Shown here: positions 1 to 64,000 of the stretch, piece by piece | Layout: each line of letters opens with the position of its first letter | How positions within the stretch are numbered: the first letter of the stretch is position 1 | NCBI GenBank assembly: GCA_963705105.1 | Contig: CAVPIW010000012.1 | Coordinates: 362,949-426,948 of the forward strand | Direction: 5' to 3' | Length of the DNA: 64,000 bases | Origin: an uncultured Nitrospiraceae bacterium | GTDB lineage: Bacteria; Nitrospirota; Thermodesulfovibrionia; Thermodesulfovibrionales; Dissulfurispiraceae | Notes under the pieces: model-generated | The model's input: only the letters and a program-made list of their open reading frames with translations | Database searches by the model: none | What the model was told of the DNA's origin: nothing | Made by a program: the position numbers and the translations under genes

Positions 1-1344
1 TCGTCAAATGGGTTATCCTTCTGGGGCAGGCCCTTCTCGACACCCTTCGTCCATGCGTCGACGAGCGTGAGGGTTGTGGCGAGGGTCATGTTGTCGGCCT
101 CCTTGATCGTCGTCTCGAGCTTGGCAAAGTGTCCGTCGATCCAGTCTGGTGCTGTGGCAGTTTCCGCAGACCTTCGTGAAGGATTTGAACCGCCTGTCCT
201 GCTCGGCCTTGTCGATGAGGAAGTCCGACGCCGGCTCGTTGACGAAGGTCGTCGGCAGTGGCAGCCCGTCCTTGTTCTTGATGATCGTCGTGTCGCCCGA
301 CTTCGGCTGCGGATGGCTGTAGACGAGGCCGAAGAGCCTCACCCAGAGCCGGGCCCCGAAGTCATGGTTCCTCTCGGCGACGACTGTGCCGTCGGGGGTG
401 ACGAGGAGGCTGTTGTGGCAGGTGGCGCAGGTGGGCGCCGTGAAGTCCTTGCCGATCGTCCAGGGGACGGCGTTGAACTCCCACTCCTTCTCCTTGGAGA
501 AGTAGATGTTCCCGTGCTTGCTCTCCTTGTAGACGTTCCAGCCAGGGACGTCCGGCTCAAGGTGGCACTGCGCGCAGGTGTATGGTTTCCGTGCGATCTC
601 GATGGAGAAGGAATGGCGGGGATGGCAGATGGTGCAGGCGCCCATCGTGCCGTCGGGATTGAGCCGGCCCGTGCCCTGGTTCGGCCAGTTCGTCAGATCG
701 GGGACTTTGACATCGCCCATCGTGGTGGCGACGGTCTTCGTACCGGCGACCTGGACATCCGTCCCATGGCAGGAGAGGCAGGTCTCGCGGAGGGTGTTGT
801 CCGTCGGCTTTTCAACGACCACTTTGCCGTCCTTGATCTTCTTCAGCCCCGTCACCGTAGAGACGAGGGTGTGGTAGACGGGGTTCTTCATGATGTTCGC
901 ATAGGCGTTCGCCTTCTTGCTGCCGGCGTATTCCTTCACTTCCTGGGGATGGCAGGTGCTGCAGTCGTTGGGGCTCATGACGATGCTGATCTTGAAGCCC
1001 ATGTGGTCGAAGCTGTCCTTGTGCTTGTCCGCATTGAGACTGTGGCACTCATAGCACCCCACATTGACTCCCGCCAGTTCGCTTTTGACGCTGGCCGCGG
1101 AGACCCTCTTCTCGAGTGTCGCCTTCTTAAGCGCCTCGCCGGGGGTTGTCATGGCATGCCTGCTCGTCATCCAGTCCTTGACGATGCCCGGCGTATAGAT
1201 CTTGTGGCAGGCTATGCAGCTTTGCGTCTGGGAGCTGAGGTTTTCGCCCGCCTTCCCTTCGTGCTGCTTCGAAAGAACGATTGTTGAGGACAGAAGGAGC
1301 ATCGCCAGCGCGATGACCACGGGTAGCCCGTACCTTCTCTTCAT
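1..1344 (-). CDS. Octaheme cytochrome c, hydroxylamine oxidoreductase-like; apparent +1 frameshift near 147; runs off the window start
   Basis: Signal peptide; 8 CxxCH motifs (CIACH, CYECH, CSTCH, CLSCH, CTICH, CAQCH, CATCH, CGNCH); GAAAGGAG RBS before ATG 1344. Removing one base after CGNCHST gives an open frame DWIDGHFAKLETTIKEADNMTL...DNPFD to the window edge. Confidence 0.85.
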
Positions 1345-1433
1345 TGTTGTCACTCCTTTCTCGGGTATCGGTCCTCCGGAGAGGGCCGTGTTGTGTTCCC
1401 CGCTACCTTTTCCCCTTCTTAATAAACCTTTCG

Positions 1434-1606
1434 GTTACATGCAAAGCAGGGCGAAGCACTCTGAAAACAGTGTCAGTGTCGGAAAAGATGTCCAGTTCTC
1501 CTGACATCGGCTTATGCCTCGTCTTCCGTAACGATACAGGTGTCGCCGCAGGAAGGTTTTCAGAGCATACACCCCGCCTTTCGGTCAGGCCTATGCAACG
1601 CGATAA
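1434..1606. repeat. Family A MITE/REPIN-like intergenic element (hexamer subtype)
   Basis: Near-identical to 32990-33175 and 61424-61616 (ggaaaagatgtcc...gatacaggtgtcgccgcag...ccccgcctttc). Confidence 0.85.
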
Positions 1607-1682
1607 AGCAAACAATCAGTCCCGGCATAAGGCAGAGCGAAGCGCCTCATCTTCGCCCCGCCTTTCGCCGGGTTACCAATGA

Positions 1683-2177
1683 TTAATCGATCTTCTTGAA
1701 TGCATGCTTCCTGGCGCCGCAGACCGGGCATGCATCGGGCGCCTCGTTTTCGACTGTAAAACCGCAGATCGGGCAGACATAGATGTCCGTCTCCTTTACG
1801 CTGTCGAGGGTGTCGAGGTATTTCTGGTAGAGCGCCGCATGGATTTTTTCGACCTCATTGGCATACGTGAAGGTCCTGACGGCGCCCTTGTTCCCCTCGG
1901 CCTCGGCTTCCTTGATCATGTCGGGGTACATGCTCTTGAACTCATGGGTCTCGCCCGCCACCGCTTCGGCGAGGTTCTCTTTCGTTTTCCTGATACCGCC
2001 CAGTTCGCGCAAATGATTGTGGGCGTGGATCGTTTCAGCCTCGGCAGCGGCCCTGAAGAGCTTCGCCACCTGTTTGTACCCTTCCTTGTCCGCCATGGCG
2101 GCGAAGGCGAGGTACTTCCTGTTCGCCTGAGATTCTCCTGCAAACGCCTCCTTGAGATTCTTTTCCGATTTCGTCAT
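1683..2177 (-). CDS. rbr: Rubrerythrin
   Basis: NLKEAFAGESQANRKY, ETIH and EKIH diiron motifs; C-terminal CPICG...CPVCG rubredoxin-like site. Confidence 0.92.
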   Translation of the reverse strand: MTKSEKNLKEAFAGESQANRKYLAFAAMADKEGYKQVAKLFRAAAEAETIHAHNHLRELGGIRKTKENLAEAVAGETHEFKSMYPDMIKEAEAEGNKGAVRTFTYANEVEKIHAALYQKYLDTLDSVKETDIYVCPICGFTVENEAPDACPVCGARKHAFKKID

Positions 2178-2231
2178 AGGTTCTCCTCCTTGCTGTTCGG
2201 GATCTATCGGTGGGCGGACTGTCTGTCCGCA

Positions 2232-3446
2232 TTAAATTGTTTCGTCATAGGCTTTGACCTTCTGCGCGAAGGCCTTTCCGTACTCGTAACACGCCGTTTC
2301 GTCCTCGACAGAGGGTTTGTAGAGGATCTGGAGACCCGGCTCACAGAGCTCGAGACCCATTTTCCTGAACTCCTCGTATATATCCTTGACGGCGCCGCCG
2401 CTCCAGCCGTAACTTCCGAAAGCGCCGACAATCCTCTTCTTCGGCCGTAAGCCGCGGAGCTGCGACAGGAACTGGGCTATCGTCGGGTACATGATGTTGT
2501 TGAGTGTCGGCGATCCGATGAGGGTGCCCCGTGACCTCCAGAATTCCTTGATGGCGACGCTCATCGGCGTCGATCTCAGCTTGATGACCTTGCATTCGAC
2601 GCCCTCGTCCTTGATGCCCTGCATCAGCGGCGTCGTCATCTGCTCGGTGCTGTGCCACATGGTGTCGTAGATGATCGAGACGGCCAGCCTCGCTTTGTTG
2701 TCAGCCATATCGAGGTACATCTGGAGCACCTTCCCGGGATTCTGCCTCCATATGATGCCGTGATCAGGGGCGATGATGTCGATCTCGAGGCCGAGCTTCT
2801 GGATCTCGGCGATCTTGTTCTTGATGAGCTGCCCGAAGGGCATGAGGATGTTTGCGTAATAATCGACGACGGAGTCTTCGAGCTCGGACATGGTTTCACA
2901 GGTCAGGAACTCGTCGTCGAACCTCATGGCCGACGCGATGTGCTGGCCGAAGGCGTCCTGGCTGATAAGGACCTTGTCCTCTTTGATGTATGTCACCATG
3001 GAGTCCGGCCAGTGCAGCATCGGCGTTTCGAGGAAGAGCAGGGTGCGCTTCCCGATCGAGAGCGTGTCGCCGCTCTTGACGGTCTTGACGGTCCACTTCG
3101 ACATGTCGAAAAACCGTTCAAGGCCTTTCTTGCCCCTTTCTGTGATATAGATCGTCGCCTGGGGTGTGTACTCCATGATCTTGTCGATGCTCGTGGCGTG
3201 GTCGTTTTCGATGTGGTTGATGATGATGTTCTTGATCTTCGCAGGATCGACGAGTCCCTTGATGTTCTTTATGGTAATGTCGGCGAAGTCATGTTTGACC
3301 GTGTCGATGAGTGTGATATCGTCGTCGAGGATGAGATAGTTGTTATAGGTCGATCCCCGCGGCGTGATGTAGCCGTGAAAATCCCTGATGGCCCAGTCGA
3401 TGGCACCGACCCAGTAGATGCCGTTCCTTACCTCAACTGCCTTCAT
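2232..3446 (-). CDS. fprA: Flavodiiron protein (FprA, A-type flavoprotein)
   Basis: GSTYNNY, NHIENDH, HWPD, QDAFGQH and PDHG metallo-beta-lactamase motifs; flavodoxin domain (YDTMWHST, GSPT, FGSYGWSG). Confidence 0.93.
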   Translation of the reverse strand: MKAVEVRNGIYWVGAIDWAIRDFHGYITPRGSTYNNYLILDDDITLIDTVKHDFADITIKNIKGLVDPAKIKNIIINHIENDHATSIDKIMEYTPQATIYITERGKKGLERFFDMSKWTVKTVKSGDTLSIGKRTLLFLETPMLHWPDSMVTYIKEDKVLISQDAFGQHIASAMRFDDEFLTCETMSELEDSVVDYYANILMPFGQLIKNKIAEIQKLGLEIDIIAPDHGIIWRQNPGKVLQMYLDMADNKARLAVSIIYDTMWHSTEQMTTPLMQGIKDEGVECKVIKLRSTPMSVAIKEFWRSRGTLIGSPTLNNIMYPTIAQFLSQLRGLRPKKRIVGAFGSYGWSGGAVKDIYEEFRKMGLELCEPGLQILYKPSVEDETACYEYGKAFAQKVKAYDETI

Positions 3447-3508
3447 AGAGCCTCCTTTGCGTCTATATTATTAACGTGGCAACCAAACAGATGAATCATC
3501 CTAAGCTT

Positions 3509-3582
3509 TGTCATTCCGGCTTGTCCGGAATCCTTCTGATTTTCACAAGGATTGCCGACGCGCTCCGCTTGCGGCAATGACG
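3509..3582. repeat. TGTC-tagged REP-like palindrome doublet (empty copy)
   Basis: tgtcattccggcttgtccggaatcc ... ggattgccg...cggcaatgac; related copies at 40202, 48502 and 49976/50311. Confidence 0.85.
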
Positions 3583-3847
3583 GCTTTACAAATATTTATT
3601 TGCCGGGTTGTAGATTAACCTTTCAGTTTTTCCGATCGCTTATGCCATAGATTCAGGTGCAGATGAATCTCAGTGAGCAACATAGTATGCCCGCTCACAG
3701 ACGAAGGCCACAGGCCGGACGAAAGGGATCGTTGCGGCACACCCTCTATCCTCCCCCTGTGGCCTTGCGAACGGGTTATCCCGCGAAACGGAATCTATGA
3801 GTCGCCGTGCCGACGGATGTCGCGCACCGGCCGGGTTCTCCAGCCCT

Positions 3848-3982
3848 TTACGAGCAGGTGAATCCCTCTCCGACAAGCGCCATCGGCTGACCGCAGCAGA
3901 CGAGCACACCGGCGGCGGCCGTTGACACGACAACCTCGTTCCCGCAAACATTGCATTTGTACTTCTGTCCCTTCTTTGTCAT
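3848..3982 (-). CDS. Desulforedoxin-like Fe(Cys)4 protein, 44 aa (not in ORF track)
   Basis: My translation MTKKGQKYKCNVCGNEVVVSTAAAGVLVCCGQPMALVGEGFTCS has CxxC...CCGQPM; AAGGAGG RBS upstream. Confidence 0.9.
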   Translation of the reverse strand: MTKKGQKYKCNVCGNEVVVSTAAAGVLVCCGQPMALVGEGFTCS

Positions 3983-4012
3983 GACTGATTCCTCCTTTTA
4001 TTGTGTTTTGGT

Positions 4013-4492
4013 TTAGCCGACTTTTTCGAATGCGTCCTTCGTCGCCTTGCAGACGGGGCATCGCCAGTCATCAGGAAGCGACTCAAAGGGCGTCTGTTCG
4101 ATCTGTTCCTTGTACAGCCACTTGCAGGCGGAGCAGCGCCAGAGGCCGCCATCCTCACGCGCGCCGGTTTTCGAGACGACCTCCCATCCGCGCTCGATCC
4201 ATTCCTCGAGACGGGGAGGGTAGAATCCGGAGAAGATCGTCTTGTCGCGGGCGTCCTCCATCTGGACCTCGACTGTATAGTCGCCCTTCTTTACCGTATA
4301 TCCCCAGGTGAATGCATCCTTCGTATCGGGGGCGGTCGTCTTGCCCGTATATTGAATCGTCGTGCCCCTGCTCTTGACCTTCGACCAGCTGTGGCAGCAG
4401 GCGAGTATGGATGTGCAGCCGCATTTGGCCCCCTTCACCTCGAGCCCGTCGACACTGAACCCTCCGGGCACCTTTTCAACAGTGATTTCCAT
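4013..4492 (-). CDS. Rubredoxin-domain protein with Cys-rich N-terminal domain
   Basis: C-terminal [10 protein letters not shown]...[14 protein letters not shown]-terminal CGC-x5-CC motif. Confidence 0.82.
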
Positions 4493-4498
4493 GTTTTT

Positions 4499-4915
4499 CT
4501 ATTCCTCCAGCAGTGTGGAGAATGAAGCGTGGTGCTCTTCCTCTTCTGCGAGAATGCCCTCGAAGAGCCTCTTCGTCACGATGTCCTTTTCCTTCTCCGC
4601 AAGGGCGATGATCTCGCGGTAAAGTATGATCGCGTCCTCCTCGGCCTTCTTGTCCGCCTCGATCATTTCCTTCATGCTGTTGCCGACAAAAATCGGCGTC
4701 GGCTTTGTCGTCGGGACGCCGCCCAGATAGTCGAGCCGCTCGGCGATCTCCTCGGCGTGCTTCATCTCGGTGATGGCGAATCTCTTGAAGATGCCGCCGA
4801 CAGTCTCGGCGTGGAGTCCCTTGACCTGCACGTGCTGCCACATGTACTGAACGCTCACCTGGATCTCCCTCGCGATGGCATCGTTCAGCTTGTCGAGTAA
4901 TTTCTTGCTTGCCAT
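4499..4915 (-). CDS. Ferritin-like (bacterioferritin-type) diiron protein
   Basis: AIAREIQVSVQY, EMKHAE, AEEDAI and EEEEH ferroxidase ligand pattern; GAGGAGG RBS. Confidence 0.88.
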   Translation of the reverse strand: MASKKLLDKLNDAIAREIQVSVQYMWQHVQVKGLHAETVGGIFKRFAITEMKHAEEIAERLDYLGGVPTTKPTPIFVGNSMKEMIEADKKAEEDAIILYREIIALAEKEKDIVTKRLFEGILAEEEEHHASFSTLLEE

Positions 4916-4972
4916 GAATGCCTCCTCTGCATAAAAACCTGCGTCGGTCTCAAATCAAAATTTGCACGTACC

Positions 4973-5001
4973 ATGATAATACACTGTGCAGACCCTGTCA
5001 A
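4973..5001 (-). promoter_or_regulatory. Sigma70-type promoter for the ferritin-like gene
   Basis: Minus strand TTGACA-N17-TATCAT about 60 nt upstream of ATG 4915. Confidence 0.6.
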
Positions 5002-5151
5002 CAATAACAATTCCCTGTCTGAAGGGTCTCGCATGTCGTCAATGTACCCTTTCGGTTGCAAGAAAAGGCTGCGCATTCACCCCAGCCCCACCTTTTCGGA
5101 AGGCCTATGCGATGATAAGACATACGTAGCGGGCGGCCTTGCAGACCGGGA

Positions 5152-5256
5152 TCAGGCCTTTGCCATCGTCCCCTTTTCACCGCAACTCGGACATTTCTGG
5201 GGCTTGCACCTGCCCTCTTTCGTCGCTCCGCATTTACTGCAGGTAAAAACCGCCAT
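5152..5256 (-). CDS. RCKP-type rubredoxin-like mini-protein, 34 aa (not in ORF track)
   Basis: My translation MAVFTCSKCGATKEGRCKPQKCPSCGEKGTMAKA has two CxxC plus RCKP; AAGGAGGTG RBS. Confidence 0.88.
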   Translation of the reverse strand: MAVFTCSKCGATKEGRCKPQKCPSCGEKGTMAKA

Positions 5257-5306
5257 CTCCGATCACCTCCTTGGCGTTGTGTGAATGATTCTTCCTGCGA
5301 AAGCAC

Positions 5307-5708
5307 TCACCCTTTATCCTTGCAGGAGGGGCAAATGCCGTAAAACTCTATATGACTCCCAATTATATCAAAATCACCCCGCTCGGTGGGGGGAAGATGC
5401 ACCTTGTATTCGACATTGACATCGACGATCTTCCGGCAGCGTGTGCAGATGAGATGCTGATGATCGGCCGTATCGGGATCGAACCTTTTTTTGCGGGGAT
5501 CGATGTGCACTTCCCTCACCTGTCCCCGCTCCTTCAGGAGTTCGAGCGTGTTGTAGACCGTGGCGAGGGAGAGCGAAGGATAGGTGCGCACGATCGTCCT
5601 GTGGATGTCCTCCGCTGAGGGGTGGTCCTTGTTTCCTTCCAGATAGGCCAGGATCGCCATCCTCTGGGGTGTAAGCTTCAGCTTTCTGTTCTTGAGTACC
5701 TGTTGCAT
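5307..5708 (-). CDS. perR: Fur-family regulator, PerR-like
   Basis: TPQR, HPSAED, SLATVYNTL, HQHLIC-xx-C and C-terminal CPSC; heads a peroxide-defence cluster. Confidence 0.85.
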   Translation of the reverse strand: MQQVLKNRKLKLTPQRMAILAYLEGNKDHPSAEDIHRTIVRTYPSLSLATVYNTLELLKERGQVREVHIDPRKKRFDPDTADHQHLICTRCRKIVDVNVEYKVHLPPTERGDFDIIGSHIEFYGICPSCKDKG

Positions 5709-5709
5709 C

Positions 5710-5769
5710 TTATAAATTATAAATATTCCAATTTAAGAAACATTATCAAATTAGAATCTTTCTTGTCAA
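5710..5769 (-). promoter_or_regulatory. Promoter with overlapping Fur/Per-box-like AT-rich palindromes
   Basis: Minus strand TTGACA-N16-GATAAT; TTATAA-A-TTATAA dyad at 5710-5722 directly before the ATG. Confidence 0.5.
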
Positions 5770-5982
5770 GTCCATTCCCCTCGTGTGTGAGTGCAAGTGA
5801 TGATCGGGGAACCCTGTTGTTGCGATAGGACCTCGGGAAAGGCGGGGCACTTTGTCCCGCCTTTTTATTACGACTGAACGGAGAATTCATGTGTCTCAGA
5901 TCGTGTCAGACTCGCATTCTCACATTCGCACTCACCTTCGCACTTACACTGACACTATGCACGGTTCATGGTACACTAATAC

Positions 5983-7509
5983 ATGGCTCAAAGGGATGGG
6001 CATAAGGTCCTTATCCGGGGCGTCAACTGGATCGGCGATGCCGTGATGACCATTCCCGCCCTCAGGGCGGTGAGGGCCAATTTCCCCGGATCATCGATAT
6101 CACTTCTCGTGAGGCCCTCGGTGGCCCCGCTCTTTGATCGTGAACCTGCCGTCGACGAGATTATTCAGTACGGACACGAGTTCAGGGGAGTCAGCGGCAG
6201 GATGAAACTGGCGTCTACCTTGCGGGCGAAAGGGTTCACGACGGCTATTCTTTTTCAGAACGCCTTTGACGCCGCTCTTCTCGTTTCACTGGCCGGGGTC
6301 CCCGAGCGGATCGGATACAACAGGGACGGCAGGGGCATTCTGCTGACGAAGGCCGTTTCTTTCCGCGGCGAGGACCGGAAGCTGCACCACATCGATTACT
6401 ATCTCAATCTGCTCGACAAGGCAGGCTATACATCCGAGAGGTCGAGACCATGGCTTCGCCTCACCCTTGAAGAGAGACTGGCCGCGCGGGAGACACTCAG
6501 CACGATGTCCAGGCCCATTCTCGGCATCAATCCCGGCGCCGCCTTCGGATCGGCCAAGCGGTGGGTTCTCGAGCGGTTTGCAGAGGTCGCCCGGTCGTTC
6601 ACGGAAGAGACCGGGGGAAGCGTCGCGGTCTTTGGTGGAAAGGATGAAGCTGCCACGGCGCGGTATGTTCAGGCGCTCATTCCTCACCGGTCACGGAGCT
6701 TCGCGGGAAGGACGTCTCTCAGGGAGCTCGTCGCCCTAATTGCCGAATGCGACGTCGTTGTATCGAACGACTCCGGCCCCATGCACATCGCCTATGCCGT
6801 CGGTACCCCCGTTGTCGCGATCTTCGGATCGACGGACCCGAAACTGACAGGCCCCGCCGGAGAAGGGAGCACCGTCGTTCAATCCGGGGTCCCCTGCAGC
6901 CCCTGCTTTGAGCGGACCTGCAGGGAGAAGCACCTGGCATGCATGGATGGCATCTCGGCTGATGCCGTTTTTGAAGCTGTGCGGACCCTGACACCGCGCA
7001 GGAGGGCCGTCTTTTTCGACCGCGACGGCACGCTTTGCAGGGACGCTGACTACCTGAACAGATGGGAGGATTTTTCGGTCTTCCCTGAAATCGAAGCACT
7101 CGATGCCCTGAAGACAGCCGGTTTTTCCCTCGTCGGCGTGTCGAACCAGTCCGGCATCGGGCGGGGCATCGTCGATGAGTCCTTTGCCAGGGACGTCAAC
7201 AGGGTATTCATCGAGCGCTACGGGTTCGACGATTTCCTGTATTGTCCCCACAGGCCGGAGGAACTATGTTTTTGCAGAAAGCCCGAGCCGGCGATGCTGA
7301 TCGAGGCGAAGGAGAGGTTGAGCATCGATCTCAGAAAATCCTACGTCGTCGGCGACAAGGATGACGACATGCTCCTCGCCAGGGCCGTCGGGGCCAGGGG
7401 GATTCTTGTCACCACGGGAAAGCTTCGCGAGTCCGTCCATGCCGATCACATCGCGCGGGACCTCAGGGAAGCAGTACGGATTATCCTCGGAGACAGCGAT
7501 GAGCGCTGA
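5983..7509 (+). CDS. waaF: LPS heptosyltransferase II fused to heptose-1,7-bisphosphate phosphatase (WaaF-GmhB)
   Basis: GT9 motifs NWIGDAVM, INPGAAFGSAKRW, SNDSGPMH, then HAD domain FFDRDGTL, SNQSG, CPH...CFCRKP, GDKDDD. Confidence 0.9.
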   Translation: MAQRDGHKVLIRGVNWIGDAVMTIPALRAVRANFPGSSISLLVRPSVAPLFDREPAVDEIIQYGHEFRGVSGRMKLASTLRAKGFTTAILFQNAFDAALLVSLAGVPERIGYNRDGRGILLTKAVSFRGEDRKLHHIDYYLNLLDKAGYTSERSRPWLRLTLEERLAARETLSTMSRPILGINPGAAFGSAKRWVLERFAEVARSFTEETGGSVAVFGGKDEAATARYVQALIPHRSRSFAGRTSLRELVALIAECDVVVSNDSGPMHIAYAVGTPVVAIFGSTDPKLTGPAGEGSTVVQSGVPCSPCFERTCREKHLACMDGISADAVFEAVRTLTPRRRAVFFDRDGTLCRDADYLNRWEDFSVFPEIEALDALKTAGFSLVGVSNQSGIGRGIVDESFARDVNRVFIERYGFDDFLYCPHRPEELCFCRKPEPAMLIEAKERLSIDLRKSYVVGDKDDDMLLARAVGARGILVTTGKLRESVHADHIARDLREAVRIILGDSDER

Positions 7510-8539
7510 GTCACGGTACATAAGGATGCCGGTGCCCCAGAAGATCCTCATCATCAAGCCGAGCTCCCTCGGAGACGTGGTCCACGGCCTGCCCTTTCTT
7601 GCGGCGATGAGAGATCTGTACCCGAAGGCCGAAATTCACTGGCTGATCGCCGCGGGGCTCGACGGCTTGCTCCTCAGTCATCCTATGGTGAACAGGCTCT
7701 GGGTCGTCAACAAGGACCGGTGGAAACGCGCGCGCAACGCCCCGGAAACGGTCGCCGAGATGGCCCAGTTGGCCCGGGACCTGCGGAACGAGGCTTTCGA
7801 CATGGTCGTCGACCTCCAGGGACTTCTGAGGAGCGGGCTGATGACGTTCAGCACCGGCGCGCCGATCAGGATCGGTTTCCGCGAGGCCCGGGAGGGGAGC
7901 GCCCTCTTCTATACCCATAAAATCGGGAGCGGCAGGGATGTGCACGCCGTGGACCGCTTGATGACGATCGCGGCGGCCCTCGGATACTACGGTGACGAGA
8001 TCACTTTTCCTCTGCCGCTCGTCAAGGAACCTGAAGAAATGCGTGCACTGAAGGATGACATGGGAGACTATGCCGTGATCATACCCGGCGCCCGCTGGAA
8101 AACGAAGCAATGGCCTGCCGACCGGTTCGGGAGACTGGCGGCGCTCCTGCCGGAACGGAGTATCGTCGTCGGGAGCAAGGCCGATGCAGACATCGCCGAC
8201 ACGGTTGTGGCGCACTCCGGCGGGAAAGCTGTCTCCATGGCCGGGAAGACGGACCTCAGGGAGTTGATCTGCCTCATAAGGGGTGCACGGTACGCCGTGA
8301 GCAACGATTCGGGGCCCATGCACATCGCGGCGGCCGTCGGAAAACCGGTCGTTGCCGTCTTCGGTCCCACGAACCCTGTCAGGACCGGACCCTACGGCAG
8401 AGGACACCGCGTCGTCCAGGCGACCCTCTCCTGTGGTCCCTGTTACAAGAAGACGTGCCGGGACCTGCGCTGCATGGAGGCTGTCTCTGTCGAGCAGGTC
8501 TATGAGGCGGTCAGGGATGTTACCCCTGCAATTGCATGA
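7499..8539 (+). CDS. LPS heptosyltransferase (GT9, WaaC/WaaF family)
   Basis: KPSSLGDVVH, DLQGLLRS, PGARWKTKQW, NDSGPMH; start 7499 or 7526. Confidence 0.88.
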   Translation: MSAESRYIRMPVPQKILIIKPSSLGDVVHGLPFLAAMRDLYPKAEIHWLIAAGLDGLLLSHPMVNRLWVVNKDRWKRARNAPETVAEMAQLARDLRNEAFDMVVDLQGLLRSGLMTFSTGAPIRIGFREAREGSALFYTHKIGSGRDVHAVDRLMTIAAALGYYGDEITFPLPLVKEPEEMRALKDDMGDYAVIIPGARWKTKQWPADRFGRLAALLPERSIVVGSKADADIADTVVAHSGGKAVSMAGKTDLRELICLIRGARYAVSNDSGPMHIAAAVGKPVVAVFGPTNPVRTGPYGRGHRVVQATLSCGPCYKKTCRDLRCMEAVSVEQVYEAVRDVTPAIA

Positions 8540-8588
8540 AAAGGCGGGACAAAGTGCCTCAAGGCCTTGCTGACAGCGATCCTCCCTC

Positions 8589-8757
8589 TGGGAAGGCAGA
8601 TATGGTTCAAAGCCTTTCCAATGCGATGATGAGACATTATAAAGTGTTCAGCGCCTGTCGCCTGACGGGCATTTGGGATCGATAGACACGGCAAAGGGTG
8701 GTCTGGGGACGAGTAAGGTATCTTAGCGGAAAGGCTTTTCACCACATCAGCCTTCCC
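8589..8757. repeat. Family B ~170-bp element with 12-bp terminal inverted repeats
   Basis: Begins gggaaggcagat, ends atcagccttccc; inverted copy at 51421-51588. Confidence 0.85.
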
Positions 8758-8884
8758 GTCGGGGTATGTCTGGTTTCTGTCTGTTGGCTACTGTGTGCTG
8801 TCTACTGTATATTTTGCAGGGCATCTTCGCCCCGACTTTCAGGAAGCTCTACCGTATAGATAAGGCAAACGAGGAGGAGGAACG

Positions 8885-9319
8885 ATGAAATATCAGGTTG
8901 GAGAGACGGGACGAGTGGTCGTCTCGCGTTTTGAGGACGGGGAGAACGTGCTTCAGGGTCTCATCGACATCGCGAAGAAGGAAAACATACGGGCCGGCGT
9001 CGTCTACCTCGTCGGCGGGCTCAAGGGCGGGCGGTTCGTCGTCGGGCCCGAGAAGGAGCAGATGCCTCCCGTTCCGGTCTGGCGGGAGCTGAAGGAGAGC
9101 CACGAGATCCTCGGCTTCGGAACGATCTTCTGGCAGGGAGAAGAGCCGAAGGTCCACTTCCACGGGGCATACGGCAAACGTGACGAGGTGAGGGTGGGCT
9201 GCCTGCGGGAGGCGTCGGAGACCTTTCTCGTCCTCGAAGCCGTTATCGTCGAGATGAAGGGGATAACGGCCGTGCGGGAGCTCGATCCCGTCTCGGGACT
9301 CGTGCTGCTGAAGCTCTGA
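8885..9319 (+). CDS. PPC/DUF296 domain protein
   Basis: EILGFGTI...KVHFHG...GCL pattern; GAGGAGGA RBS. Confidence 0.8.
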   Translation: MKYQVGETGRVVVSRFEDGENVLQGLIDIAKKENIRAGVVYLVGGLKGGRFVVGPEKEQMPPVPVWRELKESHEILGFGTIFWQGEEPKVHFHGAYGKRDEVRVGCLREASETFLVLEAVIVEMKGITAVRELDPVSGLVLLKL

Positions 9320-9552
9320 ATGGCCCAAAAAGTGTGAGTGTGAGTCATTGGTGTCCAAAATAACGTGACACGTGGATAGGGCATCCCTATCCACGCCTTC
9401 AAGGTCTCGCTGCGAGTTGTTTTAGTCACCTCTAAGTGTGAGTGGAAGGAATCATTGTCACGGGTCTTTTGCAACATCCGGGGTTATTTGATAACATACA
9501 TCGTTTCTGATTTGTCTGCCCGCTGTTGACTGCAAAGTCGACAGCTTTTCCT

Positions 9553-9639
9553 GGAGGGGTGGCCGAGCGGTTTAAGGCGACGGTCTTGAAAATCGTTGTA
9601 GGGGTAACTCTACCGTGGGTTCGAATCCCACCCCCTCCG
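9553..9639 (+). tRNA. tRNA-Ser (anticodon TGA)
   Basis: GGAGGGG/CCCCTCC acceptor stem, anticodon loop CTTGAAA, long variable arm, GGTTCGAATCC T-arm, discriminator G; CCA not encoded. Confidence 0.96.
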
Positions 9640-9714
9640 CTCCTTTCCATCGTGAGGCCATCTATCTTCGTACAATCAGCCTTGCATGAAAAGGCATGTC
9701 AATGCCGGAAGGCT

Positions 9715-11025
9715 TTACCATCGGAGAGTCATTTCGATCCCCCTGTAAGAGCTGCGGCACGAGGTGCCGCTCATCATCATCTCATGTCCCCGCGCTTCGC
9801 CGTCGACAGGCCTGCAGCGCCGCCCGTCCGGCGCCGGGTTCGTGATCCTCACGCTGCTCTGCACACCCAGGAGCCGGTCAGTGACCGTGCTCAGGGCACC
9901 GAGGGGATCGGTCAGCACGAGGGCCAGCCTGTCGTACCATTCCATCTGCGTGCCCTTGGCCTTGATCTTTTCCCGCAGGGGTTCGAATACATACATGCCG
10001 ATCAACGAGCCTGCGACGGGCGTCACGATGAGGTCCTGATAGGAAGGCGGCTCGAAGAGGGCCTCGACGCCGAATTCGAAAAGAGCCGAAAGGAACGCGG
10101 AATAGACGAACGATTCAAGTTTGTCGAACCCCCTTTCCCGGGCCCGTATGTAATACGTGGCGCCCCAGTATGGGTGCACGATATAGTTCAGATACCACTT
10201 GTCTTCGTCCCACACCGGGTTTCTTACGTTGTTGAACCATCGGTCAAAGTCGTATGACTGCTTCTCTTCCTTCGACCATTGCGTGACGCTCTCCGGCAGG
10301 ACGTAGAGGATTCCGACGACGACAAACTGATACCCGAAGAAGTATGCCGTATCTCTGCCGATTCCCGACCAATCCTTCATTGGGACGTCCCCGGGTATCC
10401 GATCCCCGTTGAGCGGATGATCGTGCATCTCGCAGGGCCTGTCGCTCAGGAGATCGGGCGGGATTTCTGTGATCGTGGCAGCCTCGGAGAAGAGCGACCG
10501 GTCATACCTGATTTCACCTGAACCGCGAAGAGAGATCTTCCTTCCGCAGGTATCATGGGCATTCCTTCCCGTGCGCCCCTCATCACCAACTATCTGCCGG
10601 GGAGTCCGCGAGAGCGAACTGCCGTACATGTCGAAGATATCGGAAGTAGATGGCAGGCTCTCTTCCGGGAGAGGTTGACCGCTTTGTCTCTGCACAACGG
10701 ACACGCCTGCCTGAAGGCTGATTTCTTCCGGTTGCTCCTTCGGCACAGTGGCACAGAAAAGGACGGAACCTGCAGGGTCCACAGGAGATGACGACGACTT
10801 CCGCCCTGCGTCCTTCACATCGGCGTTGTTTTCATCTGCGGCACTCCGCCCCTGTGAAGGCAACGTTTCCGTCTCCGCAATCTCTCCATGAGCCACATCC
10901 ATGGCAGCCACCAGCAGTGACCACAGCACAAGCAGTGCTGCAGCGGCTGTCCTGTTAAGAAATAATCGTCGCATTGTCACCTTGTGGCCGCAGCGGCCTG
11001 GGTTGTCAGGCTGACCGTTCTCCAT
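9715..11025 (-). CDS. DUF3943-like membrane/outer-membrane protein
   Basis: WDEDKWYLNYIVHPYWGATYYIRAR...PPSYQDLIVTPVAG; long low-conservation N-terminus, so the start is uncertain. Confidence 0.7.
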   Translation of the reverse strand: MENGQPDNPGRCGHKVTMRRLFLNRTAAAALLVLWSLLVAAMDVAHGEIAETETLPSQGRSAADENNADVKDAGRKSSSSPVDPAGSVLFCATVPKEQPEEISLQAGVSVVQRQSGQPLPEESLPSTSDIFDMYGSSLSRTPRQIVGDEGRTGRNAHDTCGRKISLRGSGEIRYDRSLFSEAATITEIPPDLLSDRPCEMHDHPLNGDRIPGDVPMKDWSGIGRDTAYFFGYQFVVVGILYVLPESVTQWSKEEKQSYDFDRWFNNVRNPVWDEDKWYLNYIVHPYWGATYYIRARERGFDKLESFVYSAFLSALFEFGVEALFEPPSYQDLIVTPVAGSLIGMYVFEPLREKIKAKGTQMEWYDRLALVLTDPLGALSTVTDRLLGVQSSVRITNPAPDGRRCRPVDGEARGHEMMMSGTSCRSSYRGIEMTLRW

Positions 11026-11039
11026 GATCGGATAGTATA

Positions 11040-11244
11040 CCTTATCGTTGCAATGCTCGCCCGGGAAAGGCGGGGCGTATGCGCCGAAAACCTTGCTGCG
11101 GCGACACCTGTATCAAAACGAAGGATGAACTATACGCTAATGGTCGATGACACAAAGAGTGAAATCCTGAAACACGAAGATGACGAGGCGTATCGTCGCC
11201 TTCAGCAAGGCTTTGAGGCGTTTCGCCCCGCCTTTCAATGCAAC
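11040..11244. repeat. Family A element (long-spacer subtype)
   Basis: Inverted termini gaaaggcggggcg / cgccccgcctttc; alignable along its length with the reverse complement of 26320-26524. Confidence 0.88.
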
Positions 11245-11550
11245 TATAGGGTATACTTGATACGACCGTCATGATTCAGACAGGGTTTCGGCTTTACAAG
11301 AACCCGCAGGGCGGAACGGAATAACCGGCTCATCCAAAGGGCATGAATATGCTACAGATCTGTAAGAAGGACAAGACACGGATATGTCGTATAATAAAAT
11401 TATCCTGACCTGTCACTCCTGCGTGCCCGTTCTTTCGTGACAAGGTTCAGTAAATGAGAAGAGGGGCGGGCTGGCAGGTATGCCACGCTCCGAAACGCTG
11501 CGATGCAACGGGAGATGACTTGTGTCAGTCAATGTAAATGGGGGGGTGTC

Positions 11551-12069
11551 ATGCAAGAAGAAAACAACTCCGAAGAATCGGATAAAAGATTAGCGGCCGT
11601 GTGCGGCCTTTACTGCGGGGCCTGCTCCTTTTTCATCGCCACGACTGAGGATCCCGAAAGGCTCACAAGGCTTGCCGAACAATTGAATCTTTCGGAGGAA
11701 GAGTGCAGGTGCTACGGGTGCCGGTCGGACAAGAGGGTGCTTCATTGTCAGACCTGCAGGATCGCCGCCTGCGCAGCCGAACGGGGCGTCGGCTTTTGCA
11801 GCGAATGCGACGAGTATCCCTGCGAAGACCTGAGGGAGTTTCAGTGCGCAAGGCCCCATCGGGTCGAGCTGTGGATGAATCTTGAGCGTATTAGGTCCGC
11901 CGGCTATAAACAATGGATCGACGAAATGAGGGAGAACTATGCCTGCCCCCGGTGCCGGACCATCAACTCCGCGTATGACCTGGTCTGCCGGAAATGCGGC
12001 GGAGATCCCGCCTCCGATTTTATCGCCAGACACAGGCAGGTGATCGAAGAGCATCTGAAGAACAGTTGA
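11551..12069 (+). CDS. DUF3795-like Cys-rich protein
   Basis: AVCGLYCGAC, CYGC, CRIAAC, CSECDEYPC and C-terminal CPRC/CRKC. Confidence 0.8.
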   Translation: MQEENNSEESDKRLAAVCGLYCGACSFFIATTEDPERLTRLAEQLNLSEEECRCYGCRSDKRVLHCQTCRIAACAAERGVGFCSECDEYPCEDLREFQCARPHRVELWMNLERIRSAGYKQWIDEMRENYACPRCRTINSAYDLVCRKCGGDPASDFIARHRQVIEEHLKNS

Positions 12070-12085
12070 TGCATAGCACGGGCCC

Positions 12086-13117
12086 GTGAAGAAAACGATT
12101 CCAAAGCCGCTCTCAGGCGGTCTCATCCTCTCCTACAAATGCACGTCGTCCTGCAGGCACTGCATCTACGGGTGCTCTCCGCGCTGGAACGCCGACTGGA
12201 TGTCGCAGGAGGACCTGGAACTCATCCTTTCACAGCTTGCCGGCAAGATCCTCTCTGCTCCTCACGGTCCCAGGACGATCACCTTCAACCACGGTCTCCA
12301 TTTCACGGGCGGCGAGCCTTTCCTGAATTTCGATCTCCTGTGCAGGGCCGCTGAAATCGCCGGCAAGCTGAAGATCCCCTCCACCTTTGTCGAGACGAAC
12401 GGGTTCTGGGCCGTCGATGACAGGACGGCGAAGGATAAGCTGAAGCTCCTCAAGAGCAAGGGACTCCGGGGCATCATGATATCCGTGAATCCCTACTATC
12501 TCGAGTCCGTTCCCTTCGAGCGGACGGAGCGCGCCGTGAAAGCCGGCATCGACGTTTTCGGGGGGAATGTGCTCGTGTACCAGCTCGAATACTTCAGGCG
12601 GTTCAGAGACCTGGGCATTTCAGGCATTATGCCTTTTGAAAAATACCTGGATCTTGAGGGCAGGGACAGCCTCGCCCGGAATGTGGAACTGCTCCTCATG
12701 GGAAGGGCGCCCTATGCGCTGCGGTCCGTGATGGAGGGTCTCTATCCCGCCCGGGAGGCGGCCAGTTATCTTGATGAACCATGCGCATCGGCCTTCGTGC
12801 GGGGACTGCACAATCATTTCGACAATTACGGCAATTACATACCGGGATTCTGCGGCGGCATATCATTCGGCGATTGCCGGAGGCTCGATGTCCTGCTGCG
12901 CGACGGGGTGGACACGGAGCAATTTCCGGTGCTCGCGTTCCTGATGGACAATGATTTCAGGGGTCTCCATGCCTTCGCCCGGGAGCGGGGATTCCGGGAG
13001 CGGCCGGATGGTTATATTTCGAAATGTCACCTCTGCACCGATATGCGGAGGCATCTTGCCCTGAACGGCGATTTCGCGGAGCTTGCGCCGAAGGAGTTTT
13101 ACCGGCACCTGGAATGA
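12086..13117 (+). CDS. Radical SAM protein, function unknown
   Basis: CTSSCRHC, FTGGEPF, VETNG; C-terminal FCGG...KCHLC. Confidence 0.88.
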   Translation: MKKTIPKPLSGGLILSYKCTSSCRHCIYGCSPRWNADWMSQEDLELILSQLAGKILSAPHGPRTITFNHGLHFTGGEPFLNFDLLCRAAEIAGKLKIPSTFVETNGFWAVDDRTAKDKLKLLKSKGLRGIMISVNPYYLESVPFERTERAVKAGIDVFGGNVLVYQLEYFRRFRDLGISGIMPFEKYLDLEGRDSLARNVELLLMGRAPYALRSVMEGLYPAREAASYLDEPCASAFVRGLHNHFDNYGNYIPGFCGGISFGDCRRLDVLLRDGVDTEQFPVLAFLMDNDFRGLHAFARERGFRERPDGYISKCHLCTDMRRHLALNGDFAELAPKEFYRHLE

Positions 13118-13146
13118 ATGAAAATCCTTGGAGTGACTCCCGGATT

Positions 13147-13230
13147 ATGATGGACATCGCGACAAAGATGGTCTGTGATCCGGCCGGTCTTCAGGATGGC
13201 TTTCGTGTTCTCGTCGACCGGGTATGCCCA
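13147..13230 (+). pseudogene. Truncated DUF488 (YeaO-like) remnant
   Basis: MDIATKMVCDPAGLQDGFRVLVDRVCP resembles the DUF488 start (IKRVY...DGxRVLVDRLWP), then runs into repeat DNA. Confidence 0.5.
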
Positions 13231-13334
13231 CTGACTTGGGAAGGCAGATATCAGCACTCAGGCTTTTCGGCATCTTCGCCCCGCCTTTCCGGATGGCGTA
13301 TGCTACGATAAGGTTCACTCTTGCAGTGTCTGTG

Positions 13335-14489
13335 TCACTGAGAGGAGATTCGGGGCATCCATTCCCTCATGCGCCAGGAAATGAACTTCGCGTAATGACG
13401 CGGCAGCATGCGGCTCCGATTGTCACCGTAGAGGTCCTTGAGCTCTCCCGGCGAGGGAAAGAGAGCCGTCACGAAGGACAGCAGCATCTTCTTCCGTATG
13501 TCGAGGGCGAGTCGGGCCATGAACTTGTCTCTCCGGTCCTGGAACACATGGTCTTTCTCCGCGATGGAGCGAAAGTAACGGTTCAGCATGACAGGTTTCC
13601 CGTGCCCGGATTTTCCGACGGCTTCCCTGAAATTCCGCAGGGCCGTCTCACTTTCCGCGCGCTCCTTGCATAGCATCTTCATCTGACCCAGGGTGATCAT
13701 CGCCGTTTTCAGCAGTCCTATGTGCGTCAGCCTTTGCGCGAAGGCGCCCCAGTCGATCGAGTCACCGTATTTGTGCAATGCCCAGATGATATCCGTCAGT
13801 ATCCTGAGCTCCCTGAAGGAGTGCATATGATGATGCATCAGCAGGTGAATGACCGTCATGGCCGGTGACAGCCTGAACTGCATCCTGTCGATGCGGACCG
13901 CATCGGCCCAGATATCCTCGGATGAAAGCCTGAAGAATGACGGGATGCCGAAATTCCAGTGCACTTCGATGAGGTCGTCCGTTGCCGGGCGGTGATAGAC
14001 GGCGTGGTGGATGCGCTTTGCCCAGAAGGTCAGGGGTAGCCGATCAAGCCTTCTGTATCCGTTCCCCGAGAGGACCGCATCGGCGCGCAACATATCGTCC
14101 TGCCTGATCAGCAGGTCGATGTCGGCGGAGGTCCGGCAGAAAGGGTCACCGTACAAATCGCAGGCAATGGTCGATCCCCTCAGCAGGACGGAAGGGATGC
14201 CCTCTCCGGACAGCAGATCGATCGTGCAGCTTTCGGCGACTTCCCTCCTCGTCGTGCGTGCGACGTTCCCGTAATAAGCCGCCTTCATTTCATCCAGGAA
14301 GTCATCGACGGCGTCCCGGGGTTTGATGCGGTCTCTGTTCCTGCTTACCTGCGCGTAGAGGAGCATGAGAAGATTGTGCCGGCGGGCCTCACGCGCCATG
14401 TCCGACAGTCCCGCGGGCGTGACGGACACCGGCTGTCCGGCCCCGAAGGGCAGGACAAGGGTCATGAGAGATTCCATTCCCTGAGTCAC
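13335..14489 (-). CDS. Nucleotidyltransferase family protein (NTP_transf_5-like)
   Basis: VLLRG...LYGDPFCRTSADIDLLI, IEVHW, LMHHHMH, LTDI; GTG start overlaps the upstream stop (GTGA). Confidence 0.82.
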   Translation of the reverse strand: MTQGMESLMTLVLPFGAGQPVSVTPAGLSDMAREARRHNLLMLLYAQVSRNRDRIKPRDAVDDFLDEMKAAYYGNVARTTRREVAESCTIDLLSGEGIPSVLLRGSTIACDLYGDPFCRTSADIDLLIRQDDMLRADAVLSGNGYRRLDRLPLTFWAKRIHHAVYHRPATDDLIEVHWNFGIPSFFRLSSEDIWADAVRIDRMQFRLSPAMTVIHLLMHHHMHSFRELRILTDIIWALHKYGDSIDWGAFAQRLTHIGLLKTAMITLGQMKMLCKERAESETALRNFREAVGKSGHGKPVMLNRYFRSIAEKDHVFQDRRDKFMARLALDIRKKMLLSFVTALFPSPGELKDLYGDNRSRMLPRHYAKFISWRMREWMPRISSQ

Positions 14490-15724
14490 CGTGAAAAGGC
14501 CCTCCCTCTTACCGACAACCGCTCCTGTCTTCTTGACATCGCACAATCATAAATGCGCATCAGGGCATCGTGGTTCACATCGCCGGCGCATGCCTTCCCG
14601 AATGCCATTCTCGCCGCATCGGCCATTTGTTCGAGCTTCTCTCTGTCACCCCACAAGTCCTTCACTGCACGAAGGAGGTCGCCGGAGCTTCCGGGATTGA
14701 AGAGAACGCCTGTATTCCCGTCGGCGACGATGCAGGGCAACGAGCCGATGCGCGATGCGGCGACGGGCACGGCGAGGGAGAAGGCCTCCCTGATCACGAG
14801 GGGGAAGCCCTCATAGGACAGGGACGGGAGCGCCAGCAAGCGGGCGAGGGCCAGGCGGGCCTGAACCTCCGCGAAAGGGAGCGGCCCTGCAAATGTGATC
14901 TTGTCCTTCAGGGCCTGCCGGACAACCCTTGTTTCAAGGGCCTGTCTTTCCGGTCCCTCTCCGATGATCTCCAGGAAAGGAGCGTTTTCCCCCCATTTCA
15001 TCCATGCATCGAGAAGCAGGTGCACCCCCTTCTCGGGGCCGATGCGGCCTATGAAAACGACCTTATTCTCCCTTTGGCTCCACGGCACCGGGGACGGCGG
15101 GCAGGGATGACAGGGGCTTTTGACATGCACGAGGTCACCGGGAAGGCCCGCATCGATAACCTTGCGGCGCTGAAAATCGGTAAGGGCAACAAAGGCATCG
15201 ACCTTGTCCGTCCATGTTCCCGTCATCCGGTGAAGGGCGATCTTTGCCGCCAGCGGGGCCGTCGCAAGCCTGCTGCCCCGGTAACAGCCGTATGTCAGGG
15301 CCGGCAGGACCGTGTCCTTGTCGAGGCATTCGCTGCAGGCGAGGCCGCTCCGCATGGGTATCGCCGCGGCACAAAAGATCCGGTAATTGTGCAGGGTCAT
15401 CACCGTGGCGGTGGGGAAATTTCGCATCGCGTAGAAGGCCGCCGGTGATATGAGGGGAAAGGTGTTGTGCACATGCATGACGTCCGGCCGTTCCCTTTCG
15501 ATCGTTCTTCGCAGCTCCCGCATGGCAAAGGGGTTCCAGGGCGTGCTCAACGCTCCGAGAACCGTGCCCGAGGGGCCGAGATTTCTTATGTCGTCGCTGT
15601 GCCGCGTGAATTCGACGACGGCATGTCCGTGCCGCCTCAGGAGGTTTGCCTCGTCCAGAAATGCCCTGTTTTCACCGCTCGGCGACGATGAACCATAGAA
15701 GTTGTGGACGAGGAGGACCTTCAT
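14486..15724 (-). CDS. Glycosyltransferase family 4
   Basis: MKVLLVHNFY, HVHNTFP, GRIGPEKG, EGFPLVIRE. Confidence 0.9.
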   Translation of the reverse strand: MKVLLVHNFYGSSSPSGENRAFLDEANLLRRHGHAVVEFTRHSDDIRNLGPSGTVLGALSTPWNPFAMRELRRTIERERPDVMHVHNTFPLISPAAFYAMRNFPTATVMTLHNYRIFCAAAIPMRSGLACSECLDKDTVLPALTYGCYRGSRLATAPLAAKIALHRMTGTWTDKVDAFVALTDFQRRKVIDAGLPGDLVHVKSPCHPCPPSPVPWSQRENKVVFIGRIGPEKGVHLLLDAWMKWGENAPFLEIIGEGPERQALETRVVRQALKDKITFAGPLPFAEVQARLALARLLALPSLSYEGFPLVIREAFSLAVPVAASRIGSLPCIVADGNTGVLFNPGSSGDLLRAVKDLWGDREKLEQMADAARMAFGKACAGDVNHDALMRIYDCAMSRRQERLSVRGRAFSR

Positions 15725-15753
15725 GTCGGGATTCCTCTGCGTACACCATAACC

Positions 15754-16150
15754 TTGCTGTGAAAGGCGGGGAGAAGCGCTCTGACAAACAGTGTCAGTGT
15801 GAGTGTCAGTGTCAGCAAACCCAACAGGTGCACGAAAAGGCGGGGCAAAACGCCTCAAAGCCTCGCTGATTACGAGATTGATCATTCTAAGTTCGTTTTT
15901 CAGGATTCCATCCTTTGTGACATCGATCGTTTGCCTGAAATAGTCTGCATGGGAAGGCAAAGGTTTCGCAGCACCGATGCTTTTCGGCGCATTCGCCCCG
16001 CATTTTCTTGAGGGAGTATGCAACAATAACGTAAAAAGGCTCACTTTTTCGATCGTTTGCTTGAAACGTTGACTTCTGTCACGGTTACGGTGTCGCCGCA
16101 GCAAGGTTTTCGGCGCATACGCCCCGCCTTTCAGTCGGGTATATACAACA
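15754..16150. repeat. Composite of family A elements (half + full + half) with AGTGTC/G hexamers
   Basis: Repeated aaaggcgggg and cgccccgc(c/a)tttc termini; central copy similar to 53216-53418. Confidence 0.8.
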
Positions 16151-16157
16151 GGTCGAT

Positions 16158-17399
16158 TCATGTGACGACAACGTGCCCTTTCCAGAATCGTGTAAAGACG
16201 TTGGACATGAAGCCCCCGGGAGGACGCCGGGGTATTCCTGTCGCTTCGATGACCGCCCGGGAGAATCTATCCAGGGGCCATTCGGCCACAATCGCCTGTG
16301 AGTGATCTCCCATGGCATACAGCATGTCCGGTGTCAGGCTGCTCATGCGGAGCATCAAGCGGGCAAGGGCGGCTCTGTCACCCCGGTCAAAGGTCCACCC
16401 GTTGACTCCCTCGCACACAAGTGACGTCGCAGCGCCGCATCCCCTGCTCACGATGACCGGCAGGCCCGATGCCATCCCCTCGTTGACGACGAGTCCCCAC
16501 GGGTCGGACCGGCTCGGCACGACGAGAGCGCCCGCAAGGGCGTAATGAATGCACAGGCTGTCACCGTATCTCGGGCCTGCAAGATGAACCGCCTCCATGC
16601 GGGCGGCACGGCTGCCGATGACTTTTCTTTCAGGACCGTCTCCGACAAGGACCATGTCCCAGGGATCGTCAGCCATTATTCTATACCTGTCGTAGGCGTC
16701 AAGGAGATCGCCGACCCCCTTTCTTTGGAGAAACCTCCCCACAAAAAGAAAATACCTGTCCGGCAGGGAAAGGGTTCTTCTCCATTCCCTTTCCCTGAGA
16801 CGCGCCGCATCGGCGGCATGTGCGTAATAGTCATTATCGACGACATCGACCCCGCAGACGAGACGGTCTTCGGGAAAACCCATCATCCTGAAATAGTCCA
16901 TGTGAAAAGGGGCGGGGATAAATGCCCCATCGATGTTCCTGTGGATCCGGCGCTTGATGAACCCTGTCAGTGCACCGCCACGGTCCGTCTGTTTCCATGC
17001 GTCGTCCATCATGATCACCCGGGCGGTGCTCCGGCAGCGGTAAGAGACGGCAGCCATCCCTTCCGGGAAGGGAGTGGCCGGGGCGAAGATGACATCCGGT
17101 TTGATTTCCCCCAGAACGGTCTCAACGGCCCGGAATATCCGGCCGCTTGTATGATTGTGATAGGATGACCGGGGAAAACAGCACACATGAACAAAGTCCC
17201 TCTCCTTTTTGGCTGAGGCGGGAAACGGGTAGGCATTGTCCGATGACGCCACTTCAACGCCTGTCAGGCGACTGCCTGCAGCTGCCAGCCCCCGCGCAAG
17301 ATGGGACAGCCTTGCCGCGTGGTACGGCAGGAATCGCTGCCAGACGACGGCAACATGCAGACCTGCTTCGCCGGTATCGCTTACAGTTGACGTTACCAC
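16158..17399 (-). CDS. Glycosyltransferase family 4
   Basis: FVGRFLQRKG, DPWGLVVNEGMASG; GTG start overlaps the upstream gene end. Confidence 0.88.
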   Translation of the reverse strand: MVTSTVSDTGEAGLHVAVVWQRFLPYHAARLSHLARGLAAAGSRLTGVEVASSDNAYPFPASAKKERDFVHVCCFPRSSYHNHTSGRIFRAVETVLGEIKPDVIFAPATPFPEGMAAVSYRCRSTARVIMMDDAWKQTDRGGALTGFIKRRIHRNIDGAFIPAPFHMDYFRMMGFPEDRLVCGVDVVDNDYYAHAADAARLREREWRRTLSLPDRYFLFVGRFLQRKGVGDLLDAYDRYRIMADDPWDMVLVGDGPERKVIGSRAARMEAVHLAGPRYGDSLCIHYALAGALVVPSRSDPWGLVVNEGMASGLPVIVSRGCGAATSLVCEGVNGWTFDRGDRAALARLMLRMSSLTPDMLYAMGDHSQAIVAEWPLDRFSRAVIEATGIPRRPPGGFMSNVFTRFWKGHVVVT

Positions 17400-18595
17400 T
17401 TTAACCTCGCCCAGAGGGCCCTGCGCGCCGAAGGCGCCTGTGTCGAGTTCGTCGCGTAGGCGAGCCCGATGATGGTGAATTGCAGGTTCCCGAAATAGGC
17501 TGCATAGAGAATGATGTTGTCGGTGGACATGAAAAGGCAGAAAGCGAGAAAAGAGGATGCGCCGGCATAAAACAGGATGCGTGTCACGCCTGCCGTCTTC
17601 ATCCCCGTTCTCAATAGATGGACCATCTGCCAGAGCATGCAAAAAGAGAAGATGACCGTTCCGACGTAACCGTAGTCGTAAAGCAGCCGCAGCCAGTCGT
17701 TATGGGGATGAGTCATCGCCCCCGTCAGCTTCAGGACGAAGGGCTCCGACGCATTGGCGCCGTGGCCGAACCAGGGCCGTGAGTCGATCTGCCCCTGCAT
17801 GTGGTCCCATATGTATCGCCTGCCGCTTGTCGCCAGGTTCGGATTGTCCCATCTGATGTCCTGGAAAGAGCCGCTCCCCGAGTAAAAGGTCTTCTGCTGG
17901 ACACGTTCGGTCAAGAAGAAGCTGTAGCCTGCGATCACGATCATCGCAGCCAGCACGAGTCTTTTCATAAGTTTCATGGGCGCAAAGGTGAGCGGCAGGG
18001 AAAGTCCCGCGGCGAATATACCCATTCTCGTCAAAGCGACAACGGGAATCATGGCAAGCGCCGCCCACCAATAAAGGTCGGGCTTCGATCCGAACATATA
18101 GTTAGTGGCAAAAATGGTGCAGAGCAGTGCGCCGGTCATCACTTCCGGGGCAAGCCCGGATGTCTTCGGCAGCGTGCCCGTCAGGTGCATCCCGGTCTTG
18201 AAGACCGTGCTGACACACAAGACAACGGCCAGCCAGCAGCATGCCTTCCGGAACGCCGCCAAGTCGCCGGCCGTGTATTTTCCTGCTGAGACGGCGATGC
18301 CGATGAGCAGGGGACAGAGGATCATGATGCTTCTCTGGGCGGCGTTCTCCGCATCGGCGAAGGACAGGTAGATCAGAACGACCGTTATCCAGGGTATCCA
18401 GATATGGACGGGGAAGGTTATGCGTTCGCGCTTTACCAGGTAGTATACGAGCGCAGCAGCCAGCGGGACGGCCCAGGCATACCCGGATATGCTGTAACCC
18501 AGGAATGAGGAGCCTCCGATACACGCTATCATCGTTGATACGACGATAACCCAGAGGAGAGGGGGCTCACTCGTTTTCAACAAGTTCCGTATCAT
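17393..18595 (-). CDS. O-antigen ligase / Wzy-like polymerase
   Basis: Many hydrophobic helices; TSGR..IW, PWFGHG, HPHNDWL motif. Confidence 0.82.
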   Translation of the reverse strand: MIRNLLKTSEPPLLWVIVVSTMIACIGGSSFLGYSISGYAWAVPLAAALVYYLVKRERITFPVHIWIPWITVVLIYLSFADAENAAQRSIMILCPLLIGIAVSAGKYTAGDLAAFRKACCWLAVVLCVSTVFKTGMHLTGTLPKTSGLAPEVMTGALLCTIFATNYMFGSKPDLYWWAALAMIPVVALTRMGIFAAGLSLPLTFAPMKLMKRLVLAAMIVIAGYSFFLTERVQQKTFYSGSGSFQDIRWDNPNLATSGRRYIWDHMQGQIDSRPWFGHGANASEPFVLKLTGAMTHPHNDWLRLLYDYGYVGTVIFSFCMLWQMVHLLRTGMKTAGVTRILFYAGASSFLAFCLFMSTDNIILYAAYFGNLQFTIIGLAYATNSTQAPSARRALWARLKW

Positions 18596-19602
18596 GATGC
18601 AGACCGCCCGTCAAAGGAAACGCACCGGATGGACTCTCTCTTGGCGTGCAGTGTCGTGAGGAATCTTGCAGAAAGCCCCAGGGGCATCATCGCGAGAATA
18701 AGGAGAAGACATAATTTCAGGCTCCGTCTGGCTCGCATCGCCTCTCTGACTTCACTGACAGCGTTCACGCGTTCACCGAGATGAATGAAGATGACGGCCC
18801 TCATCCTGTGCCAGAGGGCGACATAATCGCTCAGGCCTTTCATTCTTCTCGAAGGATGCTCCTCCGACAAGCGCTTGAGCTCATAGCCCACCCTGTCAGG
18901 CATTTGGGGAACCCTGCCGGGCCGGTCGGACATCTTCAGAGGAGCCCAGAAGGATGATTTTGGAACAGTACAATAGGCGATGTCATGCTGTGAAGCCAGT
19001 CTCGCCCACGTAAGCAGGTCCTCTCCCGAGGAGATACCCTCCGGGAACCCCCCCACCGCGGTCATCGCCTCCTTGGTAACCGCTATAGCCGATGATAACA
19101 GAGGCGGATCCGAATACGCCGCAATAAGGAAATAATCGGTGAGGATGCCGGAGGTGAGCGCCTTGGGTATCTTGTTCAGAACCGCCCTCCGCATGTGACC
19201 GGGGCGACGGATGAAATATGACGTCCCGTAGACGCCACAGTGCGGATACTCGCGCCTGAGGCTGAGAATGGTTTCGAGAAAATCGTTCTCCCATTCGTCA
19301 TCTGCATCGAGGAAAGCAATTACGTCACCCTGTGCCTCGCTGACTCCCCGGTTTCTCGCTGAAGACACCCCGGAATTGGGCTGATCCAAAATCTTTATCC
19401 GCCGGTCCTTGAACGACCTCACCGCATCAGGTCCCCTGTCCGTCGAGCCGTCATTTACGATACTCAACTCAAAATCCGTGACGGTCTGTGAAAGCACTGA
19501 TTCCAGCGCCCGCCCGACCGTCTCTTCCTTGTTGTAGAGCGGCATGACAATGGAGACCGCCACCTCACTGGGGGAGCACTCCGGGCAGTTATATATGGTC
19601 AT
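18592..19602 (-). CDS. Glycosyltransferase family 2
   Basis: SIVMPLYNK, VNDGSTD, SARNRG, FLDADD, GED. Confidence 0.92.
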   Translation of the reverse strand: MTIYNCPECSPSEVAVSIVMPLYNKEETVGRALESVLSQTVTDFELSIVNDGSTDRGPDAVRSFKDRRIKILDQPNSGVSSARNRGVSEAQGDVIAFLDADDEWENDFLETILSLRREYPHCGVYGTSYFIRRPGHMRRAVLNKIPKALTSGILTDYFLIAAYSDPPLLSSAIAVTKEAMTAVGGFPEGISSGEDLLTWARLASQHDIAYCTVPKSSFWAPLKMSDRPGRVPQMPDRVGYELKRLSEEHPSRRMKGLSDYVALWHRMRAVIFIHLGERVNAVSEVREAMRARRSLKLCLLLILAMMPLGLSARFLTTLHAKRESIRCVSFDGRSAS

Positions 19603-19653
19603 GACACGTTCACCATATCCCGAAACCAGATCCGGGCGGAAAGCTCCGGGCGT

Positions 19654-20544
19654 TCACTCATTGGCGTACGGCCCCTTTCTTGCCGCAATGAAGCAGGTGC
19701 CTCCGTTCTCTCCCGGCCTCTCCCCGGCGTTGCTGAGAATGTACTCTGTCACATCATCCGCACCCAGGCGTTTCAGTTCCTCAATGCATTCGGCACGATC
19801 GACCATGTACACCGCGTCGTTGTCCGTGGCCCACCTTTCGTTCAGGCACGCAGGTGTCAGATTGATCAACCACGGATGCCGGTCGGAAGGGAATCTGCGA
19901 CTCGTCATCTGCGGCCAGTACATGCGAAAAAAGATGTGCTGAAGGGCGCCGCCGAAATCCGCCCTGCGCAGCTTCTCCTTCAGTGAGCCGGGGCCTCCGT
20001 GCGGCAGGGACGGCATTCTTCCGGCACTTCGAAAAGAAGGGCATACGATGACGATCATTCCTCCCGGCCGTGTGAGCCTGACCATCTCGCGGAGGAATTT
20101 CTGAGGCCATACGAGATGCTCAAGGACGTACAACGAGAAGACGACGTCAAAGGAGGCTTCGGGCAGATCCACGTCATACAGCGAGGACGCAAGAAAGGTT
20201 GCGTCCCGTGCACCTCGTGCGGTCACCTTCTCCGTCTGATTATTCTTGATTTGGGGTTCGCTGCAATCAACACCTGTGTACTTTACACCGCACTCCCTGA
20301 GGTTGTCATAGGCGTGACCGGAGCCACAGCCCAGATCGAGCACTGTCAACCCAGGAGACATCATCGAGCGGAGGACCCAGTGGTACGTACCCGGATTCCA
20401 CACCTCGTTCAGGGTCTGAGCCTTCTCATAGTAATTCCGTCTCCCGCATTCTTCGTTATAGAAGCGCATCATCCTGTCATGCAACCCCGCAAGTAGTGCT
20501 TGAGCGGAAATATCCGTTGCCGAAACCAGCACAACCTTCTTCAT
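19654..20544 (-). CDS. Class I SAM-dependent methyltransferase
   Basis: VLDLGCGSG, FDVVFSLYVLEH, RPGG. Confidence 0.85.
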   Translation of the reverse strand: MKKVVLVSATDISAQALLAGLHDRMMRFYNEECGRRNYYEKAQTLNEVWNPGTYHWVLRSMMSPGLTVLDLGCGSGHAYDNLRECGVKYTGVDCSEPQIKNNQTEKVTARGARDATFLASSLYDVDLPEASFDVVFSLYVLEHLVWPQKFLREMVRLTRPGGMIVIVCPSFRSAGRMPSLPHGGPGSLKEKLRRADFGGALQHIFFRMYWPQMTSRRFPSDRHPWLINLTPACLNERWATDNDAVYMVDRAECIEELKRLGADDVTEYILSNAGERPGENGGTCFIAARKGPYANE

Positions 20545-20593
20545 TGCTGAACGCATTCCAGGCATCGTCCCGCATGCCATCTTGCGACCAGCA

Positions 20594-21322
20594 CTAGAGA
20601 CCGTCACGGAGTTCCTCACGATAAAGGTCCAACATTTCGACCTCATTGTCACCGGCGTAATCGTCATGGATGAATCGAAAGGTGAACGCGTCCTCCCAAA
20701 TAAATCCAAGCTCCGAGCGCTTTGGGTCGGCCTTCTCCTTGTCCAGCCACGGTAGCCCCCTCCCTCCGGGCCGGAACCCGAGACCGCGTTCAATTTTGCT
20801 CAGGAGTGGTGTGAATCCCAGGCCCCGAAACACGCTGTTTGATCGAGCGAAGTAGCAGGTCGCCGGCCACTTGGCGATTATCAGGAGACAGTCGTCGTCG
20901 CGCAGGGTAAAAATCCACCGGTGGTGACAATAACCGACGTAGAGATGGGATCGTATGCTGGATAACTCTGAATGCTTCGTTGGCACCGCGATGTACCCCG
21001 CCTTGGAGTGTTTCATCAGATTGCTCAGCACATGCTCAGGTCTTCTGATGTCCTCGAGAGTATGCGTGCAGATGGAAAAGTCCCAGCGATGGCGGGCGAC
21101 GCGCTTCCATACGTTGTCGTCGTTGATGTCACCGGAAAACACGTGTTTTGAAGTGCTCACCGGTTTGATGTCGACGTACGCATCGACGTGCTCATCACAC
21201 CAGGGATCACGGGCGCCGCCGATATCAATAACCTTGTAGTCAGGGTTCTGTCTGCGCTTTTCAGACAGGTAGTCCATGACATGAGATCTCATTATTTGGT
21301 CACTCTTCTTGATTATCGGCAT
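20594..21322 (-). CDS. Methyltransferase-fold protein
   Basis: VIDIGG, DFSICTHTLED; within the polysaccharide locus. Confidence 0.6.
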   Translation of the reverse strand: MPIIKKSDQIMRSHVMDYLSEKRRQNPDYKVIDIGGARDPWCDEHVDAYVDIKPVSTSKHVFSGDINDDNVWKRVARHRWDFSICTHTLEDIRRPEHVLSNLMKHSKAGYIAVPTKHSELSSIRSHLYVGYCHHRWIFTLRDDDCLLIIAKWPATCYFARSNSVFRGLGFTPLLSKIERGLGFRPGGRGLPWLDKEKADPKRSELGFIWEDAFTFRFIHDDYAGDNEVEMLDLYREELRDGL

Positions 21323-21347
21323 TGCGGTCCCCTCTGTGCAGGCATGG

Positions 21348-22643
21348 TCACTTTTCCCCCCTGAGAAGCCGCCGCAGGCTGCCCCGCGCCCGATCCATAA
21401 AGGGCATGTGCATGATGGATGCCCGGAGCATGTCCTTTAAAGAGGGTTTCCCGAGGGTGTTCTGCAGGAGACTGTCGATCTCCCGATCGTCGACGACCCC
21501 GGACAATTCCGTGTCCTCGGCAAGAGACTGCAGGAGCGACGTGCGGTCATCGGCAGCGAGCGCAAGCTCAGCCACGCGGAGTGCCCTCCTCACGACCATG
21601 TCGCCGTTATACCGGGAGAGGACCCGGGAGCGGCATTTCCTGCGCATTTCCAGCCTCAGCGCCTCATCCTGCCGGAGGAGGCGCACTGCCGCCGGCAACC
21701 GATTCATCGATCCCGCGACAATGCCTCCCTCCATATGCCCGACAACCTCCACCTGACTGTTGTCCCTGTGGGGCCGGCTCACCGTCACGACGGGACAGCC
21801 GCACAGCATGGCCTCTGCCAGCACCAGACCGAAGCTCTCACCCTGGTTCGCAGCGTGGATGAAGCAGTCAAGAGAGGAGTACAGCACCCTCAGGGCTTCG
21901 TCATCGGGTGTCATGGGCATCTGAATAATCCGTCGTTGGACGTCCTGAGGCAGCGATCTCAGGGCGGGCTGCAGGGAGTCGGGCATGCCGGCAAGGAGGA
22001 GATAGGCGCGGGAATCCCGTTTTGCAAGGTCCGAAAAGGCCAGCAACGTCTGCACATGCCACTTTCCGGGAAAGGGCTGGCCGACGCGGCCGCACACATA
22101 GGCTCCCTTGTCGATGCCATGCATTTCGAGAAATGAGCTGACCTCATCGTCGTCGGCCCGCCGGAAACGGTGAGGATTGACCGGGTTGGGCACGATGACT
22201 CCCGGAGTCATGGCGCCGCGTCGGCCGAGCATCCGGCGCCAGCGCCACATGCACCACCTGGAAAGCTGCAGATGCACGTCAATGAGGTTTGCGGCATCGG
22301 AATGATCGACGCTCCCGAATATATTCTGCTCAAGAATACGCCGTTCTCTCCCGCGGAGGCGCCGCATGACGTAGGCCTCTCTGTCATCATGCCAGCCCCG
22401 GCGATGAATGTGAATGATGTCGGGACTGAATTGGTCTGCGTCCTTCAGTGTTCTGTCGAGATCGCCGTTCACGGTGAAGACGGGGATGCCGCGTGCCTCC
22501 AGTATTGCCGCCCTCGGACCGGGCATCCCGATATTCAGGACCGCCACGTCATGCCCCGCCTCCCGGAATCCCAACGTGAATTCCTGAGCTGACCGTTCCG
22601 TTCCTCCCAATCCCAAGCCGGGGCATATCGTCAGTATCCTCAT
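21348..22643 (-). CDS. Glycosyltransferase family 4
   Basis: LGGTER, GESFGLVLAEAM. Confidence 0.85.
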   Translation of the reverse strand: MRILTICPGLGLGGTERSAQEFTLGFREAGHDVAVLNIGMPGPRAAILEARGIPVFTVNGDLDRTLKDADQFSPDIIHIHRRGWHDDREAYVMRRLRGRERRILEQNIFGSVDHSDAANLIDVHLQLSRWCMWRWRRMLGRRGAMTPGVIVPNPVNPHRFRRADDDEVSSFLEMHGIDKGAYVCGRVGQPFPGKWHVQTLLAFSDLAKRDSRAYLLLAGMPDSLQPALRSLPQDVQRRIIQMPMTPDDEALRVLYSSLDCFIHAANQGESFGLVLAEAMLCGCPVVTVSRPHRDNSQVEVVGHMEGGIVAGSMNRLPAAVRLLRQDEALRLEMRRKCRSRVLSRYNGDMVVRRALRVAELALAADDRTSLLQSLAEDTELSGVVDDREIDSLLQNTLGKPSLKDMLRASIMHMPFMDRARGSLRRLLRGEK

Positions 22644-23815
22644 AGTGCCCGGTCCTGACTAAGGCGAACGGCGCAATCGCCACAGGGGGACTCATAGACC
22701 GACAGGACGGCGCTGCCGAACCGCTCGGGAGAAAAGAGCATCCTCGCCCGGTTCCTCCCTTCCTCTCCCATGATCTTCGCCTTTTTTTCGTCCCGGAGCA
22801 GCAAGAGGAGGCATAATGCCAGCGCACGGTCATCCCCCGGCGCCACAAGCAGCCCCGTGACTCCATGCCGGACCACTTCGGGCAATCCGCCGACATGCGA
22901 TGCGACAACGGGCGCACCGGCGGCCATGGCCTCGGCGGCGACAAGCCCGAACCCCTCGAACAGGGACGGCACCGCCACAACATCCATGACCCCGTACAAC
23001 CTGTAAACTTCGGACTGATCCCGCTGCCCGAGCCATCGTATGCTTTCCCCGATCCCCGATGCCGCAGCCTCCTTTTCAAGGTCTTCGCGGTCAGGGCCGT
23101 CGCCGACCACGACGAGTACCGCCGACGGCAGCACATCAAGGACTGACTTCATCGCCCTCAGGAGGGTCTTCTGTCCCTTCTCACGGCGAAGTCTTCCGAC
23201 AACGCCGACAACTTTTTTGCCGTCCAAATTTAGCCTGCGCCTGATATCCTCCCCTGTCGACTCCGACTGCAGCCGCCCGATCTCCCGGACATCGACGGCG
23301 TTATAAATTGCAAAGCGGCTGCCCGTCCCGTCTCCCTGCGCGTGATTGCCGGAGCGGAACCATGACTCCTCCACCGATTTTGAAACACAAAAGAAGGCCG
23401 AGCAGATGCGGGCCGCTGTGAGCAGGATCGATCTCTCCTTCCACCCGTGCGCGAAGCCGGGCTGGTGGACCGTCGCAAAGACGGTCCCGACGCCGGCAAG
23501 ACGCGCTGCAATGATAGGGACAAACCCCGGCGCAAGATACTGAACATGGACGATGTCGGGTTTGAGGTTCCTGAAAAGCCGCACAAGGCTGCGTATGAGG
23601 CGCAGCAGGCCGTCGGCCCTGCGGCACTTCATCAGCAGCACCTCAGCCCCGGCTGCGCGAAACCCCGCCACAATGGCATCGTCATACTCGTAGTAACAGC
23701 ATACCGTGACGCGGTACCCGCCGCCGGACAGCACGCGCACCAGCGACAGCGTCTGAAACTCCGTCCCCCCCACAAGGAGCACCGGAATCGAAATCATCAC
23801 ATGTTTTTCGACCAT
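22640..23815 (-). CDS. Glycosyltransferase family 4
   Basis: VGGTE, VGRLRREKG, EGFGLVAAEAM. Confidence 0.9.
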   Translation of the reverse strand: MVEKHVMISIPVLLVGGTEFQTLSLVRVLSGGGYRVTVCCYYEYDDAIVAGFRAAGAEVLLMKCRRADGLLRLIRSLVRLFRNLKPDIVHVQYLAPGFVPIIAARLAGVGTVFATVHQPGFAHGWKERSILLTAARICSAFFCVSKSVEESWFRSGNHAQGDGTGSRFAIYNAVDVREIGRLQSESTGEDIRRRLNLDGKKVVGVVGRLRREKGQKTLLRAMKSVLDVLPSAVLVVVGDGPDREDLEKEAAASGIGESIRWLGQRDQSEVYRLYGVMDVVAVPSLFEGFGLVAAEAMAAGAPVVASHVGGLPEVVRHGVTGLLVAPGDDRALALCLLLLLRDEKKAKIMGEEGRNRARMLFSPERFGSAVLSVYESPCGDCAVRLSQDRAL

Positions 23816-23825
23816 GGTTTTCCGC

Positions 23826-24939
23826 TCACCGGTCCATGAGGCAGCGCTCATAGACCTGAAGGGTTTCACAGCCGCAGCGTTCCCAGGAGAACTGTGCGGC
23901 CTGAAGGAGACCCTGCTGTGACAATGCGAGGGTGTTGGCGTCATCATTTTCGAATGCCTCAAGGGCTTTTACGAGGGACGTGACGTCCTGCGGGTCGATG
24001 TATATGGCCGCCTCTCCTCCCGCCTCCGGCACCGATGACGTCCCCGAAGCGATGACGGGGCACCCGCAGCTCATCGCCTCAAGGACCGGCAGCCCGAACC
24101 CTTCATAAAGAGAGGGGAACACAAGGGCTGTCGCGCACCGGTAGAGATCGGCCAGTGTTTCGTCGGGCTGCCTGCCGATAAAGTGGACCCTCTCCGGGCG
24201 GTTTCCCGAACTGTAACGCTCTTTTATGCCGGCGGGCGGGTTCCAGAGCAGCACAAGATCATTCTCGGGGATCGTTCCGCAGCAGTTTCGCATAGGCATC
24301 GAGCAGAAAAGGCGTGTTCTTCCGCCCTGCAGAGCACGAAAGGGCGAGAAAGAAGGGGCGATCAAAACCGAGCATTGCGCCCATCCTCTTCCTGAGCGTT
24401 TCCTGATCGGCCGCCGGACGGAACATGTCCCGGTCGACACCCGGATATATCACGTCAATTCTTTCGGGGTCTATACCGAGCCGGTTCACGATATCCGCCT
24501 TCGAGGCTTCGGAAATGGTCATGATGCGGCGGCATCTTCCGGCGAAGTCAGGCACCCACCGGGAAAGGCGGACATGATCGGCCATGTCTTCAGGCTGCAT
24601 GAGAAATATGAGGTCATGGATCGTCGCAACGGCATTTTCAGGCCTTTCAATGGGCATGTAGAAGTCCGTGGCATGATAGAGATCCCCCCTGCACAGACGT
24701 TCGACAAGTTTCATGTTTCTCATGATCCCTTCACCCGCCCTCGGTAGCCGCAGGTGTGCCGTCTTTGCCCTGAGCCCGAGGTCGCTCAGCCTGCGTCCGC
24801 GGAGTCTCCGCCCGAATAGCACAATATCATAGGGTGACCCGTTCCTCGTGATCGCTTCGATCATCATGCGCGTCATTCTGCCGATGCCTGTCGGCGTGTA
24901 GAGAAGGGGAGTGGCATCGATCACGATTCGACGGGCCAT
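23826..24939 (-). CDS. Glycosyltransferase family 4 split by an apparent +1 frameshift at 24267-24270
   Basis: N-half (IDAT...TGIGR, TIHDL) and C-half (FPSLYEGFGLPVLEAM) join as RNDPENDLVLLW if one base of the 4-nt run is removed. Confidence 0.85.
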
Positions 24940-24943
24940 TGTC

Positions 24944-26305
24944 TCAGTGTGAGCTGCAGGCCGCGTCTGCGGTCAGCACTCCGTCATATATGTGCATCAG
25001 GTCCCCGATGTGTTCCCTCATGGTTTTGACAGGCGGGACCTGTGCCGACATGCGGGCGAGCAGGTGAGGATTGCCGATGAATTCCCGCATTGCCGCCGCA
25101 AGAGACCTGCCGTCATTGTACCGGACAATGAAGCCGTTTTCCCCATGTGCAACCTGTTCGGGCAAGGCCCCTGAATCGAAGACGATGACGGGTTTGCCGG
25201 CTGAAAATGCCTCGGCCACGACAAGACCGAAGGCCTCGGGCAGTAAAGAGGGGACGATAAGGACATCGAATGCCGCATACGCGTCGGACAGTTTTTGTGC
25301 CGGCACGAAGCCGTGAAAATCGACACGCGCATCTCCCTGGTATCGTCCAAGGGTCTTTTTAAGGTACTCCTTGTCCCAGGCATGCCGGGCCGCCCCGAAG
25401 ATGTGCAGTTCGCATCTCCCGCCGTCCGGGATGAGCTCAAGCGCCTCCAGTATGACATGGAGACCTTTCAGGTATTCTATCCGCCCCACATACCCGAATC
25501 GTATCTTCCCGCTTTCAGACTTCTTTTGGGGGTCTTTCCGGAGCGGCTCGACGCCGTGAGGCAGAGTGACGATACTCCCGGGGTCCCTGCCGTTTTTCAG
25601 GAGGAGGTCCATGACGGCTGCCGAAGGAGCGATCATCATCTGTGCGAGGTCGAGCACTTGTCTTTTCGCAGCGACGGTCTGCTCGACAATCCAGGGGTAG
25701 ATCAGGCCGCGCTCAAGATAGGACAGCCCTGCGGAGGCGTTCAACCGTTTGCCGACGGGCCGGTACACGGCGGGAGGTATGCTCCGAATCATGCCGCCTG
25801 TAAACCACCTGGGCCATCTCTCATAGCTGGCGCAGGGAACACAGTGATCGGGAGACATCATCTTGTCGCAGACAGGGCCGGATGAACGGACGAGGGTCCC
25901 GTTCGCACAGGCGATCCCGGCGTGATGGGCCGTCACCACGTGCGGGATGCGAAACTCGCTGCAGGCGACGGTCACCGGGGGCTTCAACCCGTTTATATGA
26001 ACCAAATCGGGCCGAAGCTCCTGCAGGATATCCTTTACCCCCTTCTGGATGACGGGACCCATCCCCGTGTGCAGCTCCGCCTGATCGACTCGCGAAGGAT
26101 TGACGCTCAGGGAGGTGACACCAATGCCTTCAAAGGCATACTCTTCGATGAGATAGGGGGCTGCCCCCGTTTTCCAGGGAGACGATGTCACGACCATCAC
26201 GTCCATGCCCAGCCGAAGAAACTCCCGGGCGATTCGATAGACGTAGACCTCGCCTCCGCCGTACAGGGGGGGCCGGAAAGAATATGCTGACATGACGATT
26301 TTCAT
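24944..26305 (-). CDS. Glycosyltransferase family 4
   Basis: YGGGEVY, VGRIEYLKG, EAFGLVVAE. Confidence 0.9.
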   Translation of the reverse strand: MKIVMSAYSFRPPLYGGGEVYVYRIAREFLRLGMDVMVVTSSPWKTGAAPYLIEEYAFEGIGVTSLSVNPSRVDQAELHTGMGPVIQKGVKDILQELRPDLVHINGLKPPVTVACSEFRIPHVVTAHHAGIACANGTLVRSSGPVCDKMMSPDHCVPCASYERWPRWFTGGMIRSIPPAVYRPVGKRLNASAGLSYLERGLIYPWIVEQTVAAKRQVLDLAQMMIAPSAAVMDLLLKNGRDPGSIVTLPHGVEPLRKDPQKKSESGKIRFGYVGRIEYLKGLHVILEALELIPDGGRCELHIFGAARHAWDKEYLKKTLGRYQGDARVDFHGFVPAQKLSDAYAAFDVLIVPSLLPEAFGLVVAEAFSAGKPVIVFDSGALPEQVAHGENGFIVRYNDGRSLAAAMREFIGNPHLLARMSAQVPPVKTMREHIGDLMHIYDGVLTADAACSSH

Positions 26306-26319
26306 CAGTTAAACCTTCT

Positions 26320-26524
26320 GTTGCACGGAAAGGCGGCGCGAAACGCCTCAAAGCCTTGCTGAAGGCGACGATGCGCATTGTCAGCTTCGTGTTTCAGGAA
26401 CCCATTCTTTGTGTCATCGATCATTGGCTTATAATTCGTCTCTCGTCTCGATACAGGTGTCGCCGCAGCAAGGTTTTCGGCGCATACACCCCGCCTTTCC
26501 TGGGAGTGTGTCGCAACGATAAGG
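26320..26524. repeat. Family A element (long-spacer subtype)
   Basis: Inverted copy of 11040-11244. Confidence 0.88.
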
Positions 26525-26547
26525 TTACTTTGCGAAGAAATCATGCC

Positions 26548-27582
26548 CTATCCTCGTGTTGCATTATTTTGGATACTGGTGATTTCATCTATGAAGTTTG
26601 TCTGCTCTTCGGGAGGGGAGCCCGCTTTCTCGAGGACGGCCCGGACTGCCGCCAGGACCTCCTGCACGCCGATCATGTCCATGCAATGCCTGTCATGGGC
26701 GCAGTCATTCCATTTCCAGCAGGGGGCGCAGTCGGTGAAGGAGTCCAGGTTCTCATTACACCCATAGCCGCTCTGCCAGGAATGCTCGCGCCCTCCGTAT
26801 ACGATCACGGAACGGCAATCAACAGCACGGGCCAGGTGCGTCAGGAATCCCTGTGTCCCGATGAAGCAGAGTGATTGACTCAGGATGGCAGCCGTCTCCC
26901 TTAGTCCCGTCCTGCCCCTCATGTCCGTCACCCCGCTGAGCGGATGATCCCTTGTGACTCCGATCTGGATCACCCTGATATCGGGACGCATCCCGTGCAG
27001 TTCGTCGACGACTGCCTGGAAGCGGTCATGGAACCACAGCTTGTTTCTCATCCATGTCTCATGGGTGTACTCGCCGATGCTCTGGATGCACACCTGCTTT
27101 TCGTGAATCCTGCCGGACCTCTTTTCGGCCTCGTTTTGATGATAATAGGGTCTGACGTCTATCTCGCCCGTGATCCCTGCGGCGCGGCAGAGATGGGCGA
27201 TGATGTGTTCCGCCGGCGGGATTTCCTGTTCTCCCGCGACGGGCTGCGCGGTGTATCGCAGGGCAAGCCGCCTGGCGCCCAGGAGGTTCGAATACCTCAG
27301 ATACCAGTGATCCATGGCGAAGACGTGCGCATAGTCGGGATTGTTCCGCAGGAGATCGGCGGCCGATGAAACCTGCCAGATGCGCAGGCCCGGCGATCTT
27401 TTTTTCAATTCCCGGGCGACGCAACTGAGGAGCAGCTCATCGCCAAGCCCGCCCAGAAACTGCAGCATCACATCAGGCAGGCCGCAGCGGCGCAGGACGT
27501 CGAGGGTGCGCGATTCTATTCCCAGTGCCTGCCAGACGCGCCGGGGGACGAACAGGTTCCTCCAGTTTATTGCGCGCCGCAC
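26548..27582 (-). CDS. Glycosyltransferase family 9-like
   Basis: GGLGDELL, NKLW, GRTGLRE, HLARAV, CAPCW...C...CM. Confidence 0.8.
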   Translation of the reverse strand: MRRAINWRNLFVPRRVWQALGIESRTLDVLRRCGLPDVMLQFLGGLGDELLLSCVARELKKRSPGLRIWQVSSAADLLRNNPDYAHVFAMDHWYLRYSNLLGARRLALRYTAQPVAGEQEIPPAEHIIAHLCRAAGITGEIDVRPYYHQNEAEKRSGRIHEKQVCIQSIGEYTHETWMRNKLWFHDRFQAVVDELHGMRPDIRVIQIGVTRDHPLSGVTDMRGRTGLRETAAILSQSLCFIGTQGFLTHLARAVDCRSVIVYGGREHSWQSGYGCNENLDSFTDCAPCWKWNDCAHDRHCMDMIGVQEVLAAVRAVLEKAGSPPEEQTNFIDEITSIQNNATRG

Positions 27583-27588
27583 AGAGGA

Positions 27589-28299
27589 TCACCTCCCGTC
27601 ATTGCTGCACGGCGCACAATGGCCTGCCGATGGACAGTGTTTCTTTGCGCAGATGAAGAAGCTGAAAAAATGGTCGGGACCGTCGTCACGGTCGATGATC
27701 AGCATGCCCCGTCGTTTCAGGGCACCGACGATGGTCTCCGGATCAGGAACCCACTGGTGCATGTCCCTCATGAAAGGATTCGACCGGTGCCAGAGCCTGC
27801 AGGACGGATGGGGCAGATACAGGAAGAGGACACCCCCGGGTTTGAGCTTTCCTATCCACGCATCCAGGGCCTCCTGCCAGTCCCCGATATGTTCGAGACA
27901 ATGGGAGCTGAAAATGTAGTCCTGGGAATCCGCAGGAAAATCGTCGATCCTGTTTGCGACGCCCGGCCCCGATTCGGTGTCGATCGGCGTGCTGCCTGGT
28001 AAAGGCCAGTGCGAGGCGCCGATGTCCAGGCCTTTCCCCCTGCAGAATTTCATCGCCGTCCGCCGTATTGCATACGTATTGCCTCCGACGGTGAGATAGT
28101 CCGGATAGAATTCGCCGTCGTACAACCATCCGCCGGGCACCCTTTTGTGGCCCGTCTCCAGGAGCGATCTGTAGGAGCGGAACAGTGCCGGGCCGTCTGC
28201 CATTTCTTCGAGCGAAACGGCCGGGTCTCCAGCGATCCTTCGCAGAAGGGGTCTGACAGCCCCTCTCGCCATTCGTACCGCTTTCTTCAGCATCGGCAT
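27589..28299 (-). CDS. SAM-dependent methyltransferase
   Basis: GLDIGA, DYIFSSHCLEH, LKPGG; directly downstream of wzt. Confidence 0.8.
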   Translation of the reverse strand: MPMLKKAVRMARGAVRPLLRRIAGDPAVSLEEMADGPALFRSYRSLLETGHKRVPGGWLYDGEFYPDYLTVGGNTYAIRRTAMKFCRGKGLDIGASHWPLPGSTPIDTESGPGVANRIDDFPADSQDYIFSSHCLEHIGDWQEALDAWIGKLKPGGVLFLYLPHPSCRLWHRSNPFMRDMHQWVPDPETIVGALKRRGMLIIDRDDGPDHFFSFFICAKKHCPSAGHCAPCSNDGR

Positions 28300-29597
28300 G
28301 ACCCGGCCTGCTGCACCGTATATTTCACCCTCGGAATGAATGCTCCCCGTCGTGTATAGGACCTGTAGCCGGCTGATACCTCCGTCGGCGTCACCTCGAA
28401 GCACGCGGCCTCCTGGATATAGTCCTCCATGATCATATCGGACAGGCCTGATTTCAGCCCCAGGCCGATTGAGTATGCGCCGGGCAGCAGCAGTAGGTCG
28501 GAGAACTCGGCAATGAACTCATAGCTGCCCGGCCCGACGGGGCCTGTATAAAGGGAGTCCGATGAAAGAGAAGACGCTATTTCAACGGAGTGGTTGTTAT
28601 AGAGCGCCATGCCGAGCTCCAAAGTCGGCAGGTCGGCCGATACGGTAACCCTGACCCTGAAGACCGGGTTTTTCGCGAAGGCTGTCTGCCATCCGTTGTC
28701 CCCTGAGGCGGACACCATCTCCACTTCCCGGAGCTGTGCGGCGTGGCGCAGGTGATGCGGCGCCGTTCTTTTCCTGTCAGCCAGGTTGATGACGCGCTCA
28801 TGGGAGTCTGACCAGCTTGCGATGTAGGTATTGATGCAGGGCTCAATTTCGTCGAAATATGCAGTCCGTCCCCGTTCAAGGAGCAATCCTTTCCTGCAGA
28901 GGCTCGATAAGGCGCCCATGTTGTGACTCACGAACAGGATCGTCTTTCCCGATGCGCCCGCTTCGGACATCTTCCCCAGGCATTTCTTCTGAAAGCCCGC
29001 ATCGCCGACGGCAAGCACTTCGTCGACGAGCAGGATCTCGTTCTCCAGGTGCGCAGCCACCGCAAAGGCAAGTCTGACATACATACCCGATGAATACCGC
29101 TTGACCGGTGTATCCAGAAACTTCTCGATCTCGGCGAAAGCGACGATGGCGTCGAAGTTTTTCCTGATCTCGGCCTTTGTCATCCCGAGGATCGCGCCGT
29201 TGAGAAAGATGTTCTCCCGGCCCGTCAGCTCCGGATGGAACCCTGTTCCCACTTCCAGGAGGCTTGCGACTCTCCCCTTGATCGTAATCCGTCCCGTCGT
29301 CGGATGGGTTATGCGGCTGAGGATCTTCAGGAGCGTCGATTTTCCGGCGCCGTTTCTCCCTATTATCCCGACGCGATCGCCCCTATCGATGTGAAGGGAA
29401 AGGTCTTTCAATGCATAGAATTCCTCCGCCGCGGCATTGCAGGCCCGGTGCGAATCATTGGAACGGAAGAGCCTGTGCCCCAGTCTCCTGACGCCGTCCG
29501 TCATGACATCCCGGAGGGCGACATAGCGCTCCGGCTGCCGATGGCTGAGCAGATATTTCTTGCTCACCTGCTCCACTTTGATGACCGTATCACTCAT
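28287..29597 (-). CDS. wzt: Polysaccharide ABC transporter ATPase with C-terminal extension
   Basis: GRNGAGKST, YSSGM, VDEVLAVGD, VSH; C-terminal beta-rich domain; ATGA overlap with wzm. Confidence 0.92.
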   Translation of the reverse strand: MSDTVIKVEQVSKKYLLSHRQPERYVALRDVMTDGVRRLGHRLFRSNDSHRACNAAAEEFYALKDLSLHIDRGDRVGIIGRNGAGKSTLLKILSRITHPTTGRITIKGRVASLLEVGTGFHPELTGRENIFLNGAILGMTKAEIRKNFDAIVAFAEIEKFLDTPVKRYSSGMYVRLAFAVAAHLENEILLVDEVLAVGDAGFQKKCLGKMSEAGASGKTILFVSHNMGALSSLCRKGLLLERGRTAYFDEIEPCINTYIASWSDSHERVINLADRKRTAPHHLRHAAQLREVEMVSASGDNGWQTAFAKNPVFRVRVTVSADLPTLELGMALYNNHSVEIASSLSSDSLYTGPVGPGSYEFIAEFSDLLLLPGAYSIGLGLKSGLSDMIMEDYIQEAACFEVTPTEVSAGYRSYTRRGAFIPRVKYTVQQAGSCRC

Positions 29598-30439
29598 AGA
29601 AGATCGGCGAAGGACCGTTCGGTTTTCCTGAAGTACGCCACGCCGGTAACGAGCAGAATCACGACAATCAGGAGCGAAAGGATGAAACCGGGAAGGAATA
29701 TCCTGCTCTCCCCTCCCAGGACGGCCCAGCGGAAACCGTCGATGACACCGACCATGGGATTCAGGGAATAGATCAGACGCCATGAATCGGGGACGACGCT
29801 GCTCGAGAAGCCGACTGGCGAGATATAGAGCCCCAGTTGGACAATGAAAGGGATGACATACCGGAAATCGCGGTATCTCACGTTAAGGGCCGTGAGCCAG
29901 AGGCCTGCCCCCAGGGCCGCGGCAAAGGCGATCCCGACGAAGACCGGCAGTGTGACGACGCGCCAGCCGGGGACGAACTGGTACCAGATCATGAGGATGA
30001 TGAGGATCGCCCAGGAGACAAGGAAATCCACAAAGCTTGTGATCACCGAACTGACCGGTATGATCAATCGGGGAAAATAGACCTTCGAGATGAGATGCGT
30101 GCTGCCGAGAAGACTGTTGGCGGCGTCTGAAAGGGCGTTCGAGAAGAACTGCCAGGGCAGCATGGCGACGAAAACGAGGAGAGGATAAGGGGCTCCCTCG
30201 GAGGGCAGTCCCGCCAACCTTCCGAAAACCACGGTGAAGACGGCCATGGTAAGGAGAGGCCGCACCAGGATCCAGGCGATGCCGATGGCCGTCTGCTTGT
30301 AACGGACCAGGATGTCACGCCAGGTGAGGAAGCAGAGCAGCTCCCGGTAGCGCCAGATGTCGGCCCAGTAATGCTTCTCCGGCCTGCCAGCCTCGATGAC
30401 GAGAGTGGTTTCGTCGGCCGTCGATGCCGGATGCACCAT
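29594..30439 (-). CDS. wzm: Polysaccharide ABC transporter permease
   Basis: RDILVRYKQT, KVYFPR, RYRD, LNPM. Confidence 0.92.
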   Translation of the reverse strand: MVHPASTADETTLVIEAGRPEKHYWADIWRYRELLCFLTWRDILVRYKQTAIGIAWILVRPLLTMAVFTVVFGRLAGLPSEGAPYPLLVFVAMLPWQFFSNALSDAANSLLGSTHLISKVYFPRLIIPVSSVITSFVDFLVSWAILIILMIWYQFVPGWRVVTLPVFVGIAFAAALGAGLWLTALNVRYRDFRYVIPFIVQLGLYISPVGFSSSVVPDSWRLIYSLNPMVGVIDGFRWAVLGGESRIFLPGFILSLLIVVILLVTGVAYFRKTERSFADLL

Positions 30440-30587
30440 CTCCGCCACCCCGTCATGACCGGTTTGCACAGGCCACGACGGGAAGCCTCCCGGCGCAGTC
30501 ACCGGGCATCCCGGCACTTCCCCCGTTTTTCCCCTTCCCACTATTTTTTCCCCTCTCTCCCGTGCCTCTGTCCGTTCCGGCCTGATT

Positions 30588-32939
30588 TCACCGTGCCTGC
30601 CTCTCAGCCTGCTGCATCCGGGCCAATTTCCCCCTTGCCCTGCTCTCGCCCGGATCGATCATCAGCACCTTCCTGTACTGCTCCGCCGCACGGTAAGAAA
30701 TGCCCGCTTTTTCATAGATCTCCCCCAGGGCCATCTTGATCCCGATATCCTCCGGCAGGACCTCTTCGGCTTTTCGCATCACCGCAAGGGCGTCGTCATA
30801 CATTCCCCTTTTCACGAAGTACTGGCCGGCCGTGTGGAAATCGGAGGGATTCACGGTCTTTTCATCCCTGCCATGCTCGACGGCGGAGCGAAATTCAAAG
30901 GCGGCCATGCCGTTGTTGCCTGTCTGGTGCAGATAATCGGCGAAGATGATGCGGGGCCGGACCATATCGGGCAGGGCCGTCCGTATCTCGGCGTCCGACC
31001 AACCGTACAAGACGAGAAGCGCGACATAGTCCCTCGTTTTGTCGGGCTCCAGCGCTATCGCCTTCCGCATGTATTCCGCGCCCTGCTCCTTCTTTCCTGA
31101 TGAGATCAACCACGATGCATAGGTTTTGTAGCGGACGGGGTTGCTCCTGTCACAGGCGATGCCGCTCCTGAGCAGGCCGTCGGCCTCACCGCCCCTGCCA
31201 AGAGCCGACAGGGCGAGACCCAATGCCTGAAGATTCCCGCCGTTGACCGGGTCCCGCCGCACGGCCTTCCTGTATGACTCCAGGGCACCTTCTCTCTCTG
31301 ACAGAAGCCACTCCGCACGCGCCGCTTCATGATAGCCCCCAGCATTCAAGGGGTCCCAAAAGGAGGCCCGGCGCGCGACATGTCTCCTCTGATCGAGTTC
31401 CGCCTTCGGGGTCTGCGCATTGACGCTTTTCCCCTTTAACGACGAAAGACCGTGTCGCGCCACGGCGTCGCCCGTGTCGTAGATGACGCTCAGAAACAGG
31501 ACGGCGGTGGCGGCGAAAATCAGCCCTTTCGTCACGGGCAGTTTCGGGAGGAGCAACGTGTCCGCCCTTCCTTCCCGCAGCCTCGTATGCGCGGCGGACA
31601 CGGCGAGTCCGGCCAGAAAGGTGAAATACAGGGCATTTGCGCCGATGTGGAGGTTGAAATCGGTGACGCTGTAAATGATCATCGACAGGATGCCCGTCAC
31701 CGCCCCGGTGTAGATGACGACGGAATAGCGTCCCCGTCTCCCGATGAATGACCGGTATGACTTCCGGAGCACAACGGCCAGAAAAGCCGCCGCAAGCAGC
31801 ACGGAGATACACCCTCCCTCCGATAAGAGTTCCAGATAATCATTATGGGCATGGTCGACAAACCACCCGGAGGACAGGGAGCTGTATCTCGGAAAGACAT
31901 GGGCATAACTGCCCAGTCCCGTTCCGGTCAGGGGAAAATCCCTGATCACGCCGAAGGAGTCTTTCCATATCTCCAGCCTTGCCTCGGTGATGTTGCCGTT
32001 GACGTCCCTGAGGGCCTCGAAACGATCGAAGATCCTGTCCCATCCGAGCCATCCGACAGAGTAGAATGCGAGCGTCACGATGAGGGCGACGGGGATCCAT
32101 CCCTTCCCTCTGTTTCTCAGCGCTGCGGCGAGGAAGATCATCGAGATGCAGAGGCTTATGATGCCTCCCTTCGAGAGACTCACAAACACGGATGCGGAGA
32201 CCAGGAGCGCCGCAGACCCGAGGAGGATGTGGACATTCGTCATGGGGGAGCTGAAGACCTCGACGACCCGTTCCCTGAGAGACCGGCAGGAGTAGCGCGG
32301 CCTGTAATAGATGAAGAGGCAGACGATCAGGGGCAGCACCATGCCGGCGAAACCGGCGTAGTGATTACGGTTGACATACGGGCCGAAGGGTCGTCCACCC
32401 ATGGTCAATTCCCTGAGCCAGTATATCTTGTTGTTCCACAGGACATGCTGAAGCATGCTGAAGAGGGCGAGGACCGATGCGAAGACGACGACGATCCAGA
32501 CGGTCTTCTTCAGCAGGTCCTTTTTCGCCAGCACATGGACAGTCACCACATAAAACGCGGCCAGTGCAGCGGTTTTGAGAAATTCCGACACCGTCGCTTT
32601 CATGTTGACAGAGACGGACCCCCATGCATGGGGATCAGCGGCCCACAGTGTCTCCCTGTAGAGGTCGTATGCGCCGGGAGAGACAACCTTGAGGAGAAAG
32701 GGCGGCAAGGGCACGAGCTGAAGAAGGATATACCCCAGAAAGAGCGACAGGGGGACGAGTCCCGGGACCTCGTGGAGGAAGGGTTCCTCGTCCTTCCTCT
32801 TCCCGATCAGGAGGAGCACGAAGGCAAGAAGGGCCAGCGATTTTACCACCGCCCAGGACCATGGTTCAACGGTCCCGAAGGCGAGGGGCGAAAAGATCAG
32901 GAGGAACACAAAAATGGGGAAGATCAACGGTGTCGCCAT
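30588..32939 (-). CDS. O-antigen ligase-family membrane protein with C-terminal TPRs
   Basis: NRNHYAG, RLEIW, TGTGLGS, HAHNDYL; helical TPR-like C-terminus. Confidence 0.85.
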   Translation of the reverse strand: MATPLIFPIFVFLLIFSPLAFGTVEPWSWAVVKSLALLAFVLLLIGKRKDEEPFLHEVPGLVPLSLFLGYILLQLVPLPPFLLKVVSPGAYDLYRETLWAADPHAWGSVSVNMKATVSEFLKTAALAAFYVVTVHVLAKKDLLKKTVWIVVVFASVLALFSMLQHVLWNNKIYWLRELTMGGRPFGPYVNRNHYAGFAGMVLPLIVCLFIYYRPRYSCRSLRERVVEVFSSPMTNVHILLGSAALLVSASVFVSLSKGGIISLCISMIFLAAALRNRGKGWIPVALIVTLAFYSVGWLGWDRIFDRFEALRDVNGNITEARLEIWKDSFGVIRDFPLTGTGLGSYAHVFPRYSSLSSGWFVDHAHNDYLELLSEGGCISVLLAAAFLAVVLRKSYRSFIGRRGRYSVVIYTGAVTGILSMIIYSVTDFNLHIGANALYFTFLAGLAVSAAHTRLREGRADTLLLPKLPVTKGLIFAATAVLFLSVIYDTGDAVARHGLSSLKGKSVNAQTPKAELDQRRHVARRASFWDPLNAGGYHEAARAEWLLSEREGALESYRKAVRRDPVNGGNLQALGLALSALGRGGEADGLLRSGIACDRSNPVRYKTYASWLISSGKKEQGAEYMRKAIALEPDKTRDYVALLVLYGWSDAEIRTALPDMVRPRIIFADYLHQTGNNGMAAFEFRSAVEHGRDEKTVNPSDFHTAGQYFVKRGMYDDALAVMRKAEEVLPEDIGIKMALGEIYEKAGISYRAAEQYRKVLMIDPGESRARGKLARMQQAERQAR

Positions 32940-32989
32940 GGGGAGTCCACCTCATTGCTGCGTGAAAAGGGAAAACGGTAACACCTGTT

Positions 32990-33175
32990 GTTGCATGAAA
33001 CGGCGGGGCGACGCGCTCTGAAAACAGTGTCAGTGTGAGTGTGAGTGTCAGTGTCGGAAAAGATGTCCAATTCTCCTGACATCGGCTTATGCCTCGTCTT
33101 TCGTTTTGATACAGGTGTCGCCGCAGCAAGGTTTTCGGCGCATACGCCCCACCTTCCGGTCGGGAGTATGCGACA
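32990..33175. repeat. Family A element (hexamer subtype)
   Basis: Matches 1434-1606 and 61424-61616 with a different hexamer count. Confidence 0.88.
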
Positions 33176-33213
33176 GTGTATGCGTCAGTGGCCGTAAAAG
33201 GACATTTCCTGTT

Positions 33214-35412
33214 TCACGCGGCTTTGTCACGGTTTTCTTCTCCATAGCCGTAGCCGTAACCGTAATACCGTGAATAGTAGTCGTTCTTCTTGACGTCGAG
33301 CCCGTTGATCACGATGCCCAGCACGCGGGAATCCGTGCCCTGCAGGGACTTCAATGCCCTGCCGACGCCTTCGTATGTCGTATATCCCGCCTTCGTCACG
33401 AGAATGGTCCCGTCAAGGTTCGTGCTCAGGATGAGGCTGTCCGTCACGGTCATAAGCGGCGTCGTATCCCAGATGATGAAATCGAATCTCCCTTTCAGCG
33501 TCTCGATGAGCGTGCGCATGGTCGCGGAGCCGAGGAGCTCCGAGGGATTCGGGGGAATGGGGCCTGAAGGGATGACGCTGAGATGCGGGGCGATCTCATT
33601 GACGACGATGTCGATGTCCGAGGCGCCGGCGAGATAGGTGCTCAGCCCTTTTTCGTTATTCAGGCCGAATATCCTGTGGATGCGCGGTTTTCGCAGGTCG
33701 CCGTCGATGAGGAGGACCGAATGCTCAGCCTGCGCGATCGTCATCGCCAGGTTGACCGACGTGGCGGTCTTGCCTTCACCGGGCATGACGCTCGTGATGA
33801 GGACGTTCTTCGGCGGCGCTCCCCCGGAAGAAAGCAATACGGCGGTTCTCAGAATTTTATAGCTCTCCGCAAAGGCGGACCGGGGTTCCTTCATGCTGAT
33901 CTCTTCAATGCCTGTCCCCGGCGACTTCAGGAGAGTGACGACACCGAGCACGGGAACGCCGAATTTCGCCTCCATCTCTTCAACGGACTTGACGGTATTG
34001 TCGAGGTGGTCCACGAGGAAGGCGATGCCGATGCCACCGAAGAGTCCGATCAGGAGGCCGATCAGGAGGTTACGGGCCTTGTCCGGCTTCGCAGGTGCCC
34101 CGGGCGTCTCGGCCTTCTCGACGACCCAAACGTTGACCGTCCGGATGTCCTGCGTGATATCCTGTTCCTTGATCTTCTTGATGATGGCATCGAAGAGCTG
34201 CCGGCTCGTTTCGGCTTCCCTCTTCAGGGCTTCATACTGGACAAATTTCTCGTTGAGATTCAGGGTCTCCTGCTTCGTCTGCGCCGCCATCCTCCGGAAA
34301 TTCGCCTCATTCGCCTTTGCAAGCTCATACTCGTTCCTGATCGACTCAACGACCCTTCTGATCTCCTGTTCCCTCTTCTCCTTCAACACCTTCAGGTCGG
34401 CCTGGGCCGTGACCATTGTGGGGTGCTTCGATCCGAATTTCTTTGACAGCTCGCTCATGTTCTGTTCCGCCTTGAGTATCTGCACCCGCAGGGCCTGGAC
34501 CGTCGGATCGGAGGAGATCGCCGGTATCGTCTCTGCCTTTTCGGGGTTCTGCGTCACTTCCCTGACCTTTTCATAGTGGGACTCCAGCTCTTTTCTCCTC
34601 GTCTCCGCCGCTGCTATCTTCGTGGCAACCTCGGACAGCTTTTCCGGGACCATGGTGATCCTGTTTTCGAGGGTCACGATGTCCTTCGTCCTCATGTACT
34701 CCTGAAGCGCCTTTTCCGATCTCTGGAGCTTCGTTTTCTCCTCTTCAGCCTTTTCCGTGAGCCACTTCATGGCATTCCGCGACGAGATCATCTTCATGTC
34801 CAGGAGGTCTTCGATGTAAGCCTTTGCGACGGAATTCGCGATGAGGGCGGCAAATTCCGGGTTGGCGGACATGTACCCGATGTGCACCAGCTTGCTGTTC
34901 TTGACGGGAGTCACGATAATGGACGCGCTGATCGTCCGCGCAACGGCGTCCGCCTTCTCTTCAAGCTCCTTTTCGGATTCCATCCCGGCGACGGACCCGC
35001 CTTCGGGCTTTGCCCCGCCGGTGACGTTCCGGACGACGGCATAGGCATCCCGGAACCACCCGATGGTCCCGCCGACGAGGCCCTTTTTTTCGCCTTTGAG
35101 GTATGCATCGTTGTTCCTGTCGAGGGAGAGCATCTTCACGACCTTTCTGGCGACGGATGTGCTCCTGATGAGCTGGTACTGGGTCTCGTAGAAGTCCGGG
35201 TCATAGGGCATGTAATACATGTTCATCATGCCGATGTTGTTCGGCTCGGCCTTTTCGATCAGCACCTTCGTCGTCGCCAGATAGAGGGGCGTCGCGGAAA
35301 AAGTCACGATCAGGGTCATAACGAACACCACCGCGAAAAAGGCGCACACGGTCTGTTTTCTCTTGGTGACGATTCTCAGGTATTCCCGTAAATGAATGTC
35401 TTTGTCTTCCAT
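33214..35412 (-). CDS. wzc: Polysaccharide co-polymerase / tyrosine autokinase
   Basis: Two TM segments, coiled-coil periplasmic part, GEGKT, IDGDLRKP, DTTP, terminal YYSRYYGYGYGY. Confidence 0.93.
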   Translation of the reverse strand: MEDKDIHLREYLRIVTKRKQTVCAFFAVVFVMTLIVTFSATPLYLATTKVLIEKAEPNNIGMMNMYYMPYDPDFYETQYQLIRSTSVARKVVKMLSLDRNNDAYLKGEKKGLVGGTIGWFRDAYAVVRNVTGGAKPEGGSVAGMESEKELEEKADAVARTISASIIVTPVKNSKLVHIGYMSANPEFAALIANSVAKAYIEDLLDMKMISSRNAMKWLTEKAEEEKTKLQRSEKALQEYMRTKDIVTLENRITMVPEKLSEVATKIAAAETRRKELESHYEKVREVTQNPEKAETIPAISSDPTVQALRVQILKAEQNMSELSKKFGSKHPTMVTAQADLKVLKEKREQEIRRVVESIRNEYELAKANEANFRRMAAQTKQETLNLNEKFVQYEALKREAETSRQLFDAIIKKIKEQDITQDIRTVNVWVVEKAETPGAPAKPDKARNLLIGLLIGLFGGIGIAFLVDHLDNTVKSVEEMEAKFGVPVLGVVTLLKSPGTGIEEISMKEPRSAFAESYKILRTAVLLSSGGAPPKNVLITSVMPGEGKTATSVNLAMTIAQAEHSVLLIDGDLRKPRIHRIFGLNNEKGLSTYLAGASDIDIVVNEIAPHLSVIPSGPIPPNPSELLGSATMRTLIETLKGRFDFIIWDTTPLMTVTDSLILSTNLDGTILVTKAGYTTYEGVGRALKSLQGTDSRVLGIVINGLDVKKNDYYSRYYGYGYGYGEENRDKAA

Positions 35413-35425
35413 GGGATTGTTCCGA

Positions 35426-36295
35426 TTACCAGAAACTTTCGGGGACGACGATGATGTCGTCAGGTAACACCGGCTCGTCCATTCCCGCTTTTTCGATGAT
35501 CCTCTCCTTTCCCCGGATTTTCCGGATGATTCTGATCCTGCCGGGCGCGGCCTTGTCGGTGAAGCCGCCTGCCATTGTGGCAGCCTTGATCACCGTGGCA
35601 CCCTCTTCATGCTTGTATGCCTCGGGTCTCTTCACCTCGCCGGTGACATAAAAGACCTCCGCCTTGCCGACATACACGCTGTCGCCGTCCATCAGGGGAA
35701 CGTCGGAAGACGTGTCGCCTTCTTCAAGGAGTTTCCTGAGATCGACGGTGATGATGCTGTCTGTTTTGTCTGAATTGACGGACTTCCTTTTGACGATGGC
35801 CCTGTCTCCGGCCTCCTTGGTGAGCCCGCCGGCCTTGGAGAGCAATTCGAGGAGACTGGTGTTTCCGCTGAGCGAGTAGACGCCCGGCCTGGTTATCTGT
35901 CCCATGATGATCGTCTTTTTGCTCCTGTATTCTTCGACGAAGACCGATACGTTCGGGTCCACGATATAGCCGTCCGCGAGATGGTCCGTCACCTTTTGGG
36001 CAATCTGAGACGTCGTCAGTCCCGAGACGTTGACGGCGCCGATGAGTGGCAGATTGATGAGCCCCTCGCCATTGACCCGCGCGACGGTCGTGAGGTCCTG
36101 ATGACCGTACACGGTTATTTTCACGATATCCTCCTTGCCGACGACATAATCCTGGGCGAAGGCGGCGGCGGTCCACGAGAGGAATGCGAGGGAGAAAAGG
36201 AGGATAATCCTGATCGCTGCGGGTACCACTGCGAAGGGAGGGGCGAAGCGGCTCAAAGTCATGCTGACAGTGGCAACAAGGGTAACCGGCTTCAT
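35426..36295 (-). CDS. wza: Polysaccharide export protein (OPX/Wza family, SLBB repeats)
   Basis: YVVGKED, GLINLPLIG, GQITRPG, GEVKRP, AGG motifs. Confidence 0.88.
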   Translation of the reverse strand: MKPVTLVATVSMTLSRFAPPFAVVPAAIRIILLFSLAFLSWTAAAFAQDYVVGKEDIVKITVYGHQDLTTVARVNGEGLINLPLIGAVNVSGLTTSQIAQKVTDHLADGYIVDPNVSVFVEEYRSKKTIIMGQITRPGVYSLSGNTSLLELLSKAGGLTKEAGDRAIVKRKSVNSDKTDSIITVDLRKLLEEGDTSSDVPLMDGDSVYVGKAEVFYVTGEVKRPEAYKHEEGATVIKAATMAGGFTDKAAPGRIRIIRKIRGKERIIEKAGMDEPVLPDDIIVVPESFW

Positions 36296-37840
36296 TCAGA
36301 TCGCCCCCTTGATGTTGAATACGACGGTGTTCGACTGGTAGTCGAAGGCGGGGATATTCGATTTCCTCGTCGCGAAGGCATAGGAGATGCCGGCCTTCAG
36401 CCCTTTCCTGAACCAGTAGTCTATGCCGGCCGATGCCTCGTAATAATTGTCGGTCCTCTTTTCCGTCTTTCCGTCGAAGGTCAGCGGCTGGCCGTATTTC
36501 TGGTTGGTGTACGAGAAGGATGCCCATCCGGTCACCCTGGAGCTCACCATGTGCTGAAAATTGACGACGGCGCCGCGGTCCATCGTATAAAAGGCGGCAG
36601 GGATATTCGTTTCGCTGGTCTGTCCGAAGGCCGTCAATGAAACCGACGCCTTCGGGCTGAACCTGTGCTCGACTTTCGCTTCATAGATGAAATCATTTGT
36701 CGAGAAATCAGCAAAATCCTTCTTCCCCCATCCTGCCTTGACAGCCCCCCTGGTTTTGGCCGTCACATCCCAGTCAAAACCGCCCAGGAGAGCGTGCTCC
36801 CTGCTGTTCGTCACGCTGTTGTCCGTATACTTGATATCGGTAAATGTGTATTGAGTGAAGAGTGCCGTCCTGGGCCACAGCCTGTAAAAGACATAGGCGG
36901 AAAAGAAATTGTCATCACGGTTCAGCCTGTCATTCCTGTCGGCATCGTAGCGGAGCAGGAAATTGGAATAGTCGACACGGAGGCGCAGCCTGCTGCCGGT
37001 GTCGAGAGAAGCCGACAGGTACAGGAGATTCCCTCTGAACCTGTCCACCTCTCCTCCCGAGAGGACCGAGTCCAGCCTCTCGTAAGACCTGCTGAACTCG
37101 TCGTTCAGCGAAAGGGTCAGGCCGAAGGGGAAGCGATAGGCGATTCCGCCGTTCACGTTGTGGGTGACCGTATTGCCGGAAGGGGAAGTCTCCGAGTGCT
37201 GAGGGATGTCCGCCTGGTAGTGCAGGAACGCGCGATAGCGCCTCGTCCCTTCCTCTCCCTCCCTGCCCAGCAACAGTCCTCCGGGGGAGCGAGTCGAGAT
37301 AGGGTCGAGTCCTTTCGGTCTCTGATTGAGACCGGGCAGGGCGAACCATATTTCCGGGGAGAGTATCATGCTGAAGTCGCTCTTCTTGTCCACATTGGTG
37401 TTGAATGCGTTATCCGTATACACTCCCGAGAGTCCGAGGCCGGCATGGACATATCCCGCCTTTCCCGGCAGCAGGTCCTTCCATGTCGCCGGTCTTCCCT
37501 CGGGCTTCACCAGCCCGGGAGGCAGTCCCGCGTCAGTCCGGGCCGCTCCTTTCGGAGATTCTTCATGGACGATCACGAAGACCCCGTAAACCGTTCTGCC
37601 ATCTTCCGTTTCATATGCGCGGACAAGCGTTTCGAACCCGCTGCTCCTGATCTTCTCGGCGAGGTTTTCCGCGTCCTCTCTCACCGCGAGAACGGAGATT
37701 GCGACTTCACTGACGGGTTCCTCGTCGGCCCGTTCCCTTTCGGCAGGCTGGCCTCCCGGGCCCCCCTCATCTCCGGCAAAACATGCCATGGAGAAAAACA
37801 GGGAGAAGACTGTGATAAGGACAAGGAGCCATTGTCGCAT
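36296..37840 (-). CDS. EPS-associated outer-membrane beta-barrel protein with possible N-terminal SPOR-like domain
   Basis: Signal peptide; YTDNAF...SDF...SPE; alternating beta-strand pattern; sits next to wza. Confidence 0.72.
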   Translation of the reverse strand: MRQWLLVLITVFSLFFSMACFAGDEGGPGGQPAERERADEEPVSEVAISVLAVREDAENLAEKIRSSGFETLVRAYETEDGRTVYGVFVIVHEESPKGAARTDAGLPPGLVKPEGRPATWKDLLPGKAGYVHAGLGLSGVYTDNAFNTNVDKKSDFSMILSPEIWFALPGLNQRPKGLDPISTRSPGGLLLGREGEEGTRRYRAFLHYQADIPQHSETSPSGNTVTHNVNGGIAYRFPFGLTLSLNDEFSRSYERLDSVLSGGEVDRFRGNLLYLSASLDTGSRLRLRVDYSNFLLRYDADRNDRLNRDDNFFSAYVFYRLWPRTALFTQYTFTDIKYTDNSVTNSREHALLGGFDWDVTAKTRGAVKAGWGKKDFADFSTNDFIYEAKVEHRFSPKASVSLTAFGQTSETNIPAAFYTMDRGAVVNFQHMVSSRVTGWASFSYTNQKYGQPLTFDGKTEKRTDNYYEASAGIDYWFRKGLKAGISYAFATRKSNIPAFDYQSNTVVFNIKGAI

Positions 37841-37891
37841 TATCGTTCACGATCACTGGTGTCCGAAATAATCTGACACGAGGAGTTCTCG

Positions 37892-39133
37892 TCAAAATCC
37901 GTTCATGTATATATTTCTGTCCAGCCGTTCCTCGTCCGCCGCGGCGAATGTCAGTACCGGCTGAGAGAGCGGGACGGGGCCATCATTCACCGCGGTGCGA
38001 CCGATGCGCGGCGCGTACCCGCCGGCAGGCTCGGCGCCGATCGTCGCGCTTCTCTGCGTATCGTTTGCGCCATGACAGGGACGTCCCCGTCCCGGCAGCC
38101 GCTCAGCCAGGAACGAAAGCCCGAGGTGTGCGACGAAATAGGCGGAGAAGGCCAGGAAGAGGATATGTTCCGGGATCCGGAAGATGACGCCCGCAATGGC
38201 CAGGATACAAAAGATGCACGAGAGCGTGAGGATGACGGCGACGGAACCCTGTGTCCCAAGACCCATCCTGAGAAGGGTGTGATGGATGTGGTTCCTGTCG
38301 GCGTGAAAGGGGTTTCTCCTTGCGGCGATCCTCTTCAGGATGACCGTTAATGCGTCCGTGACGGGTACGGCGAGGACGAGCAGGGGGATAACAGGACGCA
38401 CAACGCCCTGAGCACCCTGCGTGACGGCAATGGATACGAAAGCGGCCGTAAAACCGAGAAAGAGGCTGCCCGTATCTCCCATAAAGAGGCGGGCCGGGTG
38501 CCAGTTGTAGCGGAGAAAACCGATGATGGCGCCGCTCATGGCGACACTCAGCAGCATCAGGGCGGGATGACCGCTCAAGGCTGATATGCAGGCAAATGAG
38601 AGGAATGCGGTCAGGGAGACGCCCCCGGCGAGGCCGTCCATACCGTCCATCATGTTGAATGCGTTTGCGATCCCGACGATGCAGAAAACGGTGACGGGAA
38701 TCGAATAATCATGGAAATCGATGGAGCCGAGGGACAGGAGATCGCCGAAGGTGAAGAGGTATATGCCGCTCCAATACACGATCATGAGGGCCGCCGCCAT
38801 CTCCCCCGCGAGCTTCCACCAATGATTCAGCTCCTTCCAGTCGTCGAGAAAACCGATGATGAGGATCGTGATCATGCCTGCGAGCAGTCCCGCGACGCGG
38901 CTCAGGCCGATGCAGACGGCAACGCTCAGGAAAAAGCCAAGGGCCATCCCGACGCCGCCGACGAAGGGTTTCGATGTCCCGTGCCGCTTCCGGCGGGAAG
39001 GCCGGTCGACGAGACCGCAGCGGACCGCCGCCCGTGAGAGCTGCGGCAGGGACAGGCAGGCGACCGATAGTGCAAGGACAAAGGCCAGGTTCATCAGGGA
39101 CGGTTCGATGACAGCCAGTTCAGTCACTTTCAT
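37892..39133 (-). CDS. wecA: Undecaprenyl-phosphate GlcNAc-1-phosphate transferase (MraY/WecA family)
   Basis: GFLDD, NAFNMMDGMDGL, LFMGDTGS, ADRNHIHH. Confidence 0.88.
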   Translation of the reverse strand: MKVTELAVIEPSLMNLAFVLALSVACLSLPQLSRAAVRCGLVDRPSRRKRHGTSKPFVGGVGMALGFFLSVAVCIGLSRVAGLLAGMITILIIGFLDDWKELNHWWKLAGEMAAALMIVYWSGIYLFTFGDLLSLGSIDFHDYSIPVTVFCIVGIANAFNMMDGMDGLAGGVSLTAFLSFACISALSGHPALMLLSVAMSGAIIGFLRYNWHPARLFMGDTGSLFLGFTAAFVSIAVTQGAQGVVRPVIPLLVLAVPVTDALTVILKRIAARRNPFHADRNHIHHTLLRMGLGTQGSVAVILTLSCIFCILAIAGVIFRIPEHILFLAFSAYFVAHLGLSFLAERLPGRGRPCHGANDTQRSATIGAEPAGGYAPRIGRTAVNDGPVPLSQPVLTFAAADEERLDRNIYMNGF

Positions 39134-40034
39134 CGGACGCTCCTGTCTGCTGCAGAAACTCCCGATTCTTGCAACATCGTCATCGCCGTCTTCTCGCGGG
39201 CCATTCTTTGCGCCATTATTCTCATCAGGAATGCCGGGTTGGAGATGAAGTTCCTTCTCCACAGCCTCCGGGGCTCACCGAGCAGGCGGACCAGCCATTC
39301 CATGCCTATTTTGCAGAAGAGGGGGTGCGGCCTCTTCACGTTGCCCGAATAAAAATCGAACACGGCCCCGACGGCCCCGATGAACTTCACGTTTAATTCT
39401 CCCTGTGCCGGTATATCCATTTTTCCTGTTTCGGCGCCGTCATCCCCACCCAGAGCACATCAGGGGCTGCGCGGTTAATCGCATCCACCATCAGGCCGTT
39501 CTCCCCGTCACTGAACCCGGGAGAGAAGGGGGGGGCATAGACGCCGGCGACACGGATACGGGGAAAGTCGGACCTCATCTTTTGGCAAATCTTCCGGAGG
39601 TTTTCATCGGTGGAACCGAGGAAAAAATACGTGTAATCCCCGCCCTGATTCAATGCGGAACTCAGTCCCTGGAAGATGTCACTCCCAGTCACCCGTTGGC
39701 GGATGACGCCGCCGAGGAGAGCTGAAGCGATGACGACGCCGATGCCGTCAGGCACGGTCAGGGACGCCGCCCTGAGGGCAGCACGGAACAGGGTGTCTGT
39801 TCGGGCGACTTCCAGAGAGTGCGGGTTGGCGCAGACGAAATACCTCCCCGTTTCATTGCTCCGGACCCGGCGGACAATTTCTGCGACACAGTCATCCTTC
39901 GACCCTGTCGATATTGTATATCCGAGGATGTCTTCCGTCGTGATACCGCCTGTGGTGGCGGATCTTTCCTTGTATTTTTTTCCGGTCATATCGTCAGCAC
40001 TGATTTCGTGCATCCTTTCATCCACAATTGGCAT
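39130..40034 (-). CDS. WecB/TagA/CpsF glycosyltransferase split by an apparent -1 frameshift near 39402
   Basis: ANPH, PDGIG, RVTGSD, GMTAPKQEKW in one frame; GAVFDF...KR...GMEWLVRL..EPRRLWRR in the next; one added G gives HRGELNVKF. Confidence 0.87.
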
Positions 40035-40110
40035 GTTGCATTACTATTGTTATCGGTATATACATAGGGTGTCTTTAATTTCAGTGAATTCAGTCACAAG
40101 GGAGAAGTTT

Positions 40111-40427
40111 GGTGTGAGTGTCGGTGTCAGTTTCAGTGTCAGTGAGAGAAAAACACATTATTAGCGCAGTCGTCTGCAAAGCCTCAATCGGTATGCAATT
40201 CTGTCATTCCGGCTCGTCCGGAATCTTTCTGTGGGAAGGACTCCCGACAAGCGGGAGTGACAGAAAATAGGAACCATTTTGATTATCTCATTCCTTTGAG
40301 CTTCCTTTCACTCACACTCACACTCACACCTCTTTCGCCCCCGCCTTTCACTCGCACTCACACTCACACTCACACTGGTTCTTCACTTGACCTTCCTTTC
40401 ACTCACACTCGCACTCACACTCACACT
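40111..40427. repeat. Inverted hexamer arrays flanking a TGTC REP doublet (40202-40262)
   Basis: (A/G)GTGT(C/G) array at 40111-40146; three cctttcactc... CACACT blocks at 40304-40427. Confidence 0.8.
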
Positions 40428-43400
40428 TCACTTGCCCTTCAGCCGTGTCATGGGATCACCGAAGAGGATCCAGGTTCTTCTGATGTCCTGGTCTGTTGTG
40501 GCCGCCTTGGCTTTCATCGTCGCCTCCCCGAGGGTAATGGCCCGGGTAGTGAAGAGCAGCCGCATCAGCTCCTTGTTCATCAGGAGCTGACCTTCCGGCT
40601 CCGTCAGCCCCGAGGAGGCCCACACCGCGACGGCCCCTCCCTGTGGCGCCGTCAGCAGCGCCTCGGCCAGACTCCGGGTGTACAGGTCATGAAAGGCCCC
40701 GTTCAGGCAGGTCATGGCCACCACAAAGGGCAGACGCGCCCCGTTGATCAGACCGTCTGCATCATCGGAGCTGAGAATACCTCCCCGCCAGAGCCCGACG
40801 GAGCCGTGGCCGATATAGGTGACCAGCGACGGTCCCTGGTCGATGCTGCTGAGGACCTCCTGTCTCGCCTCCCCGTCGCTCTGGAAGCGGCCCCGGAAGA
40901 CCTCGTGAACAGGCATTGAGACGGGCAGCAGTCCCTCGATCTCCCGGGCCGCCGCCTCGAAGTCGAAGCCCTCACGTGTATCGGCCACAAACACGGCCCC
41001 GTTCATCCCGACGGGCCGCTCATGCCACTGGATCTTCGCAACAACGGCTGCAGCTTCCTCTTTGGTTCTCACCGGCAGGCGCCCCACCGCCATCTCCGGC
41101 AACCCGTCGTCGTTGAAATCGGTAAACCAGTCGTCGGAGGCCGTCTCCAGGTATTGGGTGTCGATCAGTTTCGTCGGCACGAGGTCATGCTCGCCGAAGC
41201 CCAGGTAGTTGCGGGGGTCCACGCTGGCGTCTCCCACGAGGAGCACAACACGCGGGGGCCTGCGCCACTGCTTTTTGGCAAGGCTGAGGAACTCCCGGAT
41301 CACCCGGGGGTCGTTCGCTCCGAAGCTGAACTCGTCGTAGAGGTCTTCGACATCAACGAAGGCGACGGAGAGTCCCTGGGACTGTCGCAGTCTCATCAGG
41401 GGCTGCAGGGCATCCCGGAAGTCCCTGTGGGAGATGATGACAAGATCGGCGCCGCTGTTCGGGGACGACCAGGAGGAGGGACTGTTGGCCTTGATCATCA
41501 CGGGCTTGCCGACCTTGTTTCCGGTGAAGGCAAACAGTGTCCGGGTGCCGCTGCCGGGCGTCGTGAAGGTGACGGTATATCCTGTTTCATCGGACCGGGC
41601 AGCCCCGGCGATCTCATACATCAGGTCCGGAGTGGTGATGTCGATGACCCGGATGTCGGCACTGCGGAAGCCGTCAATGGTGACGGGCGCCCCTGCATCG
41701 GCGGTGCATGTCAGGGTGTCGTCATCGGCCCTGTAGGTGCGCTGGTAGGTCAGCCGGACCTGGTCGAGGAGGCTGACGTCGGTTTCTCCGTTTCCTGCCC
41801 TGAGGCTCAGGAGGTTGTCTCCGTCCAGGAGCGATTCCCGAGGGATCGGTATCTGTGCCGTCACATTGGTCTGCCCGTCAAAGACCACCTCTCCCGCTTC
41901 TTCGTCATTGAGCAGGATACTGACCCGGTGCGGGATGGTCGTCACCCCTTGCAGGACGACTTCCAGCAGGGCGTCTCCTTGTGCCGAAGGGGAAGGGGAG
42001 GGGACGTGCAGGAGCCGGTCCACCCCGGAGGGGCCGATGACGGGACCGAAGAAGTTCTCCTTCTCCCCGTTTCTCAGGGCTGCAAAGTAGATCGTCCGGT
42101 CTTTCTTCCGGATCGTGAAGGGGAAACTTCCCGTCACCGGCTGACCTCCCCGGCTTCTCCATGCATGAAGCCGTTTGCCCGTTGTCGATCCTGCCATGAG
42201 CCAGTAGACCTTCCTGTCCGTCCAGGGCGTGTCGGTCCCCGTGCCGTAGAACTCGATCGCATCGAAGGAGGAACGACCGTCCCCGGCGGCAACGAGACGA
42301 AAAGGCTGCTCCCTGCCGTCGGCAAAGAGCTGCAGACCCCGGAGATTCGTGCCCGTACGGAAGCCTGCCGCTGCCAGCTCGGACTGCCCGATGCGGTACC
42401 AGCCCTCATGATCGATGACGATCTTCACCGTCCGGCCGGAGGCGAGGATTTTCTGCATGGTCCTGTCCTCTGCCGATGTTCCCTCCGCCGCTGTGCGGGC
42501 CGTCTTCTCTGCAGGGGCCGGCGTCTTTGCGATCGTCTGCCGGGAGGATAACGGGGTCTTTGTGCTCATCCCGCCGGAGGGCAGGAGGTCTCTGTCCTTC
42601 CTGGGAGAACTCTCAATCCTCTGCCGGAGATCCCGGAGCCGTTCTTCTTCCCTGTATCTGCCGTCCATCTTCATGCCGAAGTCCCTCAGGAAGCCGGGCC
42701 TGACCTTCTCGGGCAGGGGTGTGCCGGATGTGACGATAGGTACGGGGCCGTGCATCGTTGTCCTGCCGTCCAGGTCGATGTCTTCCAGCCAGTAGGCCAC
42801 CTTGCCCGTTTCCCGGGGGATGAGGTCCCACCACTGGTAGGACAGGCCCGCCCCGAGGGGTGTGCCGGCGCCCGCCAGCAGGGCCGAGCCTCCGATGAGC
42901 TCAGGGGTCAGGCGGTAGAGGTGCCCGCCCTCTTCACGGTAGACATGAAAGCCCAGGTTGTCCACTTCATGACCCGTTTTCCACTGCAGATGGACATCAC
43001 CCTCGTGCCCCGTTGCGGTGAAGGAGATGAGCTTGACGGCGGTGGGGGTCGCATACTCATAGGCGCCGATGTCGTAGCCCGTCCCCTGTGGTCTCATGGC
43101 GCCGCGCTGGTCTGTGGCAGGGGCGCCGGTGGCCGTCCCCGCGTCGATGGCGGGACTGCCGGCAAGCAATGCATGTGTCTGGGTCGGTCCGCCGTTGTCT
43201 GCCAGAGCCCCCAGATTGGGGTTGGTGTTGGGCTTGTCGCCGGTGCCTGCGAGGAGGCAGGTGTTTGCACTGTCGATGTTGTAGCCCGCCGAGGTGATCG
43301 TCCCGGAACAATTGCCCCCCGTGTTGCTCGAGACTATCGTGTTCTTCAGAGTCGTTGTACCGGTGGCAGAGTTCAGTATGCCTCCACCAGTCGTGGCGGT

Positions 43401-46400
43401 GTTGGCGTCGATCGTCACATTTGTGAGAGTGAGCGTTTTTTGATTATAGATGCCTCCACCATTGCCGGTGGAGATATTCCCACTGATGGTGACATTGGTA
43501 AGAGTTCCTGCGACAGTCCCGTTGTAGTAAATGCCTCCGCCCCCAGCGCCAGTGTTCCCGCTGATAGTGCTACGAAGCATCGTCAGGGTGCCGGCGGGTT
43601 CGACATCGATCCCTCCCCCCTGCCCAGAGGTCGTGTTGTTTCTGACCGCAACATCGTTTAGGGTCAGAGTCCCCTGGTTGTAGATGCCGCCTCCTCTGCT
43701 CCCACCGGGGTTGCCGTTCTGAATCGTCATGCCTGACAGCGTGACGGTGCCGGTCACTACGTGAAACACCCGGTCGAGGCCGCCGCCGTCGATGATGGTG
43801 ACCTTCGCACCCTCTCCGGTGATGGTCATGCTGGAGCGGATGTCCAGGTCACCCGTGGCGTTGTTGTCTTCGCCCTGCCCTGCGATGCTCAGGGTGTAGG
43901 TGCCTGCCGGCACGACGATCGTCTTGCCCGTCGTCGCGTTGGCCGCAGTAATGCACGCGCGCAGTGACGAGGTTCCCGAGTCGGCTGTGGTGGTGACGGT
44001 GAAGCCGGGACAGGTGCCCGCACCCGCGGTCACCGTGTAGTTCGGCCCGAACTCGGAGGTGTTGTTGCTCGTATCCGTGGCAGTACCGGTGATCTTGTAG
44101 CCCGGCGCCATGCCGATGACCGTCAGACTGCCGCTGAGGTTGCCGTTGGCATCGGCCGTCAGTGAGCCGAGATACGAGCTGCCCCTCGCCGTACCCGCTG
44201 CCGTCGTTGTCGGACCGGAAGATCTCGACCCGTGCGCCTGCAAAAGCGCTCTGCCCCGGTAAGCTCCCCACATATCCCGCCACGGTCAGTGTGGAGCCCG
44301 ATACCGACGCAGAGGTGAAGACAGGATAGTCCATCAACAGGTTGGGTTGGTTAGCGGTCTTCGCACCGTCGTTCACCGTGACGCCGTTGTCGCCCAGGTC
44401 GATGCCGATACTCCAATTACCGTAGATGGCATTGCCAAGAATCGCGTTGCCTACGGTAGCGCTGCCGGCGTTAATGACTACACCCTTCTGGGTGTTCCAC
44501 GCGATGAGGTTCCCGGCCGCCGCCGTCGTCCCGCCGATGGTGTTGTCGTGCGCCCCATTGTCGATGTAGATCCCATAGACGGTATTCGGAATGGAACGGG
44601 TCTTCGTGACATCCGTGCCTATCGCATTTCCGAGAATCTGAGTACCGGTGGCGCCGGAGCCGTACAAGTAGATGCCGTGCCGGCCGCTGCCGCCGATCAG
44701 GTTTCCGGCTCCTGCGGTCGCGCCGCCGATGGTCGTGTTCACGGAACCGTCGATGACGATCCCGTCGGTCCCGTTGGCGATAACCGTATCGCCCGCAGCA
44801 TTCGTTCCGATATAGTTCCCCTGCACCACATTGAGGCTGGAGCTCCCTCCGATGTAGATCCCCTGGTATGTGTTTCCGGCGATCACATTCCGGTCGACTG
44901 CCGAGGTCCCTCCGATCTGGCAACCGTTGGCGCCGCCGATGAGATAGACTCCCTTGGCGCCGTTGCCCGAGGCAGTGGTTCCAGGTGCATTCGTTCCGAT
45001 ATGGTTTCCGGCGATGATATTGTTGTCGCCGCCGCTGACCTGGATCCCGTCACCGGGAAACCGGTTGATGGTGAAACCGCGGATTGCGCTGTTCGATGAC
45101 GTGATCTGCAGGCCGACCGAGCCGGCACCGGCATTCGTACCGTTCAGTTCGATGATTGGGGCACTCGTCCATCCCGGCTGTTTCTGCGCGTTGATGGCCA
45201 TCGTTGTGCTGATCGGTGGGAGTGCCGAGGTGGGGCTGATGGTGGCCACACCGCCGCTGAAGTAGTTGTTGGAGGACCGCAGTCCCGCTGCCGCCGTCCC
45301 GTTGCTGATCATGAACACGGCGTTTTCCTTCACGTCCACCAAACCCGATTGATGCAGCGAGCCGTCGCCCCCCAGAGTATTGGCGTTCGTGATGAACTGA
45401 CGCAGGCTCCCCTGCCCGCTGTCGTTGGTATTAACGATGGTGTCGAAGTTGAAGCCGAAGTCGACGCCGGTCACATTGGACGAGCTGGTAGTGACAGGGG
45501 CAAAGGCATGGGCCTTTCCTGAACCGCTGCCGGAGAAAACACCCGTTGAGCTGTTGAGTACCCAGCCCGACGCCGCATTACCGGCATCCGCCGTGGCCGG
45601 GTCGTGTCCGCCGACGTAGTCGGTTACATCCACGGCACTGCCGCTCGTAGCGTTCGTCCGATAGGTCATCACCGGGGTGGCGGGTCCGCCACGCGACGAG
45701 GTCACGCTGGAGCTCACCACGCGAACTATATAGTTGCCGGCGGCAAGTCCATTGAATGCGTAGTCGCCGTTCGGGCTGTTCGTAGTCGTAGAGGTGATGT
45801 ACGCACCCGTGCTGCCGTTGAACAACTCGACCCGGGCAGTCGGGCGGGCCGAGCCTCCGTTGCCCAAGGCTGTACTCAGGTTCCGTCCTGCCCCGCCTCC
45901 GTAGTTCACGTCCTCGAATACGGTGCCGGAAATCCCCAGCGTTATAACCGTGAAGTTCGGCCCGAACTCCGACGTGTTGGTGCTCCCATCCGTCGCGGTT
46001 CCTGTAATCTTGTCCCCGACATTCAATCCACTGACCGTCAGGGACCCGCTGAAGTTGCCGTTGGCATCCGCGGTAAGGAACCCCAGATAGAGCTGCCCCT
46101 CTCCGTAACCGCTGCCGTCATTGTCGGACCGGAAGATCTCGACGCGGGCGCCTGCAAAGGCACTCTGGTTCGGTGCATTGCCCACGTACCCCGCCACGGT
46201 CAAAGTCGAGCCCGTCAGGCTGGCTGACGTGAAAACGGGGTAGTCCATTAACAGGTTGGGTTGGTTGCTAGTCTTCGCACCGTCGTTTATTGTGACTCCG
46301 TTGTTGCCCAGGTCGATGCCTATGCCGCCATTGCCGTAAATTGCGTTGCCAAGGACCGCGTTCCCAGGGGTAGAGGCTCCCTGGACGATCACCCCCTGTA

Positions 46401-48102
46401 AGCGGTTCCCTGAAACGATATTGCCGGCCCCGGTGGCGGTCCCGCCGATGGTGTTGGAGGCCCCGTTGATCAAGATGCCGTATTGGTTCTCTACGGCTCC
46501 TGTCCGTGCAGCGTTCGTGCCGATGGAGTTGCCTTGAATCATGTTCCCGCTGCTCACGATGTAAATGCCGTACATGATATTCCCGGAGATAGTGTTACCG
46601 GCCCCGGCGATAGTCCCTCCGATCGTGTTGGTCGGACCATTGACCGCAATGCCGTTGCTGTTGGGAATGGCCGCGGTCCCGGCCGCGTTCAGGCCGACAT
46701 AATTGCCGAGGATGACGTTGCCCGTTGAGGATGCACCGTTGATATAGATGCCACTCTGTGACGCAATCCCTCCGATGACGTTGCGGTCGGCCGGCGTCGT
46801 GCCCCCGACTGTATTGTTCGACGAGTTTTCGATCCCCACGCCGCCGAACATCTGAATGGGGGCGGCCGCTGTTCCGGCGGCATTCAGGTTCAGATAGTTC
46901 CCTGCAACCACGCTTCCGCTGCTGCCGTTCAGCTCGACCCCGTACCAGTTCTGAAAGTTGTTGATGACGAAGCCCCGGACAATACTGGCGCCACCGGTGA
47001 TCTTGAGGCCGGAGGCCGTGGACGCATTGGTTCCGTCCAGTTCGATCTCCGGCCCCAGGGTGTTGGTGTTCCCCTGGCTGGTGGTCTGGGTCGTTCCGTC
47101 GATGACGGTGCCGGCGGCGGTGATCGTTGGCAGGGCCGAAGCTGGGCTGATTCGCCACCACGAGTCGCCGCCCGAGCTCTGATTGCCGGGCCCCGGAATG
47201 TTGAATGAAATCGTAGTGCCTGGACTGCCGTTGGCCCTGTTGATGCACTCCCGCAACGACCCGCTGCCGGTATCGGCTGTTGTAGTGACCCTGTTGGCGT
47301 AACAGAGGGATGCGACCTTGATCTCAACGGCAATCCCGCCGATGTGGGAGACAGCGCTCTGGGTGACATTAACGGTGGTGCTCCCCGTCGCTCTCCATTC
47401 CGCTCTAATACTGGTGTTCGGCGTACTGTAGGCGGCCCCTGTGAAGGCGGTATAGCCCGTCCCCGCCGAGATCGATGTGGCGCTGTTCACCATGTTGGAG
47501 AAGCCGCCGGCGGTCGCGTTTGTCGGGTCACCGAGCGCTGCGAGTGATATCGACAGACCTGCAGCAGCCGACGCACTATCTGTTCGACCGGTGACGCTCT
47601 GCACTATCGCACCGGAGCCGTTCGTCCCCGATGTGTCAACACCGCTGAACCGCTCGATCGCCCAGGCGCATCCGGTCTGGCTGGCGCCGAAGCTTATGGT
47701 CACCGCCCCTGCTGTGGGTGCGGCGCCCATTGCCCTGAAAAGAGTGGTTCGTGCTGTGGGTGCCGCTATGGTTCCCCAGGTGACGGTAGCGACCTGGACC
47801 CAGGTCAGGCCATTGCCGGATAGCGTGGGAGTGTCGGGCGTGGTTGCCTTTGTATTTGTAACCCAGGCAAGGACGAGATTGTTGGCCGTTGGTGTGATGG
47901 AAGCGGTCGTGTATGAGGCTTGATTAGTAGTGCTGCCGGCGGCGGCTAAATGCGTTCCGCCGACCGCCGCAAAGCTCGTGGCAGGATAAAGGACCGGAAT
48001 GACGGCCAGAGACAAGAGGAGACAGATTATAGTAACGCTGATCCGCATCCCCGCTCGGAACCGGGAAATCCCACGGGGATGCCATGGAAAATGTTTTTTC
48101 AA
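40428..48102 (-). CDS. Giant secreted beta-helix repeat protein with C-terminal C25 (gingipain-type) cysteine peptidase, ~2,560 aa; apparent +1 frameshift at 44175
   Basis: GGAGG + TTG start, signal peptide ending ATSFA; repeated [12 protein letters not shown] and beta-helix modules; choice-of-anchor-Q-like ([11 protein letters not shown]...DIGAYE); PTAVKLISF domain; C25 motifs LLVGD, VGRLP, YIGHG, MTCLNG, LFGDP. Confidence 0.85.
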
Positions 48103-48501
48103 TGTGCCTCCACGATCGGGGGGACCGCCTGAAAACGTCTGAGCCGTCTCCCTTGGCGCAGGAGGATTCACCCCTCCTTCCTGGAGAATATATCTGTATC
48201 TCATGACGCACCTCCGGCTTTGCATATGTATCCGTATCTATATATCGAGAATACAGCAGGATATCTTTAGTGATTTCGCTCACGGGTTTCGGTTCCGGGC
48301 ATTATCCGCAATAGTTTGTCAGTGCATCGTATGGGAATGAATGGCATTTTCCTTAAACGTCAATAGATTCGAAGCCATATGGAGAGGGGAAGCAACTAAT
48401 GTACCACTGATGTTTGCTGCTGCAAAGGAGCACGCGAAGTTGGTTGAAGGAATTCGGGGACTGAGAAACCTGCGGGTAAGAGGATGAACCGTATTGCGGG
48501 T

Positions 48502-48588
48502 TGTCATTCCGGCTTGCCCGGAATCCTTCTTGTTTTTCAGAAGGATTGCCGGCGCCCCCGCATTACGTGCGGGGTTGCGGCAATGACA
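48502..48588. repeat. TGTC-tagged REP doublet (empty copy)
   Basis: tgtcattccggcttgcccggaatcc...ggattgccgg...cggcaatgaca. Confidence 0.85.
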
Positions 48589-48830
48589 GTGTTATAGGGA
48601 TTTCATTAACGGAGTAATAAATCCGGGGGATGAGGAAGATGGTTGGAAAAGTCCTTTATGCGGCGGCTATGGTCTCGCAGTATGCCGCAAACTGATACGC
48701 CTGGTGACAAAAATCGTCACATCAATGCCTACCTCAGGTCCTCACGCGAAACTGAAAAGCGCACAAAGAAAGACAGAATGCCTGGTGGATGATTAGTTTC
48801 AAAAGAGCGATATTTAAAGAAAAGAGTGAG

Positions 48831-48865
48831 TTGACGAACAGTTTGTAATTACATTATAATAACAT
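48831..48865 (+). promoter_or_regulatory. Promoter and palindromic operator of the toxin-antitoxin operon
   Basis: TTGACG-N18-TATAAT with perfect palindrome TGTAATTACA (48844-48853) in the spacer. Confidence 0.7.
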
Positions 48866-48890
48866 TAAGTTGTATTCCAGGGAGGAAGTC

Positions 48891-49139
48891 ATGAAGGTAA
48901 ATGTCATAACGATCGGTAATTCAAAGGGGATCAGAATACCGAAAGCGATACTTGAGCAGTGCGACTTCACCGATCAGGCCGATCTCGAAGTCAGGGACAG
49001 CAAGCTTATCATTGCGCCGGTCAGGAGAAAGCCGCGAGAGGGATGGAGCGAGGCCTTCAAGTCGATGAAAAGGAGGGGAGAAGACAGACTTGTGGTCGAT
49101 GATTCCATTGACTTGGAGATGAAGGGGTGGGAGTGGTAG
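48891..49139 (+). CDS. mazE: AbrB/MazE-type antitoxin
   Basis: IGNSKGIRIPK...PREGW; GGAGG RBS. Confidence 0.9.
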   Translation: MKVNVITIGNSKGIRIPKAILEQCDFTDQADLEVRDSKLIIAPVRRKPREGWSEAFKSMKRRGEDRLVVDDSIDLEMKGWEW

Positions 49140-49140
49140 C

Positions 49141-49455
49141 ATGCAATATCATGTGTACCTGGTAAATCTCGATCCCACGATCGGCCACGAGATAAGGAAA
49201 ACCCGGCCTTGTCTCGTCGTCTCTCCCGACGAGATGAACGAACACCTGAGTACCGTTATTATTGCACCCATGACGACGAAATCCCACAAGTACCCGACGA
49301 GAATCAAGATCCGTTTCAGCGGCAAGGACGGCTGGATTGTCCTGGATCAACTGAGAACGGTTGACCGGAGACGCCTGGTCAAAGAACTGGGTATCATTGA
49401 CGATCAGGCTGTGCGGGAGGTGAAAGAAGTGATCAGGGAGATGCTCGTCGATTAG
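49141..49455 (+). CDS. mazF: PemK/MazF-type toxin
   Basis: LDPTIGHEIRKTRPCLVVS, APMT, DQLRTVD. Confidence 0.92.
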   Translation: MQYHVYLVNLDPTIGHEIRKTRPCLVVSPDEMNEHLSTVIIAPMTTKSHKYPTRIKIRFSGKDGWIVLDQLRTVDRRRLVKELGIIDDQAVREVKEVIREMLVD

Positions 49456-49949
49456 TCCCCTGACACGTTCCTTGCCTTCTGCCGGACCCATCGCCAGGAC
49501 CGGACAGCAGAGCACAGAAGCCCCATGCGGCTCATGAATCCTATCGCGAACCGCTCCATGCCCAGGCCGAGATAAATCCTCCTGCCGTTTCTCTCTATCT
49601 GCCGAACGCAGCCCAACACATCATTCTTCGGGATGAGGCAATCAGGCTCTGAAGCGTTATCTCCTCTTGTGAGATATTGATTCCCCTTCCTGCCGACGAC
49701 CCTGTGGATGATCAGTTTTCCCGTCCGCAGGCATTGAAAAGCGACGAGACGTCCGAAGGCTATTGAGACATCCCCGAGCGGCGAAAGGGTGACGGTGTCA
49801 CCATCCTCCAGGAAAGGTGACATGCTGTGACCTTTCGCGCGGAACTTGCAGCAAGATCCCTTTGCGAGTATATCCCGGAGGAGTTCACTGAGCAGGTCAT
49901 GGCTCATGATGACCGGTGGCGAGGTCATGCTATTGCCACGGTTCTTCAA
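49452..49949 (-). CDS. S24/S26-family peptidase (Ser-His type)
   Basis: GHSMSPFL, IIHRV, TRGDN; no N-terminal TM anchor; GGAGGAG RBS before TTG. Confidence 0.82.
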   Translation of the reverse strand: MKNRGNSMTSPPVIMSHDLLSELLRDILAKGSCCKFRAKGHSMSPFLEDGDTVTLSPLGDVSIAFGRLVAFQCLRTGKLIIHRVVGRKGNQYLTRGDNASEPDCLIPKNDVLGCVRQIERNGRRIYLGLGMERFAIGFMSRMGLLCSAVRSWRWVRQKARNVSGD

Positions 49950-49975
49950 ATTGGCTCCTCCGGCTTTTGTGTGGG

Positions 49976-50362
49976 TGTCATTCCGGCTTGTCCGGAATCC
50001 TTCCGGCGATATCTTCGTAAAGATCCCTCATGGTGGGATTGCTCTGCTTGATGAGCTCGATTTTCTCTTGTCTGCTCATGTTCTTTATTTGCTTTTCCCT
50101 GATAACGGCGCTACGGCCGTTGCCACAGAACTCGAAAAAAACGAGCCTATGTAAGAAATATTTGGCGGTGAAACATTTCGGATTGAGGCGGTTCTTATGC
50201 TCATAGATCCTTCGCACGAGATTATTCGTTACACCGACATAGAGAGTCGGCCTGGCATTGGCCACAATATACACCGCAAAAATCTTCTCCATGGTCCAGC
50301 CTTTAGATCAGAAGGATTCCGGACCGATCCTCGACAATGCGAGGACAAGAGCCGGAATGACA
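49976..50362. mobile_element. REP-flanked GIY-YIG cassette (candidate autonomous element)
   Basis: Left arm tgtcattccggcttgtccggaatcc (49976-50000) and right arm gaaggattccgg...ccggaatgaca (50311-50362) bracket the nuclease gene. Confidence 0.6.
49978..50292 (-). CDS. Small GIY-YIG nuclease
   Basis: AVYIV...[16 protein letters not shown]...FTAKY...REKQIK...NP. Confidence 0.88.
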
Positions 50363-50437
50363 GAAAACAAGGCCTTCATGTCAGCGCATGCACTCCATTT
50401 ACCCACAGGATTCCGTGACAAATCTTCAATTTCAAGC

Positions 50438-51322
50438 CTAAAGATAGCCCCCTGCATCGTCAATGAATGCGACCACCCTCTTGTCCGGCACGAACCTCAG
50501 CTCATGACACGGGACGCTTTCTGCCACGTCCTGGAGAAAACCGAGGGTGAAGGAGAGACCTGCGGGGTCATAAAAGAGGACAAAAGAGCGCGCAAAGAGG
50601 CCGCTTACGGCATCGGCCGTCTGTTGCGGGACGAGTTCGTTTTCCCGTCCGTGCCGCAGGAGATAAATCCCTGTCAAAGGGGTTCTGACGGGTGAGGAAA
50701 GCCTCGCGTCGCCGTGCCAGGGCGTCCCGTACATCCATATCCTGCCGTCCACCTTCCGCAGGACGATCCGGTCATCGCTGAGGACAGTCACTCCCGGTTC
50801 GTCCTGCCAGAGCCCCGCCATTGTTGTCTTACCGTCGCCGGACTGTCCCGTGAAGAGATGTCCCCGCCCCGAGGAATCGATAAGGCCGCAGGCATGGATC
50901 TCGACGCCTCTGCCCAGGGCGAGGTGATTGATCAGGATGAGCTCATCGAGCGGGTATTCCAGCGGATAAACGGGCACGGCCGGATCAAAAGAGGAGCGGT
51001 TGAGCAGGACCTTTCCCCGTGTATAATCCCTGATCATCAGGGCTGCCTTATACGGGACGGGACCGGAGAGGGGTGAGCGGAACAGGAAGAGATACGATTC
51101 ATCATGATCGTAAAGCTGCCATGCCGATCCCGAATCGAAGATCTTCCGGTTGCCCGCATCCAGAATCGTGAGATCATCCCATGCCGTTTCGATGATCACA
51201 TCGGGATCGGGTTCGTGAACGACGAAGTCCCGAAGCGGACCGCCGGCATGCAGTTGCAGGGACGGGTCTGCGCTGATGATCGACAATGTCACATCGGCGA
51301 TACGAATACCTAATTGTTGCAT
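50438..51322 (-). CDS. HPr-kinase-related P-loop protein (putative peptide kinase)
   Basis: IHACG, GQSGDGKTT Walker A, LSDDRIVLR, GTPWHG. Confidence 0.75.
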   Translation of the reverse strand: MQQLGIRIADVTLSIISADPSLQLHAGGPLRDFVVHEPDPDVIIETAWDDLTILDAGNRKIFDSGSAWQLYDHDESYLFLFRSPLSGPVPYKAALMIRDYTRGKVLLNRSSFDPAVPVYPLEYPLDELILINHLALGRGVEIHACGLIDSSGRGHLFTGQSGDGKTTMAGLWQDEPGVTVLSDDRIVLRKVDGRIWMYGTPWHGDARLSSPVRTPLTGIYLLRHGRENELVPQQTADAVSGLFARSFVLFYDPAGLSFTLGFLQDVAESVPCHELRFVPDKRVVAFIDDAGGYL

Positions 51323-51361
51323 AGAACCTTTGGAAAGATGGGGCGAAGATGCCACCATAAC

Positions 51362-51393
51362 AGTCATTAAGTCACTCAGTCATTGAGTCATTC
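51362..51393. repeat. Octamer tandem repeat (AGTCAYTN x4)
   Basis: agtcatta agtcactc agtcattg agtcattc; same unit at 54881. Confidence 0.75.
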
Positions 51394-51420
51394 ATGGATA
51401 GTCGGAACGAACACCCATGC

Positions 51421-51675
51421 GGGAAGGCTGATGTGGTGAAAAGCCTTTCCGCTAAGATACCTTATTCATCACCAGACCACCCTTTGCCGTGTCGATTGAT
51501 ACCAAAAGCCCGTCAGGCAACAGTCGCTGAACACCTTGAGATGTCTCATCATCGCATTGGAAAGGCGTTGAACCATATCTGCCCTCCCGGAAGCAGCGGT
51601 CGTGACACTGACACTGACACTCACACTGTCACTGACACTGTTTTCAGAGCACTTCGTCCCGCCTTTTCATGCAAC
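51421..51675. repeat. Family B element (51421-51588) plus family A half with hexamers (51604-51675)
   Basis: Inverted copy of 8589-8757, then gacactgacact...ccgccttttcatgcaac. Confidence 0.85.
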
Positions 51676-51785
51676 TGCAAGGTATGGAGAGCGTCGGGAA
51701 CTTGTGCGTCGACGTCTCCATGGGCGTCCTGCCTGCTCTTTGCAGACATTCCTTCGCTGATCCGGGGGAGGGTGTCAAGCCTGTC

Positions 51786-51968
51786 TCATGAAGAGATGGT
51801 GACGCAGCTCATGGGTGTCGTGCATTGCGCCTGCAGCGCGCCTGCACTGACGGCGGTCTTGCAGGCCGCGAGCACCGCTTCTTCCGGTCTCAAATGGACC
51901 TGTTTGATTTCAGGTTTCACATAGGGTTTTTTCGGTCTTTTTGCATTCTGTTGATTACTTTCACTCAT
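51786..51968 (-). CDS. Putative RiPP precursor peptide, 60 aa
   Basis: AGGAGG RBS; leader with KKPYVKPEI (YxxP); EEAVL then Ala/Ser/Thr-rich core with Cys36/49/55 and terminal SS; lies between rSAM-SPASM and kinase. Confidence 0.8.
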   Translation of the reverse strand: MSESNQQNAKRPKKPYVKPEIKQVHLRPEEAVLAACKTAVSAGALQAQCTTPMSCVTISS

Positions 51969-52089
51969 CTCTCCTCCTACTCATAAAAAAGCACGGTGAA
52001 GCATCTTAAAGATGTCTCACGCAAAGTCGCAAAGAGCGCAAAGAAAGAAACATCTTCTATCACATATCGGGACGTTCGGGGGACGGCCC

Positions 52090-53208
52090 CTACAAAACAG
52101 CATCTGTTGTTGCACATTCCCTGTGAGGAACGTGCATACCGAGGGTTTCCGCTCTCAGGTGCGCAACCCGGCAGAGAAAGTCGACAGGCTCTTCCTCATC
52201 TCCGTTCTCGATCTCCCCTTGAGCAGGACACATGCCGCACATCGCCTTGAGCCCGCAATCAGTGCACCTGGTCCGTCTCGTTGCTTTTCGCTGCCTTATC
52301 TTGGGGATGAAGTCTTCCCATCCCTCACGAAAGGTCCCGCATCGCAGATCATAACCATCGCCGTTTGAGAGCGCACAGATCCGCAGCATGCCATAGGGAT
52401 CGACGGCAAAGGAATGGATGCCGCCGCCGCAACTGTATAAATCATCGCCCGTTCTGTGAGGATCGACCAAACTGTCGCAGATCTTGCAGAACCTCCGCCA
52501 TTCCGCCATCCTCCTCGGGTCCTGCATGTCGAGATCCACCACCTCCTGCGGAGAAAGTCTCGCAGCGAGAGGGTCCGCAGAACAGTCGATACGGGGGGTG
52601 ATCATGGCGTCAAACCGGAACTCAAGTCCCCATTCCTCTTCGGCAACCTTTTTCATACCCTCCAACTCGTGACTGTTGAGAGTGAGCGCCATGGTCTTGA
52701 GTCTGAGCGGAAGTCCCCGTTCCCCAAGAAGACGAATCCCGCGCACGCATTGTTCGTAAGACCCGACGACACCCGTCACATCGTCATGGGTCTTCGCGTT
52801 GGCGCCGTACAGGGTGATCTCGATCAGGAAAGGGGGCTGCTCGGCGAGATAGTCCGCAATGGCCGGGGTTAGGAGAGTCCCGTTCGTAAAGAGGGTGATG
52901 AGAAATCCTTTTTCCTTCGCATACGCGTAGATGTCCGGGAAATCGTTCCGGACAAAAATCTCACCTCCGGTGTAAAGGAGCCACAGGCAGCCGGCCTCCG
53001 CCATTTCGTCGAGGACGCGACGATGCTCTTCGCAGGTGAGTTCCCCGGACCGGGCCGCTTCATCATCGGCAGGAAGGTTGTTGTAGCAGTGAACACACTG
53101 CAGAGGGCAGCGTCGCGTCAGCTCGATCGTCCCGCTCAGGGGTATCCGCCGGCCCCGGAGCCTCGCATGAAGCTCGCTGCTGAAATCGGAGTATCGACGT
53201 GTCTCCAT
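52090..53208 (-). CDS. Radical SAM/SPASM peptide maturase
   Basis: CPLQCVHC, TGGE, FTNG; SPASM-type CGGG...C...CTDC...CGMCPA...C. Confidence 0.9.
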   Translation of the reverse strand: METRRYSDFSSELHARLRGRRIPLSGTIELTRRCPLQCVHCYNNLPADDEAARSGELTCEEHRRVLDEMAEAGCLWLLYTGGEIFVRNDFPDIYAYAKEKGFLITLFTNGTLLTPAIADYLAEQPPFLIEITLYGANAKTHDDVTGVVGSYEQCVRGIRLLGERGLPLRLKTMALTLNSHELEGMKKVAEEEWGLEFRFDAMITPRIDCSADPLAARLSPQEVVDLDMQDPRRMAEWRRFCKICDSLVDPHRTGDDLYSCGGGIHSFAVDPYGMLRICALSNGDGYDLRCGTFREGWEDFIPKIRQRKATRRTRCTDCGLKAMCGMCPAQGEIENGDEEEPVDFLCRVAHLRAETLGMHVPHRECATTDAVL

Positions 53209-53215
53209 CCCTTCA

Positions 53216-53476
53216 CCTTATCGCAACATAGGCCCGACCGAAAAGCGGGGTGAATGCGCCGAAAAGCATCGGTGCTGCGAAACCGCTGCCGTCCCGTTGA
53301 GAGCACGGAAGCACAGCTGTCGATGATACAAAGGATGAAATGTTTAAAATCCAAGAATAAATAATCATGCTCGCTATCAGCGAGGCTTTGAGGCGCTTCG
53401 CCCCGCCCTTCGGTGCATCTGCCAAAATGGTCCTCATCATCGCATTGGAAAGGCTTTGACCCCTATCTGCCTTCCC
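53216..53476. repeat. Family A element (53216-53418) plus family B half (53433-53476)
   Basis: aaagcggggtgaatgcgccg...cgccccgcccttc, then ctcatcatcgcattggaaaggctttga. Confidence 0.82.
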
Positions 53477-53484
53477 GGGGGCGT

Positions 53485-53781
53485 TCAGTCTCCGCAACGA
53501 CTGACAAGACCCGCCCGCTCCAGGACGTCCAGGAAATGGATCGTATCGTTCGCGGCATCGTCAGGCGAAACGTCATAGGTGTCACAGACGGCCTCGATGA
53601 TCCCGCCGACCCTGGTCTTCCCGTCAATGAGCTCCCATATGGCGGTGCTCACCTCGTTCAGGGTATAGATGGAATCAAGATCGCCGACACCGCTGCGCAC
53701 AGGAACGATGATCGTCTCGCCGGCAACGCATCGGGTCACCAGGTCTTTCCCTTTCGTGAAACAGTAATCCATAGCGCTCAT
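53485..53781 (-). CDS. PqqD-family RiPP recognition element (RRE)
   Basis: R.VAGETIIVP...IYTLNEV...IWELIDG...YDV...D...FL..L...GLV. Confidence 0.9.
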   Translation of the reverse strand: MSAMDYCFTKGKDLVTRCVAGETIIVPVRSGVGDLDSIYTLNEVSTAIWELIDGKTRVGGIIEAVCDTYDVSPDDAANDTIHFLDVLERAGLVSRCGD

Positions 53782-53877
53782 TTGTTAACCTCAACCTTAT
53801 CGATGCGACAGGAACTCCGGAAAGGCACTTTGTCCCGCCTTTTCATGCAACTGAGATGTAAGAGTCTCATAGCCCGC

Positions 53878-54822
53878 TCAGGCCATGCAGATCCTGTTTC
53901 GTCCCTGCCCCTTGGCCAGATAAAGGGCAGTGTCGGCCTTCTTCGTGAGCGTTGCCGCGTCTGCCCCGTCTTCGGGAAAGGCTGCCACGCCGATGCTGAC
54001 CGTTATCCTCTGCGCCGGAAGCCCTTCCCGTGCGGGGAACGTGTTTTCCTCGATGCGCCTCCTCAGCTCCTCGGCAAGACGACAGGCCACCTGCTTGGGA
54101 GTTTCCGGCAGAAGGATCATGAACTCTTCTCCCCCGTAGCGGGCTATCACATCCGTTTTGCGGAAAAAGGTCCTGAAGATCGCTGCCATGGCCCGCAGGA
54201 GATGATCGCCCTGCAGGTGACCGTGCGTATCATTGTACTTCTTGAAATGGTCCACGTCAACAAAGATCAGGCTGAATCCGTGCGCGTACCGGTGAGACCT
54301 CTCGACCTCCAGGGACAGGAACTCCTGCAGGTAACGGTGGTTGTACAATCCCGTGAGGCCGTCGCGGATAGCCATGTCCCGCAATTGCCTGTTCGCGTCC
54401 TCAATGTCATCCATGGTTTTCTGCAGGTCCTGGATAAGCCGCGCATTTTCCCTGCTGAGCCGGATCTTTTCAGCGGCCCGTCCGACGACGGCGGAAATGA
54501 CCGCCGGGTCATCGAAGGGCTTGGCAAGGTAGTCGTACGCGCCGGAGCGAAGAGCAGCGATTGCGGACTCGACGGAGGTGTAACTCGTCATAATGACGAC
54601 CTGTGTGTCCGGCCACTGCTTCTTCACTACTTTCAGGGCATCCAGTCCGCTCATTCCCGGCAGTTGGACATCAAAGACCGCTATCTCGAAAGGCGCCTTG
54701 CTGAAAAGCGAAAGCGCCTCCTCGCTGCTCGTCACAGCCGTCACCCCGTAGCCGTCTTCTTGCAGGAGGGATGTAACTATTGTCAGCAATACCTCATCAT
54801 CGTCGACGATCAGAACCCGCAT
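53878..54822 (-). CDS. Response regulator diguanylate cyclase (REC-GGDEF)
   Basis: REC (VDDD, DVQLP, KP); DGLTGL, DVDHFK..ND..GH..GD, RKTD I-site, GGEEF. Confidence 0.93.
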   Translation of the reverse strand: MRVLIVDDDEVLLTIVTSLLQEDGYGVTAVTSSEEALSLFSKAPFEIAVFDVQLPGMSGLDALKVVKKQWPDTQVVIMTSYTSVESAIAALRSGAYDYLAKPFDDPAVISAVVGRAAEKIRLSRENARLIQDLQKTMDDIEDANRQLRDMAIRDGLTGLYNHRYLQEFLSLEVERSHRYAHGFSLIFVDVDHFKKYNDTHGHLQGDHLLRAMAAIFRTFFRKTDVIARYGGEEFMILLPETPKQVACRLAEELRRRIEENTFPAREGLPAQRITVSIGVAAFPEDGADAATLTKKADTALYLAKGQGRNRICMA

Positions 54823-54880
54823 GCTGTCACCTTCTCCTCTCTCTTCCGAATTGTTGCAAAGACCCCGCCCACCGTAACAT

Positions 54881-54944
54881 AGTAATTAAGTCACTGAGTA
54901 ATTAAGTCACTGAGTCACTGAGTCATTAAGTCATTAAGTCAAAT
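54881..54944. repeat. AT-rich octamer tandem repeat, about 8 units
   Basis: agtaatta agtcactg agtaatta agtcactg agtcactg agtcatta agtcatta agtca... Confidence 0.8.
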
Positions 54945-54947
54945 TAA

Positions 54948-55919
54948 TCATTGAGCCGGGACGGACTCGCACACCCTGTTCCTCCCCGCCTCCTTCGCCT
55001 GGTAAAGGGCGTCGTCAGCAGACTTCACCAGCGCTTCCAGATCTCCTCCGTCGTCCGGACAGGATGCCACCCCTATGCTTACTGAAACGAACCCGAGAGG
55101 CTGATTCTCCCGGCCTTCAAAGGGATACCCGGCAACTATCTTCCTGATGTCCTCCGCGCAGATCAGGGCATTGGGCGTCGTCGTGCTGGGGAGCAGCATG
55201 ACAAACTCCTCGCCGCCGTAGCGGGCCACGACATCGCTCTCGCGAAGCCTTTTCAGGAGCAGTTCCGCCAGCTTCTTCAGCAGTTCATCTCCGGCGGGAT
55301 GACCGTTCGCGTCGTTGTACTTCTTGAAATGATCGATGTCAAGAAAAAGCAGGGAAAAGACCCCGCCATAGCGCTGGCAGCGGGCCACCTCCCTGGCGGC
55401 GGCCTCCTGGAAATACTGGTGATTGTAAAGCCCTGTCAGCCCGTCCTTGACGGCGAGATCACGCAACACGACGTTGATCTGTTCGAGCTCATAGAGTTTT
55501 TTCGTCAGGTCCTGGAGAAGGCCCCGGTTTTCACTGGTGAGACTGATCTTTTCAACGGCCCGGTTGACGATGGCGACGACCAGCTCAATGTCCTCGAAGG
55601 GCTTGATCATGAAGTCATAGGCGCCGGAACGGAATGCGGAGATGGCGACATTCAATGTCGCATAACTGGTCATGATGATCACCTCCGTCGTTCCGTCGAG
55701 CGCTTTTATTTTTTGAAGGAGCTCGATGCCGCTCATCCCGGGCATCTTGACGTCCGAAATGACGAGAGGGAAGCTGCCGGCACGAAACAACTCCAGCGCC
55801 TCCTCGCCGCTTGACGCGGTCTTGACCTGATATCCTTCCTCCCCCAAAAGCAGGGAAAGCACACCGACGAGACTCTCGTCATCGTCGACCACGAGTACCT
55901 GTAAATCCTGCTTCTCCAT
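54948..55919 (-). CDS. Response regulator diguanylate cyclase (REC-GGDEF)
   Basis: REC (DVKMP); DIDHFKKYND..GH..GD, RESD I-site, GGEEF. Confidence 0.93.
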   Translation of the reverse strand: MEKQDLQVLVVDDDESLVGVLSLLLGEEGYQVKTASSGEEALELFRAGSFPLVISDVKMPGMSGIELLQKIKALDGTTEVIIMTSYATLNVAISAFRSGAYDFMIKPFEDIELVVAIVNRAVEKISLTSENRGLLQDLTKKLYELEQINVVLRDLAVKDGLTGLYNHQYFQEAAAREVARCQRYGGVFSLLFLDIDHFKKYNDANGHPAGDELLKKLAELLLKRLRESDVVARYGGEEFVMLLPSTTTPNALICAEDIRKIVAGYPFEGRENQPLGFVSVSIGVASCPDDGGDLEALVKSADDALYQAKEAGRNRVCESVPAQ

Positions 55920-55930
55920 TCAGTCCTGCC

Positions 55931-57844
55931 TCATTCCGTCTGCGTTGTTTGACGGGCACTGCCGTCGCTGTCCGCTATTATACACTGCCCGTCCACTGTC
56001 TTTTCCGGTTCATGCGGCGCCGCGACATTGTTGCCGTTCGTCCCGAGGGGCAGCGAGATGATGAAGAGGGTCCCCTTGCCGAGTTGACTCTCAACGGAGA
56101 TGACCCCTCCGTGATCCCTGATGATGCCATAGCTGACGGAAAGTCCGAGACCGGTCCCTTTGCCTGCGACCTTGGTCGTGAAAAAGGGCTCGAATATCTT
56201 TGCCCGTATCTCTTCCGGTATGCCGGGACCGTCATCGGCAATGCGTATTTCCACGTGCCCGGCATCGGCGAGAACCGTTTCCAGCGTAATGACACCGGGT
56301 CTGCCCTCCATTGCCTGCTGGGCGTTGATCATGAGGTTCATCAGCACCTGCTGTATCTGATTGCCGTTGCCCAAGATCCTCGGAAGGCCTTGTGCAAGCC
56401 TCTTTTCAAGCTTGATTTTATGGATCCCGAGCTGATGGTCGACGATGGCGGCGGCGTCCTCCACGATACTGTTCACATCGGTCGGCATATATGAGACCTT
56501 TTCCTGTCGCGCAAACTTCAGGAGATTGTCGATGATGTTCTTACATCTTTTCGTCTCTTTTTCGATAACCTTGAGATTGGTGTGGAGCTGATTCCCCTCT
56601 TCCACTTTTCGCAGGGACAACTGAGCATATCCCAGGATGCCGGCGAGGGGGTTTTTTACCTCATGTGCAATGCCGGCGCCAAGCTGGCCGAAAGCGGCCA
56701 TTTTCTCGGACTGGATCAACTGGGTATGGGCGTCCTGCAGGGCCGTTTCGCGGTGTTTCAGCTCCGATGCCATGTGGTTGAAGGAATGGGCCAGTTCGCC
56801 GATCTCGTCTCCTGACGGGGCCTCGATATGGATGTCGAATTCGCCGCGTCCCACAAGCTCCGTCACAGTCGACAGCTTCTCTATCGGCCTTGTGAGTCTC
56901 CTGGACCAGAACAGGCTCAGCACGGCGGAACCGATGAGGAGAAAGAGCGACACCGCCAGGAGGTATTTGAAAAGCGATTTGGCCGTCAAATAGGCTGTGG
57001 ACTTGGGGATCTGCACCCCGGCGACCAATCCGCCGAAATCGATCCATGAGAAGCCCCCGACCATGTCGACGCCGGCATGAGAGTATTCCGCCGTCGTCCC
57101 TATACTCTGGGGGCTCCTGAGGTTCTCGAGCTCGGGCAGGCCGCCCAGCTTCGATCGACCCGCCACTTTGGCCGGATCGCTATGGGCGAGCAGCATGCCG
57201 CTGCCGTCAATCACGAATGTTTCGAATACCTTGGTCCTGCCGGCCAGCTTCAGGAGATCGTCAAGCCGTATCACGGCTGCAATGACCGGCGGACGTGCCT
57301 CCTTCTCCTGCGAGGGCACTGCAACGGCCAGTGTAAACGTCAGGAGTTTGTCCGACAGTGTGGAGTTTGCGATGTATATTTTGCCGGCCCTGATTTCATC
57401 GAGGGGGAGGGGATTGGTACGGAAATGCCTGGCAAAGGCATCCCTCGTGAGCCCCGCCTGTTCGAGGCTTCCGGTATCATAGACAGTGACGGTTTCGCCA
57501 CCCTCTTTGTACCGTGCGATCAGGACGAATTCCCTGAAGTCTTCGAAGAGTTTCCTGATGAGGCCCGTCTTCTGCTCCTGGGGCATCTCCTTTTCCTCCA
57601 TCAGCCTGGAGATGACGAGGAGTTTGGCGCGGTAGCCCCTCAGGAGCGCGTCGGCCTCGCTCGACATGTGCAGGGCGATCACGGACGTCAGGTCATGAAT
57701 ATACGTTTTTTTGTCGTCATGAAAGATGCCGGCCATGGTGAATGTGATGACCGTCACCGCCGCCGTGACGACGCAGAGCAGGCTGATCAGGATCTTGAAA
57801 CGGAGCGGGACGCGGAGCTGCCTGAGGCGAATCCAGTTCTTCAT
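55931..57844 (-). CDS. Membrane sensor histidine kinase (periplasmic Cache-like, HAMP, HisKA, HATPase)
   Basis: Two TM helices, [43 protein letters not shown] overlap with the upstream gene. Confidence 0.92.
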
Positions 57845-59181
57845 CACCGCGCTCCTCTCCGGACGTACTGAGACCGGTATGCCACGTTTCCTGCCGCATC
57901 GACGGCCTCCACGGTGACCAGGTTCGTGCCCTGCCGCAGCATCACGACCTGGGTGAAAGCCCCGGACTCGCTGACCGTCACCGGCTTTCCCATGAGAAAG
58001 AGCCGGACCCCGGGCTCCGTCATTCCCGTCAGCGTAAAATGGTCCTCCGCAAGGGGGCCTGATGGGAATTGCACCAGGAGCTTCGGCTCGGCAAGCTTCT
58101 GGACGAGCTCTATGCTCCTCGTTTCGCTGTAGCGGCCTTCGCATCCTTTCTTCACGCAGTTCACCCGCCAGAAATACGTGCCGGGCTTCATATTCCCGTG
58201 AGAAAATGACGTTTCCTGCAGTGTTTTGTCGACAATGATCTCCTTGAATTCAGGGTCCCGCGAAATCTGCAGGCGGAATGCATCGGCGCCCGGGACGGGC
58301 GACCACGAGAAATCGACCTTGGGGGGCAGGTGCCGGTACGCGAGCATGCCTTTATGAGCCGGCGACGCCTGGGCCGGAGGCAGAAGCAAAGGAACAAGGG
58401 CGCCGGGGGCCTCTCCGGGTTTGACGATCACGCTCATGTTTTCGGGAATTTTGACGACCTTCCCTCCGGCAGTGACCTCCGCCTGCCCGTGAAAGACGGC
58501 AATAGAAGACGTCTGGTCCCGGTTCGCCGAGACCCTGAAATCGGTCTTCTGTCCCGTCGATCCGCTCAGCTTTGCCACGGCGCCCGGCGTCGAAACCTCG
58601 AGATTCAGGCTGTTGTCCCCCGGAGCGATCTTCCCGCGCAGCTCTCCCTCGAGCAGGACCATCGCCGAGCGATGCTCATTCTGAAAGGGGTCCTTTTCCA
58701 TGCGCTTTATGATGACCAGTGAATTGCTCCCCATGGTGAAGGAATTCTTCTTATCTATCGTGATCTGGGCCAACGCGTCCCTGAAGGTCTGGACGGAGTC
58801 ATGATTATAGAGTGCCATGCCCGGTTTTGCCGTCGACCATGCGATGGAGTCGGCCCGTTTCGTCTTCACTTCATTGCGGGCCAGGATGAGGACGGCGGCT
58901 TTCCTGAAGACGTCACCCAGATTGTTCTCCTTTCCCCCCACATCGAGCATCGCGTCGCGCCCCGCATCGCCGGACTGCTCCGCCTGGGGCGCGTCGCTTT
59001 TCCGGAGCATCTCTTGCAGGCTCGTCCCCGGGACGAAGAGTTTTGTCAGCAGGAGTGCGAAGAAGGAAAAAAATATGAGGACGATGATGATCGTCGCCAG
59101 GGTTTCGACATGTCTCATGCCCCTCGAGCCCAGCGGAACTCTTTTTGACGGGGTCTCTCGGCTTTCGCCCTGTTGCATCAC
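57844..59181 (-). CDS. FecR-domain protein with FN3/Ig-like C-terminal domains
   Basis: Single N-terminal TM; W..AKPGM.L...DSVQT, NSLV, TPGAVA, AVFHGQAEV; YFWRV; GTNLVTVEAVDAAGN. Confidence 0.75.
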   Translation of the reverse strand: MMQQGESRETPSKRVPLGSRGMRHVETLATIIIVLIFFSFFALLLTKLFVPGTSLQEMLRKSDAPQAEQSGDAGRDAMLDVGGKENNLGDVFRKAAVLILARNEVKTKRADSIAWSTAKPGMALYNHDSVQTFRDALAQITIDKKNSFTMGSNSLVIIKRMEKDPFQNEHRSAMVLLEGELRGKIAPGDNSLNLEVSTPGAVAKLSGSTGQKTDFRVSANRDQTSSIAVFHGQAEVTAGGKVVKIPENMSVIVKPGEAPGALVPLLLPPAQASPAHKGMLAYRHLPPKVDFSWSPVPGADAFRLQISRDPEFKEIIVDKTLQETSFSHGNMKPGTYFWRVNCVKKGCEGRYSETRSIELVQKLAEPKLLVQFPSGPLAEDHFTLTGMTEPGVRLFLMGKPVTVSESGAFTQVVMLRQGTNLVTVEAVDAAGNVAYRSQYVRRGAR

Positions 59182-61406
59182 CTTTGCGTCCCCTCGCTCT
59201 TTTCCGTGAACTGTGTCTCCCTGCCGCCCCTGTCAGACCCCCGGCGCGGCTTCTCCAGCGTAGCCCTGGCGACAAGCATGACAAGACGGGTGTAGCCCTG
59301 GGGGTTGGACAACTCGAGTTCGTAAACGTTTTCACCTTCCCTCAGGCGCAGACCGAGGACGAACGCGCCGTCCTCAGTGATGTTCACGTCCTGGCCGTTC
59401 ATCTTCAGCGTGTTGCCCTTCTCCGTCTCCCCCTTCACCTCGAGCCGGGCCTCCGCCTCTTGTCCCTTCCCCTGCCGGTCCGCAGGAGAGTCTTCTCCTG
59501 TCTTCGACAAGTGAAAGGGGACGTACATGCCCTGGCAGGGCACATGGAGATTGATTTTCGGCAGCGGAAGGAGTGTCTGAACAGCGCGTCCCTGGGCGTC
59601 TCTCAGTTCGATTTCGATATGGTCGCATCTTTCCTCGATCATGTGCGAAAAGCGGCCCCCATCGTTCACGGGGACCGATGCCCTGTTGATTCGGATAACC
59701 GGCTGCGTCCGGTGCCTGTCGAGAATCTGGGGCCGCTCTTCATCGCTGAATTCTCCCTTCACCTCGACGCGGCCGTCCGCGCCCTCCCCGGCGCCCGCTG
59801 TCCTGACAAGCCTGTCTGAAAGACGTACACTGATCCTTTCGGCAGGGATGTTCTCTTTATTGATGAGATACGATGCCGTCGCCGCTGTCCTCTTCCGGGC
59901 GAGGTCCCGCTTCAGCTTCTCCGTCCCCGTCGAATCGGCATGCCCCTCGATGATTATTTTTTCCCGGGGATGGGTGCGAAGAACGGCTGCGGCATCCCTG
60001 AGAATCATTTTTGATTTCTCGCTCAGCTCCTCTGAATGCGGGAGATAGGCCCCGCTGCCGAGAGCGATGGACACGGCGCTCGACCGGGCGAGACCGAAGA
60101 GACGGACGGGGCTTGCCGCGCGGCTTCCGTCTTTATAATTCACTGCCAGTTGGTACTGGTAGACGTCTCCGCTTTTCAGGATCGCGTTCCCGTTGACGAG
60201 GCCGTCCCATAGAAGGGCAGGCGTTGGCGGGCCTTCTCCCTTTGTGGACCACAGCGCGTTGCCCTGGAGGTCCGAAACGTTCAGGGTCCAGGACGAAACC
60301 GTCTCGGGTGCATTGATCTCCATCTGAAACTCAAGGGGTCTGTCGAGCTCGCCCCCCCGCATGTCGATGATTTCATCGATCGCGTTGCCCTGGACCCTGA
60401 TATCGGCAGCGGGAAGATCGGCCACCCTGGCGTTGACGAGGAGGGCGAAGGCCTCGACGCTCCCGCGCACTTCGACGGGCACGTCATTGACCGTCGTATC
60501 CAGGACCATGGCCGGAGACTTGCGGCATCCGGCCATGTATTTCGTGCCGGGAACGACGTTGCGTGCCCCGGCATGGCCTCCTCCGATGACGCTTCCCGGT
60601 GCATTCTGCAGCCGGATGCCGTCCCGTCCGTTCGGAATAGAAGCGTTTGCCTGATTCGTGCCGATGAAGTTCCCCCGGACGATGGTGCCCGTCGTGTCGG
60701 AGACCCATAATCCCTCGTGCCTGTTGCCCGATATGACGTTGCCGGCGCCCACGGCGGTTCCGCCGATCCTGTTTCCGGCGCCTGCCCCCCTGACGGCAAT
60801 GCCGTTGTCGTTTCCTGATGCCGATGTCCCTGTGGCGTCGGTGCCGACGTAATTCCCCTCTACCCTGTTGTCGGTGGCGTCCGCGCCGGTGATGAGAATG
60901 CCCGTGCCGCCCGCTGCGGCGGCGCTCCTGAAGCCGCTTAGAACAAGTCCCCTGATGGTGACGCTGTGTGCGTCGCTGACGGTCAGGCCGTCGGCGCCGG
61001 CAGCGGAGCCCCCGTAGATTTCGATCTCAGGACCCTTTGCGTTCATATCTCCCGGCTGTGTCGTGCCGTCGAGGACCGTATTGTCCGCGGTAATCGTGGG
61101 CAAAGGCGAAAGGACCTCGATGCGCCACCAGGCGTTTCCCTGTTCGTCCTGAGCGTTCGGTGCGGTCGTGATGCCGAAGTCTATCGTCGTGCCGCGAGTC
61201 CCGTTGGCGATGGTGATGCAATGCCTGAGTGTTCCCGGGCCGGTGTCATCCGTCGTCGTCACCGTGCAGGAAGCGGCTCCGGCTTCGGGGATCCGAAGAA
61301 AAGACGGCGTGAAATCGTGATGCGCACATCCGGACGGCAGTGAAGGCCCGCAGATGAGCAGGAAAATGAATGCACACAGGCAGGCAAAACGCATGCGGTC
61401 TACCAT
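59178..61406 (-). CDS. Secreted beta-helix protein with OmpA-like domain and Ig-like tail
   Basis: Signal peptide; TTTDDTGPGTLR/beta-helix module; IEGHADSTG...LARKR OmpA_C-like motif; GTGA overlap with the FecR gene. Confidence 0.75.
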   Translation of the reverse strand: MVDRMRFACLCAFIFLLICGPSLPSGCAHHDFTPSFLRIPEAGAASCTVTTTDDTGPGTLRHCITIANGTRGTTIDFGITTAPNAQDEQGNAWWRIEVLSPLPTITADNTVLDGTTQPGDMNAKGPEIEIYGGSAAGADGLTVSDAHSVTIRGLVLSGFRSAAAAGGTGILITGADATDNRVEGNYVGTDATGTSASGNDNGIAVRGAGAGNRIGGTAVGAGNVISGNRHEGLWVSDTTGTIVRGNFIGTNQANASIPNGRDGIRLQNAPGSVIGGGHAGARNVVPGTKYMAGCRKSPAMVLDTTVNDVPVEVRGSVEAFALLVNARVADLPAADIRVQGNAIDEIIDMRGGELDRPLEFQMEINAPETVSSWTLNVSDLQGNALWSTKGEGPPTPALLWDGLVNGNAILKSGDVYQYQLAVNYKDGSRAASPVRLFGLARSSAVSIALGSGAYLPHSEELSEKSKMILRDAAAVLRTHPREKIIIEGHADSTGTEKLKRDLARKRTAATASYLINKENIPAERISVRLSDRLVRTAGAGEGADGRVEVKGEFSDEERPQILDRHRTQPVIRINRASVPVNDGGRFSHMIEERCDHIEIELRDAQGRAVQTLLPLPKINLHVPCQGMYVPFHLSKTGEDSPADRQGKGQEAEARLEVKGETEKGNTLKMNGQDVNITEDGAFVLGLRLREGENVYELELSNPQGYTRLVMLVARATLEKPRRGSDRGGRETQFTEKSEGTQR

Positions 61407-61423
61407 GACGGATTCACCTTCCT

Positions 61424-61616
61424 GTTGCATGAAAAGGCGGGGCGAAGCACTCTGTAAACAGTATCAGTGTGCGTGTGAGTGTCAGTGTCGGAAAAGATGT
61501 CCCATTCTCCTGACATCGGCGTATGCCTCGTCGTTACTTTTGATACAGGTGCCGCCGCAGCAAGGTTTTCGGCGCATACGCCCCGCCTTTCCCGGGAGTG
61601 TATTGCAACGATAAGG
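61424..61616. repeat. Family A element (hexamer subtype)
   Basis: gttgcatgaaaaggcggggcg...cgccccgcctttcccgggagtgtattgcaacgataagg. Confidence 0.88.
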
Positions 61617-61663
61617 TTCACATTCCTGTCAAGATGGTCAGCTCTTCTCTATAGCCGACTTTG

Positions 61664-63880
61664 TCATGTGAGATCATCTTCAGAAAGACGCCCCTGACCA
61701 CAGAAATAGTAGGACGACTCGCAGTCCCTGGAAGACAGCCAGGCCTGTCGTATCGCCTGATCAAGATCCGCAAGCATGACAGGCTTCTGCACCACCACGT
61801 TGATGCCCGCGTCTTTCATCTCTTCACTCCCCTGCTGCAGGGCCCAGCCGCTGCAAAGGACAATGCGTGTGCGTGGGTCTAGTTCCCTTATTCTCCTCGC
61901 AAGGTCCAGCCCGGACATGGATTGCATGCAGAGGTCGGTGACGACCAGATCGAACGTGCAGGGACTGAACAATGACAGGGCTTCTTCCGCCGAACCGGCG
62001 ACGGCGACCTGATGTCCCATCAGAAGGAGGGCCTCCCCGATGACGACCTGCATGACACGATCGTCTTCGACGACGAGGACCTTCAATGGACCGGTGAATC
62101 CCGATTTTAAATTATGATCTCCGTCACTCCGGGCCTGAGGTTCCCGGTCCCGTTGCTGGGCAGGGAACGCCACCCTGAATGTCGTGCCTCCTCCGACAGT
62201 GCTTTGCAAGGAGATGTCGCCGTTGTGCCGGGCGATGATGCCGTATGTGACGCTCAGGCCTAATCCATTGCCGGTTTCTTTTGTTGTAAAGAAGGGGTCG
62301 AAGATCCTGCGCTGTACGTCCTCGTTCATTCCTGTTCCGGAGTCCGTCACCTCCAGGATCACCGACTCGTCCTGCTGAAAGGTCTTCAGTTCCAATGTGC
62401 CGCCCCGGGGCATTGCTTCCACGGCGTTGAAGATGAGGTTGCTGAGGGCCTGGACGAGTTCCCGGCTCATGCCTTGCACAGGAGAAACCTTTCCCAGGTC
62501 CGTCTGCACGGTGATCACGATCCCGCGGGCTTCCTGTTCGCTCTTCCATTTGTGGCGCGTCATTTCGACGGCTTCCTTGACCACTTCATTGAGATCAAGA
62601 ACGTCTTTGGGAAGGTCCTGCCTGATGCGGGTGAAGGACTGGATGCGCCGGACCGTCTCGGCTCCCTGGAGAGCGCATTGCTCAATGGTACCGAGGTCCG
62701 CCTTCAGTGTTTCGCCGTCATAGTCTCCCTTCTCGAGGGCCTGCAGGAGGATCTGGGTCTTGCCCAGGACGCCGCCGAGGACGTTGTTGAGATCGTGGGC
62801 CACTCCCGCGGCCATCTCACCGAGGGCGTTGAGCCGCTCCGAAGCGACGAGCTGGGCCTGCGACTCCTTAAGCGATTCGTAGGCCGTCTCCATCTCTGTG
62901 AAGCGCCAGGCATTTTCGATGGCAACCGCAGCCTGGCCTGTGAGTCCGCAGAGAAATTCCACGTCCTCGTGGCTGAAAGCGCCGGCGGTGTGTTTGTTCG
63001 TCACATTGATGACGCCGAGGACGGTATCGTGGAGTTTGATGGGGACGCTCAGAATGATCGGGCATGAGACGAAGGAGTCGGCGAGCGTGGGATCGGGGGA
63101 GTTCCTTGTCGTCGGATGAGACCAGACATCGTTGACGAGCAGCGGTTGCCCCGTGATCGCAACATGCCCGGAGATGCCCTGCCCCAGTTTGACCCGCGCG
63201 TTCCGGACGATCTCGTGACTGATGCCCCGTGATGCCGCGATCCTGAGTTCCTTTGTTTTCCTGTCCATGAGCATGATGGATACCCTGCCCGCATTCAGCT
63301 CGCGCGAGACAAGTTCAACGAAATAATCGAGCAGTTCCCGCAGGTTGGTCATTGTGCCCATGGCACGGCCGGCATTGATGAGCGACGAAAGCCGGCCGAC
63401 CGTCCTCGAGAGTTCATCGTTTTGTTTCCCAAGGTCGCTCAGGAGTTGTTTGTTTTTTTGCGTCAGTTCTCTTTTTTCGATCGCCCTCCGGAGTGTCAAG
63501 CTGACGATGTCGAGATCGTCAAAGGGCTTCATGAGGTAATCATAGGCGCCTTTCCTGATCGCTTCGATCGCCGTCTCGGCAGAGGCGTGGCTCGTCATGA
63601 TCACCACTTCCGTTTCCGGGCAGATGCGTTTTATCTCGCCGAGCATCTCGATGCCGCTCATTCCGCCCAGCCTGATGTTGACGACGGCGATGTCTACAGG
63701 TGTGCAGGCAAGGATGGCCAGGCCGTCCTCGGCCGTCGACGCCGTCAGTGTCACGAAACCGGCATCGCCGAGATGGTCGGAGAGGAGCATCTGAATGACA
63801 TGCTCGTCATCAACGATGAGGATCTTCCGTGGGCTTGCCTGCGCGGGTTCTTCCTGCTTGTCTTCGTTTATATCTTTCAT
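61664..63880 (-). CDS. Cytoplasmic hybrid kinase REC-GAF-HisKA-HATPase-REC
   Basis: N-terminal REC with Asn at the usual phospho-Asp position (AVVNIRL), GAF (GVINVTNK), AHDLNN, PFFTTK, C-terminal REC (TDLCM); start 63880 or 63982. Confidence 0.88.
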   Translation of the reverse strand: MKDINEDKQEEPAQASPRKILIVDDEHVIQMLLSDHLGDAGFVTLTASTAEDGLAILACTPVDIAVVNIRLGGMSGIEMLGEIKRICPETEVVIMTSHASAETAIEAIRKGAYDYLMKPFDDLDIVSLTLRRAIEKRELTQKNKQLLSDLGKQNDELSRTVGRLSSLINAGRAMGTMTNLRELLDYFVELVSRELNAGRVSIMLMDRKTKELRIAASRGISHEIVRNARVKLGQGISGHVAITGQPLLVNDVWSHPTTRNSPDPTLADSFVSCPIILSVPIKLHDTVLGVINVTNKHTAGAFSHEDVEFLCGLTGQAAVAIENAWRFTEMETAYESLKESQAQLVASERLNALGEMAAGVAHDLNNVLGGVLGKTQILLQALEKGDYDGETLKADLGTIEQCALQGAETVRRIQSFTRIRQDLPKDVLDLNEVVKEAVEMTRHKWKSEQEARGIVITVQTDLGKVSPVQGMSRELVQALSNLIFNAVEAMPRGGTLELKTFQQDESVILEVTDSGTGMNEDVQRRIFDPFFTTKETGNGLGLSVTYGIIARHNGDISLQSTVGGGTTFRVAFPAQQRDREPQARSDGDHNLKSGFTGPLKVLVVEDDRVMQVVIGEALLLMGHQVAVAGSAEEALSLFSPCTFDLVVTDLCMQSMSGLDLARRIRELDPRTRIVLCSGWALQQGSEEMKDAGINVVVQKPVMLADLDQAIRQAWLSSRDCESSYYFCGQGRLSEDDLT

Positions 63881-64000
63881 ATCCCTCGCGATCTGCGATT
63901 TGCGGGTTCCCGGCAAGAGAACCCACCCGCAAATATTGCTGTCTTTAATATCGGCAATTTTCTCAGAGGCTTGACTTCGCATGTCACTGTCTATGAAAGG

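Follow-up and report, generated by a model that had tools for sequence, protein, structure and literature searches.

The window, by which we mean the whole 64-kb stretch of DNA analysed here, contains five genes for a discrete RRE, a radical-SAM maturase, a short peptide, a kinase and an S24/S26 peptidase (Table 1). The ORFs and their domain matches confirmed these genes and their shared orientation as proposed in an initial annotation of the same DNA, including the strong ribosome-binding site of the peptide gene, its leader motif and its three cysteines. All five ORFs are intact, with zero internal stops within the window, and the cassette is a conserved peptide-maturation gene set with intact catalytic motifs. 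Its genes do not adjoin one another throughout, as the kinase and peptidase genes are separated by a GIY-YIG ORF, and two intergenic gaps are filled with repeats. Judging from its sequence context, the GIY-YIG ORF is likely a mobile insertion, and in a related contig from other DNA runs (X3 record 22) the gap is smaller by about 370 nt. A scan for promoters and terminators gave matches at chance level (4 vs. 4.3 and 6 vs. 5.8).

Table 1. Features of the cassette and its surroundings, in window positions.
Feature	Position	Strand	Evidence
RRE, PqqD family, discrete, 98 aa	53485..53781	-	PF05402, E 2e-18
Radical SAM-SPASM maturase, 372 aa	52090..53208	-	PF04055, 4e-19
Shine-Dalgarno AGGAGG of precursor gene	51973..51978	-	Sequence; 4 nt upstream of peptide ATG
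Precursor peptide, 60 aa	51786..51968	-	108-member precursor family; third-position codon bias
HprK/PEPCK-fold kinase, H158-K180-D198-D199	50438..51367	-	HprK_rel_B, 3e-5 (weak); motif columns; fold matches
GIY-YIG ORF between kinase and peptidase	49978..50292	-	PF01541; repeat D8 at edge
S24/S26 peptidase, anchorless, S35-H75-D96 from ATG	49452..49928	-	PF00717, 1.5e-5; alternative TTG start 49949
MazE/MazF-type toxin-antitoxin pair between peptidase and giant gene	48870..49455	+	PF04014, PF02452
Giant surface protein, N-terminal part	43849..48225	-	Beta-helix repeats; signal-like segment; frame breaks near 44175
Giant protein, C-terminal part: choice-of-anchor Q and PorU-like C25 peptidase	40428..44273	-	PF01364, 5.5e-81
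Polysaccharide cluster, co-oriented: Wzc-like, Wza-like, Wzm/Wzt, O-antigen-ligase-like, glycosyltransferases	14486..40034	-	
PF14907 nucleotidyltransferase (LppN family), far end of polysaccharide cluster	13335..14546	-	PF14907, 5.3e-38

Of 158 loci searched with a Y-x-x-P...C pattern, 117 yielded precursors, 108 of them distinct in sequence; many of the remaining loci are short contigs. The window precursor has a Y16-x-x-P19 leader, E29-E30-A31, C36-K37, C49, C55 and a terminal S60. The precursor peptide is under protein-level selection; across the family, codon positions 1, 2 and 3 differ 626, 533 and 1501 times from the leader block of the window copy, and all six serine codons are used for the terminal Ser. 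The last residue is Ser in 104 of the 108 precursors, compared with 3868 of 36018 background frames, and Thr in three. Three cysteines are present in 106 of the 108, a Lys directly follows the first Cys in 107, and the last Cys is located five residues before the end in 92 of 106. The initial annotation had suggested testing whether homologous loci keep the YxxP pattern, the Cys-Lys pair, the cysteine spacing and the terminal Ser; the YxxP leader, the Cys-Lys pair and the terminal Ser are supported by conservation, and the spacing between the second and third Cys ranges from 2 to 8 residues. The 108 precursors share no fixed acceptor residue at a set distance from either of these two cysteines. 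The three-Cys core was also borne out, whereas the Ser-Ser ending is specific to the window copy (1 of 108). Likewise, the absence of aromatic and acidic residues from the core holds for the window copy but not for the family, in which an aromatic residue occurs after the first Cys in 53 precursors and an acidic one in 33. The window precursor further has GA where GP is usual (90 of 108). In one locus (L074) the kinase is present, yet the precursor ends in Asn, and in another (L043) the terminal Ser is kept with the kinase absent within 11 kb. A protein Atlas search with the precursor returned unnamed clusters only.

We hypothesize that the cassette carries out RRE-guided thioether cross-linking, phosphorylation at the C-terminal Ser and cytoplasmic removal of the leader, three inferred steps that, taken together, have about an even chance of being right. 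The RRE, for which the PDB matches are weak (TbiB1, 9x90 and 9x8z, E 0.013-0.44), would bind the YxxP leader of the precursor, and the radical-SAM enzyme would form thioethers by bonding cysteines of the core to carbon. Phosphorylation of the last Ser would be the task of the kinase, and the soluble S26-type peptidase would remove the leader within the cell. The phospho-Ser may in addition receive a nucleotide or sugar from the distal PF14907 enzyme.

One to three thioethers in the core appear reasonably likely. The maturase has C34/C38/C41 and, in the SPASM region, C260, C278, C315, C318, C324, C327 and C346, a set compatible with thioether formation, as first suggested. The seven SPASM cysteines are invariant in 131 of 131 radical-SAM proteins and split by alignment into a three-Cys AuxI site (C260/C278/C327) and C315/C318/C324/C346, which is necessary but not diagnostic for sacti- or ranthipeptide formation. 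The same arrangement of a 3-Cys AC1 and a 4-Cys AC2 is seen in CteB, PapB and Tte1186, in which the substrate Cys binds AC1 (PMC10177961). The predicted structure (pLDDT 89) matches the folds of SkfB, SuiB, CteB and anSME; the nearest solved folds, with identities of about 12-21%, number among them the non-thioether enzymes SuiB, anSME, PqqE and BlsE, and the fold search did not discriminate between chemistries. The enzyme could potentially perform another reaction, such as oxidative decarboxylation of the C-terminal Ser, epimerization or formation of a C-C link at Lys37, with the cysteines serving as disulfide or metal ligands. The PDB sequence matches to PqqE and the decarboxylase BlsE, the near-invariant Lys after the first Cys and the variable spacing of the other two are in line with such a role, and the top HMM scores belong to AhbD (120 bits), NirJ2 and MftC (95 bits). 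However, these scores are all far under the cut-offs and stem from the shared radical-SAM core, the odd number of cysteines and the 3+4 SPASM set suit thioether enzymes, and related three-radical-SAM cassettes carry Ser in the place of Lys37. We consider a different chemistry unlikely.

The kinase was proposed to act on the C-terminal Ser, and the conservation of this residue indeed points to it as the likeliest site; mono- or polyphosphorylation of Ser60 is probable. In 85 kinases the motif columns hold His in 85, Lys in 85 and the two Asp in 84 and 78, the fold matches are to PEPCK and HPrK 1knx, and the kinase gene immediately follows the precursor gene in 75 of 80 cases. The His-Lys-Asp-Asp motif is that of lasso kinases acting on a C-terminal Ser (PMC9266682). 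A kinase that modifies an internal Ser or Thr shortly after the first Cys would have a precedent in the linear polyphosphorylated peptides (LPP), which share the peptidase class and in which LppK phosphorylates the internal Ser3 of the core, not the C-terminus (PMC13381572). Thr or Ser is found at core position +7 in 65 of the 108 precursors, and 65 is also the maximum for internal Ser/Thr at any one position. However, a single precursor of the 108 has Ser at core position +3 and the last residue is the only near-invariant hydroxyl residue, which makes internal phosphorylation very unlikely.

The peptidase matches TIGR02228 at 6.9e-10, under the cut-off, and has no hydrophobic segment (maximum 19-residue Kyte-Doolittle mean 1.3), in agreement with its initial description as soluble. 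The columns of its triad are conserved and their positions match S29/H68/D93 of LppS in a comparison by eye. LppS was identified by deletion and in vitro as an RRE-dependent leader peptidase (PMC13381572), and the peptidase of one related locus (L034) reads by eye as PYP86427.1 in the table of LppS homologues in that study, where it falls in SSN cluster 3, not cluster 1. By analogy, leader removal by the window peptidase with the help of the RRE is very probable. A predicted complex of RRE, peptidase and leader scored 0.80, versus 0.71 for a control with the peptidase replaced, and is counted neither for nor against leader removal. The initial annotation had placed the cut near EEAVL; conservation and the LppS precedent speak for an S26-type leader peptidase, but a core that starts after EEAVL is not supported because a Leu at P1 fits neither the LppS cut (after EEA) nor the small-residue rule of signal peptidases (after AVLA). 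In a register with Tyr at -16, Glu is at -2 in 102 of 108 precursors, as in LppA by eye, and the first Cys is at +5, its place also behind ET in two types of neighbouring peptide (L003 and L013). Residue -3 in this LPP register is Glu or Asp, not the Phe required by LppS. The most likely cut is predicted at E30-A31|V32, with slightly better than an even chance, and A34|A35 is a less likely alternative.

Partners that the initial annotation had not mentioned are the giant PorU-like C25 protease gene, the PF14907 nucleotidyltransferase gene and the polysaccharide cluster. The giant protein, which is predicted to be secreted, has a hydrophobic signal-like segment near residues 62-80. The PF14907 gene, located 35 kb from the cassette, is the sole strong copy in the genome, and no dedicated exporter was found near the window cassette. 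Among 40 long loci, the RRE was present in 37, the precursor in 38, the kinase in 38, the S24 peptidase in 37, the C25 gene in 30 and PF14907 in 20. Fusions were observed between kinase and S24 peptidase (L021), between S24 peptidase and PF14907 (four loci) and between S24 peptidase and C25 (L003, L100 and L105). A radical-SAM search at E 1e-80 missed five cassette genomes, which a kinase profile recovered, as was checked. We also considered the invariant Lys as a gingipain-type site for the C25 enzyme, an idea that is weakened because the Cys-Lys pair persists in genomes without a C25 match (G199, G308 and G386).

The product probably has its role at the cell envelope, alongside the C25 protein and the polysaccharide genes. 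It is possible, although rather doubtful, that these genes are instead shared cargo of an island of surface genes and that the peptide is secreted to serve independently as a signal or antimicrobial, given that C25 is absent within 11 kb in 10 of the 40 long loci and from all genomes with the related cassettes of family f29 (0 of 75), and that an ABC exporter is found near 9 of the 40. On the other hand, C25 occurs on either side of the cassette (upstream in 15 loci, downstream in 32), is fused to the peptidase in three, and in families f1-f18 is present in 18 of 30 cassette-bearing genomes versus 0 of 102 others, a contrast among kin that are not independent. That the family is functional and the copy in the window genome is decaying seems quite unlikely. 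The GIY-YIG and MazEF insertions, the high-copy spacer repeats, the frameshift in the C25 gene (where the repeat offset shifts from 1914 to 1915 at 44175) and the loss of one Cys of the C-terminal family motif of the maturase could be signs of decay, but the five ORFs and every catalytic motif are intact, and more distant family members also lack the Cys motif in the tail. The frameshift itself may be an assembly error; near-identical contigs of run X1 do not bridge it, and one related X2 contig is without a base at 44176.

An envelope role could be taken further, to a product that is a structural linker rather than a weapon, in which the terminal phospho-Ser of a thioether-stabilized peptide would be joined via the PF14907 enzyme to capsule or EPS and the PorU-like C25 domain would ligate the peptide to giant adhesins by transpeptidation. 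We regard this as improbable; if true, it would represent a RiPP-based surface-anchoring system, independent of type IX secretion, across several uncultured phyla. Our search of the literature on RiPPs, radical-SAM enzymes, PqqD, HprK, S24, C25 and SynChlorMet retrieved no description of the product or system in the papers covered, and the RiPP family is widespread and recurs in many uncultured bacteria. The role of phosphorylated RiPPs in polysaccharide loci, such as paeninodin and LPP, is stated as unknown (PMC13381572), and the tight link to C25 offers a PorU-like protein as a concrete partner for tests of an envelope role.

The SynChlorMet cassette (TIGR04248-TIGR04252) is defined bioinformatically only. 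It resembles the window cassette in combining PqqD, a radical SAM-SPASM protein, a YxxP peptide with cysteines and the HprK-like ScmC, but has two radical-SAM proteins (ScmE and ScmF) and a precursor with CxxG repeats, whereas the window has a single radical-SAM protein. The initial annotation had noted a resemblance to this type, but by HMM the window cassette is not a member: the window maturase scores 76.8 and 70.8 bits against ScmE and ScmF (cut-off 400), the RRE 32.5 against ScmD (cut-off 100), and ScmA and ScmC have no match in the window cassette. As a positive control, locus L013 passes ScmC, ScmD, ScmE and ScmF with a true SynChlorMet cassette (645, 620, 312 and 135 bits) that also carries S24, PF14907 and an ABC exporter. 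True SynChlorMet cassettes adjoin a window-type cassette in some genomes, L013 included, and the two are therefore sister systems.

The phosphorylated lasso peptides (paeninodin PadeK, ThcoK, SyanK; pseudomycoidin PsmK/PsmN) share the His-Lys-Asp-Asp kinase, the conserved C-terminal Ser and a nucleotidyltransferase partner. The window cassette has a radical-SAM enzyme and an S26 peptidase in place of the macrolactam cyclase and B2 peptidase, neither of which was found among the cassette ORFs or the recurrent neighbours scanned, and the lasso-type tailoring suggested at first is better matched by LPP, which also has the peptidase. The ranthi- and sactipeptide maturases CteB, PapB, Tte1186 and SkfB are similar in their CteB-type SPASM cysteines and Cys-rich substrates; they differ in sequence (~17-20% identity to the window maturase), in that the RRE is a separate protein here, in the CxxxD acceptor motif, which is absent here, and in the kinase and S26 peptidase added here. 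In the PDB, the C25 region is most similar to PorU, the sortase of type IX secretion (6za2, 7.8e-13), with a match that takes in part of the N-terminal region, and the His-Cys dyad is intact in the window copy and kept in 42 of 43. However, the region falls under the cut-offs of NF033707 (215 bits vs. 420) and NF052324, C25 is here fused to large adhesin-like domains, and most of these proteins end directly after the C25 domain. Three T9SS markers were not found in the window genome in searches run without a positive control.

The closest characterized system is LPP of the Bacillota (Popov 2026, PMC13381572), with the gene set lppA-K-B-S-D-N, in which LppN is PF14907 and the core set has no radical-SAM gene. 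Both systems have a discrete RRE, a YxxP leader, an HprK-like kinase, an SpI-like peptidase that lacks an anchor and shares the triad (by eye), a PF14907 nucleotidyltransferase, here 35 kb from the cassette, and a polysaccharide neighbourhood. In contrast to LPP, the window cassette adds a radical SAM-SPASM enzyme and a three-Cys core, its conserved Ser is C-terminal and not at core position +3, and the LPP motif YxxPxVLxHQxIxFETxxS is matched by 0 of 108 precursors. The C25 linkage is found here, and the exporter is often absent; PF14907 and an MsbA-like exporter, core members in LPP, occur in 20 and 9 of the 40 long loci, and the hosts here are Acidobacteriota, Myxococcota, Desulfobacterota and others. 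The cassette joins radical-SAM chemistry to a module of kinase, S26 peptidase and nucleotidyltransferase that was first characterized in 2026.

The cassette is real, widespread and uncharacterised, and represents a radical SAM (rSAM) version of the RiPP systems that combine a kinase with an S26 peptidase. The five co-oriented open reading frames described by the initial annotation are all present on the minus strand, the strong ribosome binding site of the precursor corresponds to an AGGAGG located 4 nt 5' of its start, and the peptidase, described there as soluble, is devoid of a membrane segment. Searches of Pfam and NCBIfam identified PqqD, Radical_SAM and Peptidase_S24 domains and only a weak HprK_rel_B match for the kinase, and none of the curated system models in these databases attained its own cut-off with the cassette proteins. 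The genome contains one copy of the cassette; a GIY-YIG open reading frame and repeats break up the five-gene run, and a MazEF pair comes after. The intergenic repeats, which include CACT/AGTCA microrepeats, are likely mobile REP/MITE-like elements, and in sediment runs the summed contig depth of some of them is very high.

Coordinates of the cassette genes and of other features in the window and in homologous loci (L-numbers)
Sequence	Position	Strand	Feature
Window	53485-53781	minus	RRE
Window	52090-53208	minus	rSAM
Window	about 52105-52125	minus	rSAM residues 362-368; second Cys of H-x-x-C-x-x-C gone
Window	51786-51968	minus	60-aa precursor
Window	50438-51367	minus	Kinase
Window	49452-49949	minus	S24/S26 peptidase
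Window	51420-51684, 53240-53480, 48499-48566, 40199-40440		Intergenic repeat elements
Window	near 44175		One-base shift splitting the C25 gene
Window	57844-61430		Upstream two-component/GGDEF genes and OmpA/beta-helix protein with repeats similar to those of the giant surface protein
L003	18594-21092		Second cassette (S24, kinase, RRE, different rSAM) beside the main one
L100	9244-11978		Second cassette, as in L003
L001	9-3153		Second cassette, as in L003
L013	1-8402		True SynChlorMet cassette adjoining cassette-family genes; own S24 peptidase, PF14907, ABC exporter
L178	10449-11701 (G000:C5:551448-552706)		Second kinase-like gene and PqqD pair in the same genome, without rSAM

The best 120 rSAM homologues listed share 59-100% identity, and 5597 of the 7998 scored candidates passed a threshold of 1e-30, possibly with distant rSAMs among them. 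Loci were gathered from named genomes (54), the window's phylum (23) and metagenomes (80 of 261 loci); the named genomes with cassette loci include Acidobacteriota, Myxococcota, Desulfobacterota, Binatia and Entotheonella. A search pattern constrained only at Y-x-x-P, a hydrophobic residue, Leu/Met and a Cys 20 residues past the Tyr retrieved 124 precursors, 108 of them distinct, in 117 of 158 loci. Outside this pattern, the distinct precursors share three Cys (106/108), Lys directly after Cys1 (107/108), Glu at Tyr+14 (102/108) and Gly-Pro (90/108), and the final Cys is five residues before the end in 92 of 106. The terminal residue is Ser in 104 of the 108, Thr in three and Asn in one (background for Ser 3868 of 36018 frames). 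This Ser is drawn from both Ser codon boxes, and codon differences in the precursors pile up at third positions. The Ser-Ser end does not extend to the family, the window peptide being atypical among the 108 in this respect and also in having Gly-Ala where the family has Gly-Pro.

The cassette is tied to a giant surface protein with a PorU-like C25 peptidase domain. Genes within 11 kb were counted in 40 loci flanked by 6 kb or more on each side, after removal of four duplicate loci, using HMMs built in this analysis and representatives named by Pfam. Alongside the RRE (37 loci), precursor (38), kinase (38) and S24 peptidase (37), we recovered C25 proteins in 30, the PF14907 nucleotidyltransferase in 20, a polysaccharide gene in 15 and an MsbA-like gene in 9. 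The C25 gene is positioned upstream in 15 loci, and a downstream position is seen in 32. Fusions of kinase-S24, S24-PF14907 and S24-C25 occur across the loci; the last has an internal signal-peptide-like segment after the S24 domain, and here the peptidase would stay cytoplasmic while the remainder is exported. In our sample of 401 genomes from the phylum, families f1-f18 comprise 132 genomes, 30 of which contain the cassette rSAM or kinase; C25 was identified in 18 of these 30 and in none of the other 102, a comparison in which kin are not independent, and in 15 of the 18 it is close by on the same contig. C25 proteins are also present in 15 more distant genomes, mostly without the kinase. 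Beginning 1.2 kb past the peptidase, the window's giant C25 gene (about 2,600 codons) is broken by a one-base shift that may be real or an assembly error. A co-oriented polysaccharide cluster follows, at whose end lies the only strong PF14907 gene of the genome.

The C25 proteins of L005, L006, L046 and L149 have hydrophobic and basic C-terminal tails, which we take to resemble membrane sorting signals, and most others stop at the C25 domain. Of 43 C25 proteins, 42 have an intact His/Cys dyad. Among solved structures the best relative is PorU, which has been proposed to be a sortase-like enzyme (PMC4560394). One could imagine a thioether peptide whose phospho-Ser is joined via the PF14907 enzyme to capsule or EPS and which the C25 domain ligates to giant adhesins, but we consider such an envelope linker improbable.

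The gene set, its conservation and its motifs are directly established, and a maturation pathway may be outlined from them. The RRE would bind the YxxP leader. The rSAM may well form thioethers: its seven SPASM Cys are invariant (131/131) and map onto the three-Cys AC1 and four-Cys AC2 of CteB, PapB and Tte1186 (PMC10177961), an arrangement that fits thioether chemistry without proving it. In a fold search with the rSAM model, SkfB, MoaA, PqqE, SuiB, BlsE, CteB and anSME rank closely, at about 20% identity or less. Close homologues (about 105 of 131) have an additional C-terminal H-x-x-C-x-x-C motif, incomplete in the window and missing from distant members. The kinase probably modifies Ser60, which alone among the hydroxyl residues is near-invariant. 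A confident structure model of the kinase (pLDDT 94) resembles PEPCK and HPr kinase, with low TM-scores, and the enzyme retains the residues His-Lys-Asp-Asp that form the catalytic motif in lasso kinases acting on C-terminal Ser (PMC9266682). The peptidase very probably removes the leader; its S35/H75/D96 line up, in a comparison by eye, with S29/H68/D93 of LppS, the peptidase of the linear polyphosphorylated peptides (LPPs) of Bacillota.

The LPP leader has Tyr at -16, Phe at -3, Glu at -2 and Thr at -1 relative to the cut (PMC13381572). The same count in the window precursor predicts a cut at E30-A31/V32, with the conserved Glu at -2 and Cys1 at +5. Two other peptides, the FET-type one in L003 and the ScmA-like one in L013, likewise have Cys1 at +5 when the count starts after "ET". 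Against this position, residue -3 is acidic. Signal-peptidase-like cuts follow a rule of hydrophobic -3 and small -1, with which the alternative A-V-L-A/A-C-K agrees. Cleavage after Leu33, as proposed from the EEAVL motif, matches neither register.

Related cassettes were also observed. Four loci of family f29 (L184-L187, in genomes G195, G293, G279 and G363) contain three rSAMs, RRE, kinase, PF14907 and S24 without C25, and their precursors read EQAIL-x-x-C ... DSGPRxS with terminal Ser; the kinase profile matched 20 of the 75 genomes of this family. In L003 and L100 the peptide of the second cassette ends in Ser and contains two Cys together with a FET motif like that of LPP. A layout like that of L013 is found in L016, L024 and L176, and the kinase-like/PqqD pair of L178 comes after an ABC/efflux operon, with short open reading frames close by.

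The SynChlorMet models reportedly originate from Haft's TIGRFAM work. By their cut-offs, the suggested membership of the window cassette fails, whereas the true SynChlorMet cassette in L013 passes. No published description of the cassette was found in the literature searched, which covers few subscription journals. The main text of the LPP paper does not mention radical SAM, SPASM, C25 or Acidobacteria, but its homologue table places peptidases of the cassette family in SSN cluster 3, without an LPP precursor, and its domain matrix includes Radical_SAM and Peptidase_C25 columns (PMC13381572). The proteins of the family are therefore in the LPP data, while the system itself appears undescribed in that text. 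Four components and a polysaccharide setting are common to the cassette and the LPP systems (PMC13381572).
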